NCBI GenBank assembly: GCA_937960895.1
Contig: CALCJD010000145.1
Span: forward strand, 1 to 50,992
Source: an uncultured Spartobacteria bacterium
Lineage (GTDB): Bacteria > Verrucomicrobiota > Verrucomicrobiia > Chthoniobacterales > Terrimicrobiaceae
Direction: 5' to 3'
DNA length: 50,992 nucleotides
Part shown: piece by piece, positions 1 through 50,992 of the stretch
Layout: every line of letters starts with the position of its first letter
Position numbering within the stretch: the first letter of the stretch is position 1
Translations under genes and position numbers: made by a program
The notes under the pieces: generated by a model
Databases searched by the model: none
Told to the model about the DNA's origin: nothing
The model's input: the letters and a program-made list of their open reading frames with translations, nothing else

Positions 1-2892
1 GACCGCCGATGCGGGCATTCCGCCCGCCACTGGTTCCCCTTGGGCGTTGGACGTTGGATGTTCGGCGTTGGGCGTTCCGCTTTCCATCGTTTCCAGCAGC
101 CTCACCGCCAGATACTCGGCCCGATAGACATCACGATTTTCCGAAACCACCTCCTGGTCCCAGCAGTCGCGGGTGGCGAGGAAGGCGGGGTCGGTGATGG
201 GGTCGAAGTAGCGGGTGCCGGTGAGGTGGATGAACTGCTGGCCGTCGCGGTGGACGATGGTGAGGTCCAGCGGCTGGGTGTTGACGTTGAACTGGTGGCG
301 TCCGATCTGGATGACGCCGGGGCCGCCGGCAAAAAGCTCCTGGCGGTCCTTGAGCTGCCGGATTGCTTCCTGTCCGAGGCTCTTCAACCGGGTGGCCAGG
401 TCGTCGGCTTTGACGGAATCTCCGAGTTCGAGGAGTTGATCGATGGTCTCGCGGACCTTGGCGATCATCATGTCCGACGCGAGGTAGGTGTTGATTTCCT
501 CGGTCGTCTTGAAGGTGGAGAGCCGGTTGGCGACCACCTTCAGCACCCGTTCGGCGGAGGTGAGGAAGGCGGTGGCGCGTTTGTTGCGGGCTTCGACGAG
601 CGAAACCTTGCGCTGTTCGAAGGCTTCGTAGAGTTCGGTGCGGCGCTCGGCGATCTGGACGATGTATTCGTCGAACTCGGCGAACTGTCCCTCCAGCTCC
701 TCGATCTGGACGCTGATACGGTTGAGGTATTCCTCGCATTTTTGCGGGGTGTCGCAGAGGTCGAGGTAGCTGGCGGCGGATTGACCGAGCAGCTTCATCT
801 GCGCGGCGAACTGCGCGGCGCCCTCGGCGGCGACGAGTTCGCGCAGGCGGTTCTTCAGCGCGCCCCGGACCTGGTTGAGCGTGGTGTAGATCGCGGTGAT
901 CGCGTCGATGATGCGCGTCGTTTCGGTGGCGTCCTCGATTTTGAGGCTGTTGACGATCTCGATGAGCATCTCAAGCTCGCCGCTGGTCTGGACGACGGAG
1001 GTCTCGATTTTTTTGCCCTCGGCGACCTTGGTGACGGCCTGCGCGGCGGCGAGGAGATCGGCGGCGGCTTTGCGGTAGGGGTCGAGCGCCTCGGGCTTGA
1101 GGAGGAAGGAAACCGCGGAGGTGGAAAGGCGGGAAGTTTGTTCGGCGACTTCCTGTCCGGCGGCTTCGAGCGCGGCGACGTCGATGTAACGAACGTCCTT
1201 GAGCGTGATGAGTTCGCCGGTGAGGGCGCGCAGGGCGGCGAGGTTTTTGACGTAGTCGCCGAGGGACCGGAAATTCGCGCGCCGGATTTCGTCGAAGCGT
1301 TCGGAGCAGCGTTTGCGGACGGCCTCGACCTGGGCGACGGCTTCGCGCTGGAGGCGGAGGACCTTGTCGAATTCGTCGACGGCCTGATTGGCGGCTTCGC
1401 GGAGGGTTTTCAGCGATTCATTGATGCCGAACCCTTCGGGATTGGTGAGCCAGGGGTAGCCGTCGAGGACGGAGGTGCAACGCTGGACGAGGTCGGCGTA
1501 GAGCTCTGCGTAGGGATTGTCGCGGGTGGCGAGACTGATGATTTCGTTGCATTCGGCGAGGCAGCGCACGACCTCCTTGTTGCCGACCTGGTAGAGGAAG
1601 GCGTCCTTCTGCCCGGTCGGTTCAAATCCGGGCTGATAAAACGGCGTCTGGCGGAGCTGGATCTGATGGTGTTTCTGCGGTTCGTTGTCTGCGCGGAAGA
1701 GCACCATCTGTCCGTTGGGGAAAATGGAGAATCCGTGGCAGGTGAGGCGTTCCTTCACCTTTTGCGCGATGAGGCGGTAGGGAAGGAGGACGTATTCGCC
1801 GGTGGTGTGGGCGTAAAAAACGTAGAGTGAATCCTCGCCGTTGGGGGCGTGGATGACGCGTTCGAGAACGTGTCCGCCGGGGGCGGAGCCGAAGAGTTTG
1901 AGTTCGCCGGTGCCGAGGTAATAACCGTCCGGGAAGATAAGCCCGTGATCCTCGGGCAGCAGCGCGCAGGATTCGCCGAGAGAGTCCACGCGGACGACCT
2001 GCTGGGTCTTTTCGTTGAAGATGAGGTGGCGGTGGGCCTGTTCCTTGTAGGGCCGGATCTTCAGCAGGATGAGGTGATTGACAATCGCGTAGGAAATGTC
2101 GGCGTCGTCGAGTTTCTGGCGTTTGTCGTCGACGGGTTCCTCGTAGATGCCGGCGCCGGTCGAGGTGTTGTCCTCGATTTTGACGGTGAGATTGCCGCCC
2201 ACGCATTCGACGAAGACGCGGTCCTCGATGGAAATGTGCGGGTGGTCGCCGTAGCGGTAGGATTCGCGGTCGGGGGTGAGCCAGCGGAAAAAATGCGCGG
2301 GCGGAAACCCGACGCGGCGGTATTCGGACTCGGCGCGGCCGTCGACGTATTTGAGCGTGCCGCCGTCGAAGGCCCATTTGAACACGGCGATGTCGCCCGG
2401 ATTGTTTCCGGTGTGAAACACCATGTAGAGGCTGCCGCTGATGAGGGAAAATTTCGAAAAGGTGGTCTTTTCGTAGACGGTGTAGATCCGTTTGAAGTCG
2501 CTGAGGAACCGCGGATCCTCGATGTCGAGAAGCGGTTCCTCGCGGAAGACGCCGGCCTCCTCGTCGCGGCGGTAGATGCCGAAGACGTCGGAGAGTTCCA
2601 TTTCCTTCTTGAGGCCAAAACGGACGTTGAAGCCGAAGAGGAAGCGGCTGTTGCCGAGTTGCACCATGTCGGCCGGGACGCAGTTGTGTTCGGTGTTGAC
2701 GCGGTCGGCCTGGAGGATGCGGGTTTCGACGGCGCCGAAAACCTCCTGGCGGCGGGCGTCGAGTTGTTTGGTGCGTTCGCGCAGGGCATCCGCCTGCGCG
2801 CCGAGGCGCTGGCGGATGATCTCGTAAGTCGCGCTGCCGAGGGTCGAGGCGGCGGAGTCGGGTTGGGTGGATGATGGGGTGGGATCGGCCAC
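1..2892 (-). CDS. Large conserved hypothetical protein, at least 960 aa visible, C-terminus beyond the window edge; likely co-transcribed with the upstream flotillin gene
   Basis: I translated the reverse complement by hand in the codon register shared with the antisense plus-strand ORFs 40..1830 and 1849..2874. The result is a stop-free frame with near-saturated GC3 and protein-like sequence (e.g. ...LFAGGPGVIQIGRHQFNVNTQPLDLTIVHRDGQQFIHLTGTRYFDPITDPAFLATRD... near the window start). The frame is bounded upstream by TGA (plus coordinates 2998-3000). The first start candidate is GTG at 2890-2892 (MADPTPSSTQPDSAAS...). It is not in the ORF track because it has no in-window stop. The N-terminal ~450 aa are beta-rich, followed by a long helical region. 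I saw no Walker A motif. Confidence 0.6.
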   Translation of the reverse strand, partial: MADPTPSSTQPDSAASTLGSATYEIIRQRLGAQADALRERTKQLDARRQEVFGAVETRILQADRVNTEHNCVPADMVQLGNSRFLFGFNVRFGLKKEMELSDVFGIYRRDEEAGVFREEPLLDIEDPRFLSDFKRIYTVYEKTTFSKFSLISGSLYMVFHTGNNPGDIAVFKWAFDGGTLKYVDGRAESEYRRVGFPPAHFFRWLTPDRESYRYGDHPHISIEDRVFVECVGGNLTVKIEDNTSTGAGIYEEPVDDKRQKLDDADISYAIVNHLILLKIRPYKEQAHRHLIFNEKTQQVVRVDSLGESCALLPEDHGLIFPDGYYLGTGELKLFGSAPGGHVLERVIHAPNGEDSLYVFYAHTTGEYVLLPYRLIAQKVKERLTCHGFSIFPNGQMVLFRADNEPQKHHQIQLRQTPFYQPGFEPTGQKDAFLYQVGNKEVVRCLAECNEIISLATRDNPYAELYADLVQRCTSVLDGYPWLTNPEGFGINESLKTLREAANQAVDEFDKVLRLQREAVAQVEAVRKRCSERFDEIRRANFRSLGDYVKNLAALRALTGELITLKDVRYIDVAALEAAGQEVAEQTSRLSTSAVSFLLKPEALDPYRKAAADLLAAAQAVTKVAEGKKIETSVVQTSGELEMLIEIVNSLKIEDATETTRIIDAITAIYTTLNQVRGALKNRLRELVAAEGAAQFAAQMKLLGQSAASYLDLCDTPQKCEEYLNRISVQIEELEGQFAEFDEYIVQIAERRTELYEAFEQRKVSLVEARNKRATAFLTSAERVLKVVANRLSTFKTTEEINTYLASDMMIAKVRETIDQLLELGDSVKADDLATRLKSLGQEAIRQLKDRQELFAGGPGVIQIGRHQFNVNTQPLDLTIVHRDGQQFIHLTGTRYFDPITDPAFLATRDCWDQEVVSENRDVYRAEYLAVRLLETMESGTPNAEHPTSNAQGEPVAGGMPASAV

Positions 2893-3138
2893 GTATTTAT
2901 CGCGTCCCTGCAGGCCGCGGTCGGGTTTTGTGGATCGCGTTACCCGGGCCTTTGGCCTGGGCAGTGTTGTTTTTGCCCCTTTGGGGCAAAGACGATTTCA
3001 CCTGCACCAAAGGCGCATCATCCCGTGGCCCAAGTCGGGGGCCCCGGTTCGAAGGCCGGAGGCCCGGGTTGGGGAACCGGCGGCCCGGGGTCGGTCGGCG
3101 GGTATCGCAAAATGGGTTCGTCCTGAAGGGACGGGGTT

Positions 3139-5286
3139 TCATTTTCCGGTCTTGAGCGCGGAATCGGCGGGGATCTCGGCGAGGCCGGCTTCTCGGGCGA
3201 AGGCCCGGGCGGATTCCAGCATGGCGGACGTGCCGCCGTCCTTGCTGCTGGCGAGGAGCTTGGTGAGGAGCGCGGCCACGCTGAGATTTTTGAGGTCCTC
3301 ACTGCTCACTCCGAAATCCTTCACCCACGCGCGAAGCCGGGTTTTGAATTTCTCCGGGTCTCCGCCGAAGAGCGAGTTTTTGACGTCCGTGATGGTCTGG
3401 CTGCTGGCAACGAGGCGATCCACCGAGCGGCCCGTGCCGACGGCGCGGACCACCTTCTGGAAGAAGTCGTTTTCGCCGCCGACGATGTCGATCTTCGCGG
3501 ACTTGAGGGCTTCGCCGACGACGGCGGCGTGGGAGGCGGCGATGGCTTTCTCGACCTCGATGGCGGCGAGTTCGACATCGCGCTCCTTGGCGAGGCGCAG
3601 GCGGAACTCCTCGTGGTGCTGGCCGGCTTCGTGGAGGAGTTTCATGGCCTTGGCCTTTTCCTCGATGCTCCGGGCTTCGGCGAGGCCGCGGGCCTCGATG
3701 CCCGCCGCGGAGGCGAGTTCCTTGTCCTTGATGCCCTCGGCTTCCGCCTCGGCGACGGTCTGGGTGACCTCGGCTTCGGCGCGGCCCTTGGCCGAAATGA
3801 CTTCGGCTTCGGCAAGTCCGGCGGTTTTTTCCGCGGCGGCCTTGGCGGTGATGACCTTGGCCTCGGCGAGTCCGGGCGCGGCCTCCTTGGCGGCGAGTCC
3901 TTCGGCCTCCTGCTCCATGGCATGACGTTTCTTCTCGGCGGCGCGGGCCTCGGCGTCGGCGATGGTCTGGAGACGCTCGGCTTCGCGCAGCGCGGCGTCG
4001 CGCGCGGCGTCGGCGGCGGTGATGGTCTTGATTTTTTCGGCTTCGGCGAGGTTGCGGTCGGCTTCCTTCTGGGCTTCGGCGGCGACGACCTTGACGACCT
4101 GTTCCTTCTTGGCGTTTTTGTCGGCTTCGATGAGGGCGACCTCACGCTCGCGCTCGGCGGTCATGCGGGCGGCGATGGTGTTTTTCTCCTCCTCCTGCTC
4201 GACGACGGCCTTTTGTTCGGCCACGACGATGGCGCGCTTGCGTTCGACCTCCACGGCGGCCTCGGCGATCTTGATTTCCTTGTCCATCTCGGACAGGGCG
4301 ACGATGCGCTCCCGGCGGACGCGGGCCTCCTCGCCTTCCTGCCTGGCTTCCTCCTCGAGGCGCTGTTTCTCCTTGATGACGGTGTATTGCCGCTCCTGGA
4401 CGGCGCGGTTCATGTCCTCGGTGCGCAGCCGGATGGCTTCGTCGGTCTCGAGGCGTTTTTGTTCGACGTCGAGGCGGCGGAGTTCGACCACCTTGGCGGC
4501 TTCGGCCTCCTCGTTGGTTTTGACCTCGAGGATGGCGCGCTGTTGTTTGGCGGTGTCCTCCGCGTCGCGGCGCTGCTGCTCGCGCTTGGCGATGGCGGCG
4601 TCGGCGTTTTCCTTTTCGATATTGACCTGCGCACGCTGGGCAAACTCGTTGGCAAGGACGCGTTCGCGCTGGGTGATCTGGGTGATTTTCTTGATGCCTT
4701 CGGAGTCGAGCACGTTGTCGGGATCGTGCTGCTCGAGCGGGGTTTGTTCGAGGTAATCGATGGCGACGTCCTGGAGAATGAATCCGTCGAGGTCCTTGCC
4801 GATGGTGTTCTGGATCTCGTCACGGAACCGCAGGCGCTCGGTGAAAAGTTCGTGGAACTCCATCTGCTTGCCGGCGGTCTTGAGCGCCTCCGAAAACTTG
4901 GCTTCGAAGAGTTCACGAAGCTGGTTCATGTCGGAGACGCGCTCCGGCGTGAGCATCTGGGCGACTTTTTTCACGCTCTCCTCGGTGGCTTCGACGCGGA
5001 TGTAAAATGCGACCGTGATGTCGGCGCGGATGTTGTCGCGACAGACCAGCCCGTCCTTGCCCTTGCGCGTGATCTCGAGCTTTTTCACCGAGATGTCGAT
5101 GATGTGGTAGGTCTGCAGGAACGGGATCCGGATCATCCAGTCGAAGGCGACCTGGAGTCCGCCGAATCCGGTCTTCACCCCGGCGCGTCCCGGCTGGATC
5201 TTCCGGATGCACAAAAAGAAGAAGGCGAGGAACGCGGTGATTATGATGGCGAGGCCGATCAGAATGAGAATCTGCGTTACGGACAT
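3139..5286 (-). CDS. Flotillin-like SPFH/band-7 domain protein with an N-terminal TM helix and a long Glu/Ala-rich coiled-coil tail
   Basis: 715-aa ORF with an N-terminal hydrophobic helix (ILILIGLAIIITAFLAFFFL) and an SPFH core (GLQVAFDWMIRIPFLQTYHIIDISVKKLEI...). It has a long EA-rich coiled coil (AEAEAEGIKDKELASAAGIEARGLAEA...) typical of bacterial flotillins (YqiK/FloA type). The upstream intergenic region 5287-5610 is AT-rich. Confidence 0.85.
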   Translation of the reverse strand: MSVTQILILIGLAIIITAFLAFFFLCIRKIQPGRAGVKTGFGGLQVAFDWMIRIPFLQTYHIIDISVKKLEITRKGKDGLVCRDNIRADITVAFYIRVEATEESVKKVAQMLTPERVSDMNQLRELFEAKFSEALKTAGKQMEFHELFTERLRFRDEIQNTIGKDLDGFILQDVAIDYLEQTPLEQHDPDNVLDSEGIKKITQITQRERVLANEFAQRAQVNIEKENADAAIAKREQQRRDAEDTAKQQRAILEVKTNEEAEAAKVVELRRLDVEQKRLETDEAIRLRTEDMNRAVQERQYTVIKEKQRLEEEARQEGEEARVRRERIVALSEMDKEIKIAEAAVEVERKRAIVVAEQKAVVEQEEEKNTIAARMTAEREREVALIEADKNAKKEQVVKVVAAEAQKEADRNLAEAEKIKTITAADAARDAALREAERLQTIADAEARAAEKKRHAMEQEAEGLAAKEAAPGLAEAKVITAKAAAEKTAGLAEAEVISAKGRAEAEVTQTVAEAEAEGIKDKELASAAGIEARGLAEARSIEEKAKAMKLLHEAGQHHEEFRLRLAKERDVELAAIEVEKAIAASHAAVVGEALKSAKIDIVGGENDFFQKVVRAVGTGRSVDRLVASSQTITDVKNSLFGGDPEKFKTRLRAWVKDFGVSSEDLKNLSVAALLTKLLASSKDGGTSAMLESARAFAREAGLAEIPADSALKTGK

Positions 5287-5610
5287 GGGCTGTGATGGGT
5301 TGTCGTCTCGAAAGCTCCTTCCTGCAAAGCAAACGACCAGGTGCCCGCGGGGAGAGAAGTCAAGGTGAGGTTGCGCGAATCAGATGCGTCCAGTGGTCGA
5401 TATGCAAGGAAATCCGAAGCAAAAAATTCGGCACCGATCGGGGTGGGCTGGGGGGAGTTTGCTTTGTCTTCATAAGACCTGAGGAAATAAGCTTTCAAAG
5501 GTGCAAGAAAATAAACGACTTATAAAAAAACGGGATGTCTGGGTGCGTGGGAAAAGGGGGCGGGAACAAGGGAGGCCGGCAAAATTTTCTCACTCCCGGC
5601 TGGCTTCCGT

Positions 5611-6075
5611 TTGGGATCCCGCTTAGGAATCGCCGTCATGTGGCTGGTGTATGCGCTGGCGGCGGCGGTGATTTGGGGAATCAGTTACGCGGCGAGCGGC
5701 CGGGCGATTGACCGCGGGATGTCGCCGCTCGGGATGTTTTTCAGCTACACGCTGATTGGAGCCGTGGCGGCGGCGGTGGTGATGCTGGTCACGGGACGCC
5801 TGGGTGCGTTTCCGGCGGAAGTGCGCGGTTTGGGTCGGGATGTGGGGTGGTTTCTCCTGGCCGTTGTCACTTCGGCCGGCGGGGCGCTGCTCATTTACAT
5901 GGCGATCGGTGAAAAGAACGCCACCCTGGCATCCCTGATCGAGATTTCGTATCCGGTGTTCGTCGCGATCTTTGCGTGGCTGTTTTTCCGGGAAACGCAG
6001 TTCAACGCGGCGACGATCGTGGGCGGCGCGATGATCCTCGGCGGAGTGGCGGTGGTGTATTTGGGAAACCGTTAG
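5611..6075 (+). CDS. Small EamA/DMT-like membrane protein (4 TM helices)
   Basis: 154-aa ORF with four hydrophobic helices and glycine-rich DMT-like helix ends (LILGGVAVVYLGN). Half-size DMT family architecture. Confidence 0.6.
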   Translation: MGSRLGIAVMWLVYALAAAVIWGISYAASGRAIDRGMSPLGMFFSYTLIGAVAAAVVMLVTGRLGAFPAEVRGLGRDVGWFLLAVVTSAGGALLIYMAIGEKNATLASLIEISYPVFVAIFAWLFFRETQFNAATIVGGAMILGGVAVVYLGNR

Positions 6076-6101
6076 GCCCGAGGGGCGGAAGGGGCGGAGT
6101 C

Positions 6102-6464
6102 TTATTGATCGTCCTGATCTTCGCAGGCGGAGAGCCGTTGATCGCGTTCGGCTTCCTCGAGGCCTTCATTGAAAAGCTGTTCGACGGGACTCTCCTCATC
6201 CTCGGGTCCGATGCGCGGAGCCTGGTGACCGGCTGATCCGGCGGCTTCACTCCAGAGGCGCACCGGATGTTCGGTTTCGTCGGCTTCGGGAGCCGGCGGT
6301 GGTCCGGCATGAAGCAACTCCTCGCGGGCGCGGGCGCGGTCCACGGCATTCGCGGCGTTTCGACCGTCCATGCGGGCGATTTCCTGCGCCCGTCGTTCGA
6401 GATCACTCTCACTGAGTTCGCCGATGCCGGCGCCGTGGATTTGGATTCTTCCGGGAGTGTTCAT
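6102..6464 (-). CDS. Hypothetical acidic protein
   Basis: 120-aa ORF with GC3-rich codon usage when translated by hand. No recognisable domain. Convergent with the EamA-like gene. Confidence 0.45.
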   Translation of the reverse strand: MNTPGRIQIHGAGIGELSESDLERRAQEIARMDGRNAANAVDRARAREELLHAGPPPAPEADETEHPVRLWSEAAGSAGHQAPRIGPEDEESPVEQLFNEGLEEAERDQRLSACEDQDDQ

Positions 6465-6609
6465 AGGCGAGGAGCGTGGATGGTTGCGGGGGAATCGTGT
6501 GCCATGACGCAGGTGCGTGGATTCAACTCCGGCGCGCCTCAGGGCGCGTTCAGGGTGGACCCCGATTGTCGTCCCGACGGCGGGAAGTTACAAGTTTTCC
6601 ATTCGCCAA

Positions 6610-6792
6610 ATGAGTACGCAAACCGACACCTGCAGAGAACGGAGCAAACGGAGCGAAAACAAACCGGAGAACAACCGGAAGCGTCTGGAAAGAATGCTCC
6701 GAATCATGATGCGCGAAGGTCTGGATTTCACCGCAGACGCCGCTTTCAGCGAAATCAGCCTCCCCCGGAATCCGCGGCGGGTCATCGAATGA
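6610..6792 (+). CDS. Possible small basic protein (60 aa)
   Basis: Internal ATG of track ORF 6517..6792 (MSTQTDTCRERSKRSENKPENNRKRLERMLRIMMREGLDF...). It lies in a 435-bp gap between two minus-strand genes. GC is lower than the surroundings. Speculative. Confidence 0.25.
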   Translation: MSTQTDTCRERSKRSENKPENNRKRLERMLRIMMREGLDFTADAAFSEISLPRNPRRVIE

Positions 6793-6899
6793 GGATTTCT
6801 CCGTTCGGGCGGCCGCAATCGAAGGCCGGACCGAAATGATGACCGGCGGGCGCAATCCGGGAGGGTGGAAAAACACGCTGAAGCGTGAACTCCCGCCAA

Positions 6900-7760
6900 T
6901 CAGGAATTTTCGAGTCCGCTTTTCTGTCCGGGATCGGTCACATTGTGCGCGAGGACGGTTTCTCCGAGGTGCAGCGGACGGAGAGCGGGATTTTCCCGCG
7001 TGAGATCGTCCTGGGGTTGGTAGCCGAGCAATTCCCGGGCGTCGGAGATGTCGAGGCGCTTGAAGCGGTTGTCGCTGACGCCGTGAAAAATGGCGAAACG
7101 CAGCCGCGTGTCGTCGATGCATTTCACGATGAGGCTGTGCAGATCGCGGCGTGAGACAAAGCAATCCATCATCCAGAGCGAATCCTCCTTTCGCGCCGTT
7201 TCCATGGATTGGAAGGCGCCGATGCGGAGTGCGATGACGGAAAGGCCTTCCTTTTCGGCATAATAACGGCCGAGGGCTTCGGCGAAACATTTGGAAACTC
7301 CGTAGAGGTCGCCCGGATTGACCGGTTCCGCGGTGCGCACTTGGACATCGGCGGAATAACCGGAGACGGCGTGGATGGATGAGGCCAGGACCACACGCCG
7401 GCAGCCGGCGGTTTTGGCGGCGGCGAGGACATTGCGGGTTCCCTTGATGTTGGCTTCCAGCAGTTCGTCCCAACCGGCATCCGGCCGTGGATTGCCCGCG
7501 AGATGAAGCACGGTGTCGATGCCGGCGCAGGCTTTTTCCAAGGCGGCGCAGTCATCCAGGGTGCCTGTCACGATTTCCCCGAACGCCTCGAGTTTGTGCG
7601 ACCGGTCGTCCTTGGTGCGCACAAGAAGGCGCCTGTGATGATGACCCGGGGCATGACCGGTGTAATAGGAACCGATGCGGCCGGCGGCCCCGGTGACCAG
7701 AACCTTTCGGATCCGCGGCGGCAGGGAAGGCAGGGGGGCGAGCGAATAGGAAAGCGCCAT
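6900..7760 (-). CDS. NAD-dependent epimerase/dehydratase family protein (extended SDR)
   Basis: The C-terminal 286 aa of track ORF 6900..8717 start at MALSYS... (ATG on the minus strand, plus coordinates 7758-7760, verified in sequence). They carry a GxxGxxG Rossmann motif (VLVTGAAGRIG) and a YxxxK motif (YGVSK). The upstream 319 codons of the track ORF are Arg/Gly/His-rich junk overlapping real plus-strand genes. Confidence 0.75.
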   Translation of the reverse strand: MALSYSLAPLPSLPPRIRKVLVTGAAGRIGSYYTGHAPGHHHRRLLVRTKDDRSHKLEAFGEIVTGTLDDCAALEKACAGIDTVLHLAGNPRPDAGWDELLEANIKGTRNVLAAAKTAGCRRVVLASSIHAVSGYSADVQVRTAEPVNPGDLYGVSKCFAEALGRYYAEKEGLSVIALRIGAFQSMETARKEDSLWMMDCFVSRRDLHSLIVKCIDDTRLRFAIFHGVSDNRFKRLDISDARELLGYQPQDDLTRENPALRPLHLGETVLAHNVTDPGQKSGLENS

Positions 7761-7841
7761 GCGCGAGGGATTCGTATGGGACGGAGGACCCGGATGGGGA
7801 AACTTCCCAATCAAATACGTCCAAACGCATGTCCGGATGCG

Positions 7842-8201
7842 ATGTTGGGGAAATCCCTTTTTGCCATGGACTTTCCCCCGGAAAATTTCGAAGCGGGTCA
7901 AGCGGCGAACGGCGTGGTCCGGCTGGCCCGGGACCGCGCCCAGCAGGCCCTGCGCACCGGATGCGAGCGTGCCCGGGAAAATCCCATTCCCGTGGTGCTG
8001 GGCGCCCTGCTCATCGGAGTGGCGGTCGGCCTGCTCTGTGGACGCCACCGGTCGCAGCCGAGGGAGGTGGGTCAGATGGCGCGGGAACTTTTTGATGAAA
8101 TGTCCGCGCGGCTGGCCCGTCGTTTGCATTGGGCCAATGGTTCCCGGTCCCGGGGAGGCCATCGCGCCGGCGCGGACAAAAAATCGACACGCTTTCACTG
8201 A
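7842..8201 (+). CDS. Hypothetical small membrane protein (one TM helix); possible first gene of the signalling operon
   Basis: Internal ATG (7842-7844, verified) of track ORF 7503..8201. Sequence: MLGKSLFAMDFPPENFEAGQAANGVVRLARDRAQQALRTGCERARENPIPVVLGALLIGVAVGLLCG.... GC3 is moderately high. The stop lies 3 nt before the next gene start at 8205. Confidence 0.4.
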   Translation: MLGKSLFAMDFPPENFEAGQAANGVVRLARDRAQQALRTGCERARENPIPVVLGALLIGVAVGLLCGRHRSQPREVGQMARELFDEMSARLARRLHWANGSRSRGGHRAGADKKSTRFH

Positions 8202-8204
8202 CTT

Positions 8205-8591
8205 ATGAAAACATCCGTCCCATCCCTGCCGCATGAGGTCATGGCCTTTCCCCGCGTCGCCATTTTTCTTTCGGATTCCGAAATGATGGCGGAGCTCGAG
8301 ACCATTTTGCGGAGCCATTATTCGAGTCTTATGATTGTCACCGACAAGGCGAAGCTCGCGGAGTTTGCCCTGCCGCTCATTGTGCTGGTGGACTCCATCC
8401 GGGACGCTGCGGAAATCCGGGCCGTGCATCCGGTGGAGGGCACGCAAGTGCTTATTGTTCTTGAGGAAGGTGACAGCGAAATTGAGGCGGCGGCCTTTGA
8501 TGTGGGAGCCGATGATTGTTTGGCTTATCCCTTCGATCCCGCCGCCGTCATCGGAAAGATCGAGAAATACCTCGAAGCCTTCCGTGGATGA
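8205..8591 (+). CDS. Receiver (REC)-like domain protein, atypical; likely a pseudo-receiver
   Basis: 128 aa with a CheY-like beta-alpha pattern. The acceptor Asp equivalent is present (LIVLVDS). The conserved Thr/Ser after beta4 is replaced (LIVLEEG). The conserved Lys of beta5 is replaced by Tyr (DCLAYPFDP instead of xxxKPF). The N-terminal acidic pair is DS rather than DD. Confidence 0.7.
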   Translation: MKTSVPSLPHEVMAFPRVAIFLSDSEMMAELETILRSHYSSLMIVTDKAKLAEFALPLIVLVDSIRDAAEIRAVHPVEGTQVLIVLEEGDSEIEAAAFDVGADDCLAYPFDPAAVIGKIEKYLEAFRG

Positions 8592-8664
8592 TTTTCCCTG
8601 GAAGGATCGGCGGGGGACCTGTAAGCTGCCGGACGGCTTTCCGGCCGAGGCTCCCGATTCTTCG

Positions 8665-9024
8665 ATGAAAATCCTTCTGGTGGAAAACCACAACGACACG
8701 CTGACGTATCTCTCCAATTATCTCAGGGCGTGTGGTCACGATGTGGAAACCGCGCGGGACATGGCCTCCGCGCTGCAACTTGTGCCGAAGGGCAATTTTG
8801 ATGTCGTGCTTTGCGACATCGGCCTCCCCGACGGCGACGGCTGGCAGTTGATGAAGAAAGTGTGCGAACGGTGCGATCCGCCGCCGTTTGGCGTCGCCAT
8901 GAGCGGGTATGGCATGAAAAACGACATCGACAAGAGTCTCGATGCCGGCTTCCGGCACCATTTGGTCAAACCCTTCCTGCCGTCCGATCTCGACGCCGTC
9001 CTTCGCCAGGCGGCGGCGATGTGA
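8665..9024 (+). CDS. Single-domain response regulator (CheY-like receiver)
   Basis: Internal ATG at 8665 (verified) of track ORF 8335..9024. Sequence: MKILLVENHNDT...VVLCDIGLPDGDG...HHLVKPF. Canonical acceptor Asp and KPF motif are present. Confidence 0.8.
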   Translation: MKILLVENHNDTLTYLSNYLRACGHDVETARDMASALQLVPKGNFDVVLCDIGLPDGDGWQLMKKVCERCDPPPFGVAMSGYGMKNDIDKSLDAGFRHHLVKPFLPSDLDAVLRQAAAM

Positions 9025-9169
9025 GTCTGGGCGGGCGCCGGTTGAGAAATGCGGGCGGGCCAGCAAAGGCGTTCTTTCCTGTGGCCATCGGCCGGTTTTA
9101 TACGACCGGATCCACCGGGTGGTGCGATAAGCGGGGAAGTTTTCGCATGTCAGCCCGCTATCATGTCCG

Positions 9170-10252
9170 ATGGATTGCCCCGTCCGCCCTTTCCGCAAAA
9201 CGGTTTCGTGTCCGATGGCCGGGAATAGGGACAGGAAAAGCGTTGCGGGAAGCCGCGGAATGACGGACCCTTTTTTGCAGATGGCCTCCAGTTCGTCCAA
9301 AATGGCAAAACCGCCGGCGGATGTTCTGCTTTCCCTTTTGGAGTCCTCGGCCCTGGTCTTTCTGCAGACGGACGCCGCCGGGGCGATCCGCTACTGGAGC
9401 GATTCGGCGGAAGCCACCTTCGGCTGGAAGGCCGGGGAGGTGCTGGGGACTCCGGCGGGGGGGCTTTTTTGGGACGAAGCCGACGGCCGGGAAATCCTGG
9501 CAGCCGGGGGAGGCGAGGCCCTGCTGCGTGTCAGGGACGGTGGGCGTCTGGAAGCGCGCATCTGGACGACTCCCCTTGACGACGGAGGCCGCCTCGTTCT
9601 GGTGCTCGACAACTCGGAAACCAAGTTTCTCGAGCGCGCCCTGCTCGAAGCGGCTGAACGCGAACAACGCCGGATCGGACAGGATTTGCACGACCATCTG
9701 TGTCAACACCTGCTGGGCGCGGCCTTTTCCGCCAAGGCCCTGGCCGGGGCGTTGGACCGCGAGCAATCTCCGCACGCCTCCCAACTGCATGACCTCGCCC
9801 GTCTCATCAACGACGCGGTGAGCCAGGCGCGGGATATCTCGCGGGGTCTGCATCCGGTGGAACTGGATTGCGCCGGTCTGATGGCGGCCCTGCAGGATCT
9901 GGCGGCCCGGGTGAGCCATTCCGTGCCGGCGCAGTTTCACTGCGAAAAGGATGTGCTGGTGAGCGATCCCGCCGTGGCGCTCAATGCCTACCGGATCGCG
10001 CAGGAGGCGGTTTCCTCGGCGCTGCCGTGCGGAGCCAGAAATGTTTCCATCTCCCTGACCCGCCGCGGCGGCAGGATCGGGCTGCGCATTTTTCACGACG
10101 GCCCCCGCGAAAGCGAACTCACCGCGGAGCCGGACGGAGCGGCGGCCCGGACCCTGCATTATCGCGCCCAGGCCATGGCGGGCGACCTTGTCATGACCTT
10201 CCGGCCCGACGTGGGAACCACCGTAACCTGTCAATTTCCCTTCAATCCATGA
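9170..10252 (+). CDS. Sensor histidine kinase with a PAS domain and a HisKA_3 (NarL-partner type) H-box; ATP-binding domain looks degenerate
   Basis: PAS-like N-terminus (LVFLQTDAAGAIRYWSDSAEATFGWKAGEVLG). The H-box ERxRIxxDLHDxxxQ (EQRRIGQDLHDHLCQHLLG) is typical of HisKA_3. In the C-terminal ~110 aa I could not find clear N, G1 or G2 boxes. The stop TGA overlaps the downstream ATG (ATGA at 10249-10252). Confidence 0.8.
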   Translation: MDCPVRPFRKTVSCPMAGNRDRKSVAGSRGMTDPFLQMASSSSKMAKPPADVLLSLLESSALVFLQTDAAGAIRYWSDSAEATFGWKAGEVLGTPAGGLFWDEADGREILAAGGGEALLRVRDGGRLEARIWTTPLDDGGRLVLVLDNSETKFLERALLEAAEREQRRIGQDLHDHLCQHLLGAAFSAKALAGALDREQSPHASQLHDLARLINDAVSQARDISRGLHPVELDCAGLMAALQDLAARVSHSVPAQFHCEKDVLVSDPAVALNAYRIAQEAVSSALPCGARNVSISLTRRGGRIGLRIFHDGPRESELTAEPDGAAARTLHYRAQAMAGDLVMTFRPDVGTTVTCQFPFNP

Positions 10253-10950
10253 CCAAAAATTCCAAACCCGCGGAAGAATCCAAGAAGCGTGTGCTGATCG
10301 TCGACGATCATCCGGTCTTCCGTCACGGCATCATTTCCCTGATCAACGCCGAGCCCGACCTCGTCGTCTGCGGAGAGGCGTCGTCCTCGCCCACCGCCCT
10401 CGAAGCCATGCGCACGCTCAAACCCGACGTGGCGCTGCTCGACATCTCGCTGCCGGGCACGAATGGCATTGAATTGATCAAGCTGATGAAGGCGGAGCAT
10501 CCGCGCCTGCCGCTGCTCATTCTGTCCATGCACGACGAATCGCTGTATGCCCTGCGCGCGCTCAAGGCCGGCGCGCTGGGATACGTCATGAAGGCGGAGG
10601 CGCTGACGCATGTGCTCGACGCGCTGCGCAAGGCGCTGAAGGGCGAAATTTATGTGAGTCCGCGCCTGAGCGAACGGCTGATTTTCCAGGCGATCCAGTC
10701 CGTCGACGGCGGCAGCGGTTCGCCGGTGGACCGGCTCTCCGACCGGGAACTCGAGGTCCTCGAGCTTCTTGGGCGCGGATTCGGCACCAAGGAAATCGCC
10801 GCCGAATTGCATCTCAGCGTGAAGACCATCGAAACGCACCGCGCGCACATCAAGGAAAAGCTGGGCTTCCGGGATGCCGGGGAGATGGTGCGTTTTGCCA
10901 TCGACTGGGTCGCGCAGGAAAAGGATCAGAGCGGCGCCGCGAGCACCTGA
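10249..10950 (+). CDS. NarL/FixJ-family response regulator (REC plus LuxR-type HTH)
   Basis: Internal ATG at 10249 (verified) of track ORF 9868..10950. Sequence: MTKNSKPAEESKKRVLIVDDHPVFRHGI...LLDISLPGTNG..., with a C-terminal LuxR HTH (LSDRELEVLELLGRGFGTKEIAAELHLSVKTIETHRAHIKEKLG). Confidence 0.85.
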   Translation: MTKNSKPAEESKKRVLIVDDHPVFRHGIISLINAEPDLVVCGEASSSPTALEAMRTLKPDVALLDISLPGTNGIELIKLMKAEHPRLPLLILSMHDESLYALRALKAGALGYVMKAEALTHVLDALRKALKGEIYVSPRLSERLIFQAIQSVDGGSGSPVDRLSDRELEVLELLGRGFGTKEIAAELHLSVKTIETHRAHIKEKLGFRDAGEMVRFAIDWVAQEKDQSGAAST

Positions 10951-11119
10951 CGCCCGTGTGGGCCCCCCCTCAAGGCGCCCGAAGCCTTCCGCGACGTGCT
11001 TAAAGCGGAGGGGTTGGGGGGGAATCTTATCCGCATGTCCTTCGCGGACGGGAGGTTGAACAATTGGGAAACGTCATTTTTTTGGTGCGGGACGGCGCCG
11101 GAGAAGGCAAGACAATGGC

Positions 11120-12496
11120 ATGCCGCCCACCGAATTCCCAAAACTTCTGGCATCCATTTTCCCTCCCGAGAACCTGTTGACCGCCCCGGAGGATCTGGTT
11201 CCGTATTCCTTCGACGGCACGGCGGCCCTCCAGCAGATGCCGGCGATTGTGGCCTTCGCCACTTCAACCGAACAGGTGAGCCAACTGATCCGCCTGGCCA
11301 ATGAAAAGGGATTTCCGGTGGTCACCCGCGGTTCCGGCACGGGGCTGAGCGGGGGCAGTCTGCCGGTGAAGGACGGGGTGGTTCTGTGTCTTTCGAAGAT
11401 GAACCGCATCCTCGAGGTGGACGCGAAAAATCTCACGCTCTCCGCGGAGGCCGGCGCCACCACGCTGGCCGTTGCCGAGGCGGCGGAGAAGGCGGGCCTG
11501 TTTTATCCGCCGGATCCGGGCTCGATGAAAATTTCCACCATCGGCGGCAATGTGGCGGAAAATTCGGGCGGTCTGCGGGGGCTGAAGTATGGCGTCACCC
11601 GCGACTATGTGATCGGCCTCGAGGTCGTGCTGCCGACCGGCGAGGTCATTTTCACCGGCAACAAATGCGTGAAGGACGTGGCGGGGTATTCGCTGCGGGA
11701 TTTGTTCATCGGTTCCGAGGGGACGCTCGGGGTGATCACGCAGGTGCTTCTTGCCCTCATTCCGAAACCGGCCGCACGGAAAACCCTGCTCGCCATATTC
11801 GACCACATGGAGGACGCCGCGAATACGGTTTCCTCCATCATCGAGGAAAAAATCATTCCCTGCACGCTGGAATTTCTCGACCGGGTGACCATCAACTGCG
11901 TGGAGGACTACGCCCGAATCGGCCTGCCCCGCGATGCGGCGGCGGTGTTGCTGATGGAGTCGGACGGCCATCCGGCGGCCGTCGAGGAGGAGGCGCGCAA
12001 GATGGAGGAAATCGCCCGGAGGTTCCGCGCCCGCGAAATCGCCGTCGCGCAGACGGACGAGGAGGCGGTCCGGCTGGCCACCGCGCGCCGCACGGCGTTT
12101 TCCGCGCTGGCCCGGCTGGCGCCGACCACCATCCTCGAGGACGCCACCGTGCCCCGCAGCGAACTGGCCCGCATGGTGGCACACATTCAGAAGGTGGCCG
12201 ACAAATACCGGCTCAAGGTCGGAACCTTCGGTCACATGGGCGATGGCAACCTGCATCCGACTTTCCTCACCAACGAACGCGACAGCGAGGAAATGCACCG
12301 CGTCGAGGAGGCGATGAAGGAAATTTTTGACTATGCGCTCGAACTGGGCGGCACGATTTCCGGCGAGCATGGCGTGGGCGTGGCGAAAAAGCCCTTCCTG
12401 CCCAAGGCCGTCGGCGACCGGAACCTGGAGGCCATGAAGCGCCTCCGCGCGGCGTTTGATCCCAATGGGGTGTTGAATCCGGGGAAAATCTTTTAA
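11120..12496 (+). CDS. glcD: FAD-linked oxidase; glycolate oxidase subunit GlcD / D-lactate dehydrogenase family
   Basis: 458 aa with an FAD-binding PCMH domain (VVTRGSGTGLSGGSLP..., GGNVAENSGGLRGLKYGVTRDYV) and a C-terminal FAD-oxidase domain (GGTISGEHGVGVAKKPFL). Confidence 0.85.
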   Translation: MPPTEFPKLLASIFPPENLLTAPEDLVPYSFDGTAALQQMPAIVAFATSTEQVSQLIRLANEKGFPVVTRGSGTGLSGGSLPVKDGVVLCLSKMNRILEVDAKNLTLSAEAGATTLAVAEAAEKAGLFYPPDPGSMKISTIGGNVAENSGGLRGLKYGVTRDYVIGLEVVLPTGEVIFTGNKCVKDVAGYSLRDLFIGSEGTLGVITQVLLALIPKPAARKTLLAIFDHMEDAANTVSSIIEEKIIPCTLEFLDRVTINCVEDYARIGLPRDAAAVLLMESDGHPAAVEEEARKMEEIARRFRAREIAVAQTDEEAVRLATARRTAFSALARLAPTTILEDATVPRSELARMVAHIQKVADKYRLKVGTFGHMGDGNLHPTFLTNERDSEEMHRVEEAMKEIFDYALELGGTISGEHGVGVAKKPFLPKAVGDRNLEAMKRLRAAFDPNGVLNPGKIF

Positions 12497-12945
12497 ACGC
12501 CCGACGCTCAACGATGAACTCTCAACTCTCAAGTGGAGAAGCCCGCTTTGACCCCGAAGGGCGTTTGCTTGAATGCGTGGTGCGGGTGATCGGCGCTACG
12601 GAAAAAATCAGTCCGGCCGGCGCCGGACCATACGGGCGCGATCCATCGCTTCGTGCGGGACTCTCCCCGTATGGAAATCATGGCGAGGCGAGGGGAGCGG
12701 AGTCGCGAAAGGATTTCATCCACCAGCTCGGGGTTTGCTACAAGGAGCTGTGTGGGTCGAGACGCCGGTTGAAATTGATTCGCCGGACCGGGTTGGTTCC
12801 CCAGCCCCGGTTTCCGGATGCTCGCGTTGGGGAATCCGACGAACTCGTCGGAATTATTGCGAAGAGTTTGCAGACAGCAAAGAAGAACCAGGATCAGTCC
12901 CTTGAATGTTGAAAATTCCAAGTTGAGCGTTGAGCGTTCTGCACA
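12497..12945. repeat. About 450-bp low-GC intergenic insert flanked by short inverted repeats (ACGCTCAACG ... CGTTGAGCGTTGAGCGT); candidate MITE-like or structured non-coding element
   Basis: The left end (12506-12517) reads ...cgacgctcaacgatgaactctcaactctcaagtgg. The right end (12919-12941) reads ccaagttgagcgttgagcgttctg, a tandem GTTGAGC that is the reverse complement of the left GCTCAAC. The interior contains a 6+4 bp bulged hairpin (12658-12704), a GC palindrome (12611-12626) and visibly lower GC (gaattattgcgaagagtttgcagacagcaaagaagaacc). Confidence 0.3.
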
Positions 12946-14242
12946 ATCGCCCAATCTGCTCCGCAAATTGGATTACGCGATTGTGCAGCAGTGCATGCAC
13001 TGCGGCATGTGTCTGCCGACCTGTCCGACGTATGAGGCCACCAAGGTCGAACGGAACAGTCCGCGCGGACGCATCTCGCTCATGCGGGCGGTGGCGGATG
13101 GACGCATCGGGACGACCGCGGCCTTCGGCGAGGAGATGTATTTTTGTCTGGGTTGCCTGGCCTGCGAAACGGCCTGTCCGGCCGGGGTGGATTACACGAC
13201 CCTTTTCGAAACGGCCCGCGCCGAGGCGGAACGGGCCGGGGTGCTGCGCAATCCCAAACGGGATTTCATTCGGACATTCGCCCTGAAGGGGATTTTCACC
13301 CGGCCTGGGCTGTTGCGTTTCATCGGACGCCTGCTTTGGCTCTACCGGGTCTCCGGGGTGCAGTCGCTTTTCCGCGGACTGGGCCTCAACCGCCTGCTTC
13401 CCTACCGGCTGCGGGAGCTGGAGCGCATGACCCCGCGCGCCCAGGCGAAATTTTCCCATCAATTGATCCGCGAGACCGAGCGTCCCGACGGCGAACGGAA
13501 ATACCGGGTCGGATTGCTGACCGGCTGTGTGCAGGACATCGTGCTGTCCGACGTGAACCGGGACACCATGGAGGTTCTGGTGGCCAACGGATGCGAGGTG
13601 TTCACGCCGCGCGAGCAGTCCTGCTGCGGATCGCTCCACGCGCACAACGGCGACGTCGAGACGGCCAAAGTACTGGCCCGCCGGCAGCTCGACGCCTTCA
13701 ATCTCGATTCCCTGGACGCCATCATCACCAATGCCGCCGGCTGCGGGTCGCATCTGAAACATTACCACCATTTGCTCGCGGACGATCCCGCCTATGTGGC
13801 CAAGGCCCGCCTCTGGGCGCACAAGGTGCGGGACATTCACGAGTGGCTGGCGGAAATCGGCATTCGTCCGCCGCGGACGGAACCCGTCGATCTTCATGTG
13901 ACCTATCACGAGGCCTGCCATCTGTGTCATGGCCAGAAAATCACCCGTCAGCCCCGTGAGGTGCTGAAGGCCATTCCGGGGCTCAGACTGACCGAACTCA
14001 CGGAGTCCACCTGGTGTTGCGGCAGCGCGGGCATTTACAACATCACCCAGCCGGAAATGGCGGCCAAGTTGCAGGAACGCAAGCTCGGACACATCCGGAA
14101 GGCGGGTGCGCCGGTCGTGGCCACCGGCAACCCGGGCTGCCACCTGCAGATTGAAAGCGGGGCGCGGAAGTTTGGCGTGGACGTGTCCGTGAGGCATCCG
14201 ATCAGCCTGCTGGCCGCCGCCTACCGTCGTGAACGGCGCTGA
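12818..14242 (+). CDS. glcF: Glycolate oxidase iron-sulfur subunit GlcF-like (2x[4Fe-4S] plus two CCG domains); true start probably downstream (TTG at 12902 or 12923)
   Basis: Two ferredoxin-type Cys clusters (CMHCGMCLPTCPTY and CLGCLACETACPAG) followed by cysteine-rich CCG motifs (CCGSLH...CHEACHLCHG...WCCGSAG). The first 28 codons of the track ORF overlap the IR-flanked insert and are probably not coding. Confidence 0.8.
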   Translation: MLALGNPTNSSELLRRVCRQQRRTRISPLNVENSKLSVERSAQSPNLLRKLDYAIVQQCMHCGMCLPTCPTYEATKVERNSPRGRISLMRAVADGRIGTTAAFGEEMYFCLGCLACETACPAGVDYTTLFETARAEAERAGVLRNPKRDFIRTFALKGIFTRPGLLRFIGRLLWLYRVSGVQSLFRGLGLNRLLPYRLRELERMTPRAQAKFSHQLIRETERPDGERKYRVGLLTGCVQDIVLSDVNRDTMEVLVANGCEVFTPREQSCCGSLHAHNGDVETAKVLARRQLDAFNLDSLDAIITNAAGCGSHLKHYHHLLADDPAYVAKARLWAHKVRDIHEWLAEIGIRPPRTEPVDLHVTYHEACHLCHGQKITRQPREVLKAIPGLRLTELTESTWCCGSAGIYNITQPEMAAKLQERKLGHIRKAGAPVVATGNPGCHLQIESGARKFGVDVSVRHPISLLAAAYRRERR

Positions 14243-15674
14243 ACGGATGTTCGACTTCTTCACCGTCATCATTTCGCTGGTCACGCTGACCTTTCAGCTG
14301 GCGGGGATCGCCTTTGCCGTGCGGGCCGTGCTCATTTCCCGTACGCCGCAGGCGTCCATTGCCTGGGGACTGGCCCTGGTGGTGCTGCCCTATGTCGCCA
14401 TTCCGCTTTTCCTGATCTTCGGGGAATCGCGGTTTTCCGGCTACACCCTGGCCGGGGCGGGCAAACGGAAGGATCTCGACGACGCGCTGGCCCGGATCCA
14501 GGAGGCCCTCAAACCCTTCCGGTGCCGGATGTCGGAAAAATACGAGGATGCCGAGCAACTGGCCTTCCGGCTCCGCGGCCTTCCCCCCACGCGCGGAAAT
14601 TCCACCCGTCTGCTCATCGATGGAAAGGAGACCTTTGAGGCGATCTTTGCCGCCATCGACACGGCCGTCGAATACGTCGTGGTCCAGTTTTACATCGTGC
14701 ACGACGACAAGCTCGGCCGCGCCCTCAAGGAACGGCTCCTGGCTGCCCGGAAGCGCGGGGCGCGCTGCTGGCTGTTGTTCGACAAGGTGGGCGCCAAGGG
14801 GCTGCCGGACAGTTATGTCGGGGAACTGCGCGCGGGTGGGGTGGAGGTGCAGGCCTTCGTGACCAACCGGCAGTTCGGCCGACGCTTTCAGATCAATTTC
14901 CGCAACCACCGCAAGCTCGTCATCGTGGACGGCCGCGTGGCTTTCATCGGCGGATTGAATGCCGGGGACGAATACCTTGGCGAAGGCCCCTTGGGCGCCT
15001 GGCGCGACACCCACATGGCCGTGGAAGGTCCGGCCGTGCAGGCGCTGCAGCTGTCATTTCTCGAGGATTGGTACTACGTGGAAAAGACGGTGCCCGATCT
15101 GCCGTGCACCCCGCGGGTGTGCGGGGACGAGGTCGTACTGCCCTTCGCGTCGGGACCTGCGGAGTCGTGGAACATCACGCCGGCGGTCATATGCGAAGTC
15201 ATCCACGACGTGCGCAAGCGGCTCTGGATCGCGAGTCCGTATTTTGTGCCCGATCCCGCCCTGCGCACCGCCCTGGCCCATGCGGCCCTGCGCGGTGTCG
15301 ACGTGCGCATCATCCTGCCGCAGGGCATCGACCACCTTCTGCCCTGGCTTTCGTCGTTCACCTTTTACCCCGCCATGGCCGAGGCGGGCGTGAGAATCTG
15401 GCGCTACCAGCCCGGTTTCATGCACCAGAAGGTGCTGCTGGCCGACGATGACCTGGCCATCGTCGGTTCGGTGAATCTCGACTTCCGTTCCTTCATGCTC
15501 AACTTCGAATTGTCCGCCGTCGTCCAGAATGCCGCCTTCGCGGCCTCGGTGGAAAAAATGTTCGAAGCCGACTTTGCCCGCAGCAAGGAGGAGGATTTGC
15601 GCAAGTTCGAAAACGGCAGCTTCCTCTTCCGCCTCAAATGCCGCCTCGCCGCGCTGATGAGTCCGGAGCAGTGA
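14229..15674 (+). CDS. cls: Cardiolipin synthase (PLD superfamily, two HKD motifs)
   Basis: Two N-terminal TM helices, then two HxKxxxxD motifs (HRKLVIVDG and HQKVLLADD). Start may be the second Met (MFDFF..., around 14247), which would remove the 14-bp overlap with glcF. Confidence 0.85.
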   Translation: MNGAERMFDFFTVIISLVTLTFQLAGIAFAVRAVLISRTPQASIAWGLALVVLPYVAIPLFLIFGESRFSGYTLAGAGKRKDLDDALARIQEALKPFRCRMSEKYEDAEQLAFRLRGLPPTRGNSTRLLIDGKETFEAIFAAIDTAVEYVVVQFYIVHDDKLGRALKERLLAARKRGARCWLLFDKVGAKGLPDSYVGELRAGGVEVQAFVTNRQFGRRFQINFRNHRKLVIVDGRVAFIGGLNAGDEYLGEGPLGAWRDTHMAVEGPAVQALQLSFLEDWYYVEKTVPDLPCTPRVCGDEVVLPFASGPAESWNITPAVICEVIHDVRKRLWIASPYFVPDPALRTALAHAALRGVDVRIILPQGIDHLLPWLSSFTFYPAMAEAGVRIWRYQPGFMHQKVLLADDDLAIVGSVNLDFRSFMLNFELSAVVQNAAFAASVEKMFEADFARSKEEDLRKFENGSFLFRLKCRLAALMSPEQ

Positions 15675-15906
15675 GGGAGGCAAATTCAGCGTCCGCATAC
15701 CCCACGTGGTGAATCCGACTTGGATGGGCGGGGTGTCGAAGGCCTGTTCCAAAGCCTGGGAAACGGCATGGAGCGCCGTCGGTTCTAATTGGCTTCGATA
15801 TGCAATGTCTTGATAGGAAAGATATTGCGGGAGGGAAGCAGGGGCGGTCCCCTGTGCGTCAATAGCTGGAAAAAACATTCGAACGCCACCATTGGCGCAT
15901 TTCTAA

Positions 15907-15934
15907 TTGACAGGTGTTGCGTTTGCGGTAACGT
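15907..15934 (+). promoter_or_regulatory. Putative sigma70-type promoter of the LacI-family gene (-35 TTGACA at 15907-15912; -10 TAACGT at 15929-15934; 16-bp spacer)
   Basis: A perfect TTGACA hexamer lies 37 bp upstream of the ATG. The weak -10 is embedded in the palindromic operator. Confidence 0.35.
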
Positions 15935-15944
15935 AACCGCAAAC
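15921..15944. promoter_or_regulatory. 24-bp near-perfect palindrome GTTTGCGGTAACGTAACCGCAAAC centred on CG; LacI-family type operator overlapping the promoter and RBS of the LacI-family gene
   Basis: 11 of 12 half-site positions pair, with a single mismatch (A/A) at plus or minus 3. The central CG and AACGTT-like core are typical of LacI/GalR/PurR-family operators. It ends 4 bp before the ATG at 15949. Confidence 0.55.
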
Positions 15945-15948
15945 ATAA

Positions 15949-17001
15949 ATGCAAGAGCCCACCCAGACATTGCCTGAGCGTGTCACGCTCAAAGACATTG
16001 CAGCCCGTGCGGGAGTGGCGGTGACGACCGTTTCCTCCGCGCTGCATCGGAACGGACGGGTAAGTGAGAAGCTGCGTCAGTCCATTCAGGCGCTGGCCCG
16101 GGAGATGGGTTACGAGCCGAAAATGGCGGCCCGGCTGTTGCGGTCCAATACCACGGGTCACATCGGCCTGTTGTTGCCCGGGCGCATTGCGGGGGACATT
16201 GGCGAGTCGGGTCACGCCGGGCCGATCCTGAGCAATTTTGTGCGCGCCTGTGAGCAGCGTGACATCCCGTACCATGTGGAAATCGTCAACGTGAAGGAGG
16301 ACTTTGAGCCGCCCCGCCAGGTTGCCGGCGGACTGGTTGATGGGGTGCTGATGGGCGGGTACATCGACGAGCGGCTCAACGCTTGGCTGGAGGCCCGCGG
16401 TTTTCCATGGGTGAGCGTCGACGAGATGGCCAACTACTGTGTGCTGTCAGCGAATGACGAGGGCATGTATCAGGCCGTGCAGAGACTGGCGGCGTTGGGA
16501 CACCGGAGATTTGCTTATGTCGGGCGTCCCGACGTTCATCTGTCGCACCGGCTGGCGCTGGATGGTTTCAACAAGGCGGTGGCCGATTTCCGCCTGGATT
16601 TCCGGCCGGAAAGGGATCAGAGAATATTCAGCGAGTCTCTGCGTCCCGAGCTGTTGCAAAAGGCCTCGGAGTGGGCGGGGGAAATCCTGACCCGTCCGGA
16701 TCGTCCCACGGCCATCCTTTGTCATGACATGGTGCTGGCGCGGGGAATTTGCTACTCAGCCCTGCGTCATGGACTCGACGTACCGCGCGATCTCAGTCTG
16801 GTCGCGGTGGGTACCGCGGTCGACGCCGAAAAGGCCCTGCCCTGCCTGAGCACCATCGAGGTGAATTTCGAGAACATCGTCGATCAGGCGGTGAGTCTGC
16901 TTGTGCGGAAGCTTCGCAAGGAACCGGCCATGCAGGAGGCGCAAATCCGCCGCGTGGTGCCCCAGTTGGTGATGCGGCAGACCGTGGCGCCGCCGCCATA
17001 A
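15949..17001 (+). CDS. LacI-family transcriptional regulator
   Basis: N-terminal HTH (VTLKDIAARAGVAVTTVSSALHRNGRVSEKLRQSIQALAREMGYEPKMAARLLRSN) plus a periplasmic-binding-protein-like sugar-binding core. 350 aa. Confidence 0.85.
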   Translation: MQEPTQTLPERVTLKDIAARAGVAVTTVSSALHRNGRVSEKLRQSIQALAREMGYEPKMAARLLRSNTTGHIGLLLPGRIAGDIGESGHAGPILSNFVRACEQRDIPYHVEIVNVKEDFEPPRQVAGGLVDGVLMGGYIDERLNAWLEARGFPWVSVDEMANYCVLSANDEGMYQAVQRLAALGHRRFAYVGRPDVHLSHRLALDGFNKAVADFRLDFRPERDQRIFSESLRPELLQKASEWAGEILTRPDRPTAILCHDMVLARGICYSALRHGLDVPRDLSLVAVGTAVDAEKALPCLSTIEVNFENIVDQAVSLLVRKLRKEPAMQEAQIRRVVPQLVMRQTVAPPP

Positions 17002-17050
17002 CCCTCGCCCATTCCATTTCATCCCAACAACAATCCATCCAACACCCTCC

Positions 17051-17812
17051 ATGCAAACTCTTGGAAACCCCATGAATCTTCCCCGAATGGTGGCCGCGCT
17101 GGCAATTGCTTCCGGCCTCTTTTGCACCGCGTCCGCGCGCGCGGATGTGCTGCTTTTTGACGACTTCTCCGATGGCAACTATACGAGCAATCCGGCGTGG
17201 ACCGTGACGCAGGGCGAGTGGACCGTCAGCGATGATGCCGTGCACACCGCCGGCACGGCCGCGAACGCCTATCTGCGCACCCAGGATTTCACCGCCATCA
17301 CCAATGGAGCCTTCACCTTCACCCTGGATGTGAAGTTCTCCTCCTCCACGGTCACGGGCGACAACCGCTTTTACCTGCGGATGCGTGATTCCACGAACGG
17401 CTTTTCCGGCTATGAGCTGGCCATTGCCCAAGGAACCATGGCCAACACCAACATCAACCTGCTGGGAACCGCCACCATCGGTACGCAGACCAAAACCTCC
17501 TCTCCCTACACGTTTCCTCTCGACACCTATGTGACCATCACTTGGGAGCGTCTCGCCTCGGGGGCCATGACGGTGTACGTGGGCGATCAATTGTACATCA
17601 GCGTGGATGCCAGTTCGATCGCGAGGTTCGACACTCTCGAGATTGGCGGGCGTGTCGGCATTGGCAATCCGGTGACGACGATTTACCACTATTCCTTCAC
17701 CAACATAGAACTCAGCTCGGTGCCGGAACCGGGTTCGCTCGGACTGATGCTCGGCGGAGCGGGGGCCTTCCTGCTGGCGGCCACCCGTCGACGCCGCATG
17801 GGGAGGTGTTAA
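17051..17812 (+). CDS. Secreted DUF1080-like (3-keto-disaccharide-hydrolase-like / LamG beta-sandwich) protein with a C-terminal PEP-CTERM sorting signal
   Basis: Signal peptide (MVAALAIASGLFCTASARA). N-terminal LFDDFSDGNYTSNPAWTVTQGEWTVSDDAV, a DUF1080-like opening. C-terminus VPEPGSLGLMLGGAGAFLLAATRRRRMGRC, i.e. PEP motif plus TM plus basic tail. Confidence 0.75.
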   Translation: MQTLGNPMNLPRMVAALAIASGLFCTASARADVLLFDDFSDGNYTSNPAWTVTQGEWTVSDDAVHTAGTAANAYLRTQDFTAITNGAFTFTLDVKFSSSTVTGDNRFYLRMRDSTNGFSGYELAIAQGTMANTNINLLGTATIGTQTKTSSPYTFPLDTYVTITWERLASGAMTVYVGDQLYISVDASSIARFDTLEIGGRVGIGNPVTTIYHYSFTNIELSSVPEPGSLGLMLGGAGAFLLAATRRRRMGRC

Positions 17813-17839
17813 ATTGCTTCGCACGCGAGATCACCCCGG

Positions 17840-18508
17840 ATGATGAAAAGACCTTCCCTCTTCCTCCTGTCCCTTCTGGCCGCGCTGGCGCTTTCGCCGG
17901 CGGGGCATGGGGCCGGTGACGTCCTTTTTTCGGAGGATTTTTCCGGGGATCTCTCGAAATGGACTCCGCTGAAGGCGAGTGCGCCGTGGGAAATCTCGGA
18001 CGGGGCGGTGGTTTCGTCGGGAACGGTGATCTTTGACGTGCTGGAAACACGCAGTTTTGTCCCGATCACCGACGGGTCCTTTGACTTCCGGGTGGAAGTG
18101 AGGTTCGAGTCGGCCATGAAAAGCCCCAACAACCGCTTTTTCCTGCGCATGCGCGACAGTGAGTCGGGGAACCAAGGGTACGAGGTCGTGGTGGCGCAGG
18201 GAACCTCCGGCAACACGCTGATGACGGAGATCAAGGCGGAGAAATCCCTGAGCCAGACGCTGGAGTCGGAGCCGTTTGTTTTTCCGACGGATGACTTCGT
18301 GCCGATTCGCTGGGTGCGGGACAAGAAGGGTCGGCAGCAACTCTTCGTCGATGGGGTGCTTTACCTCCAGGCGGAAGGCGGCGCGCCCAGCAGCTTCAAC
18401 AAACTCGTCCTCGGCACGCGTTCCTACGTGGAGGCGGCGGGGGAAACGTCCCCGATGAGACATTATTTTCGCAACGTGGAACTGAAGGAAGGGCCCGACT
18501 CTCTTTGA
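17840..18508 (+). CDS. Secreted DUF1080-like protein; paralog of 17051..17812 without PEP-CTERM
   Basis: Signal peptide (LFLLSLLAALALSPAGHGA). Same opening motif (VLFSEDFSGDLSKWTPLKASAPWEISDGAV) and shared NRF(Y/F)LRMRDS...GYE(L/V)...AQGT block. The C-terminal RHYFRNVELKEG matches the DUF1080 terminal FRNI motif. Confidence 0.75.
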   Translation: MMKRPSLFLLSLLAALALSPAGHGAGDVLFSEDFSGDLSKWTPLKASAPWEISDGAVVSSGTVIFDVLETRSFVPITDGSFDFRVEVRFESAMKSPNNRFFLRMRDSESGNQGYEVVVAQGTSGNTLMTEIKAEKSLSQTLESEPFVFPTDDFVPIRWVRDKKGRQQLFVDGVLYLQAEGGAPSSFNKLVLGTRSYVEAAGETSPMRHYFRNVELKEGPDSL

Positions 18509-18540
18509 TCCCAATCCGCCGCCATGGTGGCTCCTGAAGA

Positions 18541-19242
18541 ATGATCCCCCCTCACTGCCGTTTTCGCACGCGATGCGCCGCAGCCTTCACCTTGGTTGAG
18601 ACCCTGGCCGTTGTTGCGGTCATTGCCGTCCTGGCGGCTCTGCTGGTGCCCACTGCGACAAAGCAAATCCGACGTGCGCAGGAGGCGGGTTGCCTGAACA
18701 ACCTGCGGCAAATCGGGGTGGCGACGGAGATGTTTCTGCAGGATCACGAGGGCTACATGCCTGACGTGAACTGGTGGGCGCAGGAGCTGCTGCCGTACGG
18801 GAACGAAACGGGCCGGGAGAAAAACATCTTCTGGTGTCCGGCGGCGACAAGGAAGGACGCCCCTTTGAATGCCAGTGGCAATCTGGGACGTTACGAGGAT
18901 GGCGCGATCATTCCCATCGCGTATGGGATCAACGGCAACTATCCGAGCAACAACGGACAGATCCTGGTGGGAAACCGCGGCACACGTGTGCCCGAACGTC
19001 GCAAGCTGACGGTGCCCGATCCACAGAAGACGGTGATTTTCCTCGATGGTGCGGGCGGTTTTGCAAACATCTTCTTCGACACCCCCGCTCGCATCTCGCG
19101 ACGCCACGCGCGGTCCGAGGATGCCAACCGCATGCAGGTGAATGCCCTTTTTGTCGACGGTCATGTTGCACCGCTCGACATGGAATACAGCACCGCGCCG
19201 CGCTCCCCCTGGCGGGCCACGTTTGACACCGTCTGGAAGTAG
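18541..19242 (+). CDS. Prepilin-type N-terminal cleavage/methylation domain protein (type IV pilin-like N-terminus; DUF1559-like C-terminus)
   Basis: N-terminal AAFTLVETLAVVAVIAVLAALLVP (class III signal / pilin-like helix). C-terminal ...NALFVDGHVAPLD, similar to the LF-DG-[SH]-V end of Planctomycetes/Verrucomicrobia DUF1559 proteins. Confidence 0.7.
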   Translation: MIPPHCRFRTRCAAAFTLVETLAVVAVIAVLAALLVPTATKQIRRAQEAGCLNNLRQIGVATEMFLQDHEGYMPDVNWWAQELLPYGNETGREKNIFWCPAATRKDAPLNASGNLGRYEDGAIIPIAYGINGNYPSNNGQILVGNRGTRVPERRKLTVPDPQKTVIFLDGAGGFANIFFDTPARISRRHARSEDANRMQVNALFVDGHVAPLDMEYSTAPRSPWRATFDTVWK

Positions 19243-19243
19243 T

Positions 19244-19260
19244 CCGGACGTCCGTTTTTT
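19244..19260 (+). terminator. 10-bp perfect palindrome CGGACGTCCG followed by TTTTTTG; weak candidate terminator or protein-binding site between the pilin-like gene and the GH gene
   Basis: Sequence agtagtCCGGACGTCCGttttttgaatcaggcATG. The stem is short (4-5 bp usable), so a factor-independent terminator is only marginal. Confidence 0.2.
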
Positions 19261-19269
19261 GAATCAGGC

Positions 19270-22089
19270 ATGAAAAAAACGATGTTCCTTTGTTGCGTCG
19301 TGCTGTCGGTTCTTCCGGCGTGCGACGCTCCCCACCGCAAGGCGGATCCGCGCGAGGTGAGGCAGATTCCGCCCGGGCCGTGGTTTCAGCCGGAGGAATA
19401 TCTCTGGGTTCTGCAAAAAGTGGACACCGGAGCCCGAAAAGGGATGTCCACGCCCTGGCGGACGACGGTGACGGACGGGCGCACCAAGGACATCGTGCTC
19501 GACTGGAAGGATCTCACGGACCGGACGGAGTGGAAACGGGCGAGCATCCAGATTTCGCGGGCGGCGGATGTCGAGCCGTTCTTCGGACGCGAATTCACCC
19601 ACGCCGGGGAGCCCGCCGTGCTGCCCCCGCTGCCCCGGGGGGGCTATTGGCTCACCGTGAAAACCTTCGGGGACGGACTGACCGGCTTTTACCGATTGTA
19701 TCTGAACGTGCTGGAGTCGCCGCTTGCCGGGAACGACTTACCGGACGCGCCGCTTGCCAGCCTGCGGGCGAGGGGCGGACAGGATGGAAACGTGGTGGTT
19801 TCGGGGTGGAATCCCTCCGTCGGGGAAGCCTCCCTGCGGGTGAAGGTCGGCACGGTGGAGGGGGATGCGGTGAGTGAAAAAAATGTGCCCCTTCCGACGG
19901 GCGGGAAGGAGGTGACGATTCCGGTGGACGAGGCACAGCCGGGAAGGACGCTGGTCGTGGGGGTCGAACTGACGAAAGACGGACGGGTGCTGGATCGGAC
20001 GGAAACCTGGCTGGCGGTGCCGGGAGATTATCCCGCCGCGCCGCAGTGGCCGACGGATGCGCCTCCGCAGAATGTCTTTGATTATCCGGCGGGCGAGACG
20101 GTTTCGAGCGCGGCCCCGTTCCAAGAACAACGGACCGGACTCGATGAACAACTGCGCACCATGGCGGAACGCGGCAGCGGGACCGTGCAGCTCTGGCTGC
20201 AGTGGGGCAAAATCGAACCGTTGGGCGGAGCGCGGGATTGGAGTAATCTGGATGCCTATGTGGCCTACCTGACCGAACGGAAGATCCCCTTCACCCTAGC
20301 CTCGATTGGCAGTGTACTCTTTGGCAACGGCCCGGAACGGGTGTGGGGCGAGTGGGCGATGAACGACCGGGGGGAATATGCACTCTGGCGCAAGCTGCCG
20401 ATGACAAGCCCCACGTCACCCACCTACCACCGGGAGGCGCCCGAATTCGTTCGGGCCGTCATCGAACGATACAAGGGAAATCCGTATCTGGCGGGTTATG
20501 TCACGCTGAACCAGGGACTCGACAGCGGAATCTTTCAGGACCAGCACGAAACGCTCATGGATTACTCGGCGTCGGCGCGGGAGTCCTTCCGGGGCTTTCT
20601 CAGGCAGCGTTACGGCACGCTCGACAAACTCAATGCCGCATGGGGTGTGGAGTGGAAACACTGGGACGATATCCTGCCGCCCCGTCCCGAGCTCGAGCGG
20701 GAAGTCAATCTGACCCCCGCCTGGAAGGACTGGACGGCCTGGAAGTTGCAGACCTACCGCGCCGTGTCGGTGGAGCTTTTTGAACCTCTCTTTGCCGAAT
20801 TGGACCCCGCCCGGCCCGTCGTGCATTACACGGCGAAGACCGGACCCTTTGAATATCTCTTTCCCGGCCTGAAGGTGCGCCAGTGGGCCACGGCGGATGG
20901 GGCGGGGGAGGACTACCGCATGGGCCGCATCAACGGCATCACGAAAAACTGGGGCCTGTGGCGCCAGACCGAGTCGCACGAGGTGCCTCCGGCCAATCTG
21001 CGCTACATGATGGACATGTGGGCGGCGGCCTTGCGCAATGGCGGCGGGTTGATCCGGTTCAACTTGGTCTTCAACTCCCAGCCCCGCCACTTCCTCACCG
21101 TCTATCCGCAAAATGAGGCCCTGAAAAAGACGATGGAATGGTGGGGCTCCACGGCCGCCCTGCGGGACAAGCTGGCGTCGTCTACGACCACGCCCCCGGA
21201 GACGGGGGTGGTCCTTTCCTGGGCGGACCAGCTTTACCGGAATCGGGTCTGGCGCTGGTACACACTGCCGGGGGACCGGGCCGATGCGATGACGCGGGAG
21301 CAGGGATTTCTTCCCGTGAAATGGTTGACGGAATGGACACCCGACGCGGCGTGGCAGGGCCTCAGGCGCGTATTGGTTCCCCAAGATGCGAGGGTGTGGG
21401 ATCCGGCCCTGCGGGAAAAGCTGGCCCGGTTTGTCCGGGAAGGCGGACATCTCATTCTCTGGGGACGCGCAGGACAATTCGCGGCCGATACGGGAACGGA
21501 TACCTTTGCGGGGCTCCGCGATTTGGGGGCACCGGAGCTTACGGTGATCCCGTTGCCCAATGCCCCGCTGCGGACGGTGCAATATGGGGGGGAACGTTTC
21601 TCCGTGGCACCGGCGGTATCCGTTGCCGGCGCTCCGGCCGGGGCGAGGATCACCGCCGATGGCGAGAATCGTCCGGTGGTGGTGGAGTGGCCCTTGGAAA
21701 AGGGCCGGGTGACCTGGTGTCTGTCGGAAACGGATGATGAATCGGAACGGTTGGTTGCCGCGGTCTTGAAGCAGGACGGGACCCCCCGCGAGGTGATCAC
21801 CACGGATGCCCGCGTCGACGGGTTCATGGTTGTTCAGGACGGGACGAGGTATGTGATTCTCAATCGCTATCTGGGTTTCGGCAAAAAGGCGGCGGATGTC
21901 CCCGCGAATACGACGGTGAAGCTGCCCGCATTGACCGGCGGCGGGGAATGGCTCGTGCGCCGTCTTGTGCCTGCGGCGGAGGAACAGAGATTCACCACCG
22001 AACAACTGGCGACAACCGGCTGGAAGGCCCAGCTTCTGCCCTCCGAGATGCAGGTCTACGAAATCGTGCCGGCCCCCGCGGGGCAATAG
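19270..22089 (+). CDS. Large lipoprotein with a GH42-like (beta-galactosidase-like TIM-barrel) glycoside hydrolase region; family assignment tentative
   Basis: Signal peptide with lipobox-like LPAC (MKKTMFLCCVVLSVLPAC). The central block QLWLQWGKIEPLGGARDWSNLDAYVAYLTERKIPFTLAS resembles the conserved W..EP.eG.ydF..LD motif of GH42. About 300-aa N-terminal extension. 939 aa. Confidence 0.65.
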   Translation: MKKTMFLCCVVLSVLPACDAPHRKADPREVRQIPPGPWFQPEEYLWVLQKVDTGARKGMSTPWRTTVTDGRTKDIVLDWKDLTDRTEWKRASIQISRAADVEPFFGREFTHAGEPAVLPPLPRGGYWLTVKTFGDGLTGFYRLYLNVLESPLAGNDLPDAPLASLRARGGQDGNVVVSGWNPSVGEASLRVKVGTVEGDAVSEKNVPLPTGGKEVTIPVDEAQPGRTLVVGVELTKDGRVLDRTETWLAVPGDYPAAPQWPTDAPPQNVFDYPAGETVSSAAPFQEQRTGLDEQLRTMAERGSGTVQLWLQWGKIEPLGGARDWSNLDAYVAYLTERKIPFTLASIGSVLFGNGPERVWGEWAMNDRGEYALWRKLPMTSPTSPTYHREAPEFVRAVIERYKGNPYLAGYVTLNQGLDSGIFQDQHETLMDYSASARESFRGFLRQRYGTLDKLNAAWGVEWKHWDDILPPRPELEREVNLTPAWKDWTAWKLQTYRAVSVELFEPLFAELDPARPVVHYTAKTGPFEYLFPGLKVRQWATADGAGEDYRMGRINGITKNWGLWRQTESHEVPPANLRYMMDMWAAALRNGGGLIRFNLVFNSQPRHFLTVYPQNEALKKTMEWWGSTAALRDKLASSTTTPPETGVVLSWADQLYRNRVWRWYTLPGDRADAMTREQGFLPVKWLTEWTPDAAWQGLRRVLVPQDARVWDPALREKLARFVREGGHLILWGRAGQFAADTGTDTFAGLRDLGAPELTVIPLPNAPLRTVQYGGERFSVAPAVSVAGAPAGARITADGENRPVVVEWPLEKGRVTWCLSETDDESERLVAAVLKQDGTPREVITTDARVDGFMVVQDGTRYVILNRYLGFGKKAADVPANTTVKLPALTGGGEWLVRRLVPAAEEQRFTTEQLATTGWKAQLLPSEMQVYEIVPAPAGQ

Positions 22090-22262
22090 GGTGCAGAATT
22101 CGCAGATACACCTTCTCCCGCCGCAGGATGTGCCTCGAACTCCTCATTCGTCCTGATTTCTTTAGAACGCGCCCCCGCGCGATCAGCCCGACCGGTGGCG
22201 AGCCCAAACGGAAGGCCTCCTTCCGGCGGTACCGATCCTTCCCGCATTCCTTTTTTTTGCAG

Positions 22263-22380
22263 ATGGAAAGTGGGAGGAGAGTTGAAAGCGCTGAGGCCAT
22301 TGCGGCGGTGCGTGGCGTGGAGGCGCTTTTTGTCGGTCCGACAGATTTGAAATTGAGCCTGCAGGCCGGTGACAGGAGGG
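22263..22380 (+). pseudogene. Remnant of an HpcH/HpaI-family aldolase (or citrate-lyase beta-like) gene: about 35 codons only
   Basis: The translated fragment ...ESAEAIAAVRGVEALFVGPTDLKLSLQAG... matches the conserved eaIAAv.GvDgiFiGP.DLs.sLG block of HpcH/HpaI aldolases. There is no full-length ORF: the surrounding frame is Arg-rich junk. It lies adjacent to a tRNA gene. Confidence 0.3.
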
Positions 22381-22395
22381 ATCGGCGGGTTGGCA

Positions 22396-22409
22396 ATTTT
22401 CCGGAAAAT
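22396..22409. repeat. Palindrome ATTTTCCGGAAAAT; copy 1 of 3 of a TTTCCGGAAA motif flanking tRNA-Leu
   Basis: Perfect 14-bp palindrome, followed by CCGG again (ccggaaaatccgg). Confidence 0.5.
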
Positions 22410-22462
22410 CCGGCCTCCCACTTCACCCGCGACCCGGTGATCGTTTGTTGATCCGGGAAAGA

Positions 22463-22550
22463 TGGTGCCGGCGGCGGGATTCGAACCCGCACTCTGGTTT
22501 CCCAAAAACGGATTTTAAGTCCGTTGCGTCTGCCATTTCGCCACGCCGGC
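22463..22550 (-). tRNA. tRNA-Leu (anticodon TAA), type II with a long variable arm and encoded CCA
   Basis: The reverse complement of 22463..22550 is GCCGGCGTGGCGAAATGGCAGACGCAACGGACTTAAAATCCGTTTTTGGGAAACCAGAGTGCGGGTTCGAATCCCGCCGCCGGCACCA. It has a 7-bp acceptor stem (GCCGGCG/CGCCGGC), a D-arm, an anticodon stem ACGGA/TCCGT with loop CTTAAAA (anticodon TAA), a long variable arm, a T-loop GGTTCGAATCC and a 3' CCA. Confidence 0.85.
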
Positions 22551-22556
22551 GGCGTG

Positions 22557-22567
22557 TTTTCCGGAAA
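22557..22567. repeat. Palindrome TTTTCCGGAAA; copy 2 of 3
   Basis: Sequence gtgTTTTCCGGAAAgggggg, immediately 5'-flanking the tRNA-Leu gene (which is on the minus strand). Confidence 0.5.
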
Positions 22568-22585
22568 GGGGGGATTTATCCACAG

Positions 22586-22595
22586 TTTCCGGAAA
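22586..22595. repeat. Palindrome TTTCCGGAAA; copy 3 of 3
   Basis: Sequence cagTTTCCGGAAAttggc, about 30 bp from copy 2, between the tRNA-Leu gene and the trpD stop. Confidence 0.5.
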
Positions 22596-22626
22596 TTGGC
22601 ACCGCTTTTTCGCGGCGGGGGCGGCG

Positions 22627-23643
22627 CTATTTCGACGTGCCGCTGAGCTTTTGCAGGGCGCGGAGGGGTTCGAGGGCGGCGCCGGAGGCGAGGGTTTCCG
22701 AGGCCAGGGCCAGGGCGTCGGAAACCGAGCCGGCCCGTCCGGCCACGACGAGGGCGCAGGCGGAATTGAGGGCGACGATGTCCCGTTTGGGTCCGCTCTG
22801 CCGTCCGGCCAGCAGGTCTTCCAGCAGTGCGGCGTTTTCGTCGGCGGTGCCGCCGAGAAGATCCTCACGGCGGGCGGCGGGGAGGCCGAGCTCCGAAGGG
22901 TCGAGGTGCCAGTTGCGGATGGCCCCATTTTCCACGCCATGGATCTCGGTCGGACCGAGGGTGGAAATTTCATCCAGGGCTCCGGCGCCGTGAACCGCCC
23001 AGGCGCGTTGCCGGCCCAGCAGCGAAAAGACTTCCGCGTAGGCGGGAAGGAGGGCCGGATTGAAGACGCCGGCGAGCTGAAAATCCGGCCGGGCCGGATT
23101 CAGGAGCGGTCCAAGCATGTTGAAGATGGACGAGGATCCCTGCTCCGCGAGCGCCTTGCGCACGGGGGCGACGGCTTTGAAGGTGGGGTGATGGTGCGGG
23201 GCGAAAAGGAATGTGCAGCCCGCGGCGTCGAGGGATTCGGCGGGAGGCAGGTCGAGGCGGACGCCCAGGGATTCGAGCACGTCCGCCCCGCCGCTTTTCG
23301 AGGTGATGCCGCGATTGCCGTGTTTGACCACCCGGGCTCCGCAGGCGGCGACCACAAACATGACCGCGGTCGAGACGTTGAACAAACCGGCGCGATCGCC
23401 TCCGGTGCCGCAGACATCGAGCAGTCCGGGTCCGAGGTCGGCGGGCACGGCCCGGGTGAGCAGCACCCGGACAAAGGCGGCGATTTCCTCCGGGGTTTCC
23501 CCCTTGCGGTGCAGGGCGAGAAGGAAGTCCGCGCGTTCCTCAAGGGAGCGGTTTTCGTCAAAAAGCGCGTCGCAGGCGACGGTGACGTCCTGCGCGGTGA
23601 GGGGAACGGCTTCTCGGAGTTTTTCAGTAAGAGTGGAAAGCAC
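22627..23643 (-). CDS. trpD: Anthranilate phosphoribosyltransferase
   Basis: 338 aa with characteristic motifs LDVCGTGGDRAGLFNVSTA, KHGNRGITSKSGGADVLE and the glycosyl-transferase family 3 fold. Confidence 0.9.
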   Translation of the reverse strand: MLSTLTEKLREAVPLTAQDVTVACDALFDENRSLEERADFLLALHRKGETPEEIAAFVRVLLTRAVPADLGPGLLDVCGTGGDRAGLFNVSTAVMFVVAACGARVVKHGNRGITSKSGGADVLESLGVRLDLPPAESLDAAGCTFLFAPHHHPTFKAVAPVRKALAEQGSSSIFNMLGPLLNPARPDFQLAGVFNPALLPAYAEVFSLLGRQRAWAVHGAGALDEISTLGPTEIHGVENGAIRNWHLDPSELGLPAARREDLLGGTADENAALLEDLLAGRQSGPKRDIVALNSACALVVAGRAGSVSDALALASETLASGAALEPLRALQKLSGTSK

Positions 23644-23645
23644 AG

Positions 23646-24527
23646 TCAGAGCAGAATGAGAATGATTGCACCAAAGAGCAAGAACGCGCCGATGAGACGC
23701 CGCGTCATCACGCCCGTGCCGGCCTCGACGTCACGCAGGCCGAGGAAATGGCCGCCGACCCAGGCCGCCGCGACGCTCCAGACCGTGCGCGAGCTGTACA
23801 CCACGTTGGCCAGGGTGGCGTCCCGGGTCCAGACCAGCGCAAAGAAGAAAAAGACGATCTGCACTCCGTAAAGGGCGGCGCCGAGAATGAGAAAGGTTCG
23901 GGTTCCCGCCGGCGGACGGAAGGCGGTGCGATCCTGAAAGCCGTAAAAAATCACCGAAACCAAACCCGCGGCGCCGAACATGACCGGAGGGAAGGCCGCG
24001 GCGTCAATCCGGTCCCCCCAATACGGGATGAGGACGTCGACCAGGGAGTAGCAGGCGGCGCCGCCCAGGGAGCAGATGACGGTGAAGCCGACGGCCCGGC
24101 TCCGGATGTGCCGGCCGCCGGCGATGAGGGCGACGGAAACCGACGCCGCCAGGGCGGCAATCCACCAGCGGAGACTGACCGGAACCGCCAGGAAGATCGC
24201 GTTCATCGCGGTGACAAACAGGATCTTCGTTCCCAGCAGCGGTGTGGCCAGGGAGACGTCCCCGTGGCTGAGGGCGGCAAAGGTGAGGACCTGACCTGCG
24301 AAAAAAATCACGCTGCACAGCAGGGGCTGCCACAGCGGGGCGTTCGGGATGTCCGGCCGGTCGAGCAGCCAGAGCGACTGCACGATGAGGGCCATGGAGA
24401 CATTGACCGCCGTATTGACCTGGGCCGCGGTGGCGCCGCGTTCCAGGGCGCCTTTCAGAAAAAGCGATGCCGCGGTGTACACGAACGCCGCAAGCAGGGC
24501 GATGATTGCGCCGTGAAAAACCGTCAC
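23646..24527 (-). CDS. EamA/DMT-family transporter (10 TM helices)
   Basis: 293 aa, highly hydrophobic, with two EamA-like halves. The stop lies 2 nt before the trpD start. Confidence 0.8.
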   Translation of the reverse strand: MTVFHGAIIALLAAFVYTAASLFLKGALERGATAAQVNTAVNVSMALIVQSLWLLDRPDIPNAPLWQPLLCSVIFFAGQVLTFAALSHGDVSLATPLLGTKILFVTAMNAIFLAVPVSLRWWIAALAASVSVALIAGGRHIRSRAVGFTVICSLGGAACYSLVDVLIPYWGDRIDAAAFPPVMFGAAGLVSVIFYGFQDRTAFRPPAGTRTFLILGAALYGVQIVFFFFALVWTRDATLANVVYSSRTVWSVAAAWVGGHFLGLRDVEAGTGVMTRRLIGAFLLFGAIILILL

Positions 24528-24528
24528 C

Positions 24529-25200
24529 TCACGCGCGCTTCAGAAGATCACGCAAGTCGGGGGCGCTCCATTGTCCCCGCACCTGGGGTTCGGCCAGCCA
24601 GCCGTAGTTCAACACCGAACCGGCCCGGGCAAAAAGCAACCGGGAGGCGCGACCCAGGGTGCCCATTCCCATCACGGCCAGCGGGGCTGGGGAACCGTCA
24701 AGGAGGGTCAGCAGCCGGGCGACGGAGCCGGGGGATTCCGTCACCGTGGCGATTTTCACCACGTCGGCGCCTCCCTTTCGCGCCCGGGTGACCCAGGCTT
24801 TCAGGCGTGCGGAGGTGGGGGTTCCCTCAAAGTCATGATAGGACACAATGACGGTCTTGCGGGCCTTCCGGGCCGCCTCCACCAGGCCGCCGAAAGCCGC
24901 GAGTGAGCGGCCCTCGATGTCCACGGCGGCGGCCGACGGCAGAAGTTCCAGATAGAGGGCAAGACGCTCGGAGTCGGACAAAGGGCGCGCCCCCCCTTCA
25001 TCATGGCGCCGAACGGTGAGGATGGCGGGCAGGGGCAGGGCGGCAATCTGCCCGGGTGAGGGCGGCTGGGGCAGCATGTCGGCCCGCACTTCGACGGCGT
25101 CGAGAGGGGTTCGGCGGGCGGCGGCGAAACCGGTGGTGGTGTGGATGACGCCCACGACATTCGGGCGGTTAAGAAGAATTCGCCTTTGCTTTTTGCGCAT
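24529..25200 (-). CDS. aroD: 3-dehydroquinate dehydratase, type I
   Basis: VVGVIHTTTG...AVEVRADML... and SYHDFEGTP are the type I DHQase signatures. The catalytic Lys lies in the GADVVKIAT region. Confidence 0.8.
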   Translation of the reverse strand: MRKKQRRILLNRPNVVGVIHTTTGFAAARRTPLDAVEVRADMLPQPPSPGQIAALPLPAILTVRRHDEGGARPLSDSERLALYLELLPSAAAVDIEGRSLAAFGGLVEAARKARKTVIVSYHDFEGTPTSARLKAWVTRARKGGADVVKIATVTESPGSVARLLTLLDGSPAPLAVMGMGTLGRASRLLFARAGSVLNYGWLAEPQVRGQWSAPDLRDLLKRA

Positions 25201-25249
25201 ATCCGACCAAAAACTAGAAGATTGTCTGCCGCAAGGCGAGAGCTGACAT

Positions 25250-26641
25250 ATGATTGCACGCCAACAGGAAATTCGTCTTCAAGTCAACCAATTGATTGAC
25301 GCTGTCCTGTTGGGCGGGGTGTTCTGGCTGTGCCACTGGGTGCGGCATTCGGGCCTGCTGGTTCTCGACGCGCTGAATGAAATTCCCGCGTTTGATCATT
25401 TTTTGTGGATGCTGGCCGTCATCATGCCTTTCGGCCCCTTCCTGCTGGAATTGCAGGGCTATTACCAGCACCCGCTGGAAAAGACGGTCTGGAAATCCCT
25501 GCACCAGATCGCCCGGGCGGGCTTGTGGCTGGGCCTCATCATCGGAGGGGCGGTGATTTTCCTCCGCCTCACGGTGCCGAGCCGTTCCGTGCTGATCCTT
25601 TTCTGCATTGCGGCCCCCGTCACCCTGATCCTCAAGGAGCGGATTTATGCGTGGCTGAGGCTGATGAAGCTGAAACAGGGGGAGTCCGGCGAGCGCATCA
25701 TTCTGGCGGGCGAGCAGGAACGCATGCGGGAAATCGTGCGGACGCTCAGCCTGGCCCAGCGGCTCGAGGTCCGGATTGTGGAGCGGATCGATCTTGAGGT
25801 CTGCGAGGTGAGTGAACTGGTCAACGCCATCCACCGTCACAGCGTCGGGCGGGTGATCCTGGCATTCAGCCGGCTGGAAATGGACAAGGTGCAGCGGGCC
25901 ATCGAGGCCTGCGAGGTCGAAGGAGTCGAGGCCTGGTTGAGCGCGGATTTCATCCGGACCTCCGTCGCCCGCCCCACATACGAGAACCTGGGAGGGCGTC
26001 CCATGCTCGTTTTCCGGGCCACGCCCGACCTTTCCTGGGCCCTGCTCGTCAAGGGCCTCATCGACCGCGTCGGGGCCTTCGTCGGCTTGGTGGTGCTGTC
26101 GCCGCTCTTTGTCATTCTTGCCATCCTCGTGCGGCTGAGTTCGCCCGGCCCGGCCTTCTTCAGTCAGAGACGGGCGGGAATCCACGGACGCCCCTTCACC
26201 ATGTGGAAATTCCGGTCGATGTTCGTGGACGCCGAAAAACGCCATGCGGAATTGCTGTCGCGCAACGAAATGAGCGGACCGGTCTTCAAGATCGAAAACG
26301 ATCCCCGGGTCACCCCGATCGGCCGGTTCCTGCGCAAGACCAGCCTGGACGAACTGCCGCAGCTGTTGAACGTGTTGCAGGGCGACATGAGCCTGGTGGG
26401 CCCCCGGCCGCTGCCCCTCTACGAAGTGGAGAGTTTTTCGTCCGCCGCCCACCGCCGCCGCCTGAGCATGAAACCCGGACTGACCTGTCTCTGGCAGGTG
26501 CGGGGACGCAACAATGTCCGGAATTTCGACGACTGGGTGAAGATGGATCTCGAATACATCGACAACTGGTCGTTGCGACTGGATTTCAAGATCCTCCTGA
26601 TGACAATTCCGGCCGTCCTGAAGGGATACGGCGCCAAATAG
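25250..26641 (+). CDS. Undecaprenyl-phosphate hexose-1-phosphate transferase (bacterial sugar transferase, WbaP/EpsB-like priming glycosyltransferase)
   Basis: 463 aa with 4-5 N-terminal TM helices and a central CoA-binding-like domain. The C-terminal bacterial sugar transferase domain carries PRP..E and D....Y motifs (LVGPRPLPLYEV...DLEYIDNWSLRLDFKILLMTI). Confidence 0.85.
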   Translation: MIARQQEIRLQVNQLIDAVLLGGVFWLCHWVRHSGLLVLDALNEIPAFDHFLWMLAVIMPFGPFLLELQGYYQHPLEKTVWKSLHQIARAGLWLGLIIGGAVIFLRLTVPSRSVLILFCIAAPVTLILKERIYAWLRLMKLKQGESGERIILAGEQERMREIVRTLSLAQRLEVRIVERIDLEVCEVSELVNAIHRHSVGRVILAFSRLEMDKVQRAIEACEVEGVEAWLSADFIRTSVARPTYENLGGRPMLVFRATPDLSWALLVKGLIDRVGAFVGLVVLSPLFVILAILVRLSSPGPAFFSQRRAGIHGRPFTMWKFRSMFVDAEKRHAELLSRNEMSGPVFKIENDPRVTPIGRFLRKTSLDELPQLLNVLQGDMSLVGPRPLPLYEVESFSSAAHRRRLSMKPGLTCLWQVRGRNNVRNFDDWVKMDLEYIDNWSLRLDFKILLMTIPAVLKGYGAK

Positions 26642-26715
26642 TCGGGCGGGGCGTGGAGAAAATCCACTTTTCTTACTAGCCAAAAACGATTTGCGTCGGT
26701 TATCAAAACGACCCG

Positions 26716-27669
26716 ATGTCTCAACCTTCCAGACCCATCACCAGTGTTGTCACCGGCGGAGCAGGCTTTCTTGGCTCCCATTTGACGGATCGCCTTCTCG
26801 CTGAAGGACATCGGGTGATTGCGATTGACAACCTGATCACCGGCAACGTTGCGAATATCGAGCACCTGGCAGGCAACAAGAACTACAAGTTCATCCATCA
26901 CGACGTCACCAACTACATTTTCCTGCCGGGTGAGGTGCATTACGTCTGGCATTTTGCCAGTCCGGCCAGTCCGATCGACTACCTGAACCATCCCATTCCA
27001 ACCCTCAAGGTGGGTTCCCTGGGCACCCACAACAGCCTGGGTCTGGCGAAGGCCAAGGGGGCTTCGTTCCTGCTGGCCTCGACCTCGGAATGTTACGGCG
27101 ATCCGCTCGTCCATCCCCAGACCGAGGATTACTGGGGAAACGTCAATCCGATCGGACCGCGGGGGGTGTATGACGAAGCCAAACGCTTCGCCGAGGCCCT
27201 CACGATGGCCTACCACCGGTACCATCAGGTCGACACCAAGATTGTCCGCATTTTCAACACCTATGGTCCGCGCATGCGCCTCAACGACGGACGTGTCGTG
27301 CCGGCCTTCATTGGCCAGGCCCTGTCCGGTCAGGCGCTGACCATCTTCGGCGACGGCTCCCAGACCCGCAGCTTTTGTTACGTCTCGGATCTCATCGATG
27401 GCATTTACCGTCTCATGATGAGCGACTACCATGAGCCGGTGAACATCGGAAATCCCCGGGAAATGACCATTCGTCAGTTCGCCGACGAGATCATCCGCAT
27501 CATGGGAGCCTCCGCGAACATCGAACACCGGCCCCTGCCGGTGGACGACCCGAAGGTCCGGCAGCCCGACATCACCCGCGCGCGGGAGATTCTCGGCTGG
27601 GAGCCCAAGGTGGACTTCGAGGAGGGCATCCGCAAGACCATCGAGTACTTCAAAAACCACGTTCGGTAG
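26716..27669 (+). CDS. UDP-glucuronate decarboxylase (UDP-xylose synthase, UXS-type extended SDR)
   Basis: [26 protein letters not shown] and YDEAKRFAE (the YxxxK motif), plus strong overall resemblance to UXS1/ArnA-decarboxylase-type enzymes. 317 aa. Confidence 0.85.
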
Positions 27670-27721
27670 CAGGCTTTTCTTTGTTTACTCCCTTAAGTAA
27701 TTCGCATATTCTTCACATTCC

Positions 27722-28351
27722 ATGTCTCCCTTGAAACTCCTCCCGGCGGCCTCTCTTGCGATCCTCATGGCCGCGTTTTCGACCAGCTTCGCCCAGCAGC
27801 CGAACACCGAGTACAAGATTGCCAAGATCGACCCCAGTTTTGTCGAGTCCCCGAATTACACGGGACCGCGGTACGACAAGCGGGGAACGAAGCCCGGATC
27901 CTGGCTTGAGGTGGAGGTGACCTTTGAATGGCAGCCGCGTCAGAAGCAGCCGAAATACACGGAGGAACTGACCGCCAATTTCTACATCCTGCTGAACAAT
28001 CAGAGCCAGCAGTTCCCGAAGGGAGCCCTGCTGACCGGTTCGGTGACCATGATGAGCGTCCCGCAGGGACGGGACCTGCACACGGTCGTGTACATCAGCC
28101 CGCGCACCCTGGAGCGCATGTTTGACGGCAAGGTGCCGTCGAACGCCTCGCAGGCGGTGACGGACATCGGAGTGACTTTGAGCAAACAGGGGCAGGTGGT
28201 GGCCTCCACCAGCTGGAAGAGCAAGAGTGGAGAGTGGTGGCCGCTTTATCAGCAGACACCGGGATACGTCCTCAACAAGAACGAGACCCCGTTTGCTCCT
28301 CTCGCCTGGGATTATTACGAAGCCATCAAGCCGAAAGGCCCCGGCTTTTAA
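27722..28351 (+). CDS. Secreted hypothetical protein; first gene of the pili-like cluster (position corresponds to Amuc_1102 in the Akkermansia locus)
   Basis: Signal peptide (LLPAASLAILMAAFSTSFAQQ). 209 aa, lower GC than its neighbours, no known domain recognised. Its stop lies 39 bp before the PilM-like gene. Confidence 0.65.
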   Translation: MSPLKLLPAASLAILMAAFSTSFAQQPNTEYKIAKIDPSFVESPNYTGPRYDKRGTKPGSWLEVEVTFEWQPRQKQPKYTEELTANFYILLNNQSQQFPKGALLTGSVTMMSVPQGRDLHTVVYISPRTLERMFDGKVPSNASQAVTDIGVTLSKQGQVVASTSWKSKSGEWWPLYQQTPGYVLNKNETPFAPLAWDYYEAIKPKGPGF

Positions 28352-28390
28352 TACCCGGATCCACTCGGAAACTTTCCTTACAGCTAGCCC

Positions 28391-30169
28391 ATGGCCGCGC
28401 CCACACGCATTGTTTCGCTCAATCTTGGCATGCAAACCGTCACCCTGGCGGAATTCCATGCCACGCCGGATGGCGCGATTACGCTGAATGCCTGCAAGCA
28501 GGAAGAGCTGATTGTCGACCCTGCGGCGGACGTCACCCGTCCGGCCCAGATTGAGTCTGCAATCGACAACCTGCGCAAGGCATTGAAACTGCCGGCAAAA
28601 TTCCCGGTGAACTACTGCCTGCCTTCGCAGTCGGTTTTCGCCCGCTTTGTCAAACTGCCCGGAGCCACGCCGGAGGATGTCACGGAGATCATCGCCTTCG
28701 AAGCCCAGCAGAACGTGCCGTTTCCCATCGATGAGGTGGTCTGGGACTACCAGATTATGGGTGAGTCCAAGGAGAACAACTGGGACGTGGCGCTTGTCGC
28801 GATCAAGGCTGATCAGCTTGGGGAAACCAACGACGCGGTCAATCGCGGAGGTTTCCGCAGCGGCGTCATCGACGTGGCGCCCATGGCGCTCTACAACGCC
28901 TTCCGCTACAATTACAGCGAACTCACCGGATCCTCGCTCCTGATCGACATCGGAGCCCGCACGACCAACCTCGTGTTTGTGGAGGGCAAGAGGGTCTTCA
29001 GCCGCAGCATTCCGGTGGGCGGCGCCACCATCAGCGCCGCCATCGGCAAGGAATTCAAGCAGGACATCACCGTCGGCGAGAAGCTCAAGCTGGAGAAGGG
29101 ATTTGTCGGACTGGGCGGCGCCTATGCCGAACCGGACGATCCGACGGAAACCCGCATTTCAAAGCTGGTGCGCAACACCATGACCCGTCTCCATGCGGAA
29201 ATTGCGCGCTCCATCAGTTTTTACCGTCAGAACCAGGGAGGCAGCGCCCCCGTGCGCGCGTTCCTCTGCGGCGGAACTTCGGGACTGCCCTACATGCTGG
29301 AGTTTTTCAGCGAAAAACTCCAGATCCCGATCGAGCATTTCAATCCCCTGCGCAATGTCACCGTGGCCAACGAGGAGACGGCCGCCTTTGTCAGCACCAG
29401 GGCGCATGCGTTGGGCGAGGTGGTCGGCACGGCCCTGCGCGGACTCAAGAATTGCCCGATGGAGATCAATCTCCGTCCCGCCAGTGTCGTCCGGGAGCAG
29501 GATCTGGCCCGGCGCAAACCCTTTCTGGTGCTGGCCGGAATCTGTCTGGTGCTCGCCCCGGCCACCTGGTGGTTCTATTTCCATCAGGCCAAGACCCTCA
29601 CCGAGCAAAACCTGGATTCGGTCAACCAGGATGTCGCCAAACTCGAGGCGGTTGCCAAGCAGTTCGACGCCCTGAACGCCGAGGCCAAGAAACTGGTCGA
29701 GTCGGCGGCGCCCCTCCTGCTGGCCTCGGCCGAACGCGGGGTCTGGGCGCAGATCATTGACGACCTCGGTCAGCGCCTGCCGAGCCGCTACATCTGGGTG
29801 ACGGAGGTCGTTCCGCTTGTCGATGGAAAGACCCCCTATCAGGTGGGTGAATCCTCGACAACGTCGCCGGTCAGCGCCACGCCGTCCGGAGGGGCGGCCC
29901 GACCGGGTGCCACCCCGCCTCCCGCGCCCAAGATCGATGCGTTGCGCATCAGCGGCCTCTATCTGGAGCGACTGCCCAACGACACCCGTTCGCAACCCCA
30001 GCTCGTGGTGGATGATTTTGTGAACAACCTGCAGAAATCCTCGGTTTTCAAGATCGAGGAAAAGGACAAATCCCGAATCATCATCGAACGGCAGACGCCC
30101 GACGGCCAGAAATGGGCCTATAACTACACCCTCGTGCTTCCGCTTCGTAATCCCATCGCTCTGCCATGA
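28391..30169 (+). CDS. Type IV pilus assembly PilM-like actin-fold ATPase fused to a PilN-like TM/coiled-coil segment
   Basis: N-terminal 360 aa form a PilM/FtsA-like actin fold (IVSLNLGMQTVTLAEF..., LLIDIGARTTNLVFVEGK..., FLCGGTSGLPYMLEFF). They are followed by a TM helix (PFLVLAGICLVLAPATWWFYF) and a coiled-coil plus beta region, as in PilN. 592 aa. Confidence 0.8.
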   Translation: MAAPTRIVSLNLGMQTVTLAEFHATPDGAITLNACKQEELIVDPAADVTRPAQIESAIDNLRKALKLPAKFPVNYCLPSQSVFARFVKLPGATPEDVTEIIAFEAQQNVPFPIDEVVWDYQIMGESKENNWDVALVAIKADQLGETNDAVNRGGFRSGVIDVAPMALYNAFRYNYSELTGSSLLIDIGARTTNLVFVEGKRVFSRSIPVGGATISAAIGKEFKQDITVGEKLKLEKGFVGLGGAYAEPDDPTETRISKLVRNTMTRLHAEIARSISFYRQNQGGSAPVRAFLCGGTSGLPYMLEFFSEKLQIPIEHFNPLRNVTVANEETAAFVSTRAHALGEVVGTALRGLKNCPMEINLRPASVVREQDLARRKPFLVLAGICLVLAPATWWFYFHQAKTLTEQNLDSVNQDVAKLEAVAKQFDALNAEAKKLVESAAPLLLASAERGVWAQIIDDLGQRLPSRYIWVTEVVPLVDGKTPYQVGESSTTSPVSATPSGGAARPGATPPPAPKIDALRISGLYLERLPNDTRSQPQLVVDDFVNNLQKSSVFKIEEKDKSRIIIERQTPDGQKWAYNYTLVLPLRNPIALP

Positions 30170-31056
30170 ACTGGTTTCGTGAAAATCCCTTTGTCTCCGG
30201 CCTGGCGATTTTTGTCGTCGTGGCATCCGGGGCGTTGATCTTCCTGACGACCCGGACCATGTCGGAGTACTCCGAGATCTCCGATCAATACACCCAGGCC
30301 GTGCAGAAGCTCCATGGCCTGCAGAATCGGTCGCCGTTCCCGAATGCCGAGAACCTGGCCAAATCCAAGGCGCTGGAGGCCGAATACAAGGCCGAACTCA
30401 CCGCCCTGCAGGAACAGCTCGCCAAGCTGGAACCGCCGGTCAACCCGGACATCAAACCGCAACAGTTCCAGGACGACCTGCGGGCTGCGGTCAATGACGT
30501 GATGAAAAAGGCGGCCGAAAAGCAGGTCACCCTGCCGCGGGACTTTTATCTGGGCTTCAGCCAGTACGTCAACAGCCTGCCCAATGACAAGGCCGCGCCC
30601 CTGCTCGCCCGCCAGCTGACCGTCATCAAGGAGATCGTCGACAATCTCATCGACGTGGGAGTTCAGTCCATTGACGGCCTGACGCGCCGTCCTCTGCCGG
30701 AGGAACAGCCCTCGGCCGCCCAGGCCCAGCGCAAACCGGCCATCGTGGAACGCTTCCCGTTTGACATCGCCTTCACCACCGACCAGAGCAAGTTCCGGAT
30801 CGTCTTCAACGGGATCCAGAAATCAAACCGCTTTTTGATCATTCGGGCGCTGAACCTCAGCAACACCAGCCAGGACGGACCTCCGGTTGTCCAGGACAAT
30901 GCGCAGACCTCGGTCACGGCGACCGCCAGCCTGGCGGGAACGGGGGTCGAGGGTTCCAAGGAGCTGAACGTGATCCTCGGCCGGGAGTTGGTCAAGGTCT
31001 CCCTCCGCCTGGAAATGATCGCCTTCAACTTTCCGAAGCCGGAGGCCAAGAATTAA
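30166..31056 (+). CDS. Amuc_1100-like / PilO-like membrane-anchored pili-associated protein
   Basis: N-terminus MNWF...TM helix, then a coiled coil. The blocks FPFDIAFTTDQSKFRIVFNGIQKSNRFLIIRALNLSN and the C-terminal VKVSLRLEMIAFNFPKPEAKN resemble, from memory, Amuc_1100 of Akkermansia muciniphila (MSNW...TM; ...LEIAFQGDRESVLKAMNAI...; ...VQVSLNLVHFNQPK...). The ATG overlaps the stop of the PilMN gene (ATGA). Confidence 0.6.
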   Translation: MNWFRENPFVSGLAIFVVVASGALIFLTTRTMSEYSEISDQYTQAVQKLHGLQNRSPFPNAENLAKSKALEAEYKAELTALQEQLAKLEPPVNPDIKPQQFQDDLRAAVNDVMKKAAEKQVTLPRDFYLGFSQYVNSLPNDKAAPLLARQLTVIKEIVDNLIDVGVQSIDGLTRRPLPEEQPSAAQAQRKPAIVERFPFDIAFTTDQSKFRIVFNGIQKSNRFLIIRALNLSNTSQDGPPVVQDNAQTSVTATASLAGTGVEGSKELNVILGRELVKVSLRLEMIAFNFPKPEAKN

Positions 31057-31062
31057 TCTGTC

Positions 31063-31992
31063 ATGGATTGGGTGAAACAAAATTACGAACGCGCCCTGCT
31101 GGCGCTGGCAGCCGTCGCCTTGCTGGCCTGCAGCGTGCTGGTGATTCTCAAGGTGCAGGCTTTTCCCGCCCTGTTTGAAGGCAGGAACAGTTCGAAAAAG
31201 CCGGATCACGAGATCAAGCCCTACCCGGTGGAAGAGCTGAAGGTGGCCGCCGCACAGGTCGCCCGGCCGGCCCAGTTTTCGAGTTCCGAAGGGTCGTTGT
31301 TTGTTTCCCTGCCCTACGTGCTGAAGGACGGGATCATCATCAACCCGATGGAGAGCCCGGAGCCCCTGCATCCGCCGATCAAGAACACCTGGTTGATCAC
31401 CCACAATCTGCCCTGGTGGGAGAGCGACGTGAAGGATCAGGATCCCGACGAGGATGGCTTCACCAACCTTGAGGAGTTTCAAAACGGAACGAACCCGAAG
31501 GACAAAACCTCCGTGCCGCCCTACTGGAAGAAACTTCAGCTGGAGAAGTTCATCTCCATTCCGTTCCGTCTGAAGTTCAACGGCGTCTCGGATGAAGGCA
31601 AGATCTTCCAGATCAATCCCCAGGGAGGCCGGTCGCAATTCCGTGGCGTCGGCGAGATGATCGAGGGCACCCCCTACAAGATCGTCAGCTACAAGCAGAA
31701 ATTCGCCACCAAGAACGAGATGGAGGTCGATGTGTCCGAGTTGACCATCGAAAACACCGAAACCGGCCGCATGATCGTGCTGGTTTACCGGCAGGAAGCC
31801 AATGATCCGACCTCCAAAGCGCTATTCCGTTATCTCTATGATAACTCGACGTTTGAGGTGAAACTCGACGATGAATTCGGCCTGGTTCCGGTGCCGGAGC
31901 ACAAGTATAAACTCATTGACATCAACGATGAGAAGGCCGTAATACAGGACCAGGAGACGAAGGAAACCCATGAGATTCCTCGTCTTCGCTAA
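31063..31992 (+). CDS. Membrane-anchored hypothetical protein of the pili-like cluster (PilP-like position)
   Basis: N-terminal signal-anchor (ALLALAAVALLACSVLVIL). 309 aa, Lys/Glu-rich. It lies between the Amuc_1100-like gene and the secretin gene. Confidence 0.55.
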   Translation: MDWVKQNYERALLALAAVALLACSVLVILKVQAFPALFEGRNSSKKPDHEIKPYPVEELKVAAAQVARPAQFSSSEGSLFVSLPYVLKDGIIINPMESPEPLHPPIKNTWLITHNLPWWESDVKDQDPDEDGFTNLEEFQNGTNPKDKTSVPPYWKKLQLEKFISIPFRLKFNGVSDEGKIFQINPQGGRSQFRGVGEMIEGTPYKIVSYKQKFATKNEMEVDVSELTIENTETGRMIVLVYRQEANDPTSKALFRYLYDNSTFEVKLDDEFGLVPVPEHKYKLIDINDEKAVIQDQETKETHEIPRLR

Positions 31993-32113
31993 AGCCGCTG
32001 CCAAGCCTGACCATGCGCGCCTTAACCAACGCGTTTGCAAGTGGATCGGAGTCCCCAGCTCCGAGCCGGGCGTTTCCGATTCCATAGTGTTCCCAGACAA
32101 AGTTGCCTTAATC

Positions 32114-34591
32114 ATGAAGTTCCAAGTTTTCACCGTATCCGCCCTGTTGGCACTCAGCGCATCAGCTTCCCATGCGCAGCAGGCGGGAAGCCAAGCCGCG
32201 GCGGAACGGGAAATCCGTCGCCTGGAGCACAACAGCCGGCATGCGCAGGATGCGATCAGGAAGGGCAACGAGGCCCTGAAGAATCAGGACTATGAAACGG
32301 CCTATGCCTGGTTCAAAAGCGCGGTGGATGTCCTTCCGAGCGGTGGCTCCGCCACGGCTTCCCTGCGCGAGGAGGCGCTCGACGGTTTCAGTCGCGCCTG
32401 TGTGAAGCTGGCCCAGCAGCGCATTTCCGAAGGCCGCTTCGAGGATGCCTCGACCACGCTCGATGTCGTTCTCGAGGAGCGGTACAATCCCACCTACGGG
32501 CCGGCGCTCACCCTGCGCAAGAAGCTCAAGGAGCCGAACACCTTCAACAAGACGCTCACTCCGGGATTCATCGCCAATGTGGAGGAGGTCAAGCAGCTCC
32601 TCATTGAGGCCGACGGATTTTATCAGACCGGCCGGTTCGATCTCGCGTTCAAGCGGTACGAACAGGTTCTCAACGTCGACCCCTACAACATCGCCGCCCG
32701 CCGCGGCATGGAGAAGGTCAATCAGGCCCGGGCCAAATACTCCGACGTCGCCTACAGCGAAGCCCGCGGAAAAATGCTGACGGATGTCGAGGCGGCTTGG
32801 GCGCTTCCCGTCCGTCAGTTCGACATCGGAACCACCACCATCATTGAGCAGCCGCAGATCGATCAGCGCGGCACCTCGCTCATCAATCGCAAGCTCGACG
32901 AAATCATCATTCCCCGCATCGACTTCCAGGATGTGACGATTCGCGAAGCCCTCGATTTCATCAAGCAGCGGGCCGCGGCGCTGGACACGACGGAAACCGA
33001 TCCCTCCAGGAGGGGCGTGAACATCGTGCTGAACATTCCGGAGTCGGCTCCCGAGGCCTCCGCGCGCATCACTCTCGGTCTGACGGACATCCCGCTCCGC
33101 GCCGCCATCAACTACGTGGCGAACGCCGCAAACCTCAAGCTGAAGGTGGAACCCTATGCGGTGTCCGTGGTTCAGCAGTCCACTCCCACCGATGTGCTGA
33201 TCACCAAGGAATACAAGGTGCCGCCGGGATTCATCACGGCCCTTCCCAACCAGTCCGGGGCGGCTCCCGCTCCGGGGGCGGGCAACCTCGCCCCGGGTTC
33301 CCAGTCTGCGGTGGCGGCCCGTTCGGGGGCCCGCGAGTTTCTGGAGAACTCCGGTGTGACCTTTCCTCCGGGGGCGACGGCCTATTTCATCGCCAGCACC
33401 AGCAAGCTGATCGTCAAGAACACCCAGTCCAATCTCGATCTGGTCGACACTTTGGTGGAGAACTCCCTCGCCGTGCCGCCCAGCCAGGTGGAAATCGAGT
33501 CGAAGTTCCTCGAAGTCACGCAAAACAACCTCAAGGAGCTTGGGTTTGACTGGCTGCTTGGACAGTTTGCCATGCCCTTCGGATCGGGCATTTACGGTGG
33601 CGGAGGAACCCCGGGCCTGAATCAGACCATCAACTCCAACGCCTTCCCGATCTTGAATCCGAACGGCCTGCCGGTCGGCGCGACCTCGGACACCTCCGGT
33701 TCGATCACCGGGGGCATCCGATCGGGTTCGGGCAGCCGGTCCTATTCGACGGCAATCAGTGTCAACGCCATCGACGCGCTGCTCTTCGGCACCCCGGTGG
33801 GCCCTGCCCCGGCGATGCTGGCGGTGGCCGGAGTCTTCACGAACCCGCAGTTCCAGGTTGTCATCCGTGCCCTGAATCAACAGAAGGGCGTCGACTTGGT
33901 CAGCGCGCCCAAGGTGACCACCAAGAGCGGCGTGAGGGCCACGATTCAGATTGTCAGGGAATTCCGCTATCCCACGGAGTTCGACCTGCCGCAGGTCACC
34001 CAGTCCGCCGGCTCCATCTACACGCCGGCCACTCCGACCACCCCCACCGGATTCGAAACGAAGCCGGTCGGTATCACTCTCGAGGTTGAGCCCACGGTGG
34101 GTCCGGACGGATACACCATCGATCTGATCCTCTCCCCGCGGGTGGTCGAGTTCGACGGCTTCATCAACTACGGCAACCCCATCTACACGGTGGGTACCGC
34201 CTCTGGATTCGGTGTCTCCAGTCAGCTGTTGATGACCGAAAACACCATCAACCAGCCGGTCTTCTCCACCCGTGAGGTGACGACGGAAGTGACGGTTTAC
34301 GACGGTCAGACGGTCGTTCTGGGCGGACTGATGCGCGAAGACATCCAGAAGGTCGAGGACAAGGTGCCGATCCTGGGCGACATCCCGCTGGCTGGACGCC
34401 TTTTCCGCAGCACGGCCGACCAGCACATCAAACGGAATCTGATCATGTTTGTGACCGCCAGCCTGCTGGATCCCGCCGGTCAGCCGTTGATCAAGGTGGA
34501 TGAGGAAAGCGAGATCCTCCCCGTTCCCGATGCCATGCAGATCGAGAACGAAATCATTCCCGGCGATCCCCTTTCCGCCCTCCCTCAGTAA
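32114..34591 (+). CDS. Secretin (PilQ/GspD family) with an N-terminal TPR-like periplasmic region; paralog 1
   Basis: Signal peptide MKFQVFTVSALLALSASASHAQQ; ATG at 32114 verified. The track ORF start at 31970 is an upstream extension. Secretin-domain motifs: VEIESKFLEVTQNNLKELGFDWL, PILGDIPLAGRLFRS and NLIMFVTASLL. 825 aa. Confidence 0.85.
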   Translation: MKFQVFTVSALLALSASASHAQQAGSQAAAEREIRRLEHNSRHAQDAIRKGNEALKNQDYETAYAWFKSAVDVLPSGGSATASLREEALDGFSRACVKLAQQRISEGRFEDASTTLDVVLEERYNPTYGPALTLRKKLKEPNTFNKTLTPGFIANVEEVKQLLIEADGFYQTGRFDLAFKRYEQVLNVDPYNIAARRGMEKVNQARAKYSDVAYSEARGKMLTDVEAAWALPVRQFDIGTTTIIEQPQIDQRGTSLINRKLDEIIIPRIDFQDVTIREALDFIKQRAAALDTTETDPSRRGVNIVLNIPESAPEASARITLGLTDIPLRAAINYVANAANLKLKVEPYAVSVVQQSTPTDVLITKEYKVPPGFITALPNQSGAAPAPGAGNLAPGSQSAVAARSGAREFLENSGVTFPPGATAYFIASTSKLIVKNTQSNLDLVDTLVENSLAVPPSQVEIESKFLEVTQNNLKELGFDWLLGQFAMPFGSGIYGGGGTPGLNQTINSNAFPILNPNGLPVGATSDTSGSITGGIRSGSGSRSYSTAISVNAIDALLFGTPVGPAPAMLAVAGVFTNPQFQVVIRALNQQKGVDLVSAPKVTTKSGVRATIQIVREFRYPTEFDLPQVTQSAGSIYTPATPTTPTGFETKPVGITLEVEPTVGPDGYTIDLILSPRVVEFDGFINYGNPIYTVGTASGFGVSSQLLMTENTINQPVFSTREVTTEVTVYDGQTVVLGGLMREDIQKVEDKVPILGDIPLAGRLFRSTADQHIKRNLIMFVTASLLDPAGQPLIKVDEESEILPVPDAMQIENEIIPGDPLSALPQ

Positions 34592-34637
34592 GTAACCAGC
34601 AATCCGGATAATGAGATTTTTGCCCTTTAACGAGTAT

Positions 34638-37226
34638 ATGAGACAAACGGCCTTCATCGTTCCGGCGCTGGTGATAGTTTCCTCCCTGGGATCTCTCAGC
34701 GCTCAGAACATCGCCTCCATCGCCGACCGGGAAATCGTTCGCCGTCAGGAGGACTTGGTTGTCGGCGAAAAGCTGATCGCCCGTGGCGACAAAGCGATGG
34801 CCGAAAAGGAATACGAACAGGCGTATGTCAACTACCTGGATGCCTTGGATCGCATCCCCGCCGGGGGCGCCAGCAAATCTCTGCGGGCCAGCGCGGTCGA
34901 CAAGTTCAGCCGCGCCGCCATCGCGTATGCGGAACACCTCATTGCCACCGGCCGCTACAGCGACGCGGAAAAGGTCGCCAAGACGGTTCTCCTGCCGGAA
35001 TACAATCCGACCTACAAGCCGGCGGTGAAGCTTCTCTCCAACCTGGAGCAGCCCGACTATTACAACAAGACGGTCACCCCGCGCTCGGCGGCCGACACCG
35101 AGGAGGTCACCCGTCTGCTTTACGAAGCTCAAGGGTATTATGAGAGCGGCCGGTATGACCTGGCGATGAAACGTTACGAACAGGTCCTCAACATCGACCG
35201 TTACAACATCGCGGCCCGCAAGGGGATGGACCAGGTCAACCTGCAGAAGTCCAAATATTACGGCAGCGCCTACAACGAAACCCGCAGCCGCATGTTGTGG
35301 CAGGTGGACAACTCCTGGGACCGTCCTGTCCGTCGTTTTCAGGGAGGCCGTTCCACGGCGACCGGTCCGCTCAATCGCACGGGTGTGCGCAACACCGAGG
35401 CCATCATGGCCAAGCTGAACCGGATCATCATTCCCCGCATCGATCTGCAGGAGGCCACCGTTCGTGATGCGGTGGAGTTCCTCAAGCAACGCAGCCGGGA
35501 TCTCGACACCTCGGCGGAATCCCCAGGTGAACGTCGCGGCGTCAACATCGTACTCAAGCTGGACAGCGTTCCCGCCGCGGCCCCGGCCGATCCCAATGCC
35601 CCCGAGGATCCCAATGCGCCGCCTCCGCAGGTGAGCGGCAATGAGAACACCCGGATTACGCTGAGCTTGAACAATGTGCCTCTCATCGAAGCGCTGAGGT
35701 ATCTGACCGAGCTCTCCGGCCTGAAGTACAAGATCGACCCGTATGCGGTGTCCATCGTCCCGCTGTCCGAGAACACCACGGACCTGGTGACCAAGGAGTA
35801 TCGGGTTCCGCCCGGCTTCATTCCCACGGAATCGGGCGATGGGGACGCCCTGCCGACCCCGGGGGCGATCAGCGCCGAGCCCAACGCCCGTCGGATCGGG
35901 ACCAGGGTGGACGCCAAGACCTATCTGGCCCAGAGCGGCGTGCCGTTCCCGACCGGTGCGTTTGCCCAGTATGTTCCTGCGGGCAGCAAGCTGATTGTTC
36001 GGAACACCCCGGATGCGATCGATCTGGTGGATTACCTCGTGGATGCCGCCGTCGGTGTTCAGCCGACCCAGGTGGAGATCGAGTCCAAGTTTCTTGAGAT
36101 CACCCAGAACAACCTGAAGGAGCTGGGCTTCGACTGGCTGCTGGGGCCGTTCTCCATCGGCGGGGGAGTTTATGGAGCCGGTGGCACCGTGGGTTATGAC
36201 GGAACCGGGGTTTCTCCCGCAAGCTATCCGTTCGTGAGCGGAGGCGTTCCGGTGGGCGCCGCCGGCGCCGGCGGGGCCGGCTATCCGGTGACTTCCGGAC
36301 TGCGTTCGGGTGTGGGAACCAGCACCCAGTCGGCCATTTCCGCCAACAGCATCGATTCGCTGATCAGCGGCATCGTGCCCGGAACGAACTTTGCCTCGCC
36401 GTCCATCTTCGGTCTGTCCGGCATCTTCACCAATCCGCAATTCCAGGTCGTCATTCGGGCCCTGGATCAGAAAAAAGGTGTGGATCTGATGTCCGCGCCG
36501 AAAGTCACCACCAAGAGCGGTCACAAGGCGATTGTCCGTGTGGTCCGTGAGTTCCCGTATCCGGTCGAATTCAATCCGCCGGAGCCTCCTCCGCCGCAGA
36601 CCGGCATCACAACCAGCATCGGAGGTGGCCAGGTTCCGGGCACGATCATCACCACCGGTGTTGTCACCCCGACCACTCCGACCGCGTTTGAAACCCGCAA
36701 TCTCGGTGTGACCCTCGAGGTGGAGCCCGTGGTGGGACCGGATGGTTATACCATCGATCTGAATCTGTCTCCCGAAGTGGTGGAGTTTGACGGCTTCGTC
36801 AACTACGGATCGCCGATTCTTGGTGCCCGGTTCAATCTGGCGACCCTGACCATCACCCAGCCGCTCATTACCGACAACACCATCAACCAGCCGATCTTCT
36901 CGACCCGCAAGGTGACCACCAGCGTCAGCATTTGGGACGGGCAGACGGTGGCACTGGGCGGACTCATCCGTGAGGACGTTCAGAAGGTTCAGGACAAGGT
37001 GCCGATCCTCGGTGACGTGCCGCTCGCGGGCCGCCTCTTCCGCTCGAACGTCGACCAGAAGATCAAGCGCAACCTGATCATCTTCGTCACCGCCCGCCTT
37101 CTGGATGCGGAGGGACGTCCGGTGCGTCAGGAAGACGAGACGGAGGAAATGGTGGAGCCCCTGGGGCTGCCTCAGGACATTCCCGCTCCGCCCTTCGAGC
37201 TCGGAAAAGGCATTCCGCTCAAGTAA
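34638..37226 (+). CDS. Secretin (PilQ/GspD family); paralog 2, tandem duplicate of 32114..34591
   Basis: Signal peptide MRQTAFIVPALVIVSSLGSLSAQ (alternative start 34611). Near-identical motifs: VEIESKFLEITQNNLKELGFDWL, PILGDVPLAGRLFRS and NLIIFVTARLL. The N-terminal region is colinear with paralog 1 (YNPTY, RYEQVLN(V/I)D.YNIAAR(R/K)GM). It carries extra low-complexity inserts (APADPNAPEDPNAPPP; GAAGAGGAGYP). Confidence 0.85.
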   Translation: MRQTAFIVPALVIVSSLGSLSAQNIASIADREIVRRQEDLVVGEKLIARGDKAMAEKEYEQAYVNYLDALDRIPAGGASKSLRASAVDKFSRAAIAYAEHLIATGRYSDAEKVAKTVLLPEYNPTYKPAVKLLSNLEQPDYYNKTVTPRSAADTEEVTRLLYEAQGYYESGRYDLAMKRYEQVLNIDRYNIAARKGMDQVNLQKSKYYGSAYNETRSRMLWQVDNSWDRPVRRFQGGRSTATGPLNRTGVRNTEAIMAKLNRIIIPRIDLQEATVRDAVEFLKQRSRDLDTSAESPGERRGVNIVLKLDSVPAAAPADPNAPEDPNAPPPQVSGNENTRITLSLNNVPLIEALRYLTELSGLKYKIDPYAVSIVPLSENTTDLVTKEYRVPPGFIPTESGDGDALPTPGAISAEPNARRIGTRVDAKTYLAQSGVPFPTGAFAQYVPAGSKLIVRNTPDAIDLVDYLVDAAVGVQPTQVEIESKFLEITQNNLKELGFDWLLGPFSIGGGVYGAGGTVGYDGTGVSPASYPFVSGGVPVGAAGAGGAGYPVTSGLRSGVGTSTQSAISANSIDSLISGIVPGTNFASPSIFGLSGIFTNPQFQVVIRALDQKKGVDLMSAPKVTTKSGHKAIVRVVREFPYPVEFNPPEPPPPQTGITTSIGGGQVPGTIITTGVVTPTTPTAFETRNLGVTLEVEPVVGPDGYTIDLNLSPEVVEFDGFVNYGSPILGARFNLATLTITQPLITDNTINQPIFSTRKVTTSVSIWDGQTVALGGLIREDVQKVQDKVPILGDVPLAGRLFRSNVDQKIKRNLIIFVTARLLDAEGRPVRQEDETEEMVEPLGLPQDIPAPPFELGKGIPLK

Positions 37227-37299
37227 CGGCTCGCCAAGGTCCCCCGTTCGGAATGACGGACGGGGGTGCCGGGAGCGCGGGCGCAAGGAGACCGTCGAG

Positions 37300-37902
37300 A
37301 TGCCCATTCTTGGAATCACCGGCGGAATCGCCTCGGGAAAGACCACCTTCCGCAAGCTGCTTCTCGAGCGGATCGAGGCGGATTTTTTCGACAGCGACGC
37401 CTGCGCCCGGGAGTTGCTCGACGAGGACGAGTCCATTCGCGAGCAGGTTCTCGCAAAAGTGCATCCCGAGGCCTATGGCGCGGGGGGACGGCCGAATCGG
37501 ACGCTGCTGCGCGAGTTGATTTATCAGGACGCCGCCAAAAAACGCACGCTGGAGGGCATTCTTCATCCGGTGATTCGCGAGCGCTGGTCCCGTCAGGCCC
37601 GCGAAGCCGCGGCGGCCAACCGCCTTTTTGTCGTCGATATTCCCCTGCTTTTCGAAACCAAGGCCGAGTCGCTGTTCGATAGCATTGTCACCGTGGCCTG
37701 TTCCGTCGAAACGCAGCTGGACCGTCTCGGGAGAAACCGCAATCTGCCCCGCGAAATCTCGGAGAAAATCATTGCATCCCAGATGCCGATGGGGGTCAAA
37801 ATCGCCCGCTCTCACCACGTCGTCTGGAACGAAGGATCCCTGGAAGCCCTGACGACCCAAACCGATTTGCTAGCCCGCCATTTGCATGACCGATACGGTT
37901 GA
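37300..37902 (+). CDS. coaE: Dephospho-CoA kinase
   Basis: MPILGITGGIASGKTT (P-loop); ATG at 37300 verified. Track ORF 37105.. is 5'-over-extended. Confidence 0.85.
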   Translation: MPILGITGGIASGKTTFRKLLLERIEADFFDSDACARELLDEDESIREQVLAKVHPEAYGAGGRPNRTLLRELIYQDAAKKRTLEGILHPVIRERWSRQAREAAAANRLFVVDIPLLFETKAESLFDSIVTVACSVETQLDRLGRNRNLPREISEKIIASQMPMGVKIARSHHVVWNEGSLEALTTQTDLLARHLHDRYG

Positions 37903-39184
37903 AAACTCTCCGCCGCCCGCGTTGGAGCCCCTGTGCCTGAATTCGCTGCAGACTCTTGGTCTGCCGAAGCTCCTCGAACGGGCCGCCGACCTGGGCATCC
38001 GCATCCGGCCGGACGCGTCCCGGCACCATCTGGTGCTCGACCAGGCCCGCTACCAGCTCAGTCAGGGCGGGGAGGTGCACGCCACCGGATTGCTCGAAAT
38101 GTCCGGCGAAAACGGCGTCCTGCGCTGGCCGGCGTTCAATCTGCGCCCCGGTCCGGAGGATGTGCTGGTGCCGGCGGCGTTGATGCGCCCCCTGGAATTG
38201 CGGCCGGGTTTCTTTTTGCACTGCAGGTTGCGCCTGCCCCAGGACCGGGAACGCGGCCTTGTCGTGGAGTCCATCCTCGACATCGAGGGCATTCCGGTGG
38301 GGGAGTGGCGGCCGCCGGTTGAGTTCGACAAGCTCACCCCGCTCTTTCCCAATCGCCGGGTGTTTCTCGACTCCGCCCAGCATTCCTCGCTGACGGCCCG
38401 GGCGGTGGATCTGGTCGCGCCGCTCGGCATGGGGCAGCGGGGCCTGATCGTCGCGCCGCCGCGGGCCGGAAAGACGCTCATGCTCAAGGCGATTGCCAAG
38501 GCGATCCGCTCGAACCATCCCGAGATTGCGCTCATTTTGCTGCTGGTGGACGAACGTCCCGAGGAGGTCACCGACCTGCGGCGCGAACTGGATTGCGAAA
38601 TTTACAGCTCCACCTTTGACGAACCCGTCGCCCGCCACGTGCAGGTGTGCGAGGCGGTGGCGGAGCGCGCCAAGCGCCTGGTCGAGCTGCGCAAGGATGT
38701 CATCATTCTGGTCGACTCGCTGACCCGCATGGCGCGGGGCTACAACAACCTCCAGCCCGGCAAGGGGCGGACGATGAGCGGCGGCGTCGACTCCAAGGCG
38801 CTTGCCAAGCCGCGCAAGTTTTTCGGTTCGGCCCGCAATGTGGAGGAGGGGGGCAGCCTCACCATTCTTGCCACGGCGCTGGTGGAAACCCAGAGCCGCA
38901 TGGACGACCTGATTTTTGAGGAGTTCAAGGGCACGGGCAACATGGAGGTGCACCTCGACCGCTCCATTGCCGAACAGCGCATTTTTCCCGCCATTCACAT
39001 CGTCAAATCCGGCACACGCCGTGAGGAACTGCTTTATCATCCGGACGAATACGAGCGCGTGGTGCAGATTCGCAGGCAGCTGTCCGAACTTCCCGCCGCC
39101 GAGGCCATGGAGGTTCTTGCCGTCAATCTCCAGCACACCCGCTCGAATGCCGAGCTGCTCCTCACCGGGCTGAGGGGAGTCTGA
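37886..39184 (+). CDS. rho: Transcription termination factor Rho
   Basis: Walker [16 protein letters not shown], the [12 protein letters not shown] motif, and Q- and R-loop regions. 432 aa. Confidence 0.9.
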
Positions 39185-40611
39185 TGAAGGGGCGCGGTTC
39201 CGCCCTCCTGATCGTCCTTTTTCTTTTGGTCGCGCTGGCGGTTTTTTGGAATCGCGCAGCCGTTCAGGGCCGTGCGGTCAACACCAACATGGACTCGACC
39301 GATCAGAGCGCCTACATGAAGCAGGCCATCGATCAGCGGCTCACCGACTTCGCCTACGTCAATCCCCGGAACCGCATGCCCCTTTACCCGGGGCTGCTGG
39401 CGCTCTTCATGGACAAGGGGGAATTGACCGCCCTGCGGGAGACCCATCCGGAAAACCGCGAATTCTTCCGCCGCGCCTGCGCGGGATTTTTTGAGACCGG
39501 AAAAAAAATCAACACGGTCCTGGCCGTCGGGCTGCTCGTTTTTCTGGCGGTGGTGTTTTTGCGGAAGTTTCCCCCTCACCATGCCCTCAACATCTGGACG
39601 CTGGCGGCCTTCGGCGTCATCGTCTTCAAGGCGCCCTGGGTCCAGGCGGAGCTGCTTTATTATTTTCTGACCTTTTCGGCCTTCCTGGTGTGCTGGCGAT
39701 TGTTTGGCCGTCCGGATTTCCTTCTGGCGATCCTGGGCGGTGCGCTGCTGGGTCTCGGCCATCTCACCAAGGCTTCCGTGCTGCCGGGAGTGCTGGTGTT
39801 TGTGGTATTTTATCCTCTCGACGCGCTCTGGCGGGGTTTTCGGAGAACGGGGAGGGGCGACACCGCGAACCCTGTGGGAGGAGCCCCGGAATGCCCGCGG
39901 CCGTGGGGGGGAGTGCTCCGCCGGGTGGCCGTCGCGGGTCTTGTCGCCGCCGCCTATCTGGCGGTCATCGGCCCGTACATCCTGCAGAGCAAGCGGATGT
40001 TCGGCAGCTATTTTTACAATGTGAATTCCACGTTTTACATGTGGTGCGACTCGTGGAAGGAGGCGAAGGCCAGCACGGGCGGCGAGGACCGCAAGGGGTT
40101 TCCCGACCACATTCCCCGGGATCAGTTGCCGAGCCTTTCGAAGTATCTGAAAACCCACACCGCCGGGCAGATTGTCATGCGGCCCATCAAGGGAATTTCC
40201 GTGGTCTTCAATTCCATGATGCGCGCCTACGGCTACCTTGGCCCGTGCCTCGCGTATCTGGGGTTTGCCGTTGTCGTGGCCGCATGGAAATGGCGGCTTG
40301 TCCGGCGTTTGATCTCCCGGCGTCCGGTGCCGCTGCTGGCCCTTCTCGCCTACTTTTGCGGCTATTACCTGCTGTTCGCCTGGTACAGTCCCATCATCAA
40401 CGGGAACCGCTTCGTTCTCGGACTCTTTCTGCCGTTTCTCTTCTCGGTGTCCGTGGTCATCGTCCGGCTGGCTCCGCGGGTGCGTTGGGCCTGGCGCGGC
40501 CGGCGCCTTCCGCTGCTCACCGCGTTTAATGTCATGATGTCAGCCTGGATTGCCTGGGAAGTTGCGTGGATTTGCTTCGATCGGATAGCGCGGGTGTACG
40601 GGGGCGGATAA
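39184..40611 (+). CDS. Polytopic membrane protein, GT-C fold glycosyltransferase-like (ArnT/PMT family-like)
   Basis: At least 11 TM helices. An acidic loop motif follows the first TM (NMDSTDQSAYMKQA, D-x-D/E...Y). 475 aa. The stop of rho overlaps its ATG (gtCTGATGa). Confidence 0.55.
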   Translation: MKGRGSALLIVLFLLVALAVFWNRAAVQGRAVNTNMDSTDQSAYMKQAIDQRLTDFAYVNPRNRMPLYPGLLALFMDKGELTALRETHPENREFFRRACAGFFETGKKINTVLAVGLLVFLAVVFLRKFPPHHALNIWTLAAFGVIVFKAPWVQAELLYYFLTFSAFLVCWRLFGRPDFLLAILGGALLGLGHLTKASVLPGVLVFVVFYPLDALWRGFRRTGRGDTANPVGGAPECPRPWGGVLRRVAVAGLVAAAYLAVIGPYILQSKRMFGSYFYNVNSTFYMWCDSWKEAKASTGGEDRKGFPDHIPRDQLPSLSKYLKTHTAGQIVMRPIKGISVVFNSMMRAYGYLGPCLAYLGFAVVVAAWKWRLVRRLISRRPVPLLALLAYFCGYYLLFAWYSPIINGNRFVLGLFLPFLFSVSVVIVRLAPRVRWAWRGRRLPLLTAFNVMMSAWIAWEVAWICFDRIARVYGGG

Positions 40612-41220
40612 AAACGGCGACCGACCCTCGGCGGCCAGACGCCGTTTGACGCCCCGCGCAAACAGGTATCCCGCGACGCAACCGCCGAAGTGGGCGGCAT
40701 GACCGATGCCCGGCATCAGGCCCGTGAACATCAGGAAAAACGACGAGGCGGCCAATCCGATCCCCAGGGTGCGGGCCCGCAGGCGCAGCGGCAGGATGAA
40801 GACGATGGCCATGACCTGGGCCTGCGGAAAGAGGGTGGTGAAGGCCAGAATGACTCCAAAGACGGCCCCCGACGCGCCGATCAGCGGGGCGGTTCCGCCA
40901 AAAACCAGCTGGAACAGACCTCCCGCCACCGCGCCGGCAAAATACAGTCCCAGAAAACGCCAGGTGCCCACCACCCGCTCGACGATCCGTCCGGCGAACC
41001 ACAGTCCCATCATGTTGAACAGCAGGTGCAGGAGGTTGCCGTGCAGGAAGGCGTGGGTGAAAATCTGCCACCAGAAGCCGGCCTCCAGTCCCCACGCGCT
41101 CAGGGCATAGAGGGCCTGGAAGCGCGGATGATGGATCAGTCCCATCGTGTGAAGGAACACGAGAACGTTGACCGCGATGAGGACCGGAACGGCCTTCAGG
41201 CGTCTTTCCGAGAAATTCAT
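40540..41220 (-). CDS. Rhomboid-family intramembrane serine protease
   Basis: GASGAVFG (catalytic Ser) and HAAHFGG (catalytic His) motifs, with 6 TM helices. Confidence 0.8.
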   Translation of the reverse strand: MNFSERRLKAVPVLIAVNVLVFLHTMGLIHHPRFQALYALSAWGLEAGFWWQIFTHAFLHGNLLHLLFNMMGLWFAGRIVERVVGTWRFLGLYFAGAVAGGLFQLVFGGTAPLIGASGAVFGVILAFTTLFPQAQVMAIVFILPLRLRARTLGIGLAASSFFLMFTGLMPGIGHAAHFGGCVAGYLFARGVKRRLAAEGRSPFLSAPVHPRYPIEANPRNFPGNPG

Positions 41221-41257
41221 GCCGGAATTTAGACGCGGATGGACTTTCCGTCCACTG

Positions 41258-42130
41258 CTATGCGGGTGCGAGCACGCGGAGTTTCCGGCTGGAAACGCCC
41301 AGTTCGACCGGCAGCGAACCGCTCCATTCCCCGTCGAGTTCGATGGGCACGTATTCGCGGCTCATGAGGCGCAGGCCGCGGGTCTGGAAATATTCCACGT
41401 CGGGCAGACCCGGATGATTGCCGAAGGCGATGGCCTGGAAATAGCGGATCAGGTCCCAGTGGCTTTGGTGCTGAAAAACCAGCACGTCGAGCAGGCCGTC
41501 ATCGAGGTGGGCGTCCTTGAAAAGCACAAACGGCCCGCCATACAGCCGTCCGTTGCCGACCAGGACAAAGCTGCCCTGACGGGGCGGTCCGTCGACGGGG
41601 TCGACATGGATGAGGGGCGGCCTGCGGGCGGCGACCTGGGCCAGGGTGATGAGATAGCTGACCGGACCGAGGGCTTTTTTGGAGTCCGGGGTCGTGCGCT
41701 GGACCACCTCGGCATCAAGTCCGGCCCCGGCGAGTTGCACAAAATATTCGTCATTGGCGCGGGGCAGGTCCACCCGGCGGGTTTGACCCTCCTCGATCAC
41801 GGCCCAGGCCCCGGCGAGGTCGTTCTGGGGAAGGCCCAGTTCGGTGGCGAAGACGTTCATTGTGCCGACCGGAAGGATGCCGAGGGGGATGTCCGCTCCG
41901 GCCAGGCCGTTGACCACGTCATTGACCGTGCCGTCCCCGCCTGCGGCGACAACGGTGGAAAACCCCTCCTCCACGGCCTGCCGGGCGAGGGAACGCGCGT
42001 CGCCCGGAGCGTGGGTCACCCGCACCACGAGACGCGGGGAGAGGGCGGCGATCTTCTCCTGTTGCGACTGGGCCCGGTCTCCCCGGGCGGCCGGGTTGAG
42101 AATGACGAGGATTTTTTGGTCTGTCTTCAC
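41258..42130 (-). CDS. Diacylglycerol kinase catalytic-domain family lipid kinase (YegS/BmrU-like)
   Basis: Motifs ILNPAARG, GGDGTVNDVVNGL and GILPVGTMNVFA. Confidence 0.8.
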   Translation of the reverse strand: MKTDQKILVILNPAARGDRAQSQQEKIAALSPRLVVRVTHAPGDARSLARQAVEEGFSTVVAAGGDGTVNDVVNGLAGADIPLGILPVGTMNVFATELGLPQNDLAGAWAVIEEGQTRRVDLPRANDEYFVQLAGAGLDAEVVQRTTPDSKKALGPVSYLITLAQVAARRPPLIHVDPVDGPPRQGSFVLVGNGRLYGGPFVLFKDAHLDDGLLDVLVFQHQSHWDLIRYFQAIAFGNHPGLPDVEYFQTRGLRLMSREYVPIELDGEWSGSLPVELGVSSRKLRVLAPA

Positions 42131-42166
42131 ACTTCACTTTCCGCGGAAGTCGCGTAGTTTGCCGGG

Positions 42167-43561
42167 GTGCCCAAGATTGCCAAGCGATTGTTGTTTGTAG
42201 CGGCCGCCATTGTGGCGGTGATCGCTCTCCTTCTTCTTTGCATCAATCTTTATTTGCAGTCCGGAGGAGTCCAGCAGCGCATCCGGTCCGCGGCGGAGAG
42301 GGCCCTCGGCGCCGAAGTCCGGATTCGTTCCACGAGCTACACCCCCTGGGGCGGACTGAATCTGCGCGGGCTCAGCATCCCGGATCCCACCGCTCCTGAT
42401 CGGGACATGGTGCGGGCCGCGGGATTGCGGGTGCGTTTTCCCCTGGGGCCGTTGCTCCGGCAGCGGTTTGTGGTCACGGAGTGCAAATTGATCGAGCCCG
42501 TGGTGATCGCCCGTCAGACTCCCGACGGCGATTGGATCCTGCCTTTGCCCGGTCCTCGTCCCCGCGACGTGGAGGTGCCCGCGCAGCCGGCCGCTCCCTC
42601 CGTCAAGGGACCGTCCTTCAAGGCCGAGCTCCAGCGCTTCTGGCTGGCCGGCGGTTCCATGGTCTTCATCGACTCCAAAAACCGTCCGGTGTTGTCTCTC
42701 GACAAGGTCGACATCGACGCCAAGATCCTTCCCGACTATGCCGCGGAGGGCACGTTCTACATCGCGCGCATGCAGGTTTCGAACTCGCTCAAACCGGGCA
42801 AAATCGGCGGACCGTTCACCTGGGATGGACGGGTGCTGGATCTGCCGGAGATCAGCGGCGTGCTGGCCGGGGGCAAACTGAGCGGCTCCTACCGTCTGGA
42901 GACGGGAAATGAACCGTCCTTCCTATTGAACATGCGCGTCGACGACGCCCTGCTGAAGAAGCTGGTGGAGGACGCCCTCCTCGAACCGGGCAAGACCGAC
43001 GGCAAACTCCGCGGATCCGTCCAGCTCGGCGGGGATCCGCGCCGCAGCGAATCGGTTTCCGGCGGCGGCCAGATGGAGCTGATCGAAGCGACGCTGCGTC
43101 CGATCGAGTTTCTGGTGCAGGTGGGCCAGCTCCTGCAGATTGACGAACTGCAGCTTCTCCGCCTGCATGAGGCGCGGACCGCCTTCACGGTGCGGAACGA
43201 ACGCGTGCATGTCGACGATCTCATTTTGAAATCGGAAAATGTCATCATCACCGCGACGGGCCCGATTCGTTTCAATGGCAAGCTGAACCTCGCCGCCCGC
43301 CTGCTCGTCGGCAGCAAACTCCAGCGCCAGCTGGGCGGCATGCTGGGCAACAACTTTGTCGACTCGGAAATCCCCGACTACCGTCAGCTGCCGTTCTCGG
43401 TCACCGGCCGCGTGGACAGTCCGCGCACCGACCTGCTCGACAAAATCACCGGCGTGAAGCTGGGAGGCGAGGTGCCGGGAATCCTGAAAAATCTCTTCCA
43501 GATGGTGCCGCCGCAGAAGAAGAAAAAGAAAAGTTCGGACGCGAAGGATGCGCAAAATTGA
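42167..43561 (+). CDS. AsmA-family outer-membrane biogenesis protein
   Basis: N-terminal signal-anchor, 464 aa, AsmA-like repeating beta region, C-terminal Lys-rich tail. Confidence 0.65.
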   Translation: MPKIAKRLLFVAAAIVAVIALLLLCINLYLQSGGVQQRIRSAAERALGAEVRIRSTSYTPWGGLNLRGLSIPDPTAPDRDMVRAAGLRVRFPLGPLLRQRFVVTECKLIEPVVIARQTPDGDWILPLPGPRPRDVEVPAQPAAPSVKGPSFKAELQRFWLAGGSMVFIDSKNRPVLSLDKVDIDAKILPDYAAEGTFYIARMQVSNSLKPGKIGGPFTWDGRVLDLPEISGVLAGGKLSGSYRLETGNEPSFLLNMRVDDALLKKLVEDALLEPGKTDGKLRGSVQLGGDPRRSESVSGGGQMELIEATLRPIEFLVQVGQLLQIDELQLLRLHEARTAFTVRNERVHVDDLILKSENVIITATGPIRFNGKLNLAARLLVGSKLQRQLGGMLGNNFVDSEIPDYRQLPFSVTGRVDSPRTDLLDKITGVKLGGEVPGILKNLFQMVPPQKKKKKSSDAKDAQN

Positions 43562-43597
43562 CGGGCACCGCCGCCCCATCTTCGTCATCATGCGATC

Positions 43598-44149
43598 ATG
43601 CGCATCATAGCCGGTGAAGCCCGGGGTCTGCCGCTGATCCAGCCTCCGGCGGGGACCCGTCCGACCATGGACCGGGTGCGCGCCGCCATCTTTTCCAGCC
43701 TTGGCGACGCCGTTCCCGGAGCCCGGGTGCTGGATCTGTTCGCCGGATCCGGAGGCATGGGCATCGAGGCGCTCAGCCGCGGCGCGGCGTCCGCCGTGTT
43801 TGTCGATGTCAATCCGCGCGCCGTCGCCTGCGTGAAGGAAAACCTGCGCCGCGCGCGTTTGCAGGGATCGGTGCAGACGATGGACGCCCTGAAGTTTCTC
43901 GAGCTCTACGGCGCGGAAAATTTTGATCTCATTTTCGCCGATCCTCCGTACGCCAAGGACGCCGGCGACCGGGATTTTGCCGCGGAACTCCTGGCTTCCC
44001 CGCATCTTGCGTCCGCCTTGGTGCCGCATGGGACGTTCGTGCTGGAGCGATTCCCGGTCAGGGAGGAACCGCCGTCCCGTGCGCTCACGCTCCTGCGGGT
44101 GCGGCGCTACGGAGCCAGCGAGGTGGCGTATTACGTTCGGCCGGCATGA
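43598..44149 (+). CDS. rsmD: 16S rRNA (guanine966-N2)-methyltransferase
   Basis: VLDLFAGSGGMGIEALSRGA and FADPPY motifs. Confidence 0.85.
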   Translation: MRIIAGEARGLPLIQPPAGTRPTMDRVRAAIFSSLGDAVPGARVLDLFAGSGGMGIEALSRGAASAVFVDVNPRAVACVKENLRRARLQGSVQTMDALKFLELYGAENFDLIFADPPYAKDAGDRDFAAELLASPHLASALVPHGTFVLERFPVREEPPSRALTLLRVRRYGASEVAYYVRPA

Positions 44150-45444
44150 CCGCGATTCGACTGCTTTACAACATCGCCTTTCCGTTTGTCCTGCTGGCGC
44201 TCCTGCCGGGATTTCTTTTCCGCATGCTGCGGCGGGGCAAATACCGGCACAAATTCGGTCAGCGCTTCGGCATCTATTCGCCCCGGGTTCGGGAGAAACT
44301 CGCCCGGGGAGGCTGGACGTGGGTGCATGCGGTAAGTGTCGGCGAGGTTCTCATCGCGCAGAAGTTCATCCGGGAACTGAAACGCCGGGAACCGGATTTG
44401 CGCGTGGTCCTTTCCACCACGACATCCACGGGCTTCGCCCTAGCCGACACGGGGAAGTCCGACTGGCTCGAACCCATCTACAATCCGGTGGATTTTCTGT
44501 GGACGGCCCGCCGGGCGGTCCGCCTGATCCGTCCGCGCCGGCTGATCCTGGTCGAGGCGGAGATCTGGCCCAATCTCACCGCGGAGGCGAAGGCCGCCGG
44601 GGCCGCCCTGGCATTGATCAATGCCCGCCTCTCGGAGCGTTCCGAATCCCGCTACCGGCGTGTGCGCGGACTGGTGGGGCCGATTTTCAACCAGCTGGAT
44701 TTGCTGTGTGTGCAGGAGACGGCCGACGTGGAGCGGTGGGCGGCCCTCGGCGTGGACCGGGAAAAGATTCTCATGACGGGAAGCATCAAGTTTGATGATG
44801 CGGACGAAACCGCCCAGCCGCGGCGGGACTTCCGTCCGGCGCTGCGCGTGCTGGGGGTGCCGGATGATGCGCCGATCTTGCTCGCCGGCAGCACCCATGC
44901 CGGGGAGGAAAAGCTCCTGGGCGAAATCGTGCAGCGCCTCCGCCGGAACTTCCCGACCCTTTTTTACATCGCCGTCCCGCGTCATGCCGAACGCTGGCGG
45001 GGTGTGCGGGACGAACTCACCGCGCTGGGATTCCGGGTGGCGCTCCGGGCGGGGGAGGAATCTCCCGTCGACGCCCCGGATGCCCTGCTGGTCAACACCA
45101 CCGGCGAGCTGCGGGACTGGTATGAATGTGCCACGGTGGTTTTTGTGGGCAAGAGCCTGACCGCGCACGGAGGTCAGAATCCGGCGGAAGCCGTGGCGGC
45201 GGGCAAGGCCGTGGTGGTCGGCCCGAACATGGAAAACTTCCGCACCCTGGTTTCGCAGTTGGTGCGCGCCCGTGGCATCCACCAGGTGGCCGATGCCGCC
45301 GCCCTGGAGGCGCGGATCGCGGAGTTGCTGGCCGACGCCGGACAGCGCGCCGCCCTCGCGGCGAATGGCGCCCAATGCCTCGTGTCCCACCGCGGAGCCA
45401 CGGCCCGGACCTGCGAAGCCGTGTTGCGCGGACGGGGGGCGTGA
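44146..45444 (+). CDS. waaA: 3-deoxy-D-manno-octulosonic acid (Kdo) transferase
   Basis: N-terminal TM helix, WVHAVSVGE, and the GT30 C-terminal domain (GSTHAGEE...GGQNPAE). Its ATG overlaps the rsmD stop (ATGA). Confidence 0.85.
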   Translation: MTAIRLLYNIAFPFVLLALLPGFLFRMLRRGKYRHKFGQRFGIYSPRVREKLARGGWTWVHAVSVGEVLIAQKFIRELKRREPDLRVVLSTTTSTGFALADTGKSDWLEPIYNPVDFLWTARRAVRLIRPRRLILVEAEIWPNLTAEAKAAGAALALINARLSERSESRYRRVRGLVGPIFNQLDLLCVQETADVERWAALGVDREKILMTGSIKFDDADETAQPRRDFRPALRVLGVPDDAPILLAGSTHAGEEKLLGEIVQRLRRNFPTLFYIAVPRHAERWRGVRDELTALGFRVALRAGEESPVDAPDALLVNTTGELRDWYECATVVFVGKSLTAHGGQNPAEAVAAGKAVVVGPNMENFRTLVSQLVRARGIHQVADAAALEARIAELLADAGQRAALAANGAQCLVSHRGATARTCEAVLRGRGA

Positions 45445-45488
45445 TTTTTTGAAATTAGAGTGGGAAGCCGCCGGCCGGCTCCCCTACG

Positions 45489-47183
45489 ATGGGCGGCATG
45501 GTCGGCGTCAAGGGCAACATCGTGGACCTGCATGCGGGGGAGATCCATCCCGGCGAGGTTCTGGTGGAGGGAAACCGCATTGCGCGCATCGAAAAAGGGG
45601 GCGGACCGTTCTCCCATTTCCTCATTCCGGGTTTTGTCGACGCCCACGTTCACGTCGAAAGTTCCCTGCTGGCCCCGGCGGAATTTGCGCGCGCGGCCTC
45701 GGTGCACGGCACGGTGGCCACGGTGTCCGACCCGCACGAAATTGCCAATGTCCTCGGCACGGAGGGCATCGAGTACATGATAGCCGCGAGCCGCGGCGCC
45801 GCGATCAAGATCTTCTACGGCGTGCCCTCCTGTGTTCCGGCCACCCGTTTTGAAACCGCCGGCGCCGTGCTGGATGTCCCCGCGGTGGCGGATTTGCTGA
45901 CCCGGCCCGATCTGCATTTTCTCAGCGAAGTGATGAATTATCCCGGCGTGCTGAACGGCGACCCGGATCTTCTGGCCAAGTTAGCCGCGGCGCGGGCGAT
46001 GAACAAACCGGTGGATGGACACGCCCCCGAGGTGCGCAATCCCCGGGCGGCCGCCTACGCCGCCGCCGGGATCTCCACCGACCACGAATGCACCAGCCTG
46101 GAGGAGGCGCACGACAAAATCGCCGCCGGAATGAAGATCCTCCTGCGCGAGGGATCGGCGGCCCGCAATTACGACGCCCTCGAGCCGCTCCTCTTTTCGC
46201 ATCCGCACTGCTGCATGTTCTGCAGTGACGATTTGCATCCGGACTCGCTGGCGCTGGGACACATCAACCGGCTCGTTCGGCGGGCGGTCGCGAAGGGGGT
46301 GGATCCGCTCGTGGCGCTGCGGATGGCCTGTGTTCATCCGGTCGAACACTACCGCCTGCCGGTGGGATTGCTCCGCGAAGGGGATCCCGCGGACTTCGTG
46401 GTGGTGGAGGACCTGCGGGATTTTGCCGTCCGGCAGACCTGGGTGGACGGCCGGCTGGTCGCCGAACGGGGCGTTTCCCTGGTGCCGTTTGTCGCGCCGA
46501 AACTGATCAATCGCTTTGCCGCCGAACCCATCACGTCGGAAAGTCTGCGCATTCCCTGCGCCTCGAAGGCGGCCCGGGTTGAGATCATCGCCGTCGAGGA
46601 CGGCCAGTTGGTGACAGGCCGGGAGTCCCATGAAATGAAGACCGTCAACGGGGAACTGGTTTCGGATCCGGAACGGGATTTTCTGAAAATCGCCGTGCTC
46701 AACCGCTACCATCCCACGGCCCGGCCGGCGGTGGGGTTTGTCACCAATTTCGGCCTGACCCGCGGTGCCATCGCGTCCTCCGTGGCGCATGATTCCCACA
46801 ACATCATTGCGGTGGGCGCGGATGACACCGCGCTTTGCCGGGCCATCAATCTGTTGATTGGAAACCGGGGCGGCGTGTGCGCGGTTTCCCGGGAGAAGGA
46901 ATGCGTGTTGCCACTGCCGATTGCCGGCCTGATGTCGGATCTTCCGGCCGCCGAGGTGGCGGATCGTTACGCCGCCGTGGAGGCGTTTGCCCGGGAACTG
47001 GGATCATCCCTGCGGGCGCCGCTCATGACCCTCTCCTTCATGGCCCTTCTGGTCATTCCCGAGCTGAAACTCAGCGACCGGGGGCTCTTTGACGGCCGGG
47101 CCTTTCAATTCACTCCGCTCTTCCGCCCGCTGGAAAATGCGGACGCGGACGGAATCGGGTCGGGGAAGGGGGCCGGAGCCTAA
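45489..47183 (+). CDS. ade: Adenine deaminase
   Basis: PGFVDAHVHVESS metal-binding motif, amidohydrolase fold, 564 aa. Confidence 0.85.
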   Translation: MGGMVGVKGNIVDLHAGEIHPGEVLVEGNRIARIEKGGGPFSHFLIPGFVDAHVHVESSLLAPAEFARAASVHGTVATVSDPHEIANVLGTEGIEYMIAASRGAAIKIFYGVPSCVPATRFETAGAVLDVPAVADLLTRPDLHFLSEVMNYPGVLNGDPDLLAKLAAARAMNKPVDGHAPEVRNPRAAAYAAAGISTDHECTSLEEAHDKIAAGMKILLREGSAARNYDALEPLLFSHPHCCMFCSDDLHPDSLALGHINRLVRRAVAKGVDPLVALRMACVHPVEHYRLPVGLLREGDPADFVVVEDLRDFAVRQTWVDGRLVAERGVSLVPFVAPKLINRFAAEPITSESLRIPCASKAARVEIIAVEDGQLVTGRESHEMKTVNGELVSDPERDFLKIAVLNRYHPTARPAVGFVTNFGLTRGAIASSVAHDSHNIIAVGADDTALCRAINLLIGNRGGVCAVSREKECVLPLPIAGLMSDLPAAEVADRYAAVEAFARELGSSLRAPLMTLSFMALLVIPELKLSDRGLFDGRAFQFTPLFRPLENADADGIGSGKGAGA

Positions 47184-47722
47184 ACCAACCCCAGCTTCAT
47201 CCGGCCTTCTTCGCTGATCATGGACTGGTTCCACGGCGGGTCCCAGACCAGTTCCACCGCGGCGTCGTCGACCCCCTCGATGGCGAGAATCTTCTGGCGG
47301 GCGTCCGCCGCGATGGCCGGGCCCATTCCGCAGCCGGGCGCGGTGAGGGTCATGCGGACCACCACGGAGGTGCCGCCGTTTTCCTTCTTTTCCACCTTGC
47401 AGTCGTAGATCAATCCCAGGTCCACGACGTTGACCGGAATCTCGGGATCAAAAACCGTCTTGAGCTGGGACCAGACCGCCTCCTCGGTGGGACCGCTGAT
47501 TTTTTCCGAGGCCCGCGCCGCTTCGGCCGAGGGATCCAGTCCGAGGGCATCCGCGTCCTTGAGCTCGATGCGGGCCAGGCCGCCCGGTGTCGCCACGGTG
47601 TAGGTGCCGCCGAGGGACTGGGTGATGACGACCTCCATGCCGGCGGGAAGCACAATGGGATGGCCGCTGGGGATCTGGATGGCGTCGCAATCGCGGGTGA
47701 GGGAGATTTCGCGGTGGTCCAT
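47180..47722 (-). CDS. sufT: Fe-S cluster assembly protein SufT-like (DUF59/MIP18 domain)
   Basis: C-terminal DUF59 block (VVDLGLIYDCKVEKKENGGTSVVVRMTLTAPGCGMG). 180 aa. Confidence 0.75.
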   Translation of the reverse strand: MDHREISLTRDCDAIQIPSGHPIVLPAGMEVVITQSLGGTYTVATPGGLARIELKDADALGLDPSAEAARASEKISGPTEEAVWSQLKTVFDPEIPVNVVDLGLIYDCKVEKKENGGTSVVVRMTLTAPGCGMGPAIAADARQKILAIEGVDDAAVELVWDPPWNQSMISEEGRMKLGLV

Positions 47723-47752
47723 GGAGAAGTTTACAGTCTTGAAAATGAAATT

Positions 47753-48220
47753 TTAAGGGGTGTCCTGTTTTTTGAGGACCACCTTTTTCTGCGGGGCGGC
47801 GAATTGGTCGACGAGGGTCGGAGCCATGGGCGCGGAGGCCGGGGCGGTCTCTCCGGTGAGGGCGCTTTTCAGGGCGCCTTCGACGAGCTGGGCGCAGTGG
47901 ATCTTCATGGGAGGCAGGGGACCGAGCGGGGCGGCCAGTTCCTCTCCGGACATCGCCAGCGCCTCCCCGGGGGTCTTGCCGCGGATGAGTTCGGTGGCGA
48001 CGCTGGCCACGGCGATGGCGGTCTGGCAGCCGAAGGTCTGGAAGGTTGCCTTGTCGATGACCTTGCGTCCGTTTTCCTCCTTGAACTTGACCCACATGCG
48101 CAGCATGTCGCCGCAGTTTTCGCTGCCGACCGTGCCGACGGCGTCGGCGCCTTCCATTTCGCCGACATTCTGCGGGTTCTGCAGGGCGGCCTGGATTTTG
48201 GATTCGAGATCGTCGTTCAT
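47753..48220 (-). CDS. NifU-N/IscU/SufU-like Fe-S cluster scaffold protein
   Basis: Internal ATG (MNDDLESKIQ...) of track ORF 47753..48388. Motifs GSENCGDMLRMW, FQTFGCQTAIA and IHCAQLVEGAL, i.e. the three scaffold Cys. The ATG overlaps the stop of the upstream gene (ATGA). Confidence 0.8.
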   Translation of the reverse strand: MNDDLESKIQAALQNPQNVGEMEGADAVGTVGSENCGDMLRMWVKFKEENGRKVIDKATFQTFGCQTAIAVASVATELIRGKTPGEALAMSGEELAAPLGPLPPMKIHCAQLVEGALKSALTGETAPASAPMAPTLVDQFAAPQKKVVLKKQDTP

Positions 48221-48750
48221 TCGAGGGTGTAGCGGGGCAGCGAGGGGTCGATTTCCTGGCTCCAGGCGTCGATGCCGCCGCGCAGGCATTTCACGTTGGT
48301 GAAGCCGTGTCCGGCAAAATAGGCGGCCGCATCCAGGGCGCGGGAACCGGTATGGTCCACGATGACCAGCAGGCGGTCCTTGGGCCACGAGGAAAGGATT
48401 TCCTGCATGAGGGCCTGGTTGAAATGGCGGGTGCCGGCGATGTGCACCGCCTCGCGTTCCTCGGCGGTGCGGATGTCGAGCACCTCCGCGGTGCCGGCGT
48501 CGAGGTGGGTCTTCAGATCCGCGGGGGACATCAGCATGGCCTGATCCTGCTCCCAGGCGGCGCGGACGGTCTCAAGGACCTCGGCGGGATCGAGGCCGCC
48601 GTTGCGTTGGCAGACTTCGGCCAGGGTTTCGTCCGGCCGGAAGCCGCAGCTTGCGCAGCCTCCGATGTGATAGGCGCGAAAAAGCGCCCGCTGCGCGCCC
48701 GGATAGGCGGCCAGCAGGTCGGCCATGGTCATTTCAGCTGTAGCGGTCAC
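48217..48750 (-). CDS. DUF1858-like redox-disulfide domain plus rhodanese-like domain protein; catalytic Cys apparently replaced by His
   Basis: GTG start. N-terminus LLAAYPGAQRALFRAYHIGGCASCGF (CxxC). C-terminal rhodanese fold (LLVIVDHTGSRALDAAAYFAGHGFTNVKCLRGGIDAW) with His where the CxxGxR active-site Cys is expected. Confidence 0.6.
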   Translation of the reverse strand: MTATAEMTMADLLAAYPGAQRALFRAYHIGGCASCGFRPDETLAEVCQRNGGLDPAEVLETVRAAWEQDQAMLMSPADLKTHLDAGTAEVLDIRTAEEREAVHIAGTRHFNQALMQEILSSWPKDRLLVIVDHTGSRALDAAAYFAGHGFTNVKCLRGGIDAWSQEIDPSLPRYTLE

Positions 48751-48896
48751 AGGAACAGCCTAACGGCTGGCGGGGGGATTTCAAGAGCCTGAGGGGCGGG
48801 GGGGCGAGGTGGGTTGCGGGCGGACGCCGCGGATGGCCCATGCGAAGGCCGGGCGAATGACATGACATTGCGCTGGCGGGGAGAGCAGAAGCTCCT

Positions 48897-49541
48897 ATGA
48901 TGCGCCGGATGAGTTATCGCGCCCTGAATGAAGCCCGCTGGATTCTGGCCGTGCTGGCGGTGTGCTGGCTGGTCACCATGGCCCTCCTGCCGCTGCTCTC
49001 CGTGTTGCTGGCGCTGCTGATTCTTTTTACGCTGTATTTTTTCCGCGATCCCCATCGGGTACCTCCGGCGGACGAATCCCTGGCGGTGGCGCCGGCGGAC
49101 GGCCTGGTGGTGGATGTGTTTGAGACGGAGGAAACGGAGTTTCTCCACGAAAAGGTGCGCCGGGTGGTGATTTTTCTTTCGGTCTTCGACGTGCACATCA
49201 ATCGCGCGCCCATGGCCGGGGAGGTGACCCATTCGGAGGCCTTCACGGGCAAATACCTCGATGCGCGCAATCCCGAGTCGTCGCGGGTCAATGCCCGCCG
49301 CACCTGGGTGATCCGGGGTCCGCAGGGCACCATCGCCGTCCGGCAGATCACCGGCGCAATTGCCCGCCGGATCTGTCCCTGGCGGCAGGTGGGTGACCGG
49401 CTGGAGCGGGGGGAGCGGTTTGGGATGATTCGGTTCGGATCCCGCACGGAGGTCGATTTCCCGCTGAGTGCGGAGGTTCTCGTCAAGGTGGGCGACCGCG
49501 TGAAGGGAGGGGAAACCGCGGTGGCGCGGATGAAGGAATGA
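48897..49541 (+). CDS. psd: Phosphatidylserine decarboxylase proenzyme (short, archaeal-type Psd family)
   Basis: FFRDPHRVPPADESLAVAPADG and the self-cleavage region FGMIRFGSRTEV (G-S-T/R site). Confidence 0.8.
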   Translation: MMRRMSYRALNEARWILAVLAVCWLVTMALLPLLSVLLALLILFTLYFFRDPHRVPPADESLAVAPADGLVVDVFETEETEFLHEKVRRVVIFLSVFDVHINRAPMAGEVTHSEAFTGKYLDARNPESSRVNARRTWVIRGPQGTIAVRQITGAIARRICPWRQVGDRLERGERFGMIRFGSRTEVDFPLSAEVLVKVGDRVKGGETAVARMKE

Positions 49542-50356
49542 ACAGGGAGGACGAACCGAAAATTTATCTCCTGCCGAATCTGATGACGGCGGGAAACCTC
49601 TTTTGCGGTTTTGCCGCCGTGTTGCGCCTCATCGAGGCCGCCATTGCGACCCAGGCCGGCCTGCCCAACGCCGATTTTTACCACCAGGCGCTTCTTTTTG
49701 TGCTCGGTGCCTGCGTGTTTGACGTGCTCGACGGACGGCTGGCCCGCCTGGGCGGCAGCGAGAGTCCGTTTGGCCGCGAGTTCGACTCGCTGGCCGACGT
49801 GGTTTCATTTGGAGTCACTCCGGCGCTGCTGGTCTATCAGATCGTGTTGCGGGACGTGAAGTCCGGCTGGCTGATTGCGTTTGTGTATCTGCTGTGCGGC
49901 ACCCTGCGGCTGGCGCGTTTCAACTGCTACGCCGCCGCCAAAACCGGCAAGACGCCGGACGACGAGTTTGTCGGATTTCCCATCCCCGCGGCGGCCGGGC
50001 TGATTGCCTCCCTTACGCTGTTCATGCTCTGGCTCGACGAGAGCAACAAGAACATCGGCTACTGGAAATACGTCCTCGCCGCGCTCATGCTGTTTCTTTC
50101 GTTCATGATGTTCAGCCGCGTGCGGTATCCCAGCTTTAAGGGACTGGGCTGGCGGACCAAACGGTCGATCCCGCGGTTTTTGCTGATCATCGTGATCCTG
50201 GTCTTCAGTGCGGCGAACTACCAGTGGATGCCGGCGCTGCTGTTTGTGTCCTTCCTGGGATACGGTTTCGTCCGGCCGTTCATCTCCAAGGCCATGCGCC
50301 ACGAAATCGAGGACGAGGAGGAGGACGAGGACGATTCCTCCTCGCCGGTGAAATAA
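49538..50356 (+). CDS. pssA: CDP-diacylglycerol--serine O-phosphatidyltransferase (CDP-alcohol phosphatidyltransferase family)
   Basis: D(x)2DG(x)2AR...G(x)3D(x)3D motif: [31 protein letters not shown]. Its ATG overlaps the psd stop (ATGA). Confidence 0.85.
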
Positions 50357-50448
50357 GCCGTCCGGACAGCCATGCATCCCTTGACCGTCCGGCGCGCCTC
50401 CCGGGGCGTTCCCGCTCCAGTCCACGCCGCGTCCTGCCCCCATCGCGC

Positions 50449-50964
50449 ATGAAGAAGGTCGTCATCCACACCGACGGCGGATGCCGGGGAAATCCGGGTC
50501 CGGGCGGCTGGGCGGCCGTGCTTTCCTGCGGAAACAGAACCCGCGAAATTTCCGGCGGGGTGCCCGAGACCACCAACAACCGCATGGAATTGCAGGCGGC
50601 CATCGAGGCGCTGAAGGCGCTGAAGGAGCCGTGCGAGGTGGAGCTTTTCACCGATTCGCAATATGTCCGCCGCGGCGTCACGGAGTGGATCGGGAACTGG
50701 AAACGCAACGGCTGGATGACCGCCGCAAAGACGCCGGTGAAAAATGCCGACCTCTGGCGCGCCCTCGATGAACAGGCCCGGCGTCATCGGGTCACCTGGA
50801 GGTGGCTCAAGGGACATGCCGGTCACGCCGCCAACGAACGCTGCGATGAACTGGCCCGGCTCGCCATCGAGGCGCTTGGCGGCACCCACAACCACGGGGT
50901 TCCTTCCGTGCCGCGGACGGCGGGGTCCGCCCCGGAATCCGCCCCGGTGCTTCCCGGATTCTGA
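50449..50964 (+). CDS. rnhA: Ribonuclease HI
   Basis: Internal ATG ([25 protein letters not shown]...) of track ORF 50224..50964. Catalytic DEDD residues in TDGG, MELQA, TDSQY and [14 protein letters not shown]. Confidence 0.85.
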
Positions 50965-50992
50965 TGCGACGGTTTGATGTGGTGGTGATCGG

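Follow-up and report, generated by a model that had tools for sequence, protein, structure and literature searches.

Scaffolds of the SPFH/flotillin type organise membranes in all domains of life, but to our knowledge the opening, loading and recycling of their cages is largely unknown. The first bases of a contig from an uncultured Spartobacteria bacterium (50,992 nucleotides, hereafter the window) bring this question forward, since a gene for a flotillin-like protein is followed on the same strand by a giant reading frame that runs off the edge of the sequence. What this frame encodes, whether the two genes belong together, and what they might do at the membrane are considered here in turn, with reference to the following features.

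1..2892, minus strand: 5′ part of a DUF3686/DUF7902/AAA+ ATPase gene, 964 codons or ~53% of ~1,800 aa, GTG start at 2890-2892, leaving the window at base 1
1..81, minus strand: where a lineage-specific in-frame insert of low complexity begins (aa about 938-964), hairpin core GCGGGCGGAATGCCCGC
199..315, minus strand: small beta-strand domain past the stalk (aa 860-898), conserved in all homologues, AlphaFold pLDDT 50-78
334..1599, minus strand: helical stalk or bundle (aa 432-853) from AlphaFold secondary structure, helices of up to 58 residues
838-1092, minus strand: DUF7902 (PF25472) inside the stalk (aa 601-685)
1456..2784, minus strand: DUF3686 domain (PF12458; aa 37-479)
2893..3138, minus strand: spacer between the two genes, 246 nt, ~145 nt longer than in the closest relative, L006
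3139..5286, minus strand: gene encoding a flotillin-like (YqiK-type) SPFH/Band-7 scaffold of 715 aa with a predicted membrane anchor, from the open reading frame, orthologues and fold search
3151..4713, minus strand: three long A/E/K-rich helices (aa 192-317, 333-469 and 496-596) and a C-terminal helical domain (aa 605-712), from predicted secondary structure
4744..5280, minus strand: predicted N-terminal transmembrane helix (aa 3-26), then the SPFH domain (aa 27-181), from PF01145 and AlphaFold (pLDDT 80-90)
5287..5610, no strand: divergent intergenic region, the presumed promoter of the SPFH gene, with the same layout in L006 and L007
5611-6075, plus strand: EamA-family transporter, the next gene

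The reading frame at the window edge

An earlier note on this DNA had proposed that a giant minus-strand gene is missing from the six-frame list of open reading frames only for want of a stop codon inside the window, and this is confirmed: the gene is real and is cut by the window edge. The minus strand of 1-2997 forms a single stop-free frame with a GC3 of 0.83; in the translation of 1-3000, the TGA at 2998-3000 is followed by 999 sense codons to base 1, an open frame expected with a probability of ~1e-11 under base composition alone, and the product carries the DUF3686 domain described below. GC content per codon position (0.65/0.39/0.83) is similar to that of the neighbouring SPFH gene (0.68/0.39/0.85), while the plus-strand frames 40..1830 and 1849..2874 show the mirrored pattern (0.83/0.39/0.65) and are thus antisense shadows, as the note had supposed; they are not the sole frames listed over 1-2874, as it had also supposed, the list including short minus-strand frames in other registers at 131..739, 1622..2377 and 2061..2789. 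The proposed GTG start is the earliest ATG, GTG or TTG past the bounding TGA and lines up with the ATG at which the closest orthologue (L006) begins, and the distance between this GTG and the stop codon of the upstream gene (3139-3141) is the 246 nt originally given.

Domain composition of the two proteins

Pfam searches with the 964 visible residues of the ATPase identified PF12458 (DUF3686; E 1e-163, 545 bits, aa 37-479, profile positions 2-447 of 448) and PF25472 (DUF7902; E 2e-24, 86 bits, aa 601-685), and hundreds of homologues were found for the protein; named domains, none of which had been recognised at first, are thus present. The accompanying description of a beta-rich N-terminus and a helical remainder agrees with the AlphaFold model (pLDDT 82.6), in which an N-terminal helix (aa 20-52) precedes a beta-propeller of roughly seven four-stranded blades (aa 58-415; pLDDT mostly 85-95) and a long helical stalk. 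Conservation is highest, as invariant columns of alignment A2, in the motif LT[IV]K[VI]E[DN]NT and its surroundings (aa 233-263). Foldseek matches of the model are mostly to beta-propeller-containing proteins, the top ones including IFT-A, clathrin heavy chain and Elp1, all of which combine a propeller with a helical region; a ‘protocoatomer-like’ assignment was rejected, given TM-scores of only about 0.1-0.3, very long helices in place of a solenoid, and a family equally common outside PVC bacteria. A sequence search of solved structures with the visible fragment returned nothing useful, and domain searches detected no DNA-binding or nuclease domain. The insert at the window edge (pLDDT <50) is not present in the homologue P0001, has two copies in the L006 gene, where it forms a 127-nt repeat, and shares its core motif with L008.

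No P-loop had been recognised in the visible residues, an observation that is borne out, the P-loop of the orthologues lying in a C-terminal AAA+ domain past the window edge. The orthologues (1,590-1,810 aa, with PF00004/AAA_5) end in a single AAA+ domain, as does P0001, and the closest of them, the 1,806-aa protein of L006, is 82% identical across all 964 residues within the same gene neighbourhood. The C-terminal part of the L006 protein scores above cut-off for both PF00004 (29.1 bits) and AAA_5 (27.9 bits). By comparison with these orthologues, the AAA+ domain of the gene in the window would lie beyond base 1. Walker A (PPGYGKT) is conserved among the orthologues, and VDDIQH forms Walker B in L006; because the family carries DD at this site in place of the usual DE, hydrolysis may be slow or regulatory. 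The nearest solved sequences to the orthologue AAA part are VCP/p97/Cdc48, at E ~1e-5.

The upstream protein is named ‘flotillin family protein’ or ‘YqiK’ in the sources of its orthologues, which are 40-90% identical to it. The full-length sequence gives no Pfam match even at E<=10, whereas aa 1-215 scanned in isolation match PF01145 (Band_7; E 1.7e-14, 54.7 bits with the cut-off at 23.6); the full-length miss is probably due to the composition of the coiled coil, which spans ~400 aa. AlphaFold predicts an alpha/beta fold of the SPFH type with long helices behind it, the arrangement of the cage-forming members. Foldseek matches, at E 7e-11 to 1e-5 and probability 1.00, include the major vault protein as well as prohibitin, HflK/C, flotillin, stomatin, erlin and QmcA, those other than the vault protein at E 1e-10 to 1e-7; flotillin 9bq2_B is aligned over 379 columns at 21% identity. 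The C-terminal helical domain contains HEEF.L.L.K and IDIVGGE..FF..VDR, the columns of which are invariant across phyla. Basic residues following the transmembrane helix predict, by the positive-inside rule, that the bulk of the protein is cytoplasmic.

The original label of ‘flotillin’ stands at the level of the SPFH superfamily, but not for the Flot or FloT families. No family of a Pfam library that includes Flot (PF15975) matched the whole protein or its last 253 or last 500 residues; the FloT model NF058507 reaches 13.2 bits, with the cut-off at 700; and sequence searches of solved structures with the full protein, its N-terminus and two profiles gave no significant match to flotillin-1/2 and nothing else of use, the one match to QmcA being confined to the coiled coil. 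‘Flotillin-like’ is therefore a fair description of the 715-aa protein, while the marks of flotillin proper, namely a Flot domain, a FloT model match and an NfeD2 partner gene, are not found.

Gene order and transcription

A near-obligate order of SPFH gene followed by ATPase gene is shown across phyla. Of the 80 genome loci, 75 have an SPFH orthologue as the immediate upstream neighbour on the same strand, or 75 of 77 informative loci once three of the five exceptions, which have no upstream DNA, are set aside; in the other two (L018 and L082) the ATPase has no adjacent SPFH gene. The order recurs in Verrucomicrobiota, Planctomycetota, Bacteroidota, Desulfobacterota and Firmicutes, in at least six phyla overall, in L001-L008, and on the Pseudomonas plasmid pQBR103 and one Streptomyces plasmid. 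The arrangement had been considered unusual, which does not survive a pairing of this frequency, described in Ravi et al. 2024 (PMC11237479), although it is indeed not the canonical SPFH-NfeD pair. More distant orthologues have a YqiJ-like gene upstream of the pair (59 of 75 loci), and CesT and PspA accompany it in about 22 Bacteroidota loci. No YqiJ/NfeD-like gene was found upstream or elsewhere in the 51-kb window, and with the PspA and CesT proteins of L003 and L005 as queries, tblastn over its full length gave a best E of 0.035. The neighbours of the pair in the window are housekeeping genes, syntenic between relatives, and because the next gene is the divergent EamA transporter, the module comprises two genes here. 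A cardiolipin-synthase-like PLD gene (14229-15674) was considered as a further partner, since PLD genes occur in some published operons, and was rejected, lying on the opposite strand at a distance of 9 kb, with unrelated genes in between.

Co-transcription of the SPFH and ATPase genes is plausible, because the 246-nt gap falls within the range of the family (median about 150 nt; up to 300 nt in 46 of 75 loci). The alternative, that the genes are functionally linked but separately transcribed, with a terminator or attenuator and a dedicated promoter in the spacer giving independent regulation of the ATPase, appears unlikely, if by no means negligible. It draws on the length of the spacer relative to L006 and to close relatives in general (35-101 nt), on two hairpins, one GC-rich with a perfect 8-bp stem at 2972-2990 and the other short and just past the SPFH stop codon, on a fold z-score of -2.2 for the spacer, and on whole genes inserted between the pair in other genomes. 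Neither hairpin, however, has a U-tract; a scan of the spacer revealed no sigma-70-like promoter and no minus-strand terminator-like site, the terminator-like sites found being on the other strand; and Rfam returned no match at E<=1 over bases 1-7000. A REP-like origin of the spacer hairpin was ruled out, there being no other copy in the window.

Candidate roles and known systems

The reading preferred here is of a two-gene module in which a flotillin-like scaffold is probably served by a giant AAA+ ATPase that remodels the scaffold assembly or its clients. The SPFH protein would be held by its single N-terminal transmembrane helix, with SPFH domain, coiled coil and C-terminal domain toward the cytoplasm, and would most likely oligomerise on the membrane into a large cage or ring, like the solved SPFH proteins. 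The soluble ~1,800-aa ATPase, predicted to comprise an N-terminal helix, beta-propeller, helical stalk, small beta domain and one AAA+ domain past the window, may dock on this assembly via propeller and stalk, an interaction suggested by gene order. The AAA+ oligomer could then spend ATP at the cytoplasmic membrane face to remodel or disassemble the assembly, or to extract or unfold clients held there, with HflK/C-FtsH, prohibitin-m-AAA and ESCRT-III-Vps4 as possible analogues; the YqiJ/NfeD-like, CesT/Tir and PspA operon partners found elsewhere point to membrane maintenance under envelope stress. A more specific form of this proposal, possible but tentative, would make the DUF3686 protein an AAA+ disassemblase or remodeller dedicated to the flotillin-like cage, with propeller and stalk gripping the conserved C-terminal domain of the scaffold while ATP hydrolysis opens or recycles the cage.

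Two other functions have been weighed against this module. Weak similarity of the coiled-coil NTPase to the PADLOC LmuB model (E 7.5e-6, 23.4 bits, aa 606-884) and to TrlF could indicate an anti-phage or conflict system, in which the SPFH protein would sense or act at the membrane and the NTPase would be a sensor of the SMC/Lamassu type; mobile or defence-type genes also lie near or inside the pair in some loci (Y1 transposase and Fic in L008, DUF559 in L003), and one copy resides on the megaplasmid pQBR103. Both matches are nevertheless confined to the helical stalk and fall far below family level (16 bits for NCBIfam TrlF against a cut-off of 350), and an LmuB identity was rejected, the similarity being of coiled coil only and the orthologue ATPase being AAA+, not ABC/SMC. 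With no nuclease, protease or other effector gene conserved with the pair, an LmuA-type gene included, with housekeeping neighbours here and PspA, CesT, YqiJ and polyamine genes as the conserved partners elsewhere, and with no ATPase copy in 50,697 phage records (13 of 72,556 plasmid records contain one, mostly megaplasmids), a defence role is highly improbable.

Least probable of all, to the point of being scarcely credible, is that the large protein acts in DNA repair, as annotated, and stands beside the SPFH gene without any functional connection. DNA repair is named both in the Pfam entry for DUF3686 and in the product name given by NCBI, MutS lies upstream of the pair in L001, and the P-loop is weakly similar to RuvB_N/RuvB. 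Chance, however, cannot account for an SPFH neighbour in 75 of 77 informative loci spread across phyla, and the genes around the pair relate to membranes; the domain searches above gave no domain for binding or cutting DNA; MutS is a neighbour in that one locus only; and a RuvB identity was ruled out, the similarity being limited to the P-loop and scoring 18 bits against a cut-off of 282. Literature searches on DUF3686, PF12458 and ‘DNA repair ATPase’ with flotillin retrieved nothing, and no paper backing the name. ‘DNA repair ATPase’ is thus most likely a misnomer, such SMC-like or repair similarity as is seen being weak and within the helical stalk; the label comes without evidence that we could find, and the protein has not been placed in a well-characterised family unrelated to membrane microdomains, the outcome that the earlier note had named as fatal to its proposal.

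With a pairing of flotillin-like protein and giant AAA+ protein that is near-obligate and spans phyla, the latter is a natural candidate for the activity that opens, loads or recycles SPFH cages, and the pair ties into membrane repair of the PspA/ESCRT-III type. If the reading as a cage disassemblase were true, membrane microdomains in these bacteria would be actively turned over, as ESCRT-III is by Vps4, and no ATP-driven regulator dedicated to a scaffold of the flotillin type would have been known before this ATPase. The pair is easily overlooked, since standard Pfam scans miss the SPFH domain of the partner, and thousands of database entries carry the name ‘DNA repair ATPase’ without support.

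Among known systems, classic-clade AAA proteins (Cdc48/p97/VAT, Vps4, NSF) share with the ATPase the logic of an N-terminal substrate-recognition region joined to an ATPase, and the orthologue AAA domain is nearest to VAT/p97/Cdc48 (E about 1e-5), a likeness confined to the P-loop region; the single AAA domain is instead far C-terminal, about 1,250 residues in, Walker B is DD, and a propeller and stalk take the place of a double-psi barrel or MIT domain at the N-terminus. HflK/C, which is oriented toward the periplasm, surrounds an AAA+ protease that is itself membrane-bound. As in HflK/C-FtsH and prohibitin-m-AAA, an SPFH protein is here paired with an AAA+ machine, and the fold matches include HflK/C and prohibitin (PDB 7wi3, 7vhq, 8rrh, 9o9z); unlike in HflK/C-FtsH, a cytoplasmic orientation is predicted for the SPFH protein, and solubility for the ATPase, which has a propeller and stalk and lacks protease domain and transmembrane helices. 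This ATPase is not mentioned in Popp et al. 2022 or in the 2025 ESCRT-III review.

The SPFH2-NfeD2 operons, canonical for prokaryotic flotillins (E. coli yqiJK; B. subtilis yuaFG/floT), likewise encode an SPFH domain that is anchored at the N-terminus and leads into a coiled coil rich in A/E, and the distant orthologues share a YqiJ_N-like partner with them; the window has no NfeD/YqiJ partner and no Flot match, with the giant AAA+ ATPase in their place. Giant SPFH2b proteins with expanded coiled coils were noted in the 2009 survey of SPFH2/NfeD2 (Hinderhofer et al. 2009; PMC2636767), where the giant AAA+ partner goes unmentioned. The same core is found in the operons of Ravi et al. 2024 (mSystems; PMC11237479), which combine a Band-7 protein and a large ATPase, often with YqiJ/NfeD-like, CesT/Tir and PspA proteins, and in which a protein with transmembrane helix, Band-7 domain and coiled coil is directly followed by a beta-propeller/coiled-coil/AAA+ ATPase; orthologues of both window proteins occur in such operons of Bacteroidota, Planctomycetota, Desulfobacterota and Pseudomonas. 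Abbreviated operons are mentioned there, with the YqiJ/YuaF protein listed as part of them, whereas the window and its closest relatives have the two core genes without YqiJ/NfeD-like, CesT/Tir or PspA. The window is in itself ordinary: its pair is a reduced, two-gene form, and a further member, of an operon type already described by comparative genomics.

Reading frame and domains of the giant ATPase gene

Two genes at the start of the window make up the module; both are real, with the domain architectures that follow:

3139-5286, minus strand: gene for a 715-aa SPFH protein
2892 to base 1 and beyond, minus strand: gene for a giant ATPase

Read on the reverse complement, bases 1-3000 have a TGA at 2998-3000 followed by 999 sense codons to base 1, an open run with a chance probability of ~1e-11 on base composition alone. 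The three codon positions of this frame have GC contents of 0.65/0.39/0.83, beside 0.68/0.39/0.85 in the neighbouring 715-aa gene; the plus-strand ORFs 40..1830 and 1849..2874 display the mirror image (0.83/0.39/0.65), and are therefore antisense shadows. GTG 2890-2892 is the earliest canonical start past the TGA and aligns with the ATG of the closest orthologue; the proteins also agree at their N-termini: VADPTPSS... in the window, MPDPAPAS... in L006 (the closest genomic relative, a 425-kb metagenomic contig) and MADQAKPS... in P0001 (a 1,591-aa orthologue). The spacer between this start and the stop codon of the upstream gene is 246 nt. The earlier note, which had proposed a minus-strand giant gene running off base 1, its start and spacer, and the antisense nature of the plus-strand ORFs, is borne out on each point; it had also described the ORF track in 1-2874 as plus-strand only, where the plus-strand ORFs are indeed listed, together with a few short ORFs in other minus-strand frames. 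Its observation is thus correct and useful as a gene-calling fix, and its interpretation right in part.

No P-loop or named domain had been recognised in the translation. The 964 visible residues match PF12458 DUF3686 (E 1e-163, aa 37-479) and PF25472 DUF7902 (E 2e-24, aa 601-685) in Pfam, so that only the missing P-loop stands: from the length of the orthologue and its C-terminal AAA domain, ~53% of the gene is visible and the P-loop would lie beyond base 1. This orthologue, in L006, has 1,806 aa and 82% identity across all 964 visible residues, with AAA (29.1 bits) and AAA_5 (27.9 bits) matches in its C-terminal part, both above Pfam cut-offs, and Walker A (PPGYGKT) and Walker B (VDDIQH) motifs that are kept in at least 90% of a 58-sequence family alignment. 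L006 and the window also have in common a divergent EamA gene, an epimerase, a PAS-HisKA_3 kinase with response regulators, a GlcD/GlcF-like pair and a PLD-family gene. The nearest solved sequences to the AAA part are VAT, p97 and Cdc48 (E ~1e-5, limited to the P-loop surroundings). The family Walker B reads hhhhDDIQH, with DD versus the canonical DE, as in P0001 and L006; at least 90% of the aligned sequences keep both aspartates. This may signify slow or regulated hydrolysis.

Of the candidates scored in a search of 5.8 billion proteins, 506 are relatives at E<=1e-10, with full-length members of 1,590-1,690 aa, a C-terminal PF00004/AAA_5 and the NCBI product name 'DNA repair ATPase'; HMMER, run with the propeller domain over all of 1.84 billion cluster representatives, gave 673 clusters at E<=1e-3, with members of up to 2,036 aa. 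The DUF3686 ATPases form a well-defined family of medium size. For the visible fragment, the AlphaFold model (58-sequence alignment, mean pLDDT 82.6) agrees with the earlier description of a beta-rich N-terminal ~450 aa and a long, helical remainder.

Table. Segments of the AlphaFold models
ATPase aa 20-52: N-terminal helix
ATPase aa 58-415: beta domain of ~seven four-stranded blades
ATPase aa 432-853: very long helices
ATPase aa 860-898: small beta domain
SPFH protein aa 3-26: transmembrane helix
SPFH protein aa 27-181: SPFH alpha/beta domain
SPFH protein aa 192-317, 333-469 and 496-596: three long helices
SPFH protein aa 605-712: conserved helical C-terminal domain

In this lineage the ATPase gene also carries in-frame low-complexity inserts, absent from P0001:

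Window 1-81, minus strand
L006 15072-15198 and 15531-15657
L008 (a compared locus) 16906-16922

The L006 insert forms a direct repeat of 127 nt (copies 76% identical, 459 nt apart), one copy of which folds into a long imperfect palindrome (z -3.8); a hairpin core, GCGG(G/C)CG-N-(A/C)A(C/T)-GCCCGC, is common to all insert copies, including that at the very end of the window. The insert looks like a small palindromic element inserting in frame, much as the Rickettsia palindromic elements do.

The upstream SPFH protein

Scanned at full length, the 715-aa protein has no Pfam match even at E<=10, and no NCBIfam, PADLOC or PDB sequence match; aa 1-215 alone match PF01145 Band_7 at 54.7 bits (E 1.7e-14, cut-off 23.6). 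Precomputed Pfam has the same match for N-terminal fragments of close homologues, its column being empty for all 120 full-length homologues listed; evidently, the long A/E/K-rich coiled coil suppresses the match, masking the Band_7 domain from routine annotation of this gene. The AlphaFold model (pLDDT 72 overall, 80-90 in the N-terminal third) retrieves human prohibitin, HflK/C, stomatin, erlin, QmcA, major vault protein and flotillin-1/2 by Foldseek at E 7e-11 to 1e-5, the flotillin alignment covering 379 columns at 21% identity. Together, the Band_7 and fold matches establish membership of the SPFH superfamily. The gene had been called a flotillin, and source databases name its orthologues 'flotillin family protein' or 'YqiK'; its place in the flotillin subfamily itself is not established, since the C-terminal 253 and 500 residues match no Pfam family at E<=1, the NCBIfam FloT model gives 13 bits where its cut-off is 700, and no NfeD/YqiJ partner gene was found in the window.

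Basic residues follow the transmembrane helix, so that by the positive-inside rule the bulk of the protein is predicted to be cytoplasmic; the ATPase has no signal peptide, and the two would probably occupy this same compartment. Upstream of the SPFH start, a 324-nt region contains one further element, in the presumed 5' leader of the gene:

5414-5431, minus strand: terminator-like hairpin with a T-run after it (CCGAATTTTTTGCTTCGG ATTTCC)

Upstream of this hairpin the minus strand has no gene. The hairpin may serve as a leader or attenuator, or may have arisen by chance, nine terminator-like sites having been found versus 5.4 expected.

Conservation of the gene pair

The gene immediately upstream of the ATPase encodes an SPFH protein in eight loci reached via homologues of either protein (from Terrimicrobiaceae, Opitutaceae, Pontibacter, a planctomycete, a deltaproteobacterium, two close relatives and one more verrucomicrobial contig), and six aligned SPFH proteins have 40-80% identity to that of the window. 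With one genome per species across 185,579 species, at least 521 species have an ATPase relative, 80 loci from which were fetched for the neighbourhood counts.

Table. Neighbourhood of the ATPase gene in 80 loci
SPFH orthologue upstream, same strand: 75 of 80
Exceptions with too little upstream DNA: 3
True orphan ATPase genes: 2 (L018, L082)
YqiJ-like gene preceding the SPFH gene: 59
CesT/Tir and PspA pair further upstream: about 22, all Bacteroidota

The YqiJ-like proteins give weak PF21001 YqiJ_N matches, and their gene is missing from the verrucomicrobial clade nearest the window. The estimated SPFH-ATPase gap has a median near 150 nt and is at most 300 nt in 46 of the 75 loci; some genomes have a small gene inserted between the two, and the pair tolerates physical separation, as insertions in two loci attest:

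L008 12167-13245: 217-aa ORF and a Y1 (IS200/IS605-type) transposase
L003 7517-7900: DUF559 endonuclease-like gene

Annotated records extend the same order to two more phyla. A Streptomyces plasmid has a flotillin family protein then a 'DNA repair ATPase', and Pseudomonas fluorescens SBW25 plasmid pQBR103 has a cluster that begins with YjfI, PspA, rhomboid protease, DUF2491, DUF350 and DUF1190, and ends with glutathionylspermidine synthase, a hypothetical protein, an SPFH protein and a 'DNA repair ATPase'; ATPase relatives occur in only 13 of 72,556 plasmid records, mostly megaplasmids or chromosome-size records. Adjacency is near-obligate across at least six phyla, with PspA, CesT, YqiJ and polyamine genes as recurrent company. 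Synteny in related Verrucomicrobia, which the earlier note had wished to see checked, is kept in L006 and other verrucomicrobial loci; its view of the arrangement as unusual gives way to this near-obligate adjacency and to the operon description of Ravi et al. 2024.

Proposed function and published operons

Solved SPFH proteins form membrane-attached cages, of which HflK/C and prohibitin work with AAA+ machines, and remodelling or disassembly of protein assemblies is the typical task of AAA+ ATPases whose N-terminal recognition regions are large; on these grounds the ATPase is rather likely to be an SPFH-directed AAA+ remodeller, with any specific substrate far less secure. The propeller and stalk would bind the flotillin-like scaffold at its cytoplasmic coiled coil or its conserved C-terminal domain, and the C-terminal AAA+ ring would spend ATP to open, recycle or load the scaffold, or to extract clients, in the service of membrane maintenance.

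A genuine DNA-repair enzyme, fortuitously adjacent to an SPFH gene, is most improbable: the SPFH synteny contradicts it, and no DNA-related domain was found. The product name most likely has no experimental basis, since SMC-like and RuvB-like similarities are seen only in the helical stalk and P-loop. Only slightly less remote is a defence system, to which matches with LmuB and TrlF at the coiled-coil level would point; the pair has no effector gene and a housekeeping context, and the phage records searched contained no ATPase relative. Separate transcription of the ATPase gene in this genome, compatible with remodelling, is possible if unlikely: the spacer is ~145 nt longer than that of L006 and has a perfect 8-bp hairpin at 2972-2990 in addition to a hairpin after the SPFH stop codon, but neither has a U-tract, and no promoter-like site was found in the spacer.

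[quoted passage not shown] 2024 (mSystems, PMC11237479) for an operon of CesT/Tir-PspA and three further genes, including a YqiJ/YuaF protein, with abbreviated operons having a wider distribution; the Flavobacteriaceae loci here have the arrangement they describe. Hinderhofer et al. 2009 (PMC2636767) had described giant SPFH2b proteins with expanded coiled coils, the ATPase not being noted. Literature searches found no experimental work on the operon type, and no paper with DUF3686 or PF12458. PLD genes lie inside some PspA/Band-7/AAA+ operons (PMC11237479), and the Pontibacter operon includes a PLDc_N mini-protein. The window has a PLD gene of its own, conserved in L006, 9 kb from the module with unrelated genes between:

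14229-15674, plus strand: 481-aa PLD-family protein, with PLDc_N and two HKD motifs, like cardiolipin synthase

On pQBR103 (84.4-97.6 kb), one ten-gene cluster unites two operon types kept separate by Ravi et al. (PMC11237479), the YjfI-PspA/DUF2491/DUF350/DUF1190/glutathionylspermidine-synthase set and the SPFH-giant ATPase pair. The window is an additional carrier of an operon type known from comparative genomics, here reduced to two genes.

Follow-up and report, generated by a model that had tools for sequence, protein, structure and literature searches.

A predicted Chthoniobacterales version of the Akkermansia Amuc_1102-1098 (MUL2) envelope machine with tandem secretin genes

Judged by its sequence, the core of the region, positions 27722 to 37226 on the plus strand of a 50,992-nt window (the whole stretch of DNA analyzed, 51 kb), is the Chthoniobacterales version (these are Verrucomicrobia of soil and fresh water) of a type IV pilus-like envelope machine that is already catalogued from Akkermansia as Amuc_1102-1098 (MUL2). 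The cluster is an ordinary member of this family, except for the ancient duplication of its secretin gene. Family membership, folds, gene order, the history of the duplication, and the variability of the neighboring sugar genes were established directly in this analysis. The novelty that a first-pass annotation had attached to the locus was overstated, as NCBIfam models and Pfam families PF28028 and PF28178 already exist, and the synteny of the MUL2 locus across Verrucomicrobiota, Chthoniobacterales included, was surveyed in a 2026 ISME J paper (PMC13174399). NCBI also already labels the Terrimicrobiaceae homologues "Amuc_1100 family pilus-like protein."

Gene content and family membership

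All eight open reading frames named by the first-pass annotation lie at its coordinates on the plus strand, with coding-type GC3 values of 0.76 to 0.83, and public gene prediction on identical metagenome contigs independently arrives at the same genes. Families were assigned by comparing profile scores with the curated cut-offs of NCBI (NCBIfam equivalog HMMs), together with PDB sequence matches and fold searches. Six of the frames (starting at 27722, 28391, 30166, 31063, 32114, and 34611) exceed the cut-offs for Amuc_1102, 1101, 1100, 1099, and 1098, the last of these twice, with E-values of 1e-32 to 1e-263, well outside chance. These assignments and the fold searches bear out the gene-for-gene correspondence to Amuc_1102-1098 that the first-pass annotation had proposed. 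In the window the genes share one strand and the collinear order 1102-1101-1100-1099-1098, with aroD, coaE, and rho as flanking genes. Their junctions are overlapping or tight (an overlap at 30166-30169, then gaps of 6 and 19 nt), and a synteny check found the 1102-1101-1100-1099-secretin order kept in 79/79 species-level Chthoniobacterales loci with enough sequence.

The Akkermansia muciniphila MUL2 locus, as described (Ottman 2017, PMC5332112; Davey 2023, as cited in PMC13174399), has the same five families in the same order and strand. Both clusters also share the aroD, coaE, and rho flanks and a secretin with a TPR-bearing N terminus, the NF042912 secretin model being covered end to end here. 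They differ in that Akkermansia MUL2 is described with one secretin, whereas two tandem paralogues are present here, and in that the stretch from aroD to the first gene holds two inserted genes here, for a glycosylphosphotransferase and a UDP-xylose synthase. The proteins have low sequence identity to those of Akkermansia, with PDB matches of only E 1e-8 to 1e-12, and the hosts contrast as well: an environmental Chthoniobacterales species of 62% GC here, as opposed to a gut mucin specialist.

The first gene (27722..28351, +) encodes an Amuc_1102 (MUL2A)-family secreted protein (NF042424, 112.9 against a cut-off of 55), whose relationship to Amuc_1102 is confirmed by a direct match to PDB 7DSZ (E 2e-12); PF28178 is assigned to the public copy of this gene, which is identical. 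The protein lacks a prepilin (class III) signal. An Ig-like fold is attributed to Amuc_1102 by Xiang et al. 2021, as cited in PMC13275887 and PMC13174399. The second gene (28391..30169, +) encodes an Amuc_1101 (MUL2B)-family PilM-PilN fusion (NF045709, 684 against 650, model positions 1-606/608), in which a cytoplasmic PilM actin-like domain (residues 1-352) is followed by a TM helix (~377-397), a coiled coil, and a periplasmic ferredoxin-like domain of the PilN/GspL type. PilM_2 (PF11104) scores 95.4 against 27 on this protein, and TIGR01175 pilM scores 132.8 bits, just under its cut-off of 133.

The stop codon of the fusion gene is overlapped by the start of the third gene (30166..31056, +), which encodes an Amuc_1100-family protein of PilO-like topology (NF038287, 249.5 against 180; PF28028), with an N-terminal TM helix (residues 9-27), a coiled coil, and a domain of two alpha-beta-beta units. 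Its predicted kinship with Amuc_1100 held on direct comparison (PDB 6KNY, E 7e-9; 6KNY, 6LAD, and 6LAF taken together, E 5-7e-9). The family comprises 1385 clusters at 50% identity, and its likeness to PilO/PilN has been stated elsewhere (bioRxiv 10.64898/2025.12.30.696933; PMC13119276). The fourth gene (31063..31992, +) encodes an Amuc_1099-family protein (NF042425, 233.5 against 50) with an N-terminal membrane anchor containing a possible lipobox (LLAC23), an acidic TSP3-like DxDxDG motif (124-147), and, at the C terminus, a probable HR beta-domain of the PilP/GspC type. Domains of this type dock onto the secretin N0 domain.

None of the canonical Pfam models for PilN, PilO, and PilP matches a cluster protein, and neither PilN (PF05137) nor PilO (PF04350) matches any protein of the window at E up to 0.01; the assignments to these three roles therefore rest on fold and topology. 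Among 35 Amuc_1100-family members scanned against Pfam at E up to 5, only T2SSM_b was hit, in 2/35, and hhalign of the 1101 C terminus against the Amuc_1100 family gives a probability of only 63%. In contrast to these sequence-level comparisons, the fold search does find the resemblance to PilN/PilO.

The secretin pair

Both secretins belong to the Amuc_1098 family, in agreement with the second secretin reported by the first-pass annotation: paralogue 1 (32114..34591, +) scores 860 and paralogue 2 (34611..37226, +), which carries Pro-rich insertions, scores 874 under NF042912 (cut-off 750). The frame of paralogue 1 is open from 31970, with the signal peptide starting at M49 (nt 32114) and followed by a TPR N-terminal region, N-domains, and a secretin domain (PF00263, E 9e-36). 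A Pfam scan detected no AMIN domain in either secretin, TPR repeats occurring instead. In BLASTP the paralogues share 48% identity over 850 aa.

In the secretin tree, paralogue 1 falls in a "first-copy" clade and paralogue 2 in a "second-copy" clade. As these are sister clades with mirrored topology, the duplication is older than the species sampled and both copies have been kept since. On the evidence of the tree, the doubling is a single ancient tandem duplication, which took place once, long ago, in this lineage, with both copies retained, and which is apparently undescribed so far. The tandem pair is kept in 40/60 Chthoniobacterales species loci.

A reading of paralogue 2 as a duplicate in decay, or a redundant one, that plays no role of its own is very improbable. 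The two genes are adjacent, paralogous, and alike in domain layout, and in some assemblies (L008, L022, L053) the second copy is split or shortened, as such a reading would have it. However, these few split copies come from metagenome assemblies and may be assembly errors, about 40 species have both secretins at full length, both proteins here exceed the curated family cut-off, and the mirrored clades speak for long retention. The two secretins might instead divide the work of one PilM/N-O-P platform, as a hetero-oligomeric outer-membrane ring or as two specialized channels on one inner-membrane complex, a tentative idea that we hold to be rather doubtful. With two channels, one secretin could for example serve filament extrusion and the other let large glycans through, which would agree with the MUL2 uptake role proposed in Akkermansia. 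Either the mixed ring or the two channels, if true, would be an arrangement so far undescribed for type IV pilus / type II secretion machines.

The predicted machine and its relation to pili and type II secretion

By fold, the cluster encodes a PilM-PilN fusion laid out like GspL, a protein resembling PilO, another with a probable PilP/GspC-type HR domain, two secretins, and the Ig-like secreted protein; it is a pilMNOPQ-type alignment-complex operon. Like the type IVa pilMNOPQ operons of Pseudomonas, Myxococcus, Thermus, and Neisseria, it combines an actin-like PilM with bitopic proteins of the PilN/PilO type, whose periplasmic domains are ferredoxin-like, with a protein carrying a probable PilP-type HR domain, and with a secretin. 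The gene order is the same, and ATPases, platform, and pilins would likewise be encoded elsewhere. Unlike those operons, it has PilM and PilN fused, shows no sequence-level match to the PilN, PilO, and PilP Pfam families, carries secretins with TPR repeats rather than AMIN domains and in duplicate, and opens with an extra gene for an Ig-like secreted protein of the Amuc_1102 family.

We consider it likely that the genes of the core form an operon encoding the "alignment" part, which spans the envelope, of a machine of the type IV pilus / type II secretion class, in a form typical of Verrucomicrobia. The physical contacts that we infer are as follows. The cytoplasmic PilM-like actin-fold domain, joined by one TM helix to the PilN-like periplasmic domain, would form a GspL-like unit, whose PilN-like part would pair in the inner membrane with the PilO-like Amuc_1100 homologue. 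Through its HR domain, the Amuc_1099 homologue would then dock this ring in the inner membrane onto the N-terminal domains of the secretin, the putative gated channel of the outer membrane. The Ig-like Amuc_1102 homologue would be exported by Sec and act as an accessory or filament-associated subunit of the presumed filament. Akkermansia Amuc_1100 has been reported at the cell surface (PMC5332112), and an inner-membrane PilO role fits such a location poorly. In the literature, as far as we found, pilus filaments made by an Amuc_1102-1098-type system have been demonstrated in no organism. Akkermansia genetics, as PMC13174399 and PMC12418764 relay them second-hand, suggest by analogy that the machine is probably used for surface attachment and/or complex-glycan acquisition; a role in mucin-glycan acquisition, attachment, or the building of pilus-like structures is known solely from published experiments on Akkermansia.

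Motor ATPase(s), platform protein, prepilin peptidase, and filament subunits would be encoded elsewhere, as for classical pilMNOPQ operons. In line with the first-pass annotation, which had seen no pilin or PilB/PilT gene in the cluster, a search of the window, and of three relatives out to 10 kb, revealed no PilB/PilT, PilC, PilD, or major pilin gene, and no adjacent ATPase-platform-pilin set that would make this an ordinary pilus operon occurs in the window. Such a gap is the usual state, as operons of this type in type IVa pilus systems normally lack ATPase, platform, and pilin genes. Within the 51 kb of genome covered, neither PilB/PilT/PilC nor a filament subunit bearing a class III signal peptide could be linked to the cluster. 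A single prepilin-like gene (18541-19242), 6 kb upstream, belongs to an unrelated run of sugar-utilization genes.

Both secretins fall short of the equivalog cut-offs for PilQ (TIGR02515, 118.6 and 109.7 against 284) and for GspD (TIGR02517, 137.9 and 125.5 against 351), so that these models do not separate a pilus function from secretion or uptake. The cluster could be the outer portion of a type II secretion system (T2SS), with equivalents of GspL-M-C-D secreting glycoside hydrolases and other exoproteins, and not a pilus machine, a reading that we judge improbable. The actin-like domain, TM helix, and periplasmic ferredoxin-like domain of the Amuc_1101-family protein recall GspL, the Amuc_1099-family protein and the secretins find their best structural and HMM matches in the GspC HR domain and GspD, the GspD HMM is slightly ahead of PilQ on both secretins (E 4e-40 versus 3e-34), and the best of the GspD and PilQ PDB matches of paralogue 1 (E 2e-20 to 1e-12) is a GspD; a pseudopilin-like gene also adjoins a large GH42-like gene in the window. 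Yet the cytoplasmic domain matches PilM_2 and comes within a fraction of a bit of the pilM cut-off, with the T2SS-L model absent among its matches, the GspD scores are far below their own cut-off, and genes for GspE, F, and G-K do not adjoin the cluster here or in relatives, GspE/F/G being absent from the entire window. Since T2SS and type IV pili are homologous, the distinction may be partly semantic.

The upstream sugar genes and the start of the unit

The core is preceded by two sugar genes. The first (25250..26641, +) encodes a polyprenyl-phosphate glycosyl-1-phosphate transferase (large PHPT, WbaP/WcaJ-like; TIGR03025, 393.5 bits against 295.6; PF02397 Bac_transf, E 5e-69). The "WbaP-like" label given to it at first holds at the level of the family only, because the protein scores below both the WbaP and the WcaJ equivalog cut-offs. 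The second (26716..27669, +) was correctly recognized as a UDP-glucuronate decarboxylase / UDP-xylose synthase (UXS): residues 11-315 match human UXS1 (PDB 2B69/4GLL) at E 8e-112, the next SDR class follows at E 3e-41, and by overall similarity the closest proteins are characterized UXS enzymes. Its identity across Chthoniobacterales is 78-88%. A polysaccharide export locus of the Wzx/Wzy or Wza/Wzc type was considered and rejected, as only a priming transferase and UXS are present, and searches of the window and of relatives gave no Wzx, Wzy, Wzc, or Wza family.

Functional coupling of the cluster to these genes, with a xylose-containing glycan exported or anchored or the subunits glycosylated, seems to us quite unlikely, and so does the corresponding pathway, in which the 25250 transferase would prime synthesis and the 26716 enzyme supply UDP-xylose. 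UXS is the immediate co-directional neighbor of the Amuc_1102 gene in 38/65 Chthoniobacterales species loci and lies 2-6 kb off in 7 more, an adjacency that persists even where unrelated genes (amino-acid permease, cupin, K+ channel) stand further upstream; 8 further loci have the transferase directly upstream. The intergenic gaps here are only 74 and 52 nt, and the UXS-Amuc_1102 interval contains no terminator-like site. The transferase-UXS gap holds a terminator-like hairpin (26653..26667, +; 5-pair stem, then TTTTCTT), which is weak evidence because the terminator scan is not enriched (22 sites versus 15.7 +/- 4.8 expected).

Against such coupling, the cluster is intact in a close relative with the transferase only (L085) and in three with neither gene (L086, L008, L011), which lack the transferase at the corresponding position, and Akkermansiaceae loci, as far as PMC13174399 describes them, have aroD directly flanking, without sugar genes. 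Genes for a flippase, polymerase, further glycosyltransferase, O-oligosaccharyltransferase, or Wza/Wzc are absent from the window and relatives. The aroD...coaE-rho block as a whole is conserved down to Akkermansiaceae, for whose MUL2 loci the legend of Fig. 2B in PMC13174399 reports the same flanks, and since coaE, rho, and aroD, plainly unrelated housekeeping genes, are equally conserved neighbors, a place next to the cluster in this block says little about shared function. UXS is a frequent yet dispensable neighbor. Because close relatives lack one or both sugar genes and a promoter-like motif occurs independently of the upstream gene, the transferase and UXS, like coaE and rho downstream, are probably conserved neighbors and not machine components, and the link to sugar genes implied by the first-pass annotation looks positional rather than functional.

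This motif, TTTTCTTTGTTTACTCC (27675..27712, +), consists of TTTACT (27684-27689) and TATTCT (27707-27712) separated by a 17-nt spacer, and ends 9 nt 5' of the ATG of the Amuc_1102-like gene. It occurs once in the window, with 0 chance matches expected, and its TTTACT core is unchanged in 13 species, identical after UXS, the transferase, or aroD. At -35 to -48 from the start codon the motif is present in 21/71 loci, the background rate being 0.0045 per 150 nt. A promoter is what we infer here from sequence features, and the recurrence of this putative element before the first gene, whatever the neighbor, marks the predicted start of the unit.

Identity and fold of the cluster genes

The region 25250-37226 contains eight plus-strand ORFs of coding-type composition (GC3 0.76-0.83), and the same genes appear in public gene calls on identical metagenome contigs. 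The first two encode a large polyprenyl-phosphate glycosylphosphotransferase (25250-26641, +; TIGR03025 score of 393.5 versus a cut-off of 295.6), which falls under both the WbaP and the WcaJ equivalog cut-offs, and a UDP-glucuronate decarboxylase, also called UDP-xylose synthase (UXS; 26716-27669, +), which matches human UXS1 structures at an E value of 8e-112, with the next SDR class at 3e-41. The remaining six (27722-37226, +) all score above NCBI curated equivalog cut-offs, being in order homologues of Amuc_1102 (112.9 versus 55), Amuc_1101 (684 versus 650), Amuc_1100 (249.5 versus 180), and Amuc_1099 (233.5 versus 50), followed by two homologues of Amuc_1098, secretin 1 (32114-34591) and secretin 2 (34611-37226), scoring 860 and 874 versus 750. 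The Amuc_1102-like and Amuc_1100-like proteins also match Akkermansia crystal structures directly (PDB 7DSZ, E = 2e-12, and PDB 6KNY/6LAD, E = 7e-9, respectively), the latter a significant similarity to Amuc_1100 itself. The first-pass annotation had equated these genes with the Akkermansia Amuc_1102-1098 locus, and both the curated cut-offs and the structures bear this out; its start for secretin 1, at 32114, is also the most likely one.

Gene junctions in the cluster are overlaps or very short gaps, as expected of an operon. The Amuc_1102 homologue carries an ordinary Sec signal peptide (...SFAQQ) and no prepilin signal. Each secretin comprises a signal peptide, a TPR-rich N terminus, and a secretin domain, and the two share 48% identity. 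The Amuc_1100 homologue consists of an N-terminal transmembrane (TM) helix, a coiled coil, and a domain of two alpha-beta-beta units; this is the PilO topology, in agreement with the published resemblance of Amuc_1100 to PilO/PilN (bioRxiv 10.64898/2025.12.30.696933 and PMC13119276). None of the cluster proteins is a member of the PilN, PilO, PilP, PilQ, or GspD families at the sequence level; the likeness is one of fold, topology, and gene order. Sequence-level PilO membership of the Amuc_1100 family was likewise unsupported by a Pfam scan of 35 members, which gave no PilO match at E values up to 5 and only two weak T2SSM_b matches. A profile comparison of the Amuc_1101 C terminus with Amuc_1100 (hhalign, 63% probability, E = 7e-5) involved mostly the TM helix and coiled coil, and a fold search was used in its place to read the fold of this C terminus. 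Every subunit now has a fold assignment, PilM plus PilN/GspL-like, PilO-like, PilP/GspC-HR (assigned to Amuc_1099), and secretin, and together these support the view that Amuc_1100-family proteins act in assembly at the inner membrane, in the manner of PilO, and are not pilus subunits.

We interpret the cluster as encoding an alignment complex of the pilMNOPQ type, together with its secretin. Classical type IVa pilMNOPQ operons are not known to hold ATPases, a platform protein, or pilins, so their absence here is not peculiar. The lack of ATPase and pilin genes had been noted in the first-pass annotation; as an observation it is correct, and it is ordinary for such operons. Across the 51-kb window there are no ATPase, platform, or pilin genes except one prepilin-like gene, and none occurs within 10 kb of the cluster in three relatives. 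The exception (18541-19242, +) encodes an N-terminal AFTLVETL motif and has weak ComGC/GspG/PilA matches. It is embedded in a sugar-utilization run unrelated to the cluster (15949-22089), preceded by genes for a LacI regulator (15949), a PEP-CTERM protein (17051), and an unknown secreted protein (17840) and directly followed by one for a 939-aa GH42-like protein (19270), with no pilus machinery adjoining.

Distribution and duplicated secretins

The cluster type is already known and catalogued (PMC13174399; Ottman 2017, PMC5332112; NCBIfam and Pfam models), Terrimicrobiaceae homologues have been named accordingly by NCBI, and the cluster in the window is a member of this curated family. The Amuc_1100 family comprises 1385 clusters at 50% identity (E ≤ 1e-3), and a protein identical to the homologue in the window occurs in several public metagenomes. 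A genome scan with a 12-sequence Amuc_1100 alignment as the query returned only Chthoniobacterales loci, 79 at species level, from Terrimicrobiaceae, Chthoniobacteraceae, and "Spartobacteria", at identities of up to 55%; the DNA in the window therefore comes from a member of Chthoniobacterales that the scanned representative species do not include. The order 1102-1101-1100-1099-secretin is kept in every scanned locus with enough sequence, with aroD recurring upstream and rho (and coaE) downstream, the same flanks as reported for Akkermansiaceae (PMC13174399). Cluster and flanks form a very old, stable chromosomal block. With the cluster in all 79 recovered loci and more than 1300 clusters at 50% identity in the Amuc_1100 family, conservation is deep, and the locus of the much-studied immunomodulatory Akkermansia Amuc_1100 is a housekeeping-like envelope machine of free-living Verrucomicrobia.

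Two variations were seen among the relatives. One Chthoniobacterales MAG (CAWAIY01) carries an extra partial Amuc_1102-1101-1100 copy (locus L058, 22-3091) before the full cluster (3878-10461), which is seen again on a second contig of the same MAG (L060). In loci L006, L008, L009, L011, L013, and L086, a second Rho-like gene is found past trpD, about 3 to 5 kb upstream; it shares ~49% identity with the rho on the downstream side, such that two rho paralogues bracket the locus. The window has no upstream Rho-like gene.

Where enough downstream sequence was available, 40 of 60 loci have two tandem secretins and 20 have one. In a neighbor-joining tree of 101 secretins (799 columns), all first copies form one clade and all second copies its sister clade, with mirrored branching, while secretins from single-copy loci fall outside both. 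This means that a single ancient duplication took place and that both genes were then retained across a large clade. Such retention argues for distinct roles for the two secretins. A limited literature search found no relevant description of tandem or heteromeric secretins. The duplication is the only feature that goes beyond the known system, the picture of which is not fundamentally changed by these findings; the interest lies in this duplication, which offers a naturally occurring case in which to study secretin specialization, in the PilP/GspC-like fold assigned to Amuc_1099, and in the support for an inner-membrane, PilO-type Amuc_1100 family.

A promoter-like motif and the upstream sugar genes

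Cross-species comparison alone brought out a conserved motif, TTTTNNTTGTTTACTCC (27675-27691, +), which begins 47 nt and ends 31 nt ahead of the ATG of the Amuc_1102 gene; a scan for the sigma-70 consensus had detected no site before the operon. A TA-rich hexamer lies 17 nt past the TTTACT core, and the whole element (27675-27712, +; TTTACT-N17-TATTCT) ends 9 nt before the start codon. The window contains this motif only once (chance expectation, 0 matches), and 21 of 71 loci carry it at -35 to -48, compared with a background rate of 0.0045 per 150 nt. We infer that it is the operon's own promoter, which would give a nearly leaderless mRNA.

The motif also bears on whether the cluster is functionally coupled to the sugar genes before it. 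The gene immediately before that for Amuc_1102 is UXS in 38 of 65 loci, and another 7 loci have UXS no more than 6 kb away; UXS holds its position even where the genes beyond it vary. The transferase is directly upstream in 8 loci. However, rho, coaE, and aroD, whose functions are plainly unrelated to the cluster, are equally conserved neighbors, and the window and the relatives hold no further polysaccharide-pathway gene. Close relatives have both sugar genes (L084), the transferase only (L085), or neither (L086), with the cluster intact in each. The motif core, moreover, is invariant in 13 species whichever of UXS, transferase, or aroD is upstream. Taken together, these points make coupling quite improbable, and the sugar genes are probably bystanders.

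Other features of the window

Downstream, a gene whose first bases overlap the stop codon of rho (39184-40611, +) encodes a 475-aa multi-pass membrane protein that near relatives share (L084; L007, 49% identity). We rejected it as a GT-C glycosyltransferase tied to the sugar genes, as it has no Pfam/NCBIfam match and does not resemble the PMT_2 glycosyltransferase that takes its place in L085. The mechanical coaE ORF (37105-37902, +) opens within the end of secretin 2. In public gene calls, coaE starts at 37300 and encodes 200 aa; in the long ORF, residue 68 is the first of the CoaE domain. Over positions 1-6000, GC skew is strongly positive (0.13-0.19) and AT skew negative; this stretch holds a 715-aa ORF (3139-5286, -) that has coding-type GC3 (0.84) and no Pfam match. 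The sole RNA gene found in the window is a tRNA-Leu (anticodon TAA; 22463-22550, -).

Follow-up and report, generated by a model that had tools for sequence, protein, structure and literature searches.

A conserved tandem pair of TPR-containing secretin paralogues in Terrimicrobiaceae and its possible role in a two-protein outer-membrane ring

To our knowledge, every secretin whose structure has been solved is a homo-oligomer, and every characterised ring is built from the product of one gene. The closest described system to the one considered here is the Amuc_1098-1102 system of Akkermansia, which has been studied for its host effects and is mechanistically uncharacterised; its Amuc_1098 protein is located in the outer membrane at high abundance. 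Mixed multimers of the f1 and IKe pIV proteins were reportedly described by Kazmierczak et al. in 1994. Amuc_1098 combines a TPR region with a secretin domain (PMC4960237), and mixtures of full-length and truncated PulD give ladders of multimers (PMC4604470). It has been argued that bacteria keep related secretins apart since mixed multimers would form, natural mixing being seen as harmful (PMC3230066).

The window analysed here, a stretch of 50,992 nucleotides from an uncultured Spartobacteria bacterium of soil or freshwater, carries two adjacent secretin genes, which we call A and B, as the last genes of an operon syntenic with Amuc_1102-1101-1100-1099. Because the pair is kept in related species, this group may build its pore from two proteins. 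Our literature search, which covered secretins in tandem, duplicated and heteromeric secretins, pilQ1/pilQ2 and Terrimicrobium secretins, found no description of such a pair.

The operon and its two secretin genes

Judged from its gene families, the locus is a verrucomicrobial pilMNOPQ-like operon made up of Amuc_1102, Amuc_1101 (PilM-like), Amuc_1100, Amuc_1099 and an Amuc_1098-type secretin, here in two copies (Table 1). The Amuc_1101-family product also matches Pfam PilM_2 (E 4e-27) and has an actin-like ATPase fold with a C-terminal extension. From sequence, no PilN, PilO or PilP can be recognised at the locus, and the 51-kb window contains neither pilin, PilB, PilC or PilT genes nor T2SS genes. 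An earlier sequence-only reading of this DNA raised the option of two differently gated channels on one assembly platform, and a single platform is supported because the Amuc_1102, 1101, 1100 and 1099 homologues are each present in single copy in the operon.

The synteny with the four upstream genes is common to the 10 related loci checked in full, and in three further related loci one upstream gene had no match. Of 15 related loci checked, 13 have Rho on the 3' side of the secretin gene or genes, with no Rho match found in the other two (L034 and L103). A CoaE gene comes after the secretin gene or genes in two other contigs. The true start of coaE in the window is probably later than the one tabulated, because the Pfam match begins at residue 68. 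In 62 genomes the gap between A and B has a median of 11 nt, and in eight of these the two genes overlap, the extent being 1 or 4 nt. The spacer is predicted to contain neither a promoter-like nor a terminator-like site, and an internal promoter or terminator splitting A from B was rejected on this ground; the sole promoter-like site within positions 26500-39500 falls within gene B, on the minus strand (35137-35166).

Table 1. Positions in the window of the operon genes, the two secretin paralogues with their domains and inserts, and the downstream neighbours
Feature	Position	Strand	Details
Amuc_1102-family pilus-like protein gene	27722..28351	+	first of cluster; NF042424, 112.9 bits (cut-off 55)
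Amuc_1101-family PilM-like gene	28391..30169	+	592 aa; NF045709, 684 bits (cut-off 650)
Amuc_1100-family pilus-like protein gene	30166..31056	+	NF038287, 249.5 bits (cut-off 180)
Amuc_1099-family pilus-like system protein gene	31063..31992	+	NF042425, 233.5 bits (cut-off 50)
Secretin paralogue A	32114..34591	+	825 aa, intact translation
A domains, residues 1-402			signal peptide 1-21; TPR 19-229; N0/STN-like 251-368; linker 377-402 (AF2 model)
A domains, residues 405 on			small alpha/beta N-domain 405-455; secretin core 458-790; C-terminal tail (AF2 model)
A-to-B spacer	34592..34637	+	19 nt to ATG 34611, 46 nt to likely start 34638
Secretin paralogue B	34611..37226	+	871 aa, or 862 from M10 at 34638
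B domains			TPR 34-236; N0-like 263-398; alpha/beta N-domain 435-482; secretin core 487-831 (AF2 model)
B-specific Pro/Ala-rich low-complexity insert	35556..35651	+	B residues ~316-347, loop of N0-like domain
B-specific Pro/Gly/Thr-rich insert	36573..36677	+	B residues ~655-689, between two long barrel strands
Dephospho-CoA kinase (coaE)	37105..37902	+	PF01121, E 3e-39; conserved downstream neighbour
Transcription termination factor Rho	37886..39184	+	Pfam Rho_RNA_bind and ATP-synt_ab; conserved downstream neighbour

The reading frame of A is itself open from 31970. We took 32114 as its start because the signal peptide MKFQVFTVSALLALSASASHAQQ begins there and the resulting length fits that of the orthologues, 822-838 aa; the stop codon occupies 34589-34591. 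For B the start at M10 is favoured, on the basis of the orthologue N-termini and a predicted signal helix at residues 11-24. Both translations (825 and 871/862 aa) are free of stops and frameshifts, so that a pseudogene was rejected for either copy and the proposal of two intact, full-length tandem secretins holds.

Against Pfam Secretin PF00263 (cut-off 27.5 bits) A scores 123.7 bits (E 8e-36) and B 115.5 bits (E 2e-33), and B has further matches to TPR_19 and, weakly, to STN. Both proteins lie above the 750-bit cut-off of NCBIfam NF042912, the equivalog for the Amuc_1098 family type IV pilus outer membrane protein, with 860.7 bits over residues 10-792 of A and a higher score of 874.0 bits over residues 16-840 of B. 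The cut-off of TIGR02515 (PilQ, 284.35 bits) is not reached by A (119.3) or B (109.7), nor is that of TIGR02517 (GspD, 351.35 bits; A 138.1, B 125.5). In each chain Pfam and the AF2 models place the TPR region N-terminally and the secretin domain C-terminally. The order of domains and of secondary structure elements is the same in both models, and the helical repeats of both are modelled with a pLDDT of about 90. The top Foldseek match of the A model is V. cholerae PilQ 6w6m, and the top PDB sequence match is the C-terminal core of GspD 5wln (E 2e-20). No AMIN domain was found in A or B among Pfam matches at E <= 0.1, and neither translation contains a lipobox.

Divergence and retention of the pair

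Aligned by BLASTP over 850 columns (E = 0), A and B show 48% identity with 65% positives, and the alignment is colinear from the signal peptide through to the C-terminus, which bears out the colinear N-terminal regions described in the sequence-only reading. The motifs quoted there are all present in the translations, but their assignment was reversed: LPEYNPTY and MKRYEQ... belong to B, and LEERYNPTY and FKRYEQ... to A. To call the cores almost identical was an overstatement, given that identity ranges from 40 to 80% per 60-residue window. The least conserved stretch between the copies is a Gly-rich loop region (A 501-550). Two low-complexity inserts in B had also been named. The first, APADPNAPEDPNAPPP (35556..35651), is real and present across the B clade, where it fills columns that are a gap in more than 80% of A sequences and hold residues in most B sequences; its pLDDT is below 50. 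The other, GAAGAGGAGYPVTSG, is not an insert, since in the alignment it sits opposite the Gly-rich loop GATSDTSGSITGG of A. The second B-specific insert is found instead at 36573..36677, where the alignment shows B-specific blocks at B 665-679 and the AF2 model has a low-confidence loop with strands E640-654 and E690-708 on either side. The C-terminal tail of B, EE..P.G, is conserved. Taken on its fixed differences, its two clade-specific loop inserts and this tail, B is more derived than A, and its dN is 1.3-1.5 times that of A.

The dN/dS values of 0.03-0.13 for A and 0.03-0.14 for B indicate that both copies are under strong purifying selection along their whole length. Between A and B, each 60-codon window has a dS of about 1, and the longest stretch of identical nucleotides measures 20 nt; gene conversion is therefore not behind the near-identical motifs. 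There are 190 conserved columns common to A and B, including VPILGD.PLAGRLFRS and KGVDL.SAPKVTTKSG, and only 8 fixed-different positions. Counted separately, 340 columns are conserved in A, 337 in B and 311 in the single-copy relatives. The 311 ancestral columns divide into 177 kept in both copies, 45 in A only, 44 in B only and 45 in neither, and each paralogue has newly acquired about 118 conserved positions. This suggests complementary degeneration, which is symmetric (45 vs 44), shows no net relaxation and does not discriminate between the hypotheses discussed below.

The arrangement of A followed by B is found in 75 of 80 species-level Chthoniobacterales/Terrimicrobiaceae genomes and in 9 further metagenome loci, and thus the presence of both copies in related genomes rules out a recent strain-specific duplication. 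Among the five exceptions, three are contigs that end 2-424 nt past A, and the other two have one secretin, equidistant from A and B, with identical synteny. Loss of A or B is not seen in any genome of the clade with adequate coverage. Split B reading frames occur in L001, L002, L005 and L008, with at least four frameshifts in B and none in A in the case of L001. These split frames point to assembly error, because Rho is frameshifted too in L005 and L034 contains a 100-N gap. For L001, long-read assembly error is probably the cause rather than real decay; the sequences in the nucleotide comparison bearing on this were too divergent.

Outside the clade, all 21 well-flanked loci have one secretin copy, including an Akkermansia-like gut locus (L131). 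Single-copy outgroups are identical in synteny to the two-copy loci. In the tree the A clade has a bootstrap of 97 and the B clade one of 100, and the node making A and B sisters is weak (bootstrap 25). The sequence comparisons indicate that the duplication is old, and also that tandem secretin pairs recur in other lineages. The tandem secretins of L084 share 51% identity, compared with 37-39% to A or B, and in the tandem pair of L081 the second copy is without most of the TPR domain. Candidate fused double secretins (the multi-stretch matches P0338, P0290 and P0382) were rejected as other proteins with repeated N0/N-domain modules.

One mixed ring or two channels

Our tentative reading is that A and B form one mixed outer-membrane ring, for which we see close to an even chance. 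The pair arose by tandem duplication of a TPR-fused secretin gene in an ancestor of the Terrimicrobiaceae-type Chthoniobacterales. The two proteins would be made together and would co-assemble into one ring above the single inner-membrane platform; we infer co-assembly because the ring-forming secretin core is their best conserved part. After the duplication each copy would have shed some ancestral constraints and gained others of its own, so that neither could now be lost. Operon adjacency, the short or overlapping gap, strict co-retention and the conserved oligomerisation core lean toward co-assembly, and the second copy of L081 fits a dependent partner subunit. The argument that related secretins would mix if not kept apart, and the mixed pIV multimers, also speak for it. 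In its fuller form the proposal makes A and B obligate partners that share one mixed ring, perhaps alternating in a 12- or 14-mer, fixed by complementary loss and gain of constraint after the tandem duplication. If so, it would be the first secretin channel that is hetero-oligomeric in nature, and it may have arisen more than once in Verrucomicrobiota (L084, L081); we put this forward as conjecture that falls somewhat short of an even chance. Against a mixed ring, a homomeric prior is favoured because every structurally solved secretin known to us is a homo-oligomer. Additionally, adjacency and co-retention would be no less expected if two channels used the same platform, and the positions newly conserved in each paralogue also fit two specialised channels. 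The small number of fixed-different positions, the weak node that makes A and B sisters and the frameshifted B of L001 count against it as well.

Such a pair of channels is the main alternative. A and B would then form two separate homo-oligomeric rings, each docking on the same Amuc_1099-1102 platform and each specialised by substrate or state, for example for two filament types, for pilus versus protein or DNA passage, or through different gating. We regard this as a real possibility but lean against it. It shares the homomeric precedent just mentioned, and it can account for the conserved positions that each paralogue has of its own, for the loop inserts and conserved tail of B and for the low conservation of the Gly-rich loop region between the copies. 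One report on Thermus further indicates that one T4P machine can serve two pilus types (PMC13039148). However, two independent channels sit less easily with the retention of both copies throughout the 75 species-level genomes and 9 metagenome loci, and with no promoter or terminator to set them apart, and an intergenic gap that is minimal or replaced by an overlap, the two genes would be hard to express differentially. Given the conserved oligomerisation core and simultaneous synthesis, pure rings would need some sorting mechanism, and the N-terminal TPR and N0 modules have been kept alike in both copies.

It is unlikely that one copy has become an accessory, with A as the pore and B as, for example, an assembly chaperone, a partner resembling a pilotin, a cap ring on the periplasmic or outer side, or a tether to peptidoglycan or the outer membrane. 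The more derived state of B at the fixed differences, its faster dN and its extra loops would agree with such a role, as would the truncated second copy of L081. But the secretin core of B is complete, its invariant residues match those of A and the 190 conserved columns are shared; B also outscores A on NF042912, and its dN/dS is as low as that of A. That A and B are merely redundant or kept for dosage is very improbable and largely refuted already by divergence and retention, since dosage duplicates normally stay similar or vanish, and these two share only 48% identity, have a saturated dS, show no gene conversion, form two deep clades with paralogue-specific conserved sites, and are never lost in an adequately covered genome of the clade.

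A pair without loss across a family-level clade, in an operon with a single platform, is a natural test case for whether secretin rings can be heteromeric. It could also reveal what sets subunit number and symmetry, and by what route a homomeric ring comes to depend on two paralogues. Cultured relatives such as Terrimicrobium exist.

Comparison with known secretin systems

Mixtures of PulD variants or of f1 and IKe pIV show that chains of related secretins are able to assemble into a common ring. These mixtures were made in the laboratory, from variants or from different phages, whereas A and B are a natural and conserved two-gene arrangement.

Type IVa PilQ (P. aeruginosa; V. cholerae 6w6m) has the secretin core fold in common with A and B, which also resemble it in having an N0-like domain and an alpha/beta N-domain ahead of the core. 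It is encoded with PilMNOP, and here as there a PilM-like gene opens the operon and the secretin gene closes it. Unlike PilQ, A and B have no detected AMIN domain and carry a TPR domain of about 210 residues fused in its place, and known PilQ rings are homo-oligomers from one gene. GspD of type II secretion has the same layout of N-domains followed by the secretin core, although A and B stay under the TIGR02517 cut-off. In the TPR pilotins PilF/PilW/Tgl a TPR module is tied to secretin assembly, but these are separate lipoproteins and the TPR of A and B lies within the secretin chain; a shared function is conjectural.

The nearest relative is Akkermansia muciniphila Amuc_1098 ('PilQ'), which belongs to the same NCBIfam family and has the same TPR-secretin architecture, and all four genes upstream of A fall in the NCBIfam families matching the Amuc_1098-1102 cluster. 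The Akkermansia-like gut-metagenome locus L131 has relatives of Amuc_1102, 1101 and 1099, a secretin and then Rho, as here. The identity of the Akkermansia-like secretin to A or B is only about 33-36%. Where the present locus has two diverged paralogues, Akkermansia-like loci and the majority of other verrucomicrobial loci contain a single secretin gene. The A/B pair also bears on the Akkermansia system, for which the Terrimicrobiaceae version offers a comparative handle.

A tandem of secretins in an Amuc_1098-type locus

By score, domain architecture and synteny, both secretin paralogues of the window, A and B, belong to the family of Amuc_1098, the TPR-fused 'PilQ' of Akkermansia. Against the NCBIfam equivalog 'Amuc_1098 family type IV pilus outer membrane protein' (cut-off 750) they reach 860.7 and 874.0 bits respectively, and NCBI uses the same family name for both copies in the MAG records that show a source name. 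The four upstream genes pass the cut-offs of the Amuc_1102, Amuc_1101 (PilM-like), Amuc_1100 and Amuc_1099 families respectively, the Amuc_1101-type gene being also a PilM_2 match in Pfam. This makes the locus equivalent to the Amuc_1098-1102 cluster of Akkermansia muciniphila. A CoaE gene lies downstream of the secretins, the remaining genes of the window are housekeeping and carbohydrate-related, and no pilin, PilB, PilC or PilT gene was found within it. The DUF3686/DUF7902 protein is adjoined by a 715-aa ORF with no Pfam match, and these two may form an uncharacterised two-gene module.

Features of the window and of related loci returned by the genome and metagenome scans
Sequence	Feature	Position	Strand	Remarks
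Window	DUF3686 ('ATPase involved in DNA repair') plus DUF7902 protein, with adjoining 715-aa ORF	1..5286	-	DUF protein large, >964 aa, cut by window end
Window	LacI-family regulator	15949..17001		upstream of PEP-CTERM gene
Window	PEP-CTERM protein	17051..17812		first gene of next row
Window	Gene stretch	17051..22089		after PEP-CTERM gene, ORFs of 222 and 233 aa (no Pfam match), then 939-aa GH42-like glycoside hydrolase
Window	tRNA-Leu (anticodon TAA)	22463..22550	-	sole RNA gene found in window
Window	Secretin gene A	32114..34591	+	825 aa; translates without stops
Window	Secretin gene B	34611..37226	+	871 aa, or 862 aa from M10 (34638); translates without stops
Window	475-aa ORF	39184..40611		coding-like GC3; starts at last base of Rho stop codon; no match in Pfam or NCBIfam
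L001	Broken B copy	12600..15120		long-read MAG
L081	Divergent tandem pair	8001..12399		GCA_049314455.1; low GC
L084	Tandem pair of distant lineage	6001..10220		second copy cut by contig end
L103	Extra secretin fragment	15954..16439		about 140-150 aa, 3.4 kb downstream of full gene

The sequence-only reading had described two intact full-length secretins, which the translations bear out. All the motifs it quoted are present, with some of them swapped between the copies, and its 'almost identical' cores were an overstatement, core identity being 40-80% per 60-residue window. Over the whole proteins BLASTP gives 48% identity and 65% positives in 850 columns, and the match runs colinearly from the signal peptide almost as far as the C-terminus. 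The low-complexity inserts ascribed to B can be kept in part: the Pro/Ala-rich loop (B residues ~316-347) is B-specific and kept across the B clade, but GAAGAGGAGYPVTSG corresponds to an aligned Gly-rich loop. A second B-specific insert, also kept across the clade, is a Pro/Gly/Thr-rich loop at residues ~655-689.

The ORF of A is open from 31970 and a typical signal peptide (MKFQVFTVSALLALSASASHAQQ) begins only at 32114, which we take as the start because of this peptide and because the resulting length agrees with that of most A orthologues (822-838 aa). In the public gene call (database protein P0001, 873 aa) A begins at 31970, with an overlap onto the end of the Amuc_1099 gene; this deposited version probably carries 48 surplus residues (31970..32113). 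For B, orthologue N-termini and a predicted signal helix (residues 11-24) favour the start at M10.

The Pfam Secretin domain is found in both copies (E 8e-36 in A, 2e-33 in B), as are N-terminal TPR matches. In the AF2 monomer models (mean pLDDT 70 for A and 68 for B) the signal peptide is followed by some 210 residues in TPR-like helices (pLDDT ~90). An N0/STN-like domain comes next and is joined through a disordered linker to a small alpha/beta N-domain, behind which lies the beta-rich secretin core; this layout is common to both copies. The cores contain low-confidence loops, as is expected when a secretin monomer is modelled outside its ring.

Distribution and age of the pair

Among database homologues, the best 120 of A all share 68-100% identity with it and the best 120 of B 64-100%; many A and B matches lie on contigs of equal length, and one A/B pair has adjacent locus tags. 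A scan of species-representative genomes gave 80 loci, every one of them from MAGs of Chthoniobacterales, Terrimicrobiaceae or 'Spartobacteria', and 75 of these carry A then B in unchanged order, so the pair is not the strain-specific duplication that would have undermined the sequence-only reading. In the paired loci, A-type copies share 54-82% identity with A against 45-50% with B. For B-type copies the figures are 46-79% with B, falling to 49% or below only in genes cut by a contig end, and 38-52% with A. The closest locus is in a Terrimicrobiaceae MAG (L018, 82% for A and 79% for B). Three loci lack B where the contig ends 27-424 nt past A. The other two (L079 and L080) carry one secretin, which is as close to A as to B (51/51% and 52/53% identity), within identical synteny: epimerase, 1102, 1101, 1100, 1099, one secretin, and Rho 0.7-1.2 kb downstream.

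Using a deliberately diverse family alignment as query, a metagenome scan gave 80 further loci, 50 of them too short for a copy-number call. Nine are tandem, every one of the A/B type, and 21 have a single secretin with at least 2.8 kb on either side, none exceeding 49% identity to either A or B; an Akkermansia-like human-gut locus is among them. One secretin is thus the ancestral and most common arrangement, the A/B pair being the mark of a single clade. A neighbour-joining tree (Kimura distances, 127 representatives of 50%-identity clusters) recovers the A and B clades with bootstraps of 97 and 100; the L079/L080 group neighbours both, and support for the node uniting A with B is low (bootstrap 25). 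Mean identities are alike (A-B 48%, A-single 50%, B-single 48%), so the duplication dates from roughly the time when the single-copy relatives branched off.

Tandem pairs also occur elsewhere in the family. In the distant lineage of L084 the two copies share 51% identity, against 37-39% with A or B, and just one copy is present in each of its closest relatives (L086 and L100), which indicates an independent duplication. The L081 copies (789 and 670 aa) are 36% identical; the second keeps its signal peptide and has lost most of the N-terminal TPR domain. The fragment at the single-copy locus L103 shares 60-62% identity with the C-terminal secretin core and may be what is left of a lost copy or of a rearrangement. 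Three database proteins (P0290, P0382 and P0338, one of them 3129 aa long) contain 2-5 tandem repeats of the family's N0/STN-like plus small N-domain module (A ~250-480), none with a complete secretin core; P0382 matches part of it only (A 628-757).

Selection and divergence

Purifying selection on both copies, proposed as a check by that reading, is seen in NG86 dN/dS of 0.03-0.13 (A) and 0.03-0.14 (B) for closest orthologue pairs (dS 0.3-1.5); for many pairs dS is near saturation. Non-synonymous change is about 1.3-1.5 times greater in B, and A is better conserved in 93% of genome pairs. Conservation is alike over the full length of both copies (TPR, N0, N-domain and core). Across the two clades 190 columns are conserved and identical and only 8 are fixed but different (A/B: L99/Y106, R103/L110, D262/N270, Q484/P513, A552/S580, Y729/W775, H771/K817, P787/A833), B being the derived copy at most of the latter. 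We polarised the changes with 31 single-copy outgroups, in which 311 columns are conserved: 177 are kept in both copies, 45 in A only, 44 in B only and 45 in neither. Given this split and the total of conserved columns (340 in A, 337 in B), each copy has swapped part of the ancestral constraint for its own, a symmetric exchange with no net relaxation.

Gene conversion as the source of the shared motifs is ruled out, as dS between A and B of the window is about 1 in every 60-codon window, the most conserved motifs included, and the longest exact nucleotide run they share is 20 nt. It is therefore selection on the protein that holds the motifs. Several long-read MAGs have frameshifts in B, which look like assembly errors because L005 also has a frameshifted Rho and L034 an N gap. 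In L001, B has at least four frameshifts and Amuc_1099 one, with A, the PilM-like gene and Rho intact; an assembly fault and genuine decay of B in this one species are both conceivable causes.

Possible assembly and comparison with known secretins

A and B are two complete, selected secretins, adjacent on one strand with no predicted transcriptional separation and always kept together. The operon partner genes are all single copy. No promoter-like or terminator-like site was found between them, and between 26500 and 39500 the sole promoter-like site lies within gene B, on the minus strand. A and B are 19 nt apart (46 nt to M10); over 62 genomes the median distance is 11 nt and eight overlap by 1 or 4 nt, as is usual for translationally coupled subunits. 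Ring formation in secretins is the work of the core domain, where conservation between A and B is highest. It has been argued that bacteria keep related secretins apart, as mixed multimers would otherwise form and probably be non-functional (PMC3230066), and variants of one secretin do mix within one ring (PMC4604470). Made side by side from one message and 48% identical, A and B could not easily be kept from mixing; even so, the arrangement has held steady in all genomes of the clade with adequate coverage. For this reason we lean, tentatively, towards co-assembly of A and B into one functional mixed ring. A serious possibility, which we hold somewhat doubtful, is a pair of homomeric channels, each specialised differently and docking on one common platform. 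A role of one copy as accessory ring or chaperone is improbable. Plain dosage or redundancy is very improbable, being largely excluded by the divergence of the copies and their retention pattern.

Our literature search on tandem, duplicated, paralogous or heteromeric secretins and on Terrimicrobium secretins found no description of the pair. What is new, within the Amuc_1098 family, is the conserved two-paralogue state, which offers specialists in secretion systems a concrete, culturable test case for a putative heteromeric secretin. Sequence searches of the PDB match only the last 70-90 core residues, with no solved structure of the Amuc_1098 family. Foldseek places the A model closest to the Vibrio cholerae competence-pilus secretin PilQ (6w6m, E 1.4e-9), with InvG and GspD next and TPR proteins matching the N-terminus. 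Although A and B score far under the cut-offs of the canonical PilQ, GspD, MshL, HofQ and SctC models and Pfam finds no AMIN domain in either, they are predicted to work as PilQ- and GspD-type secretins do.
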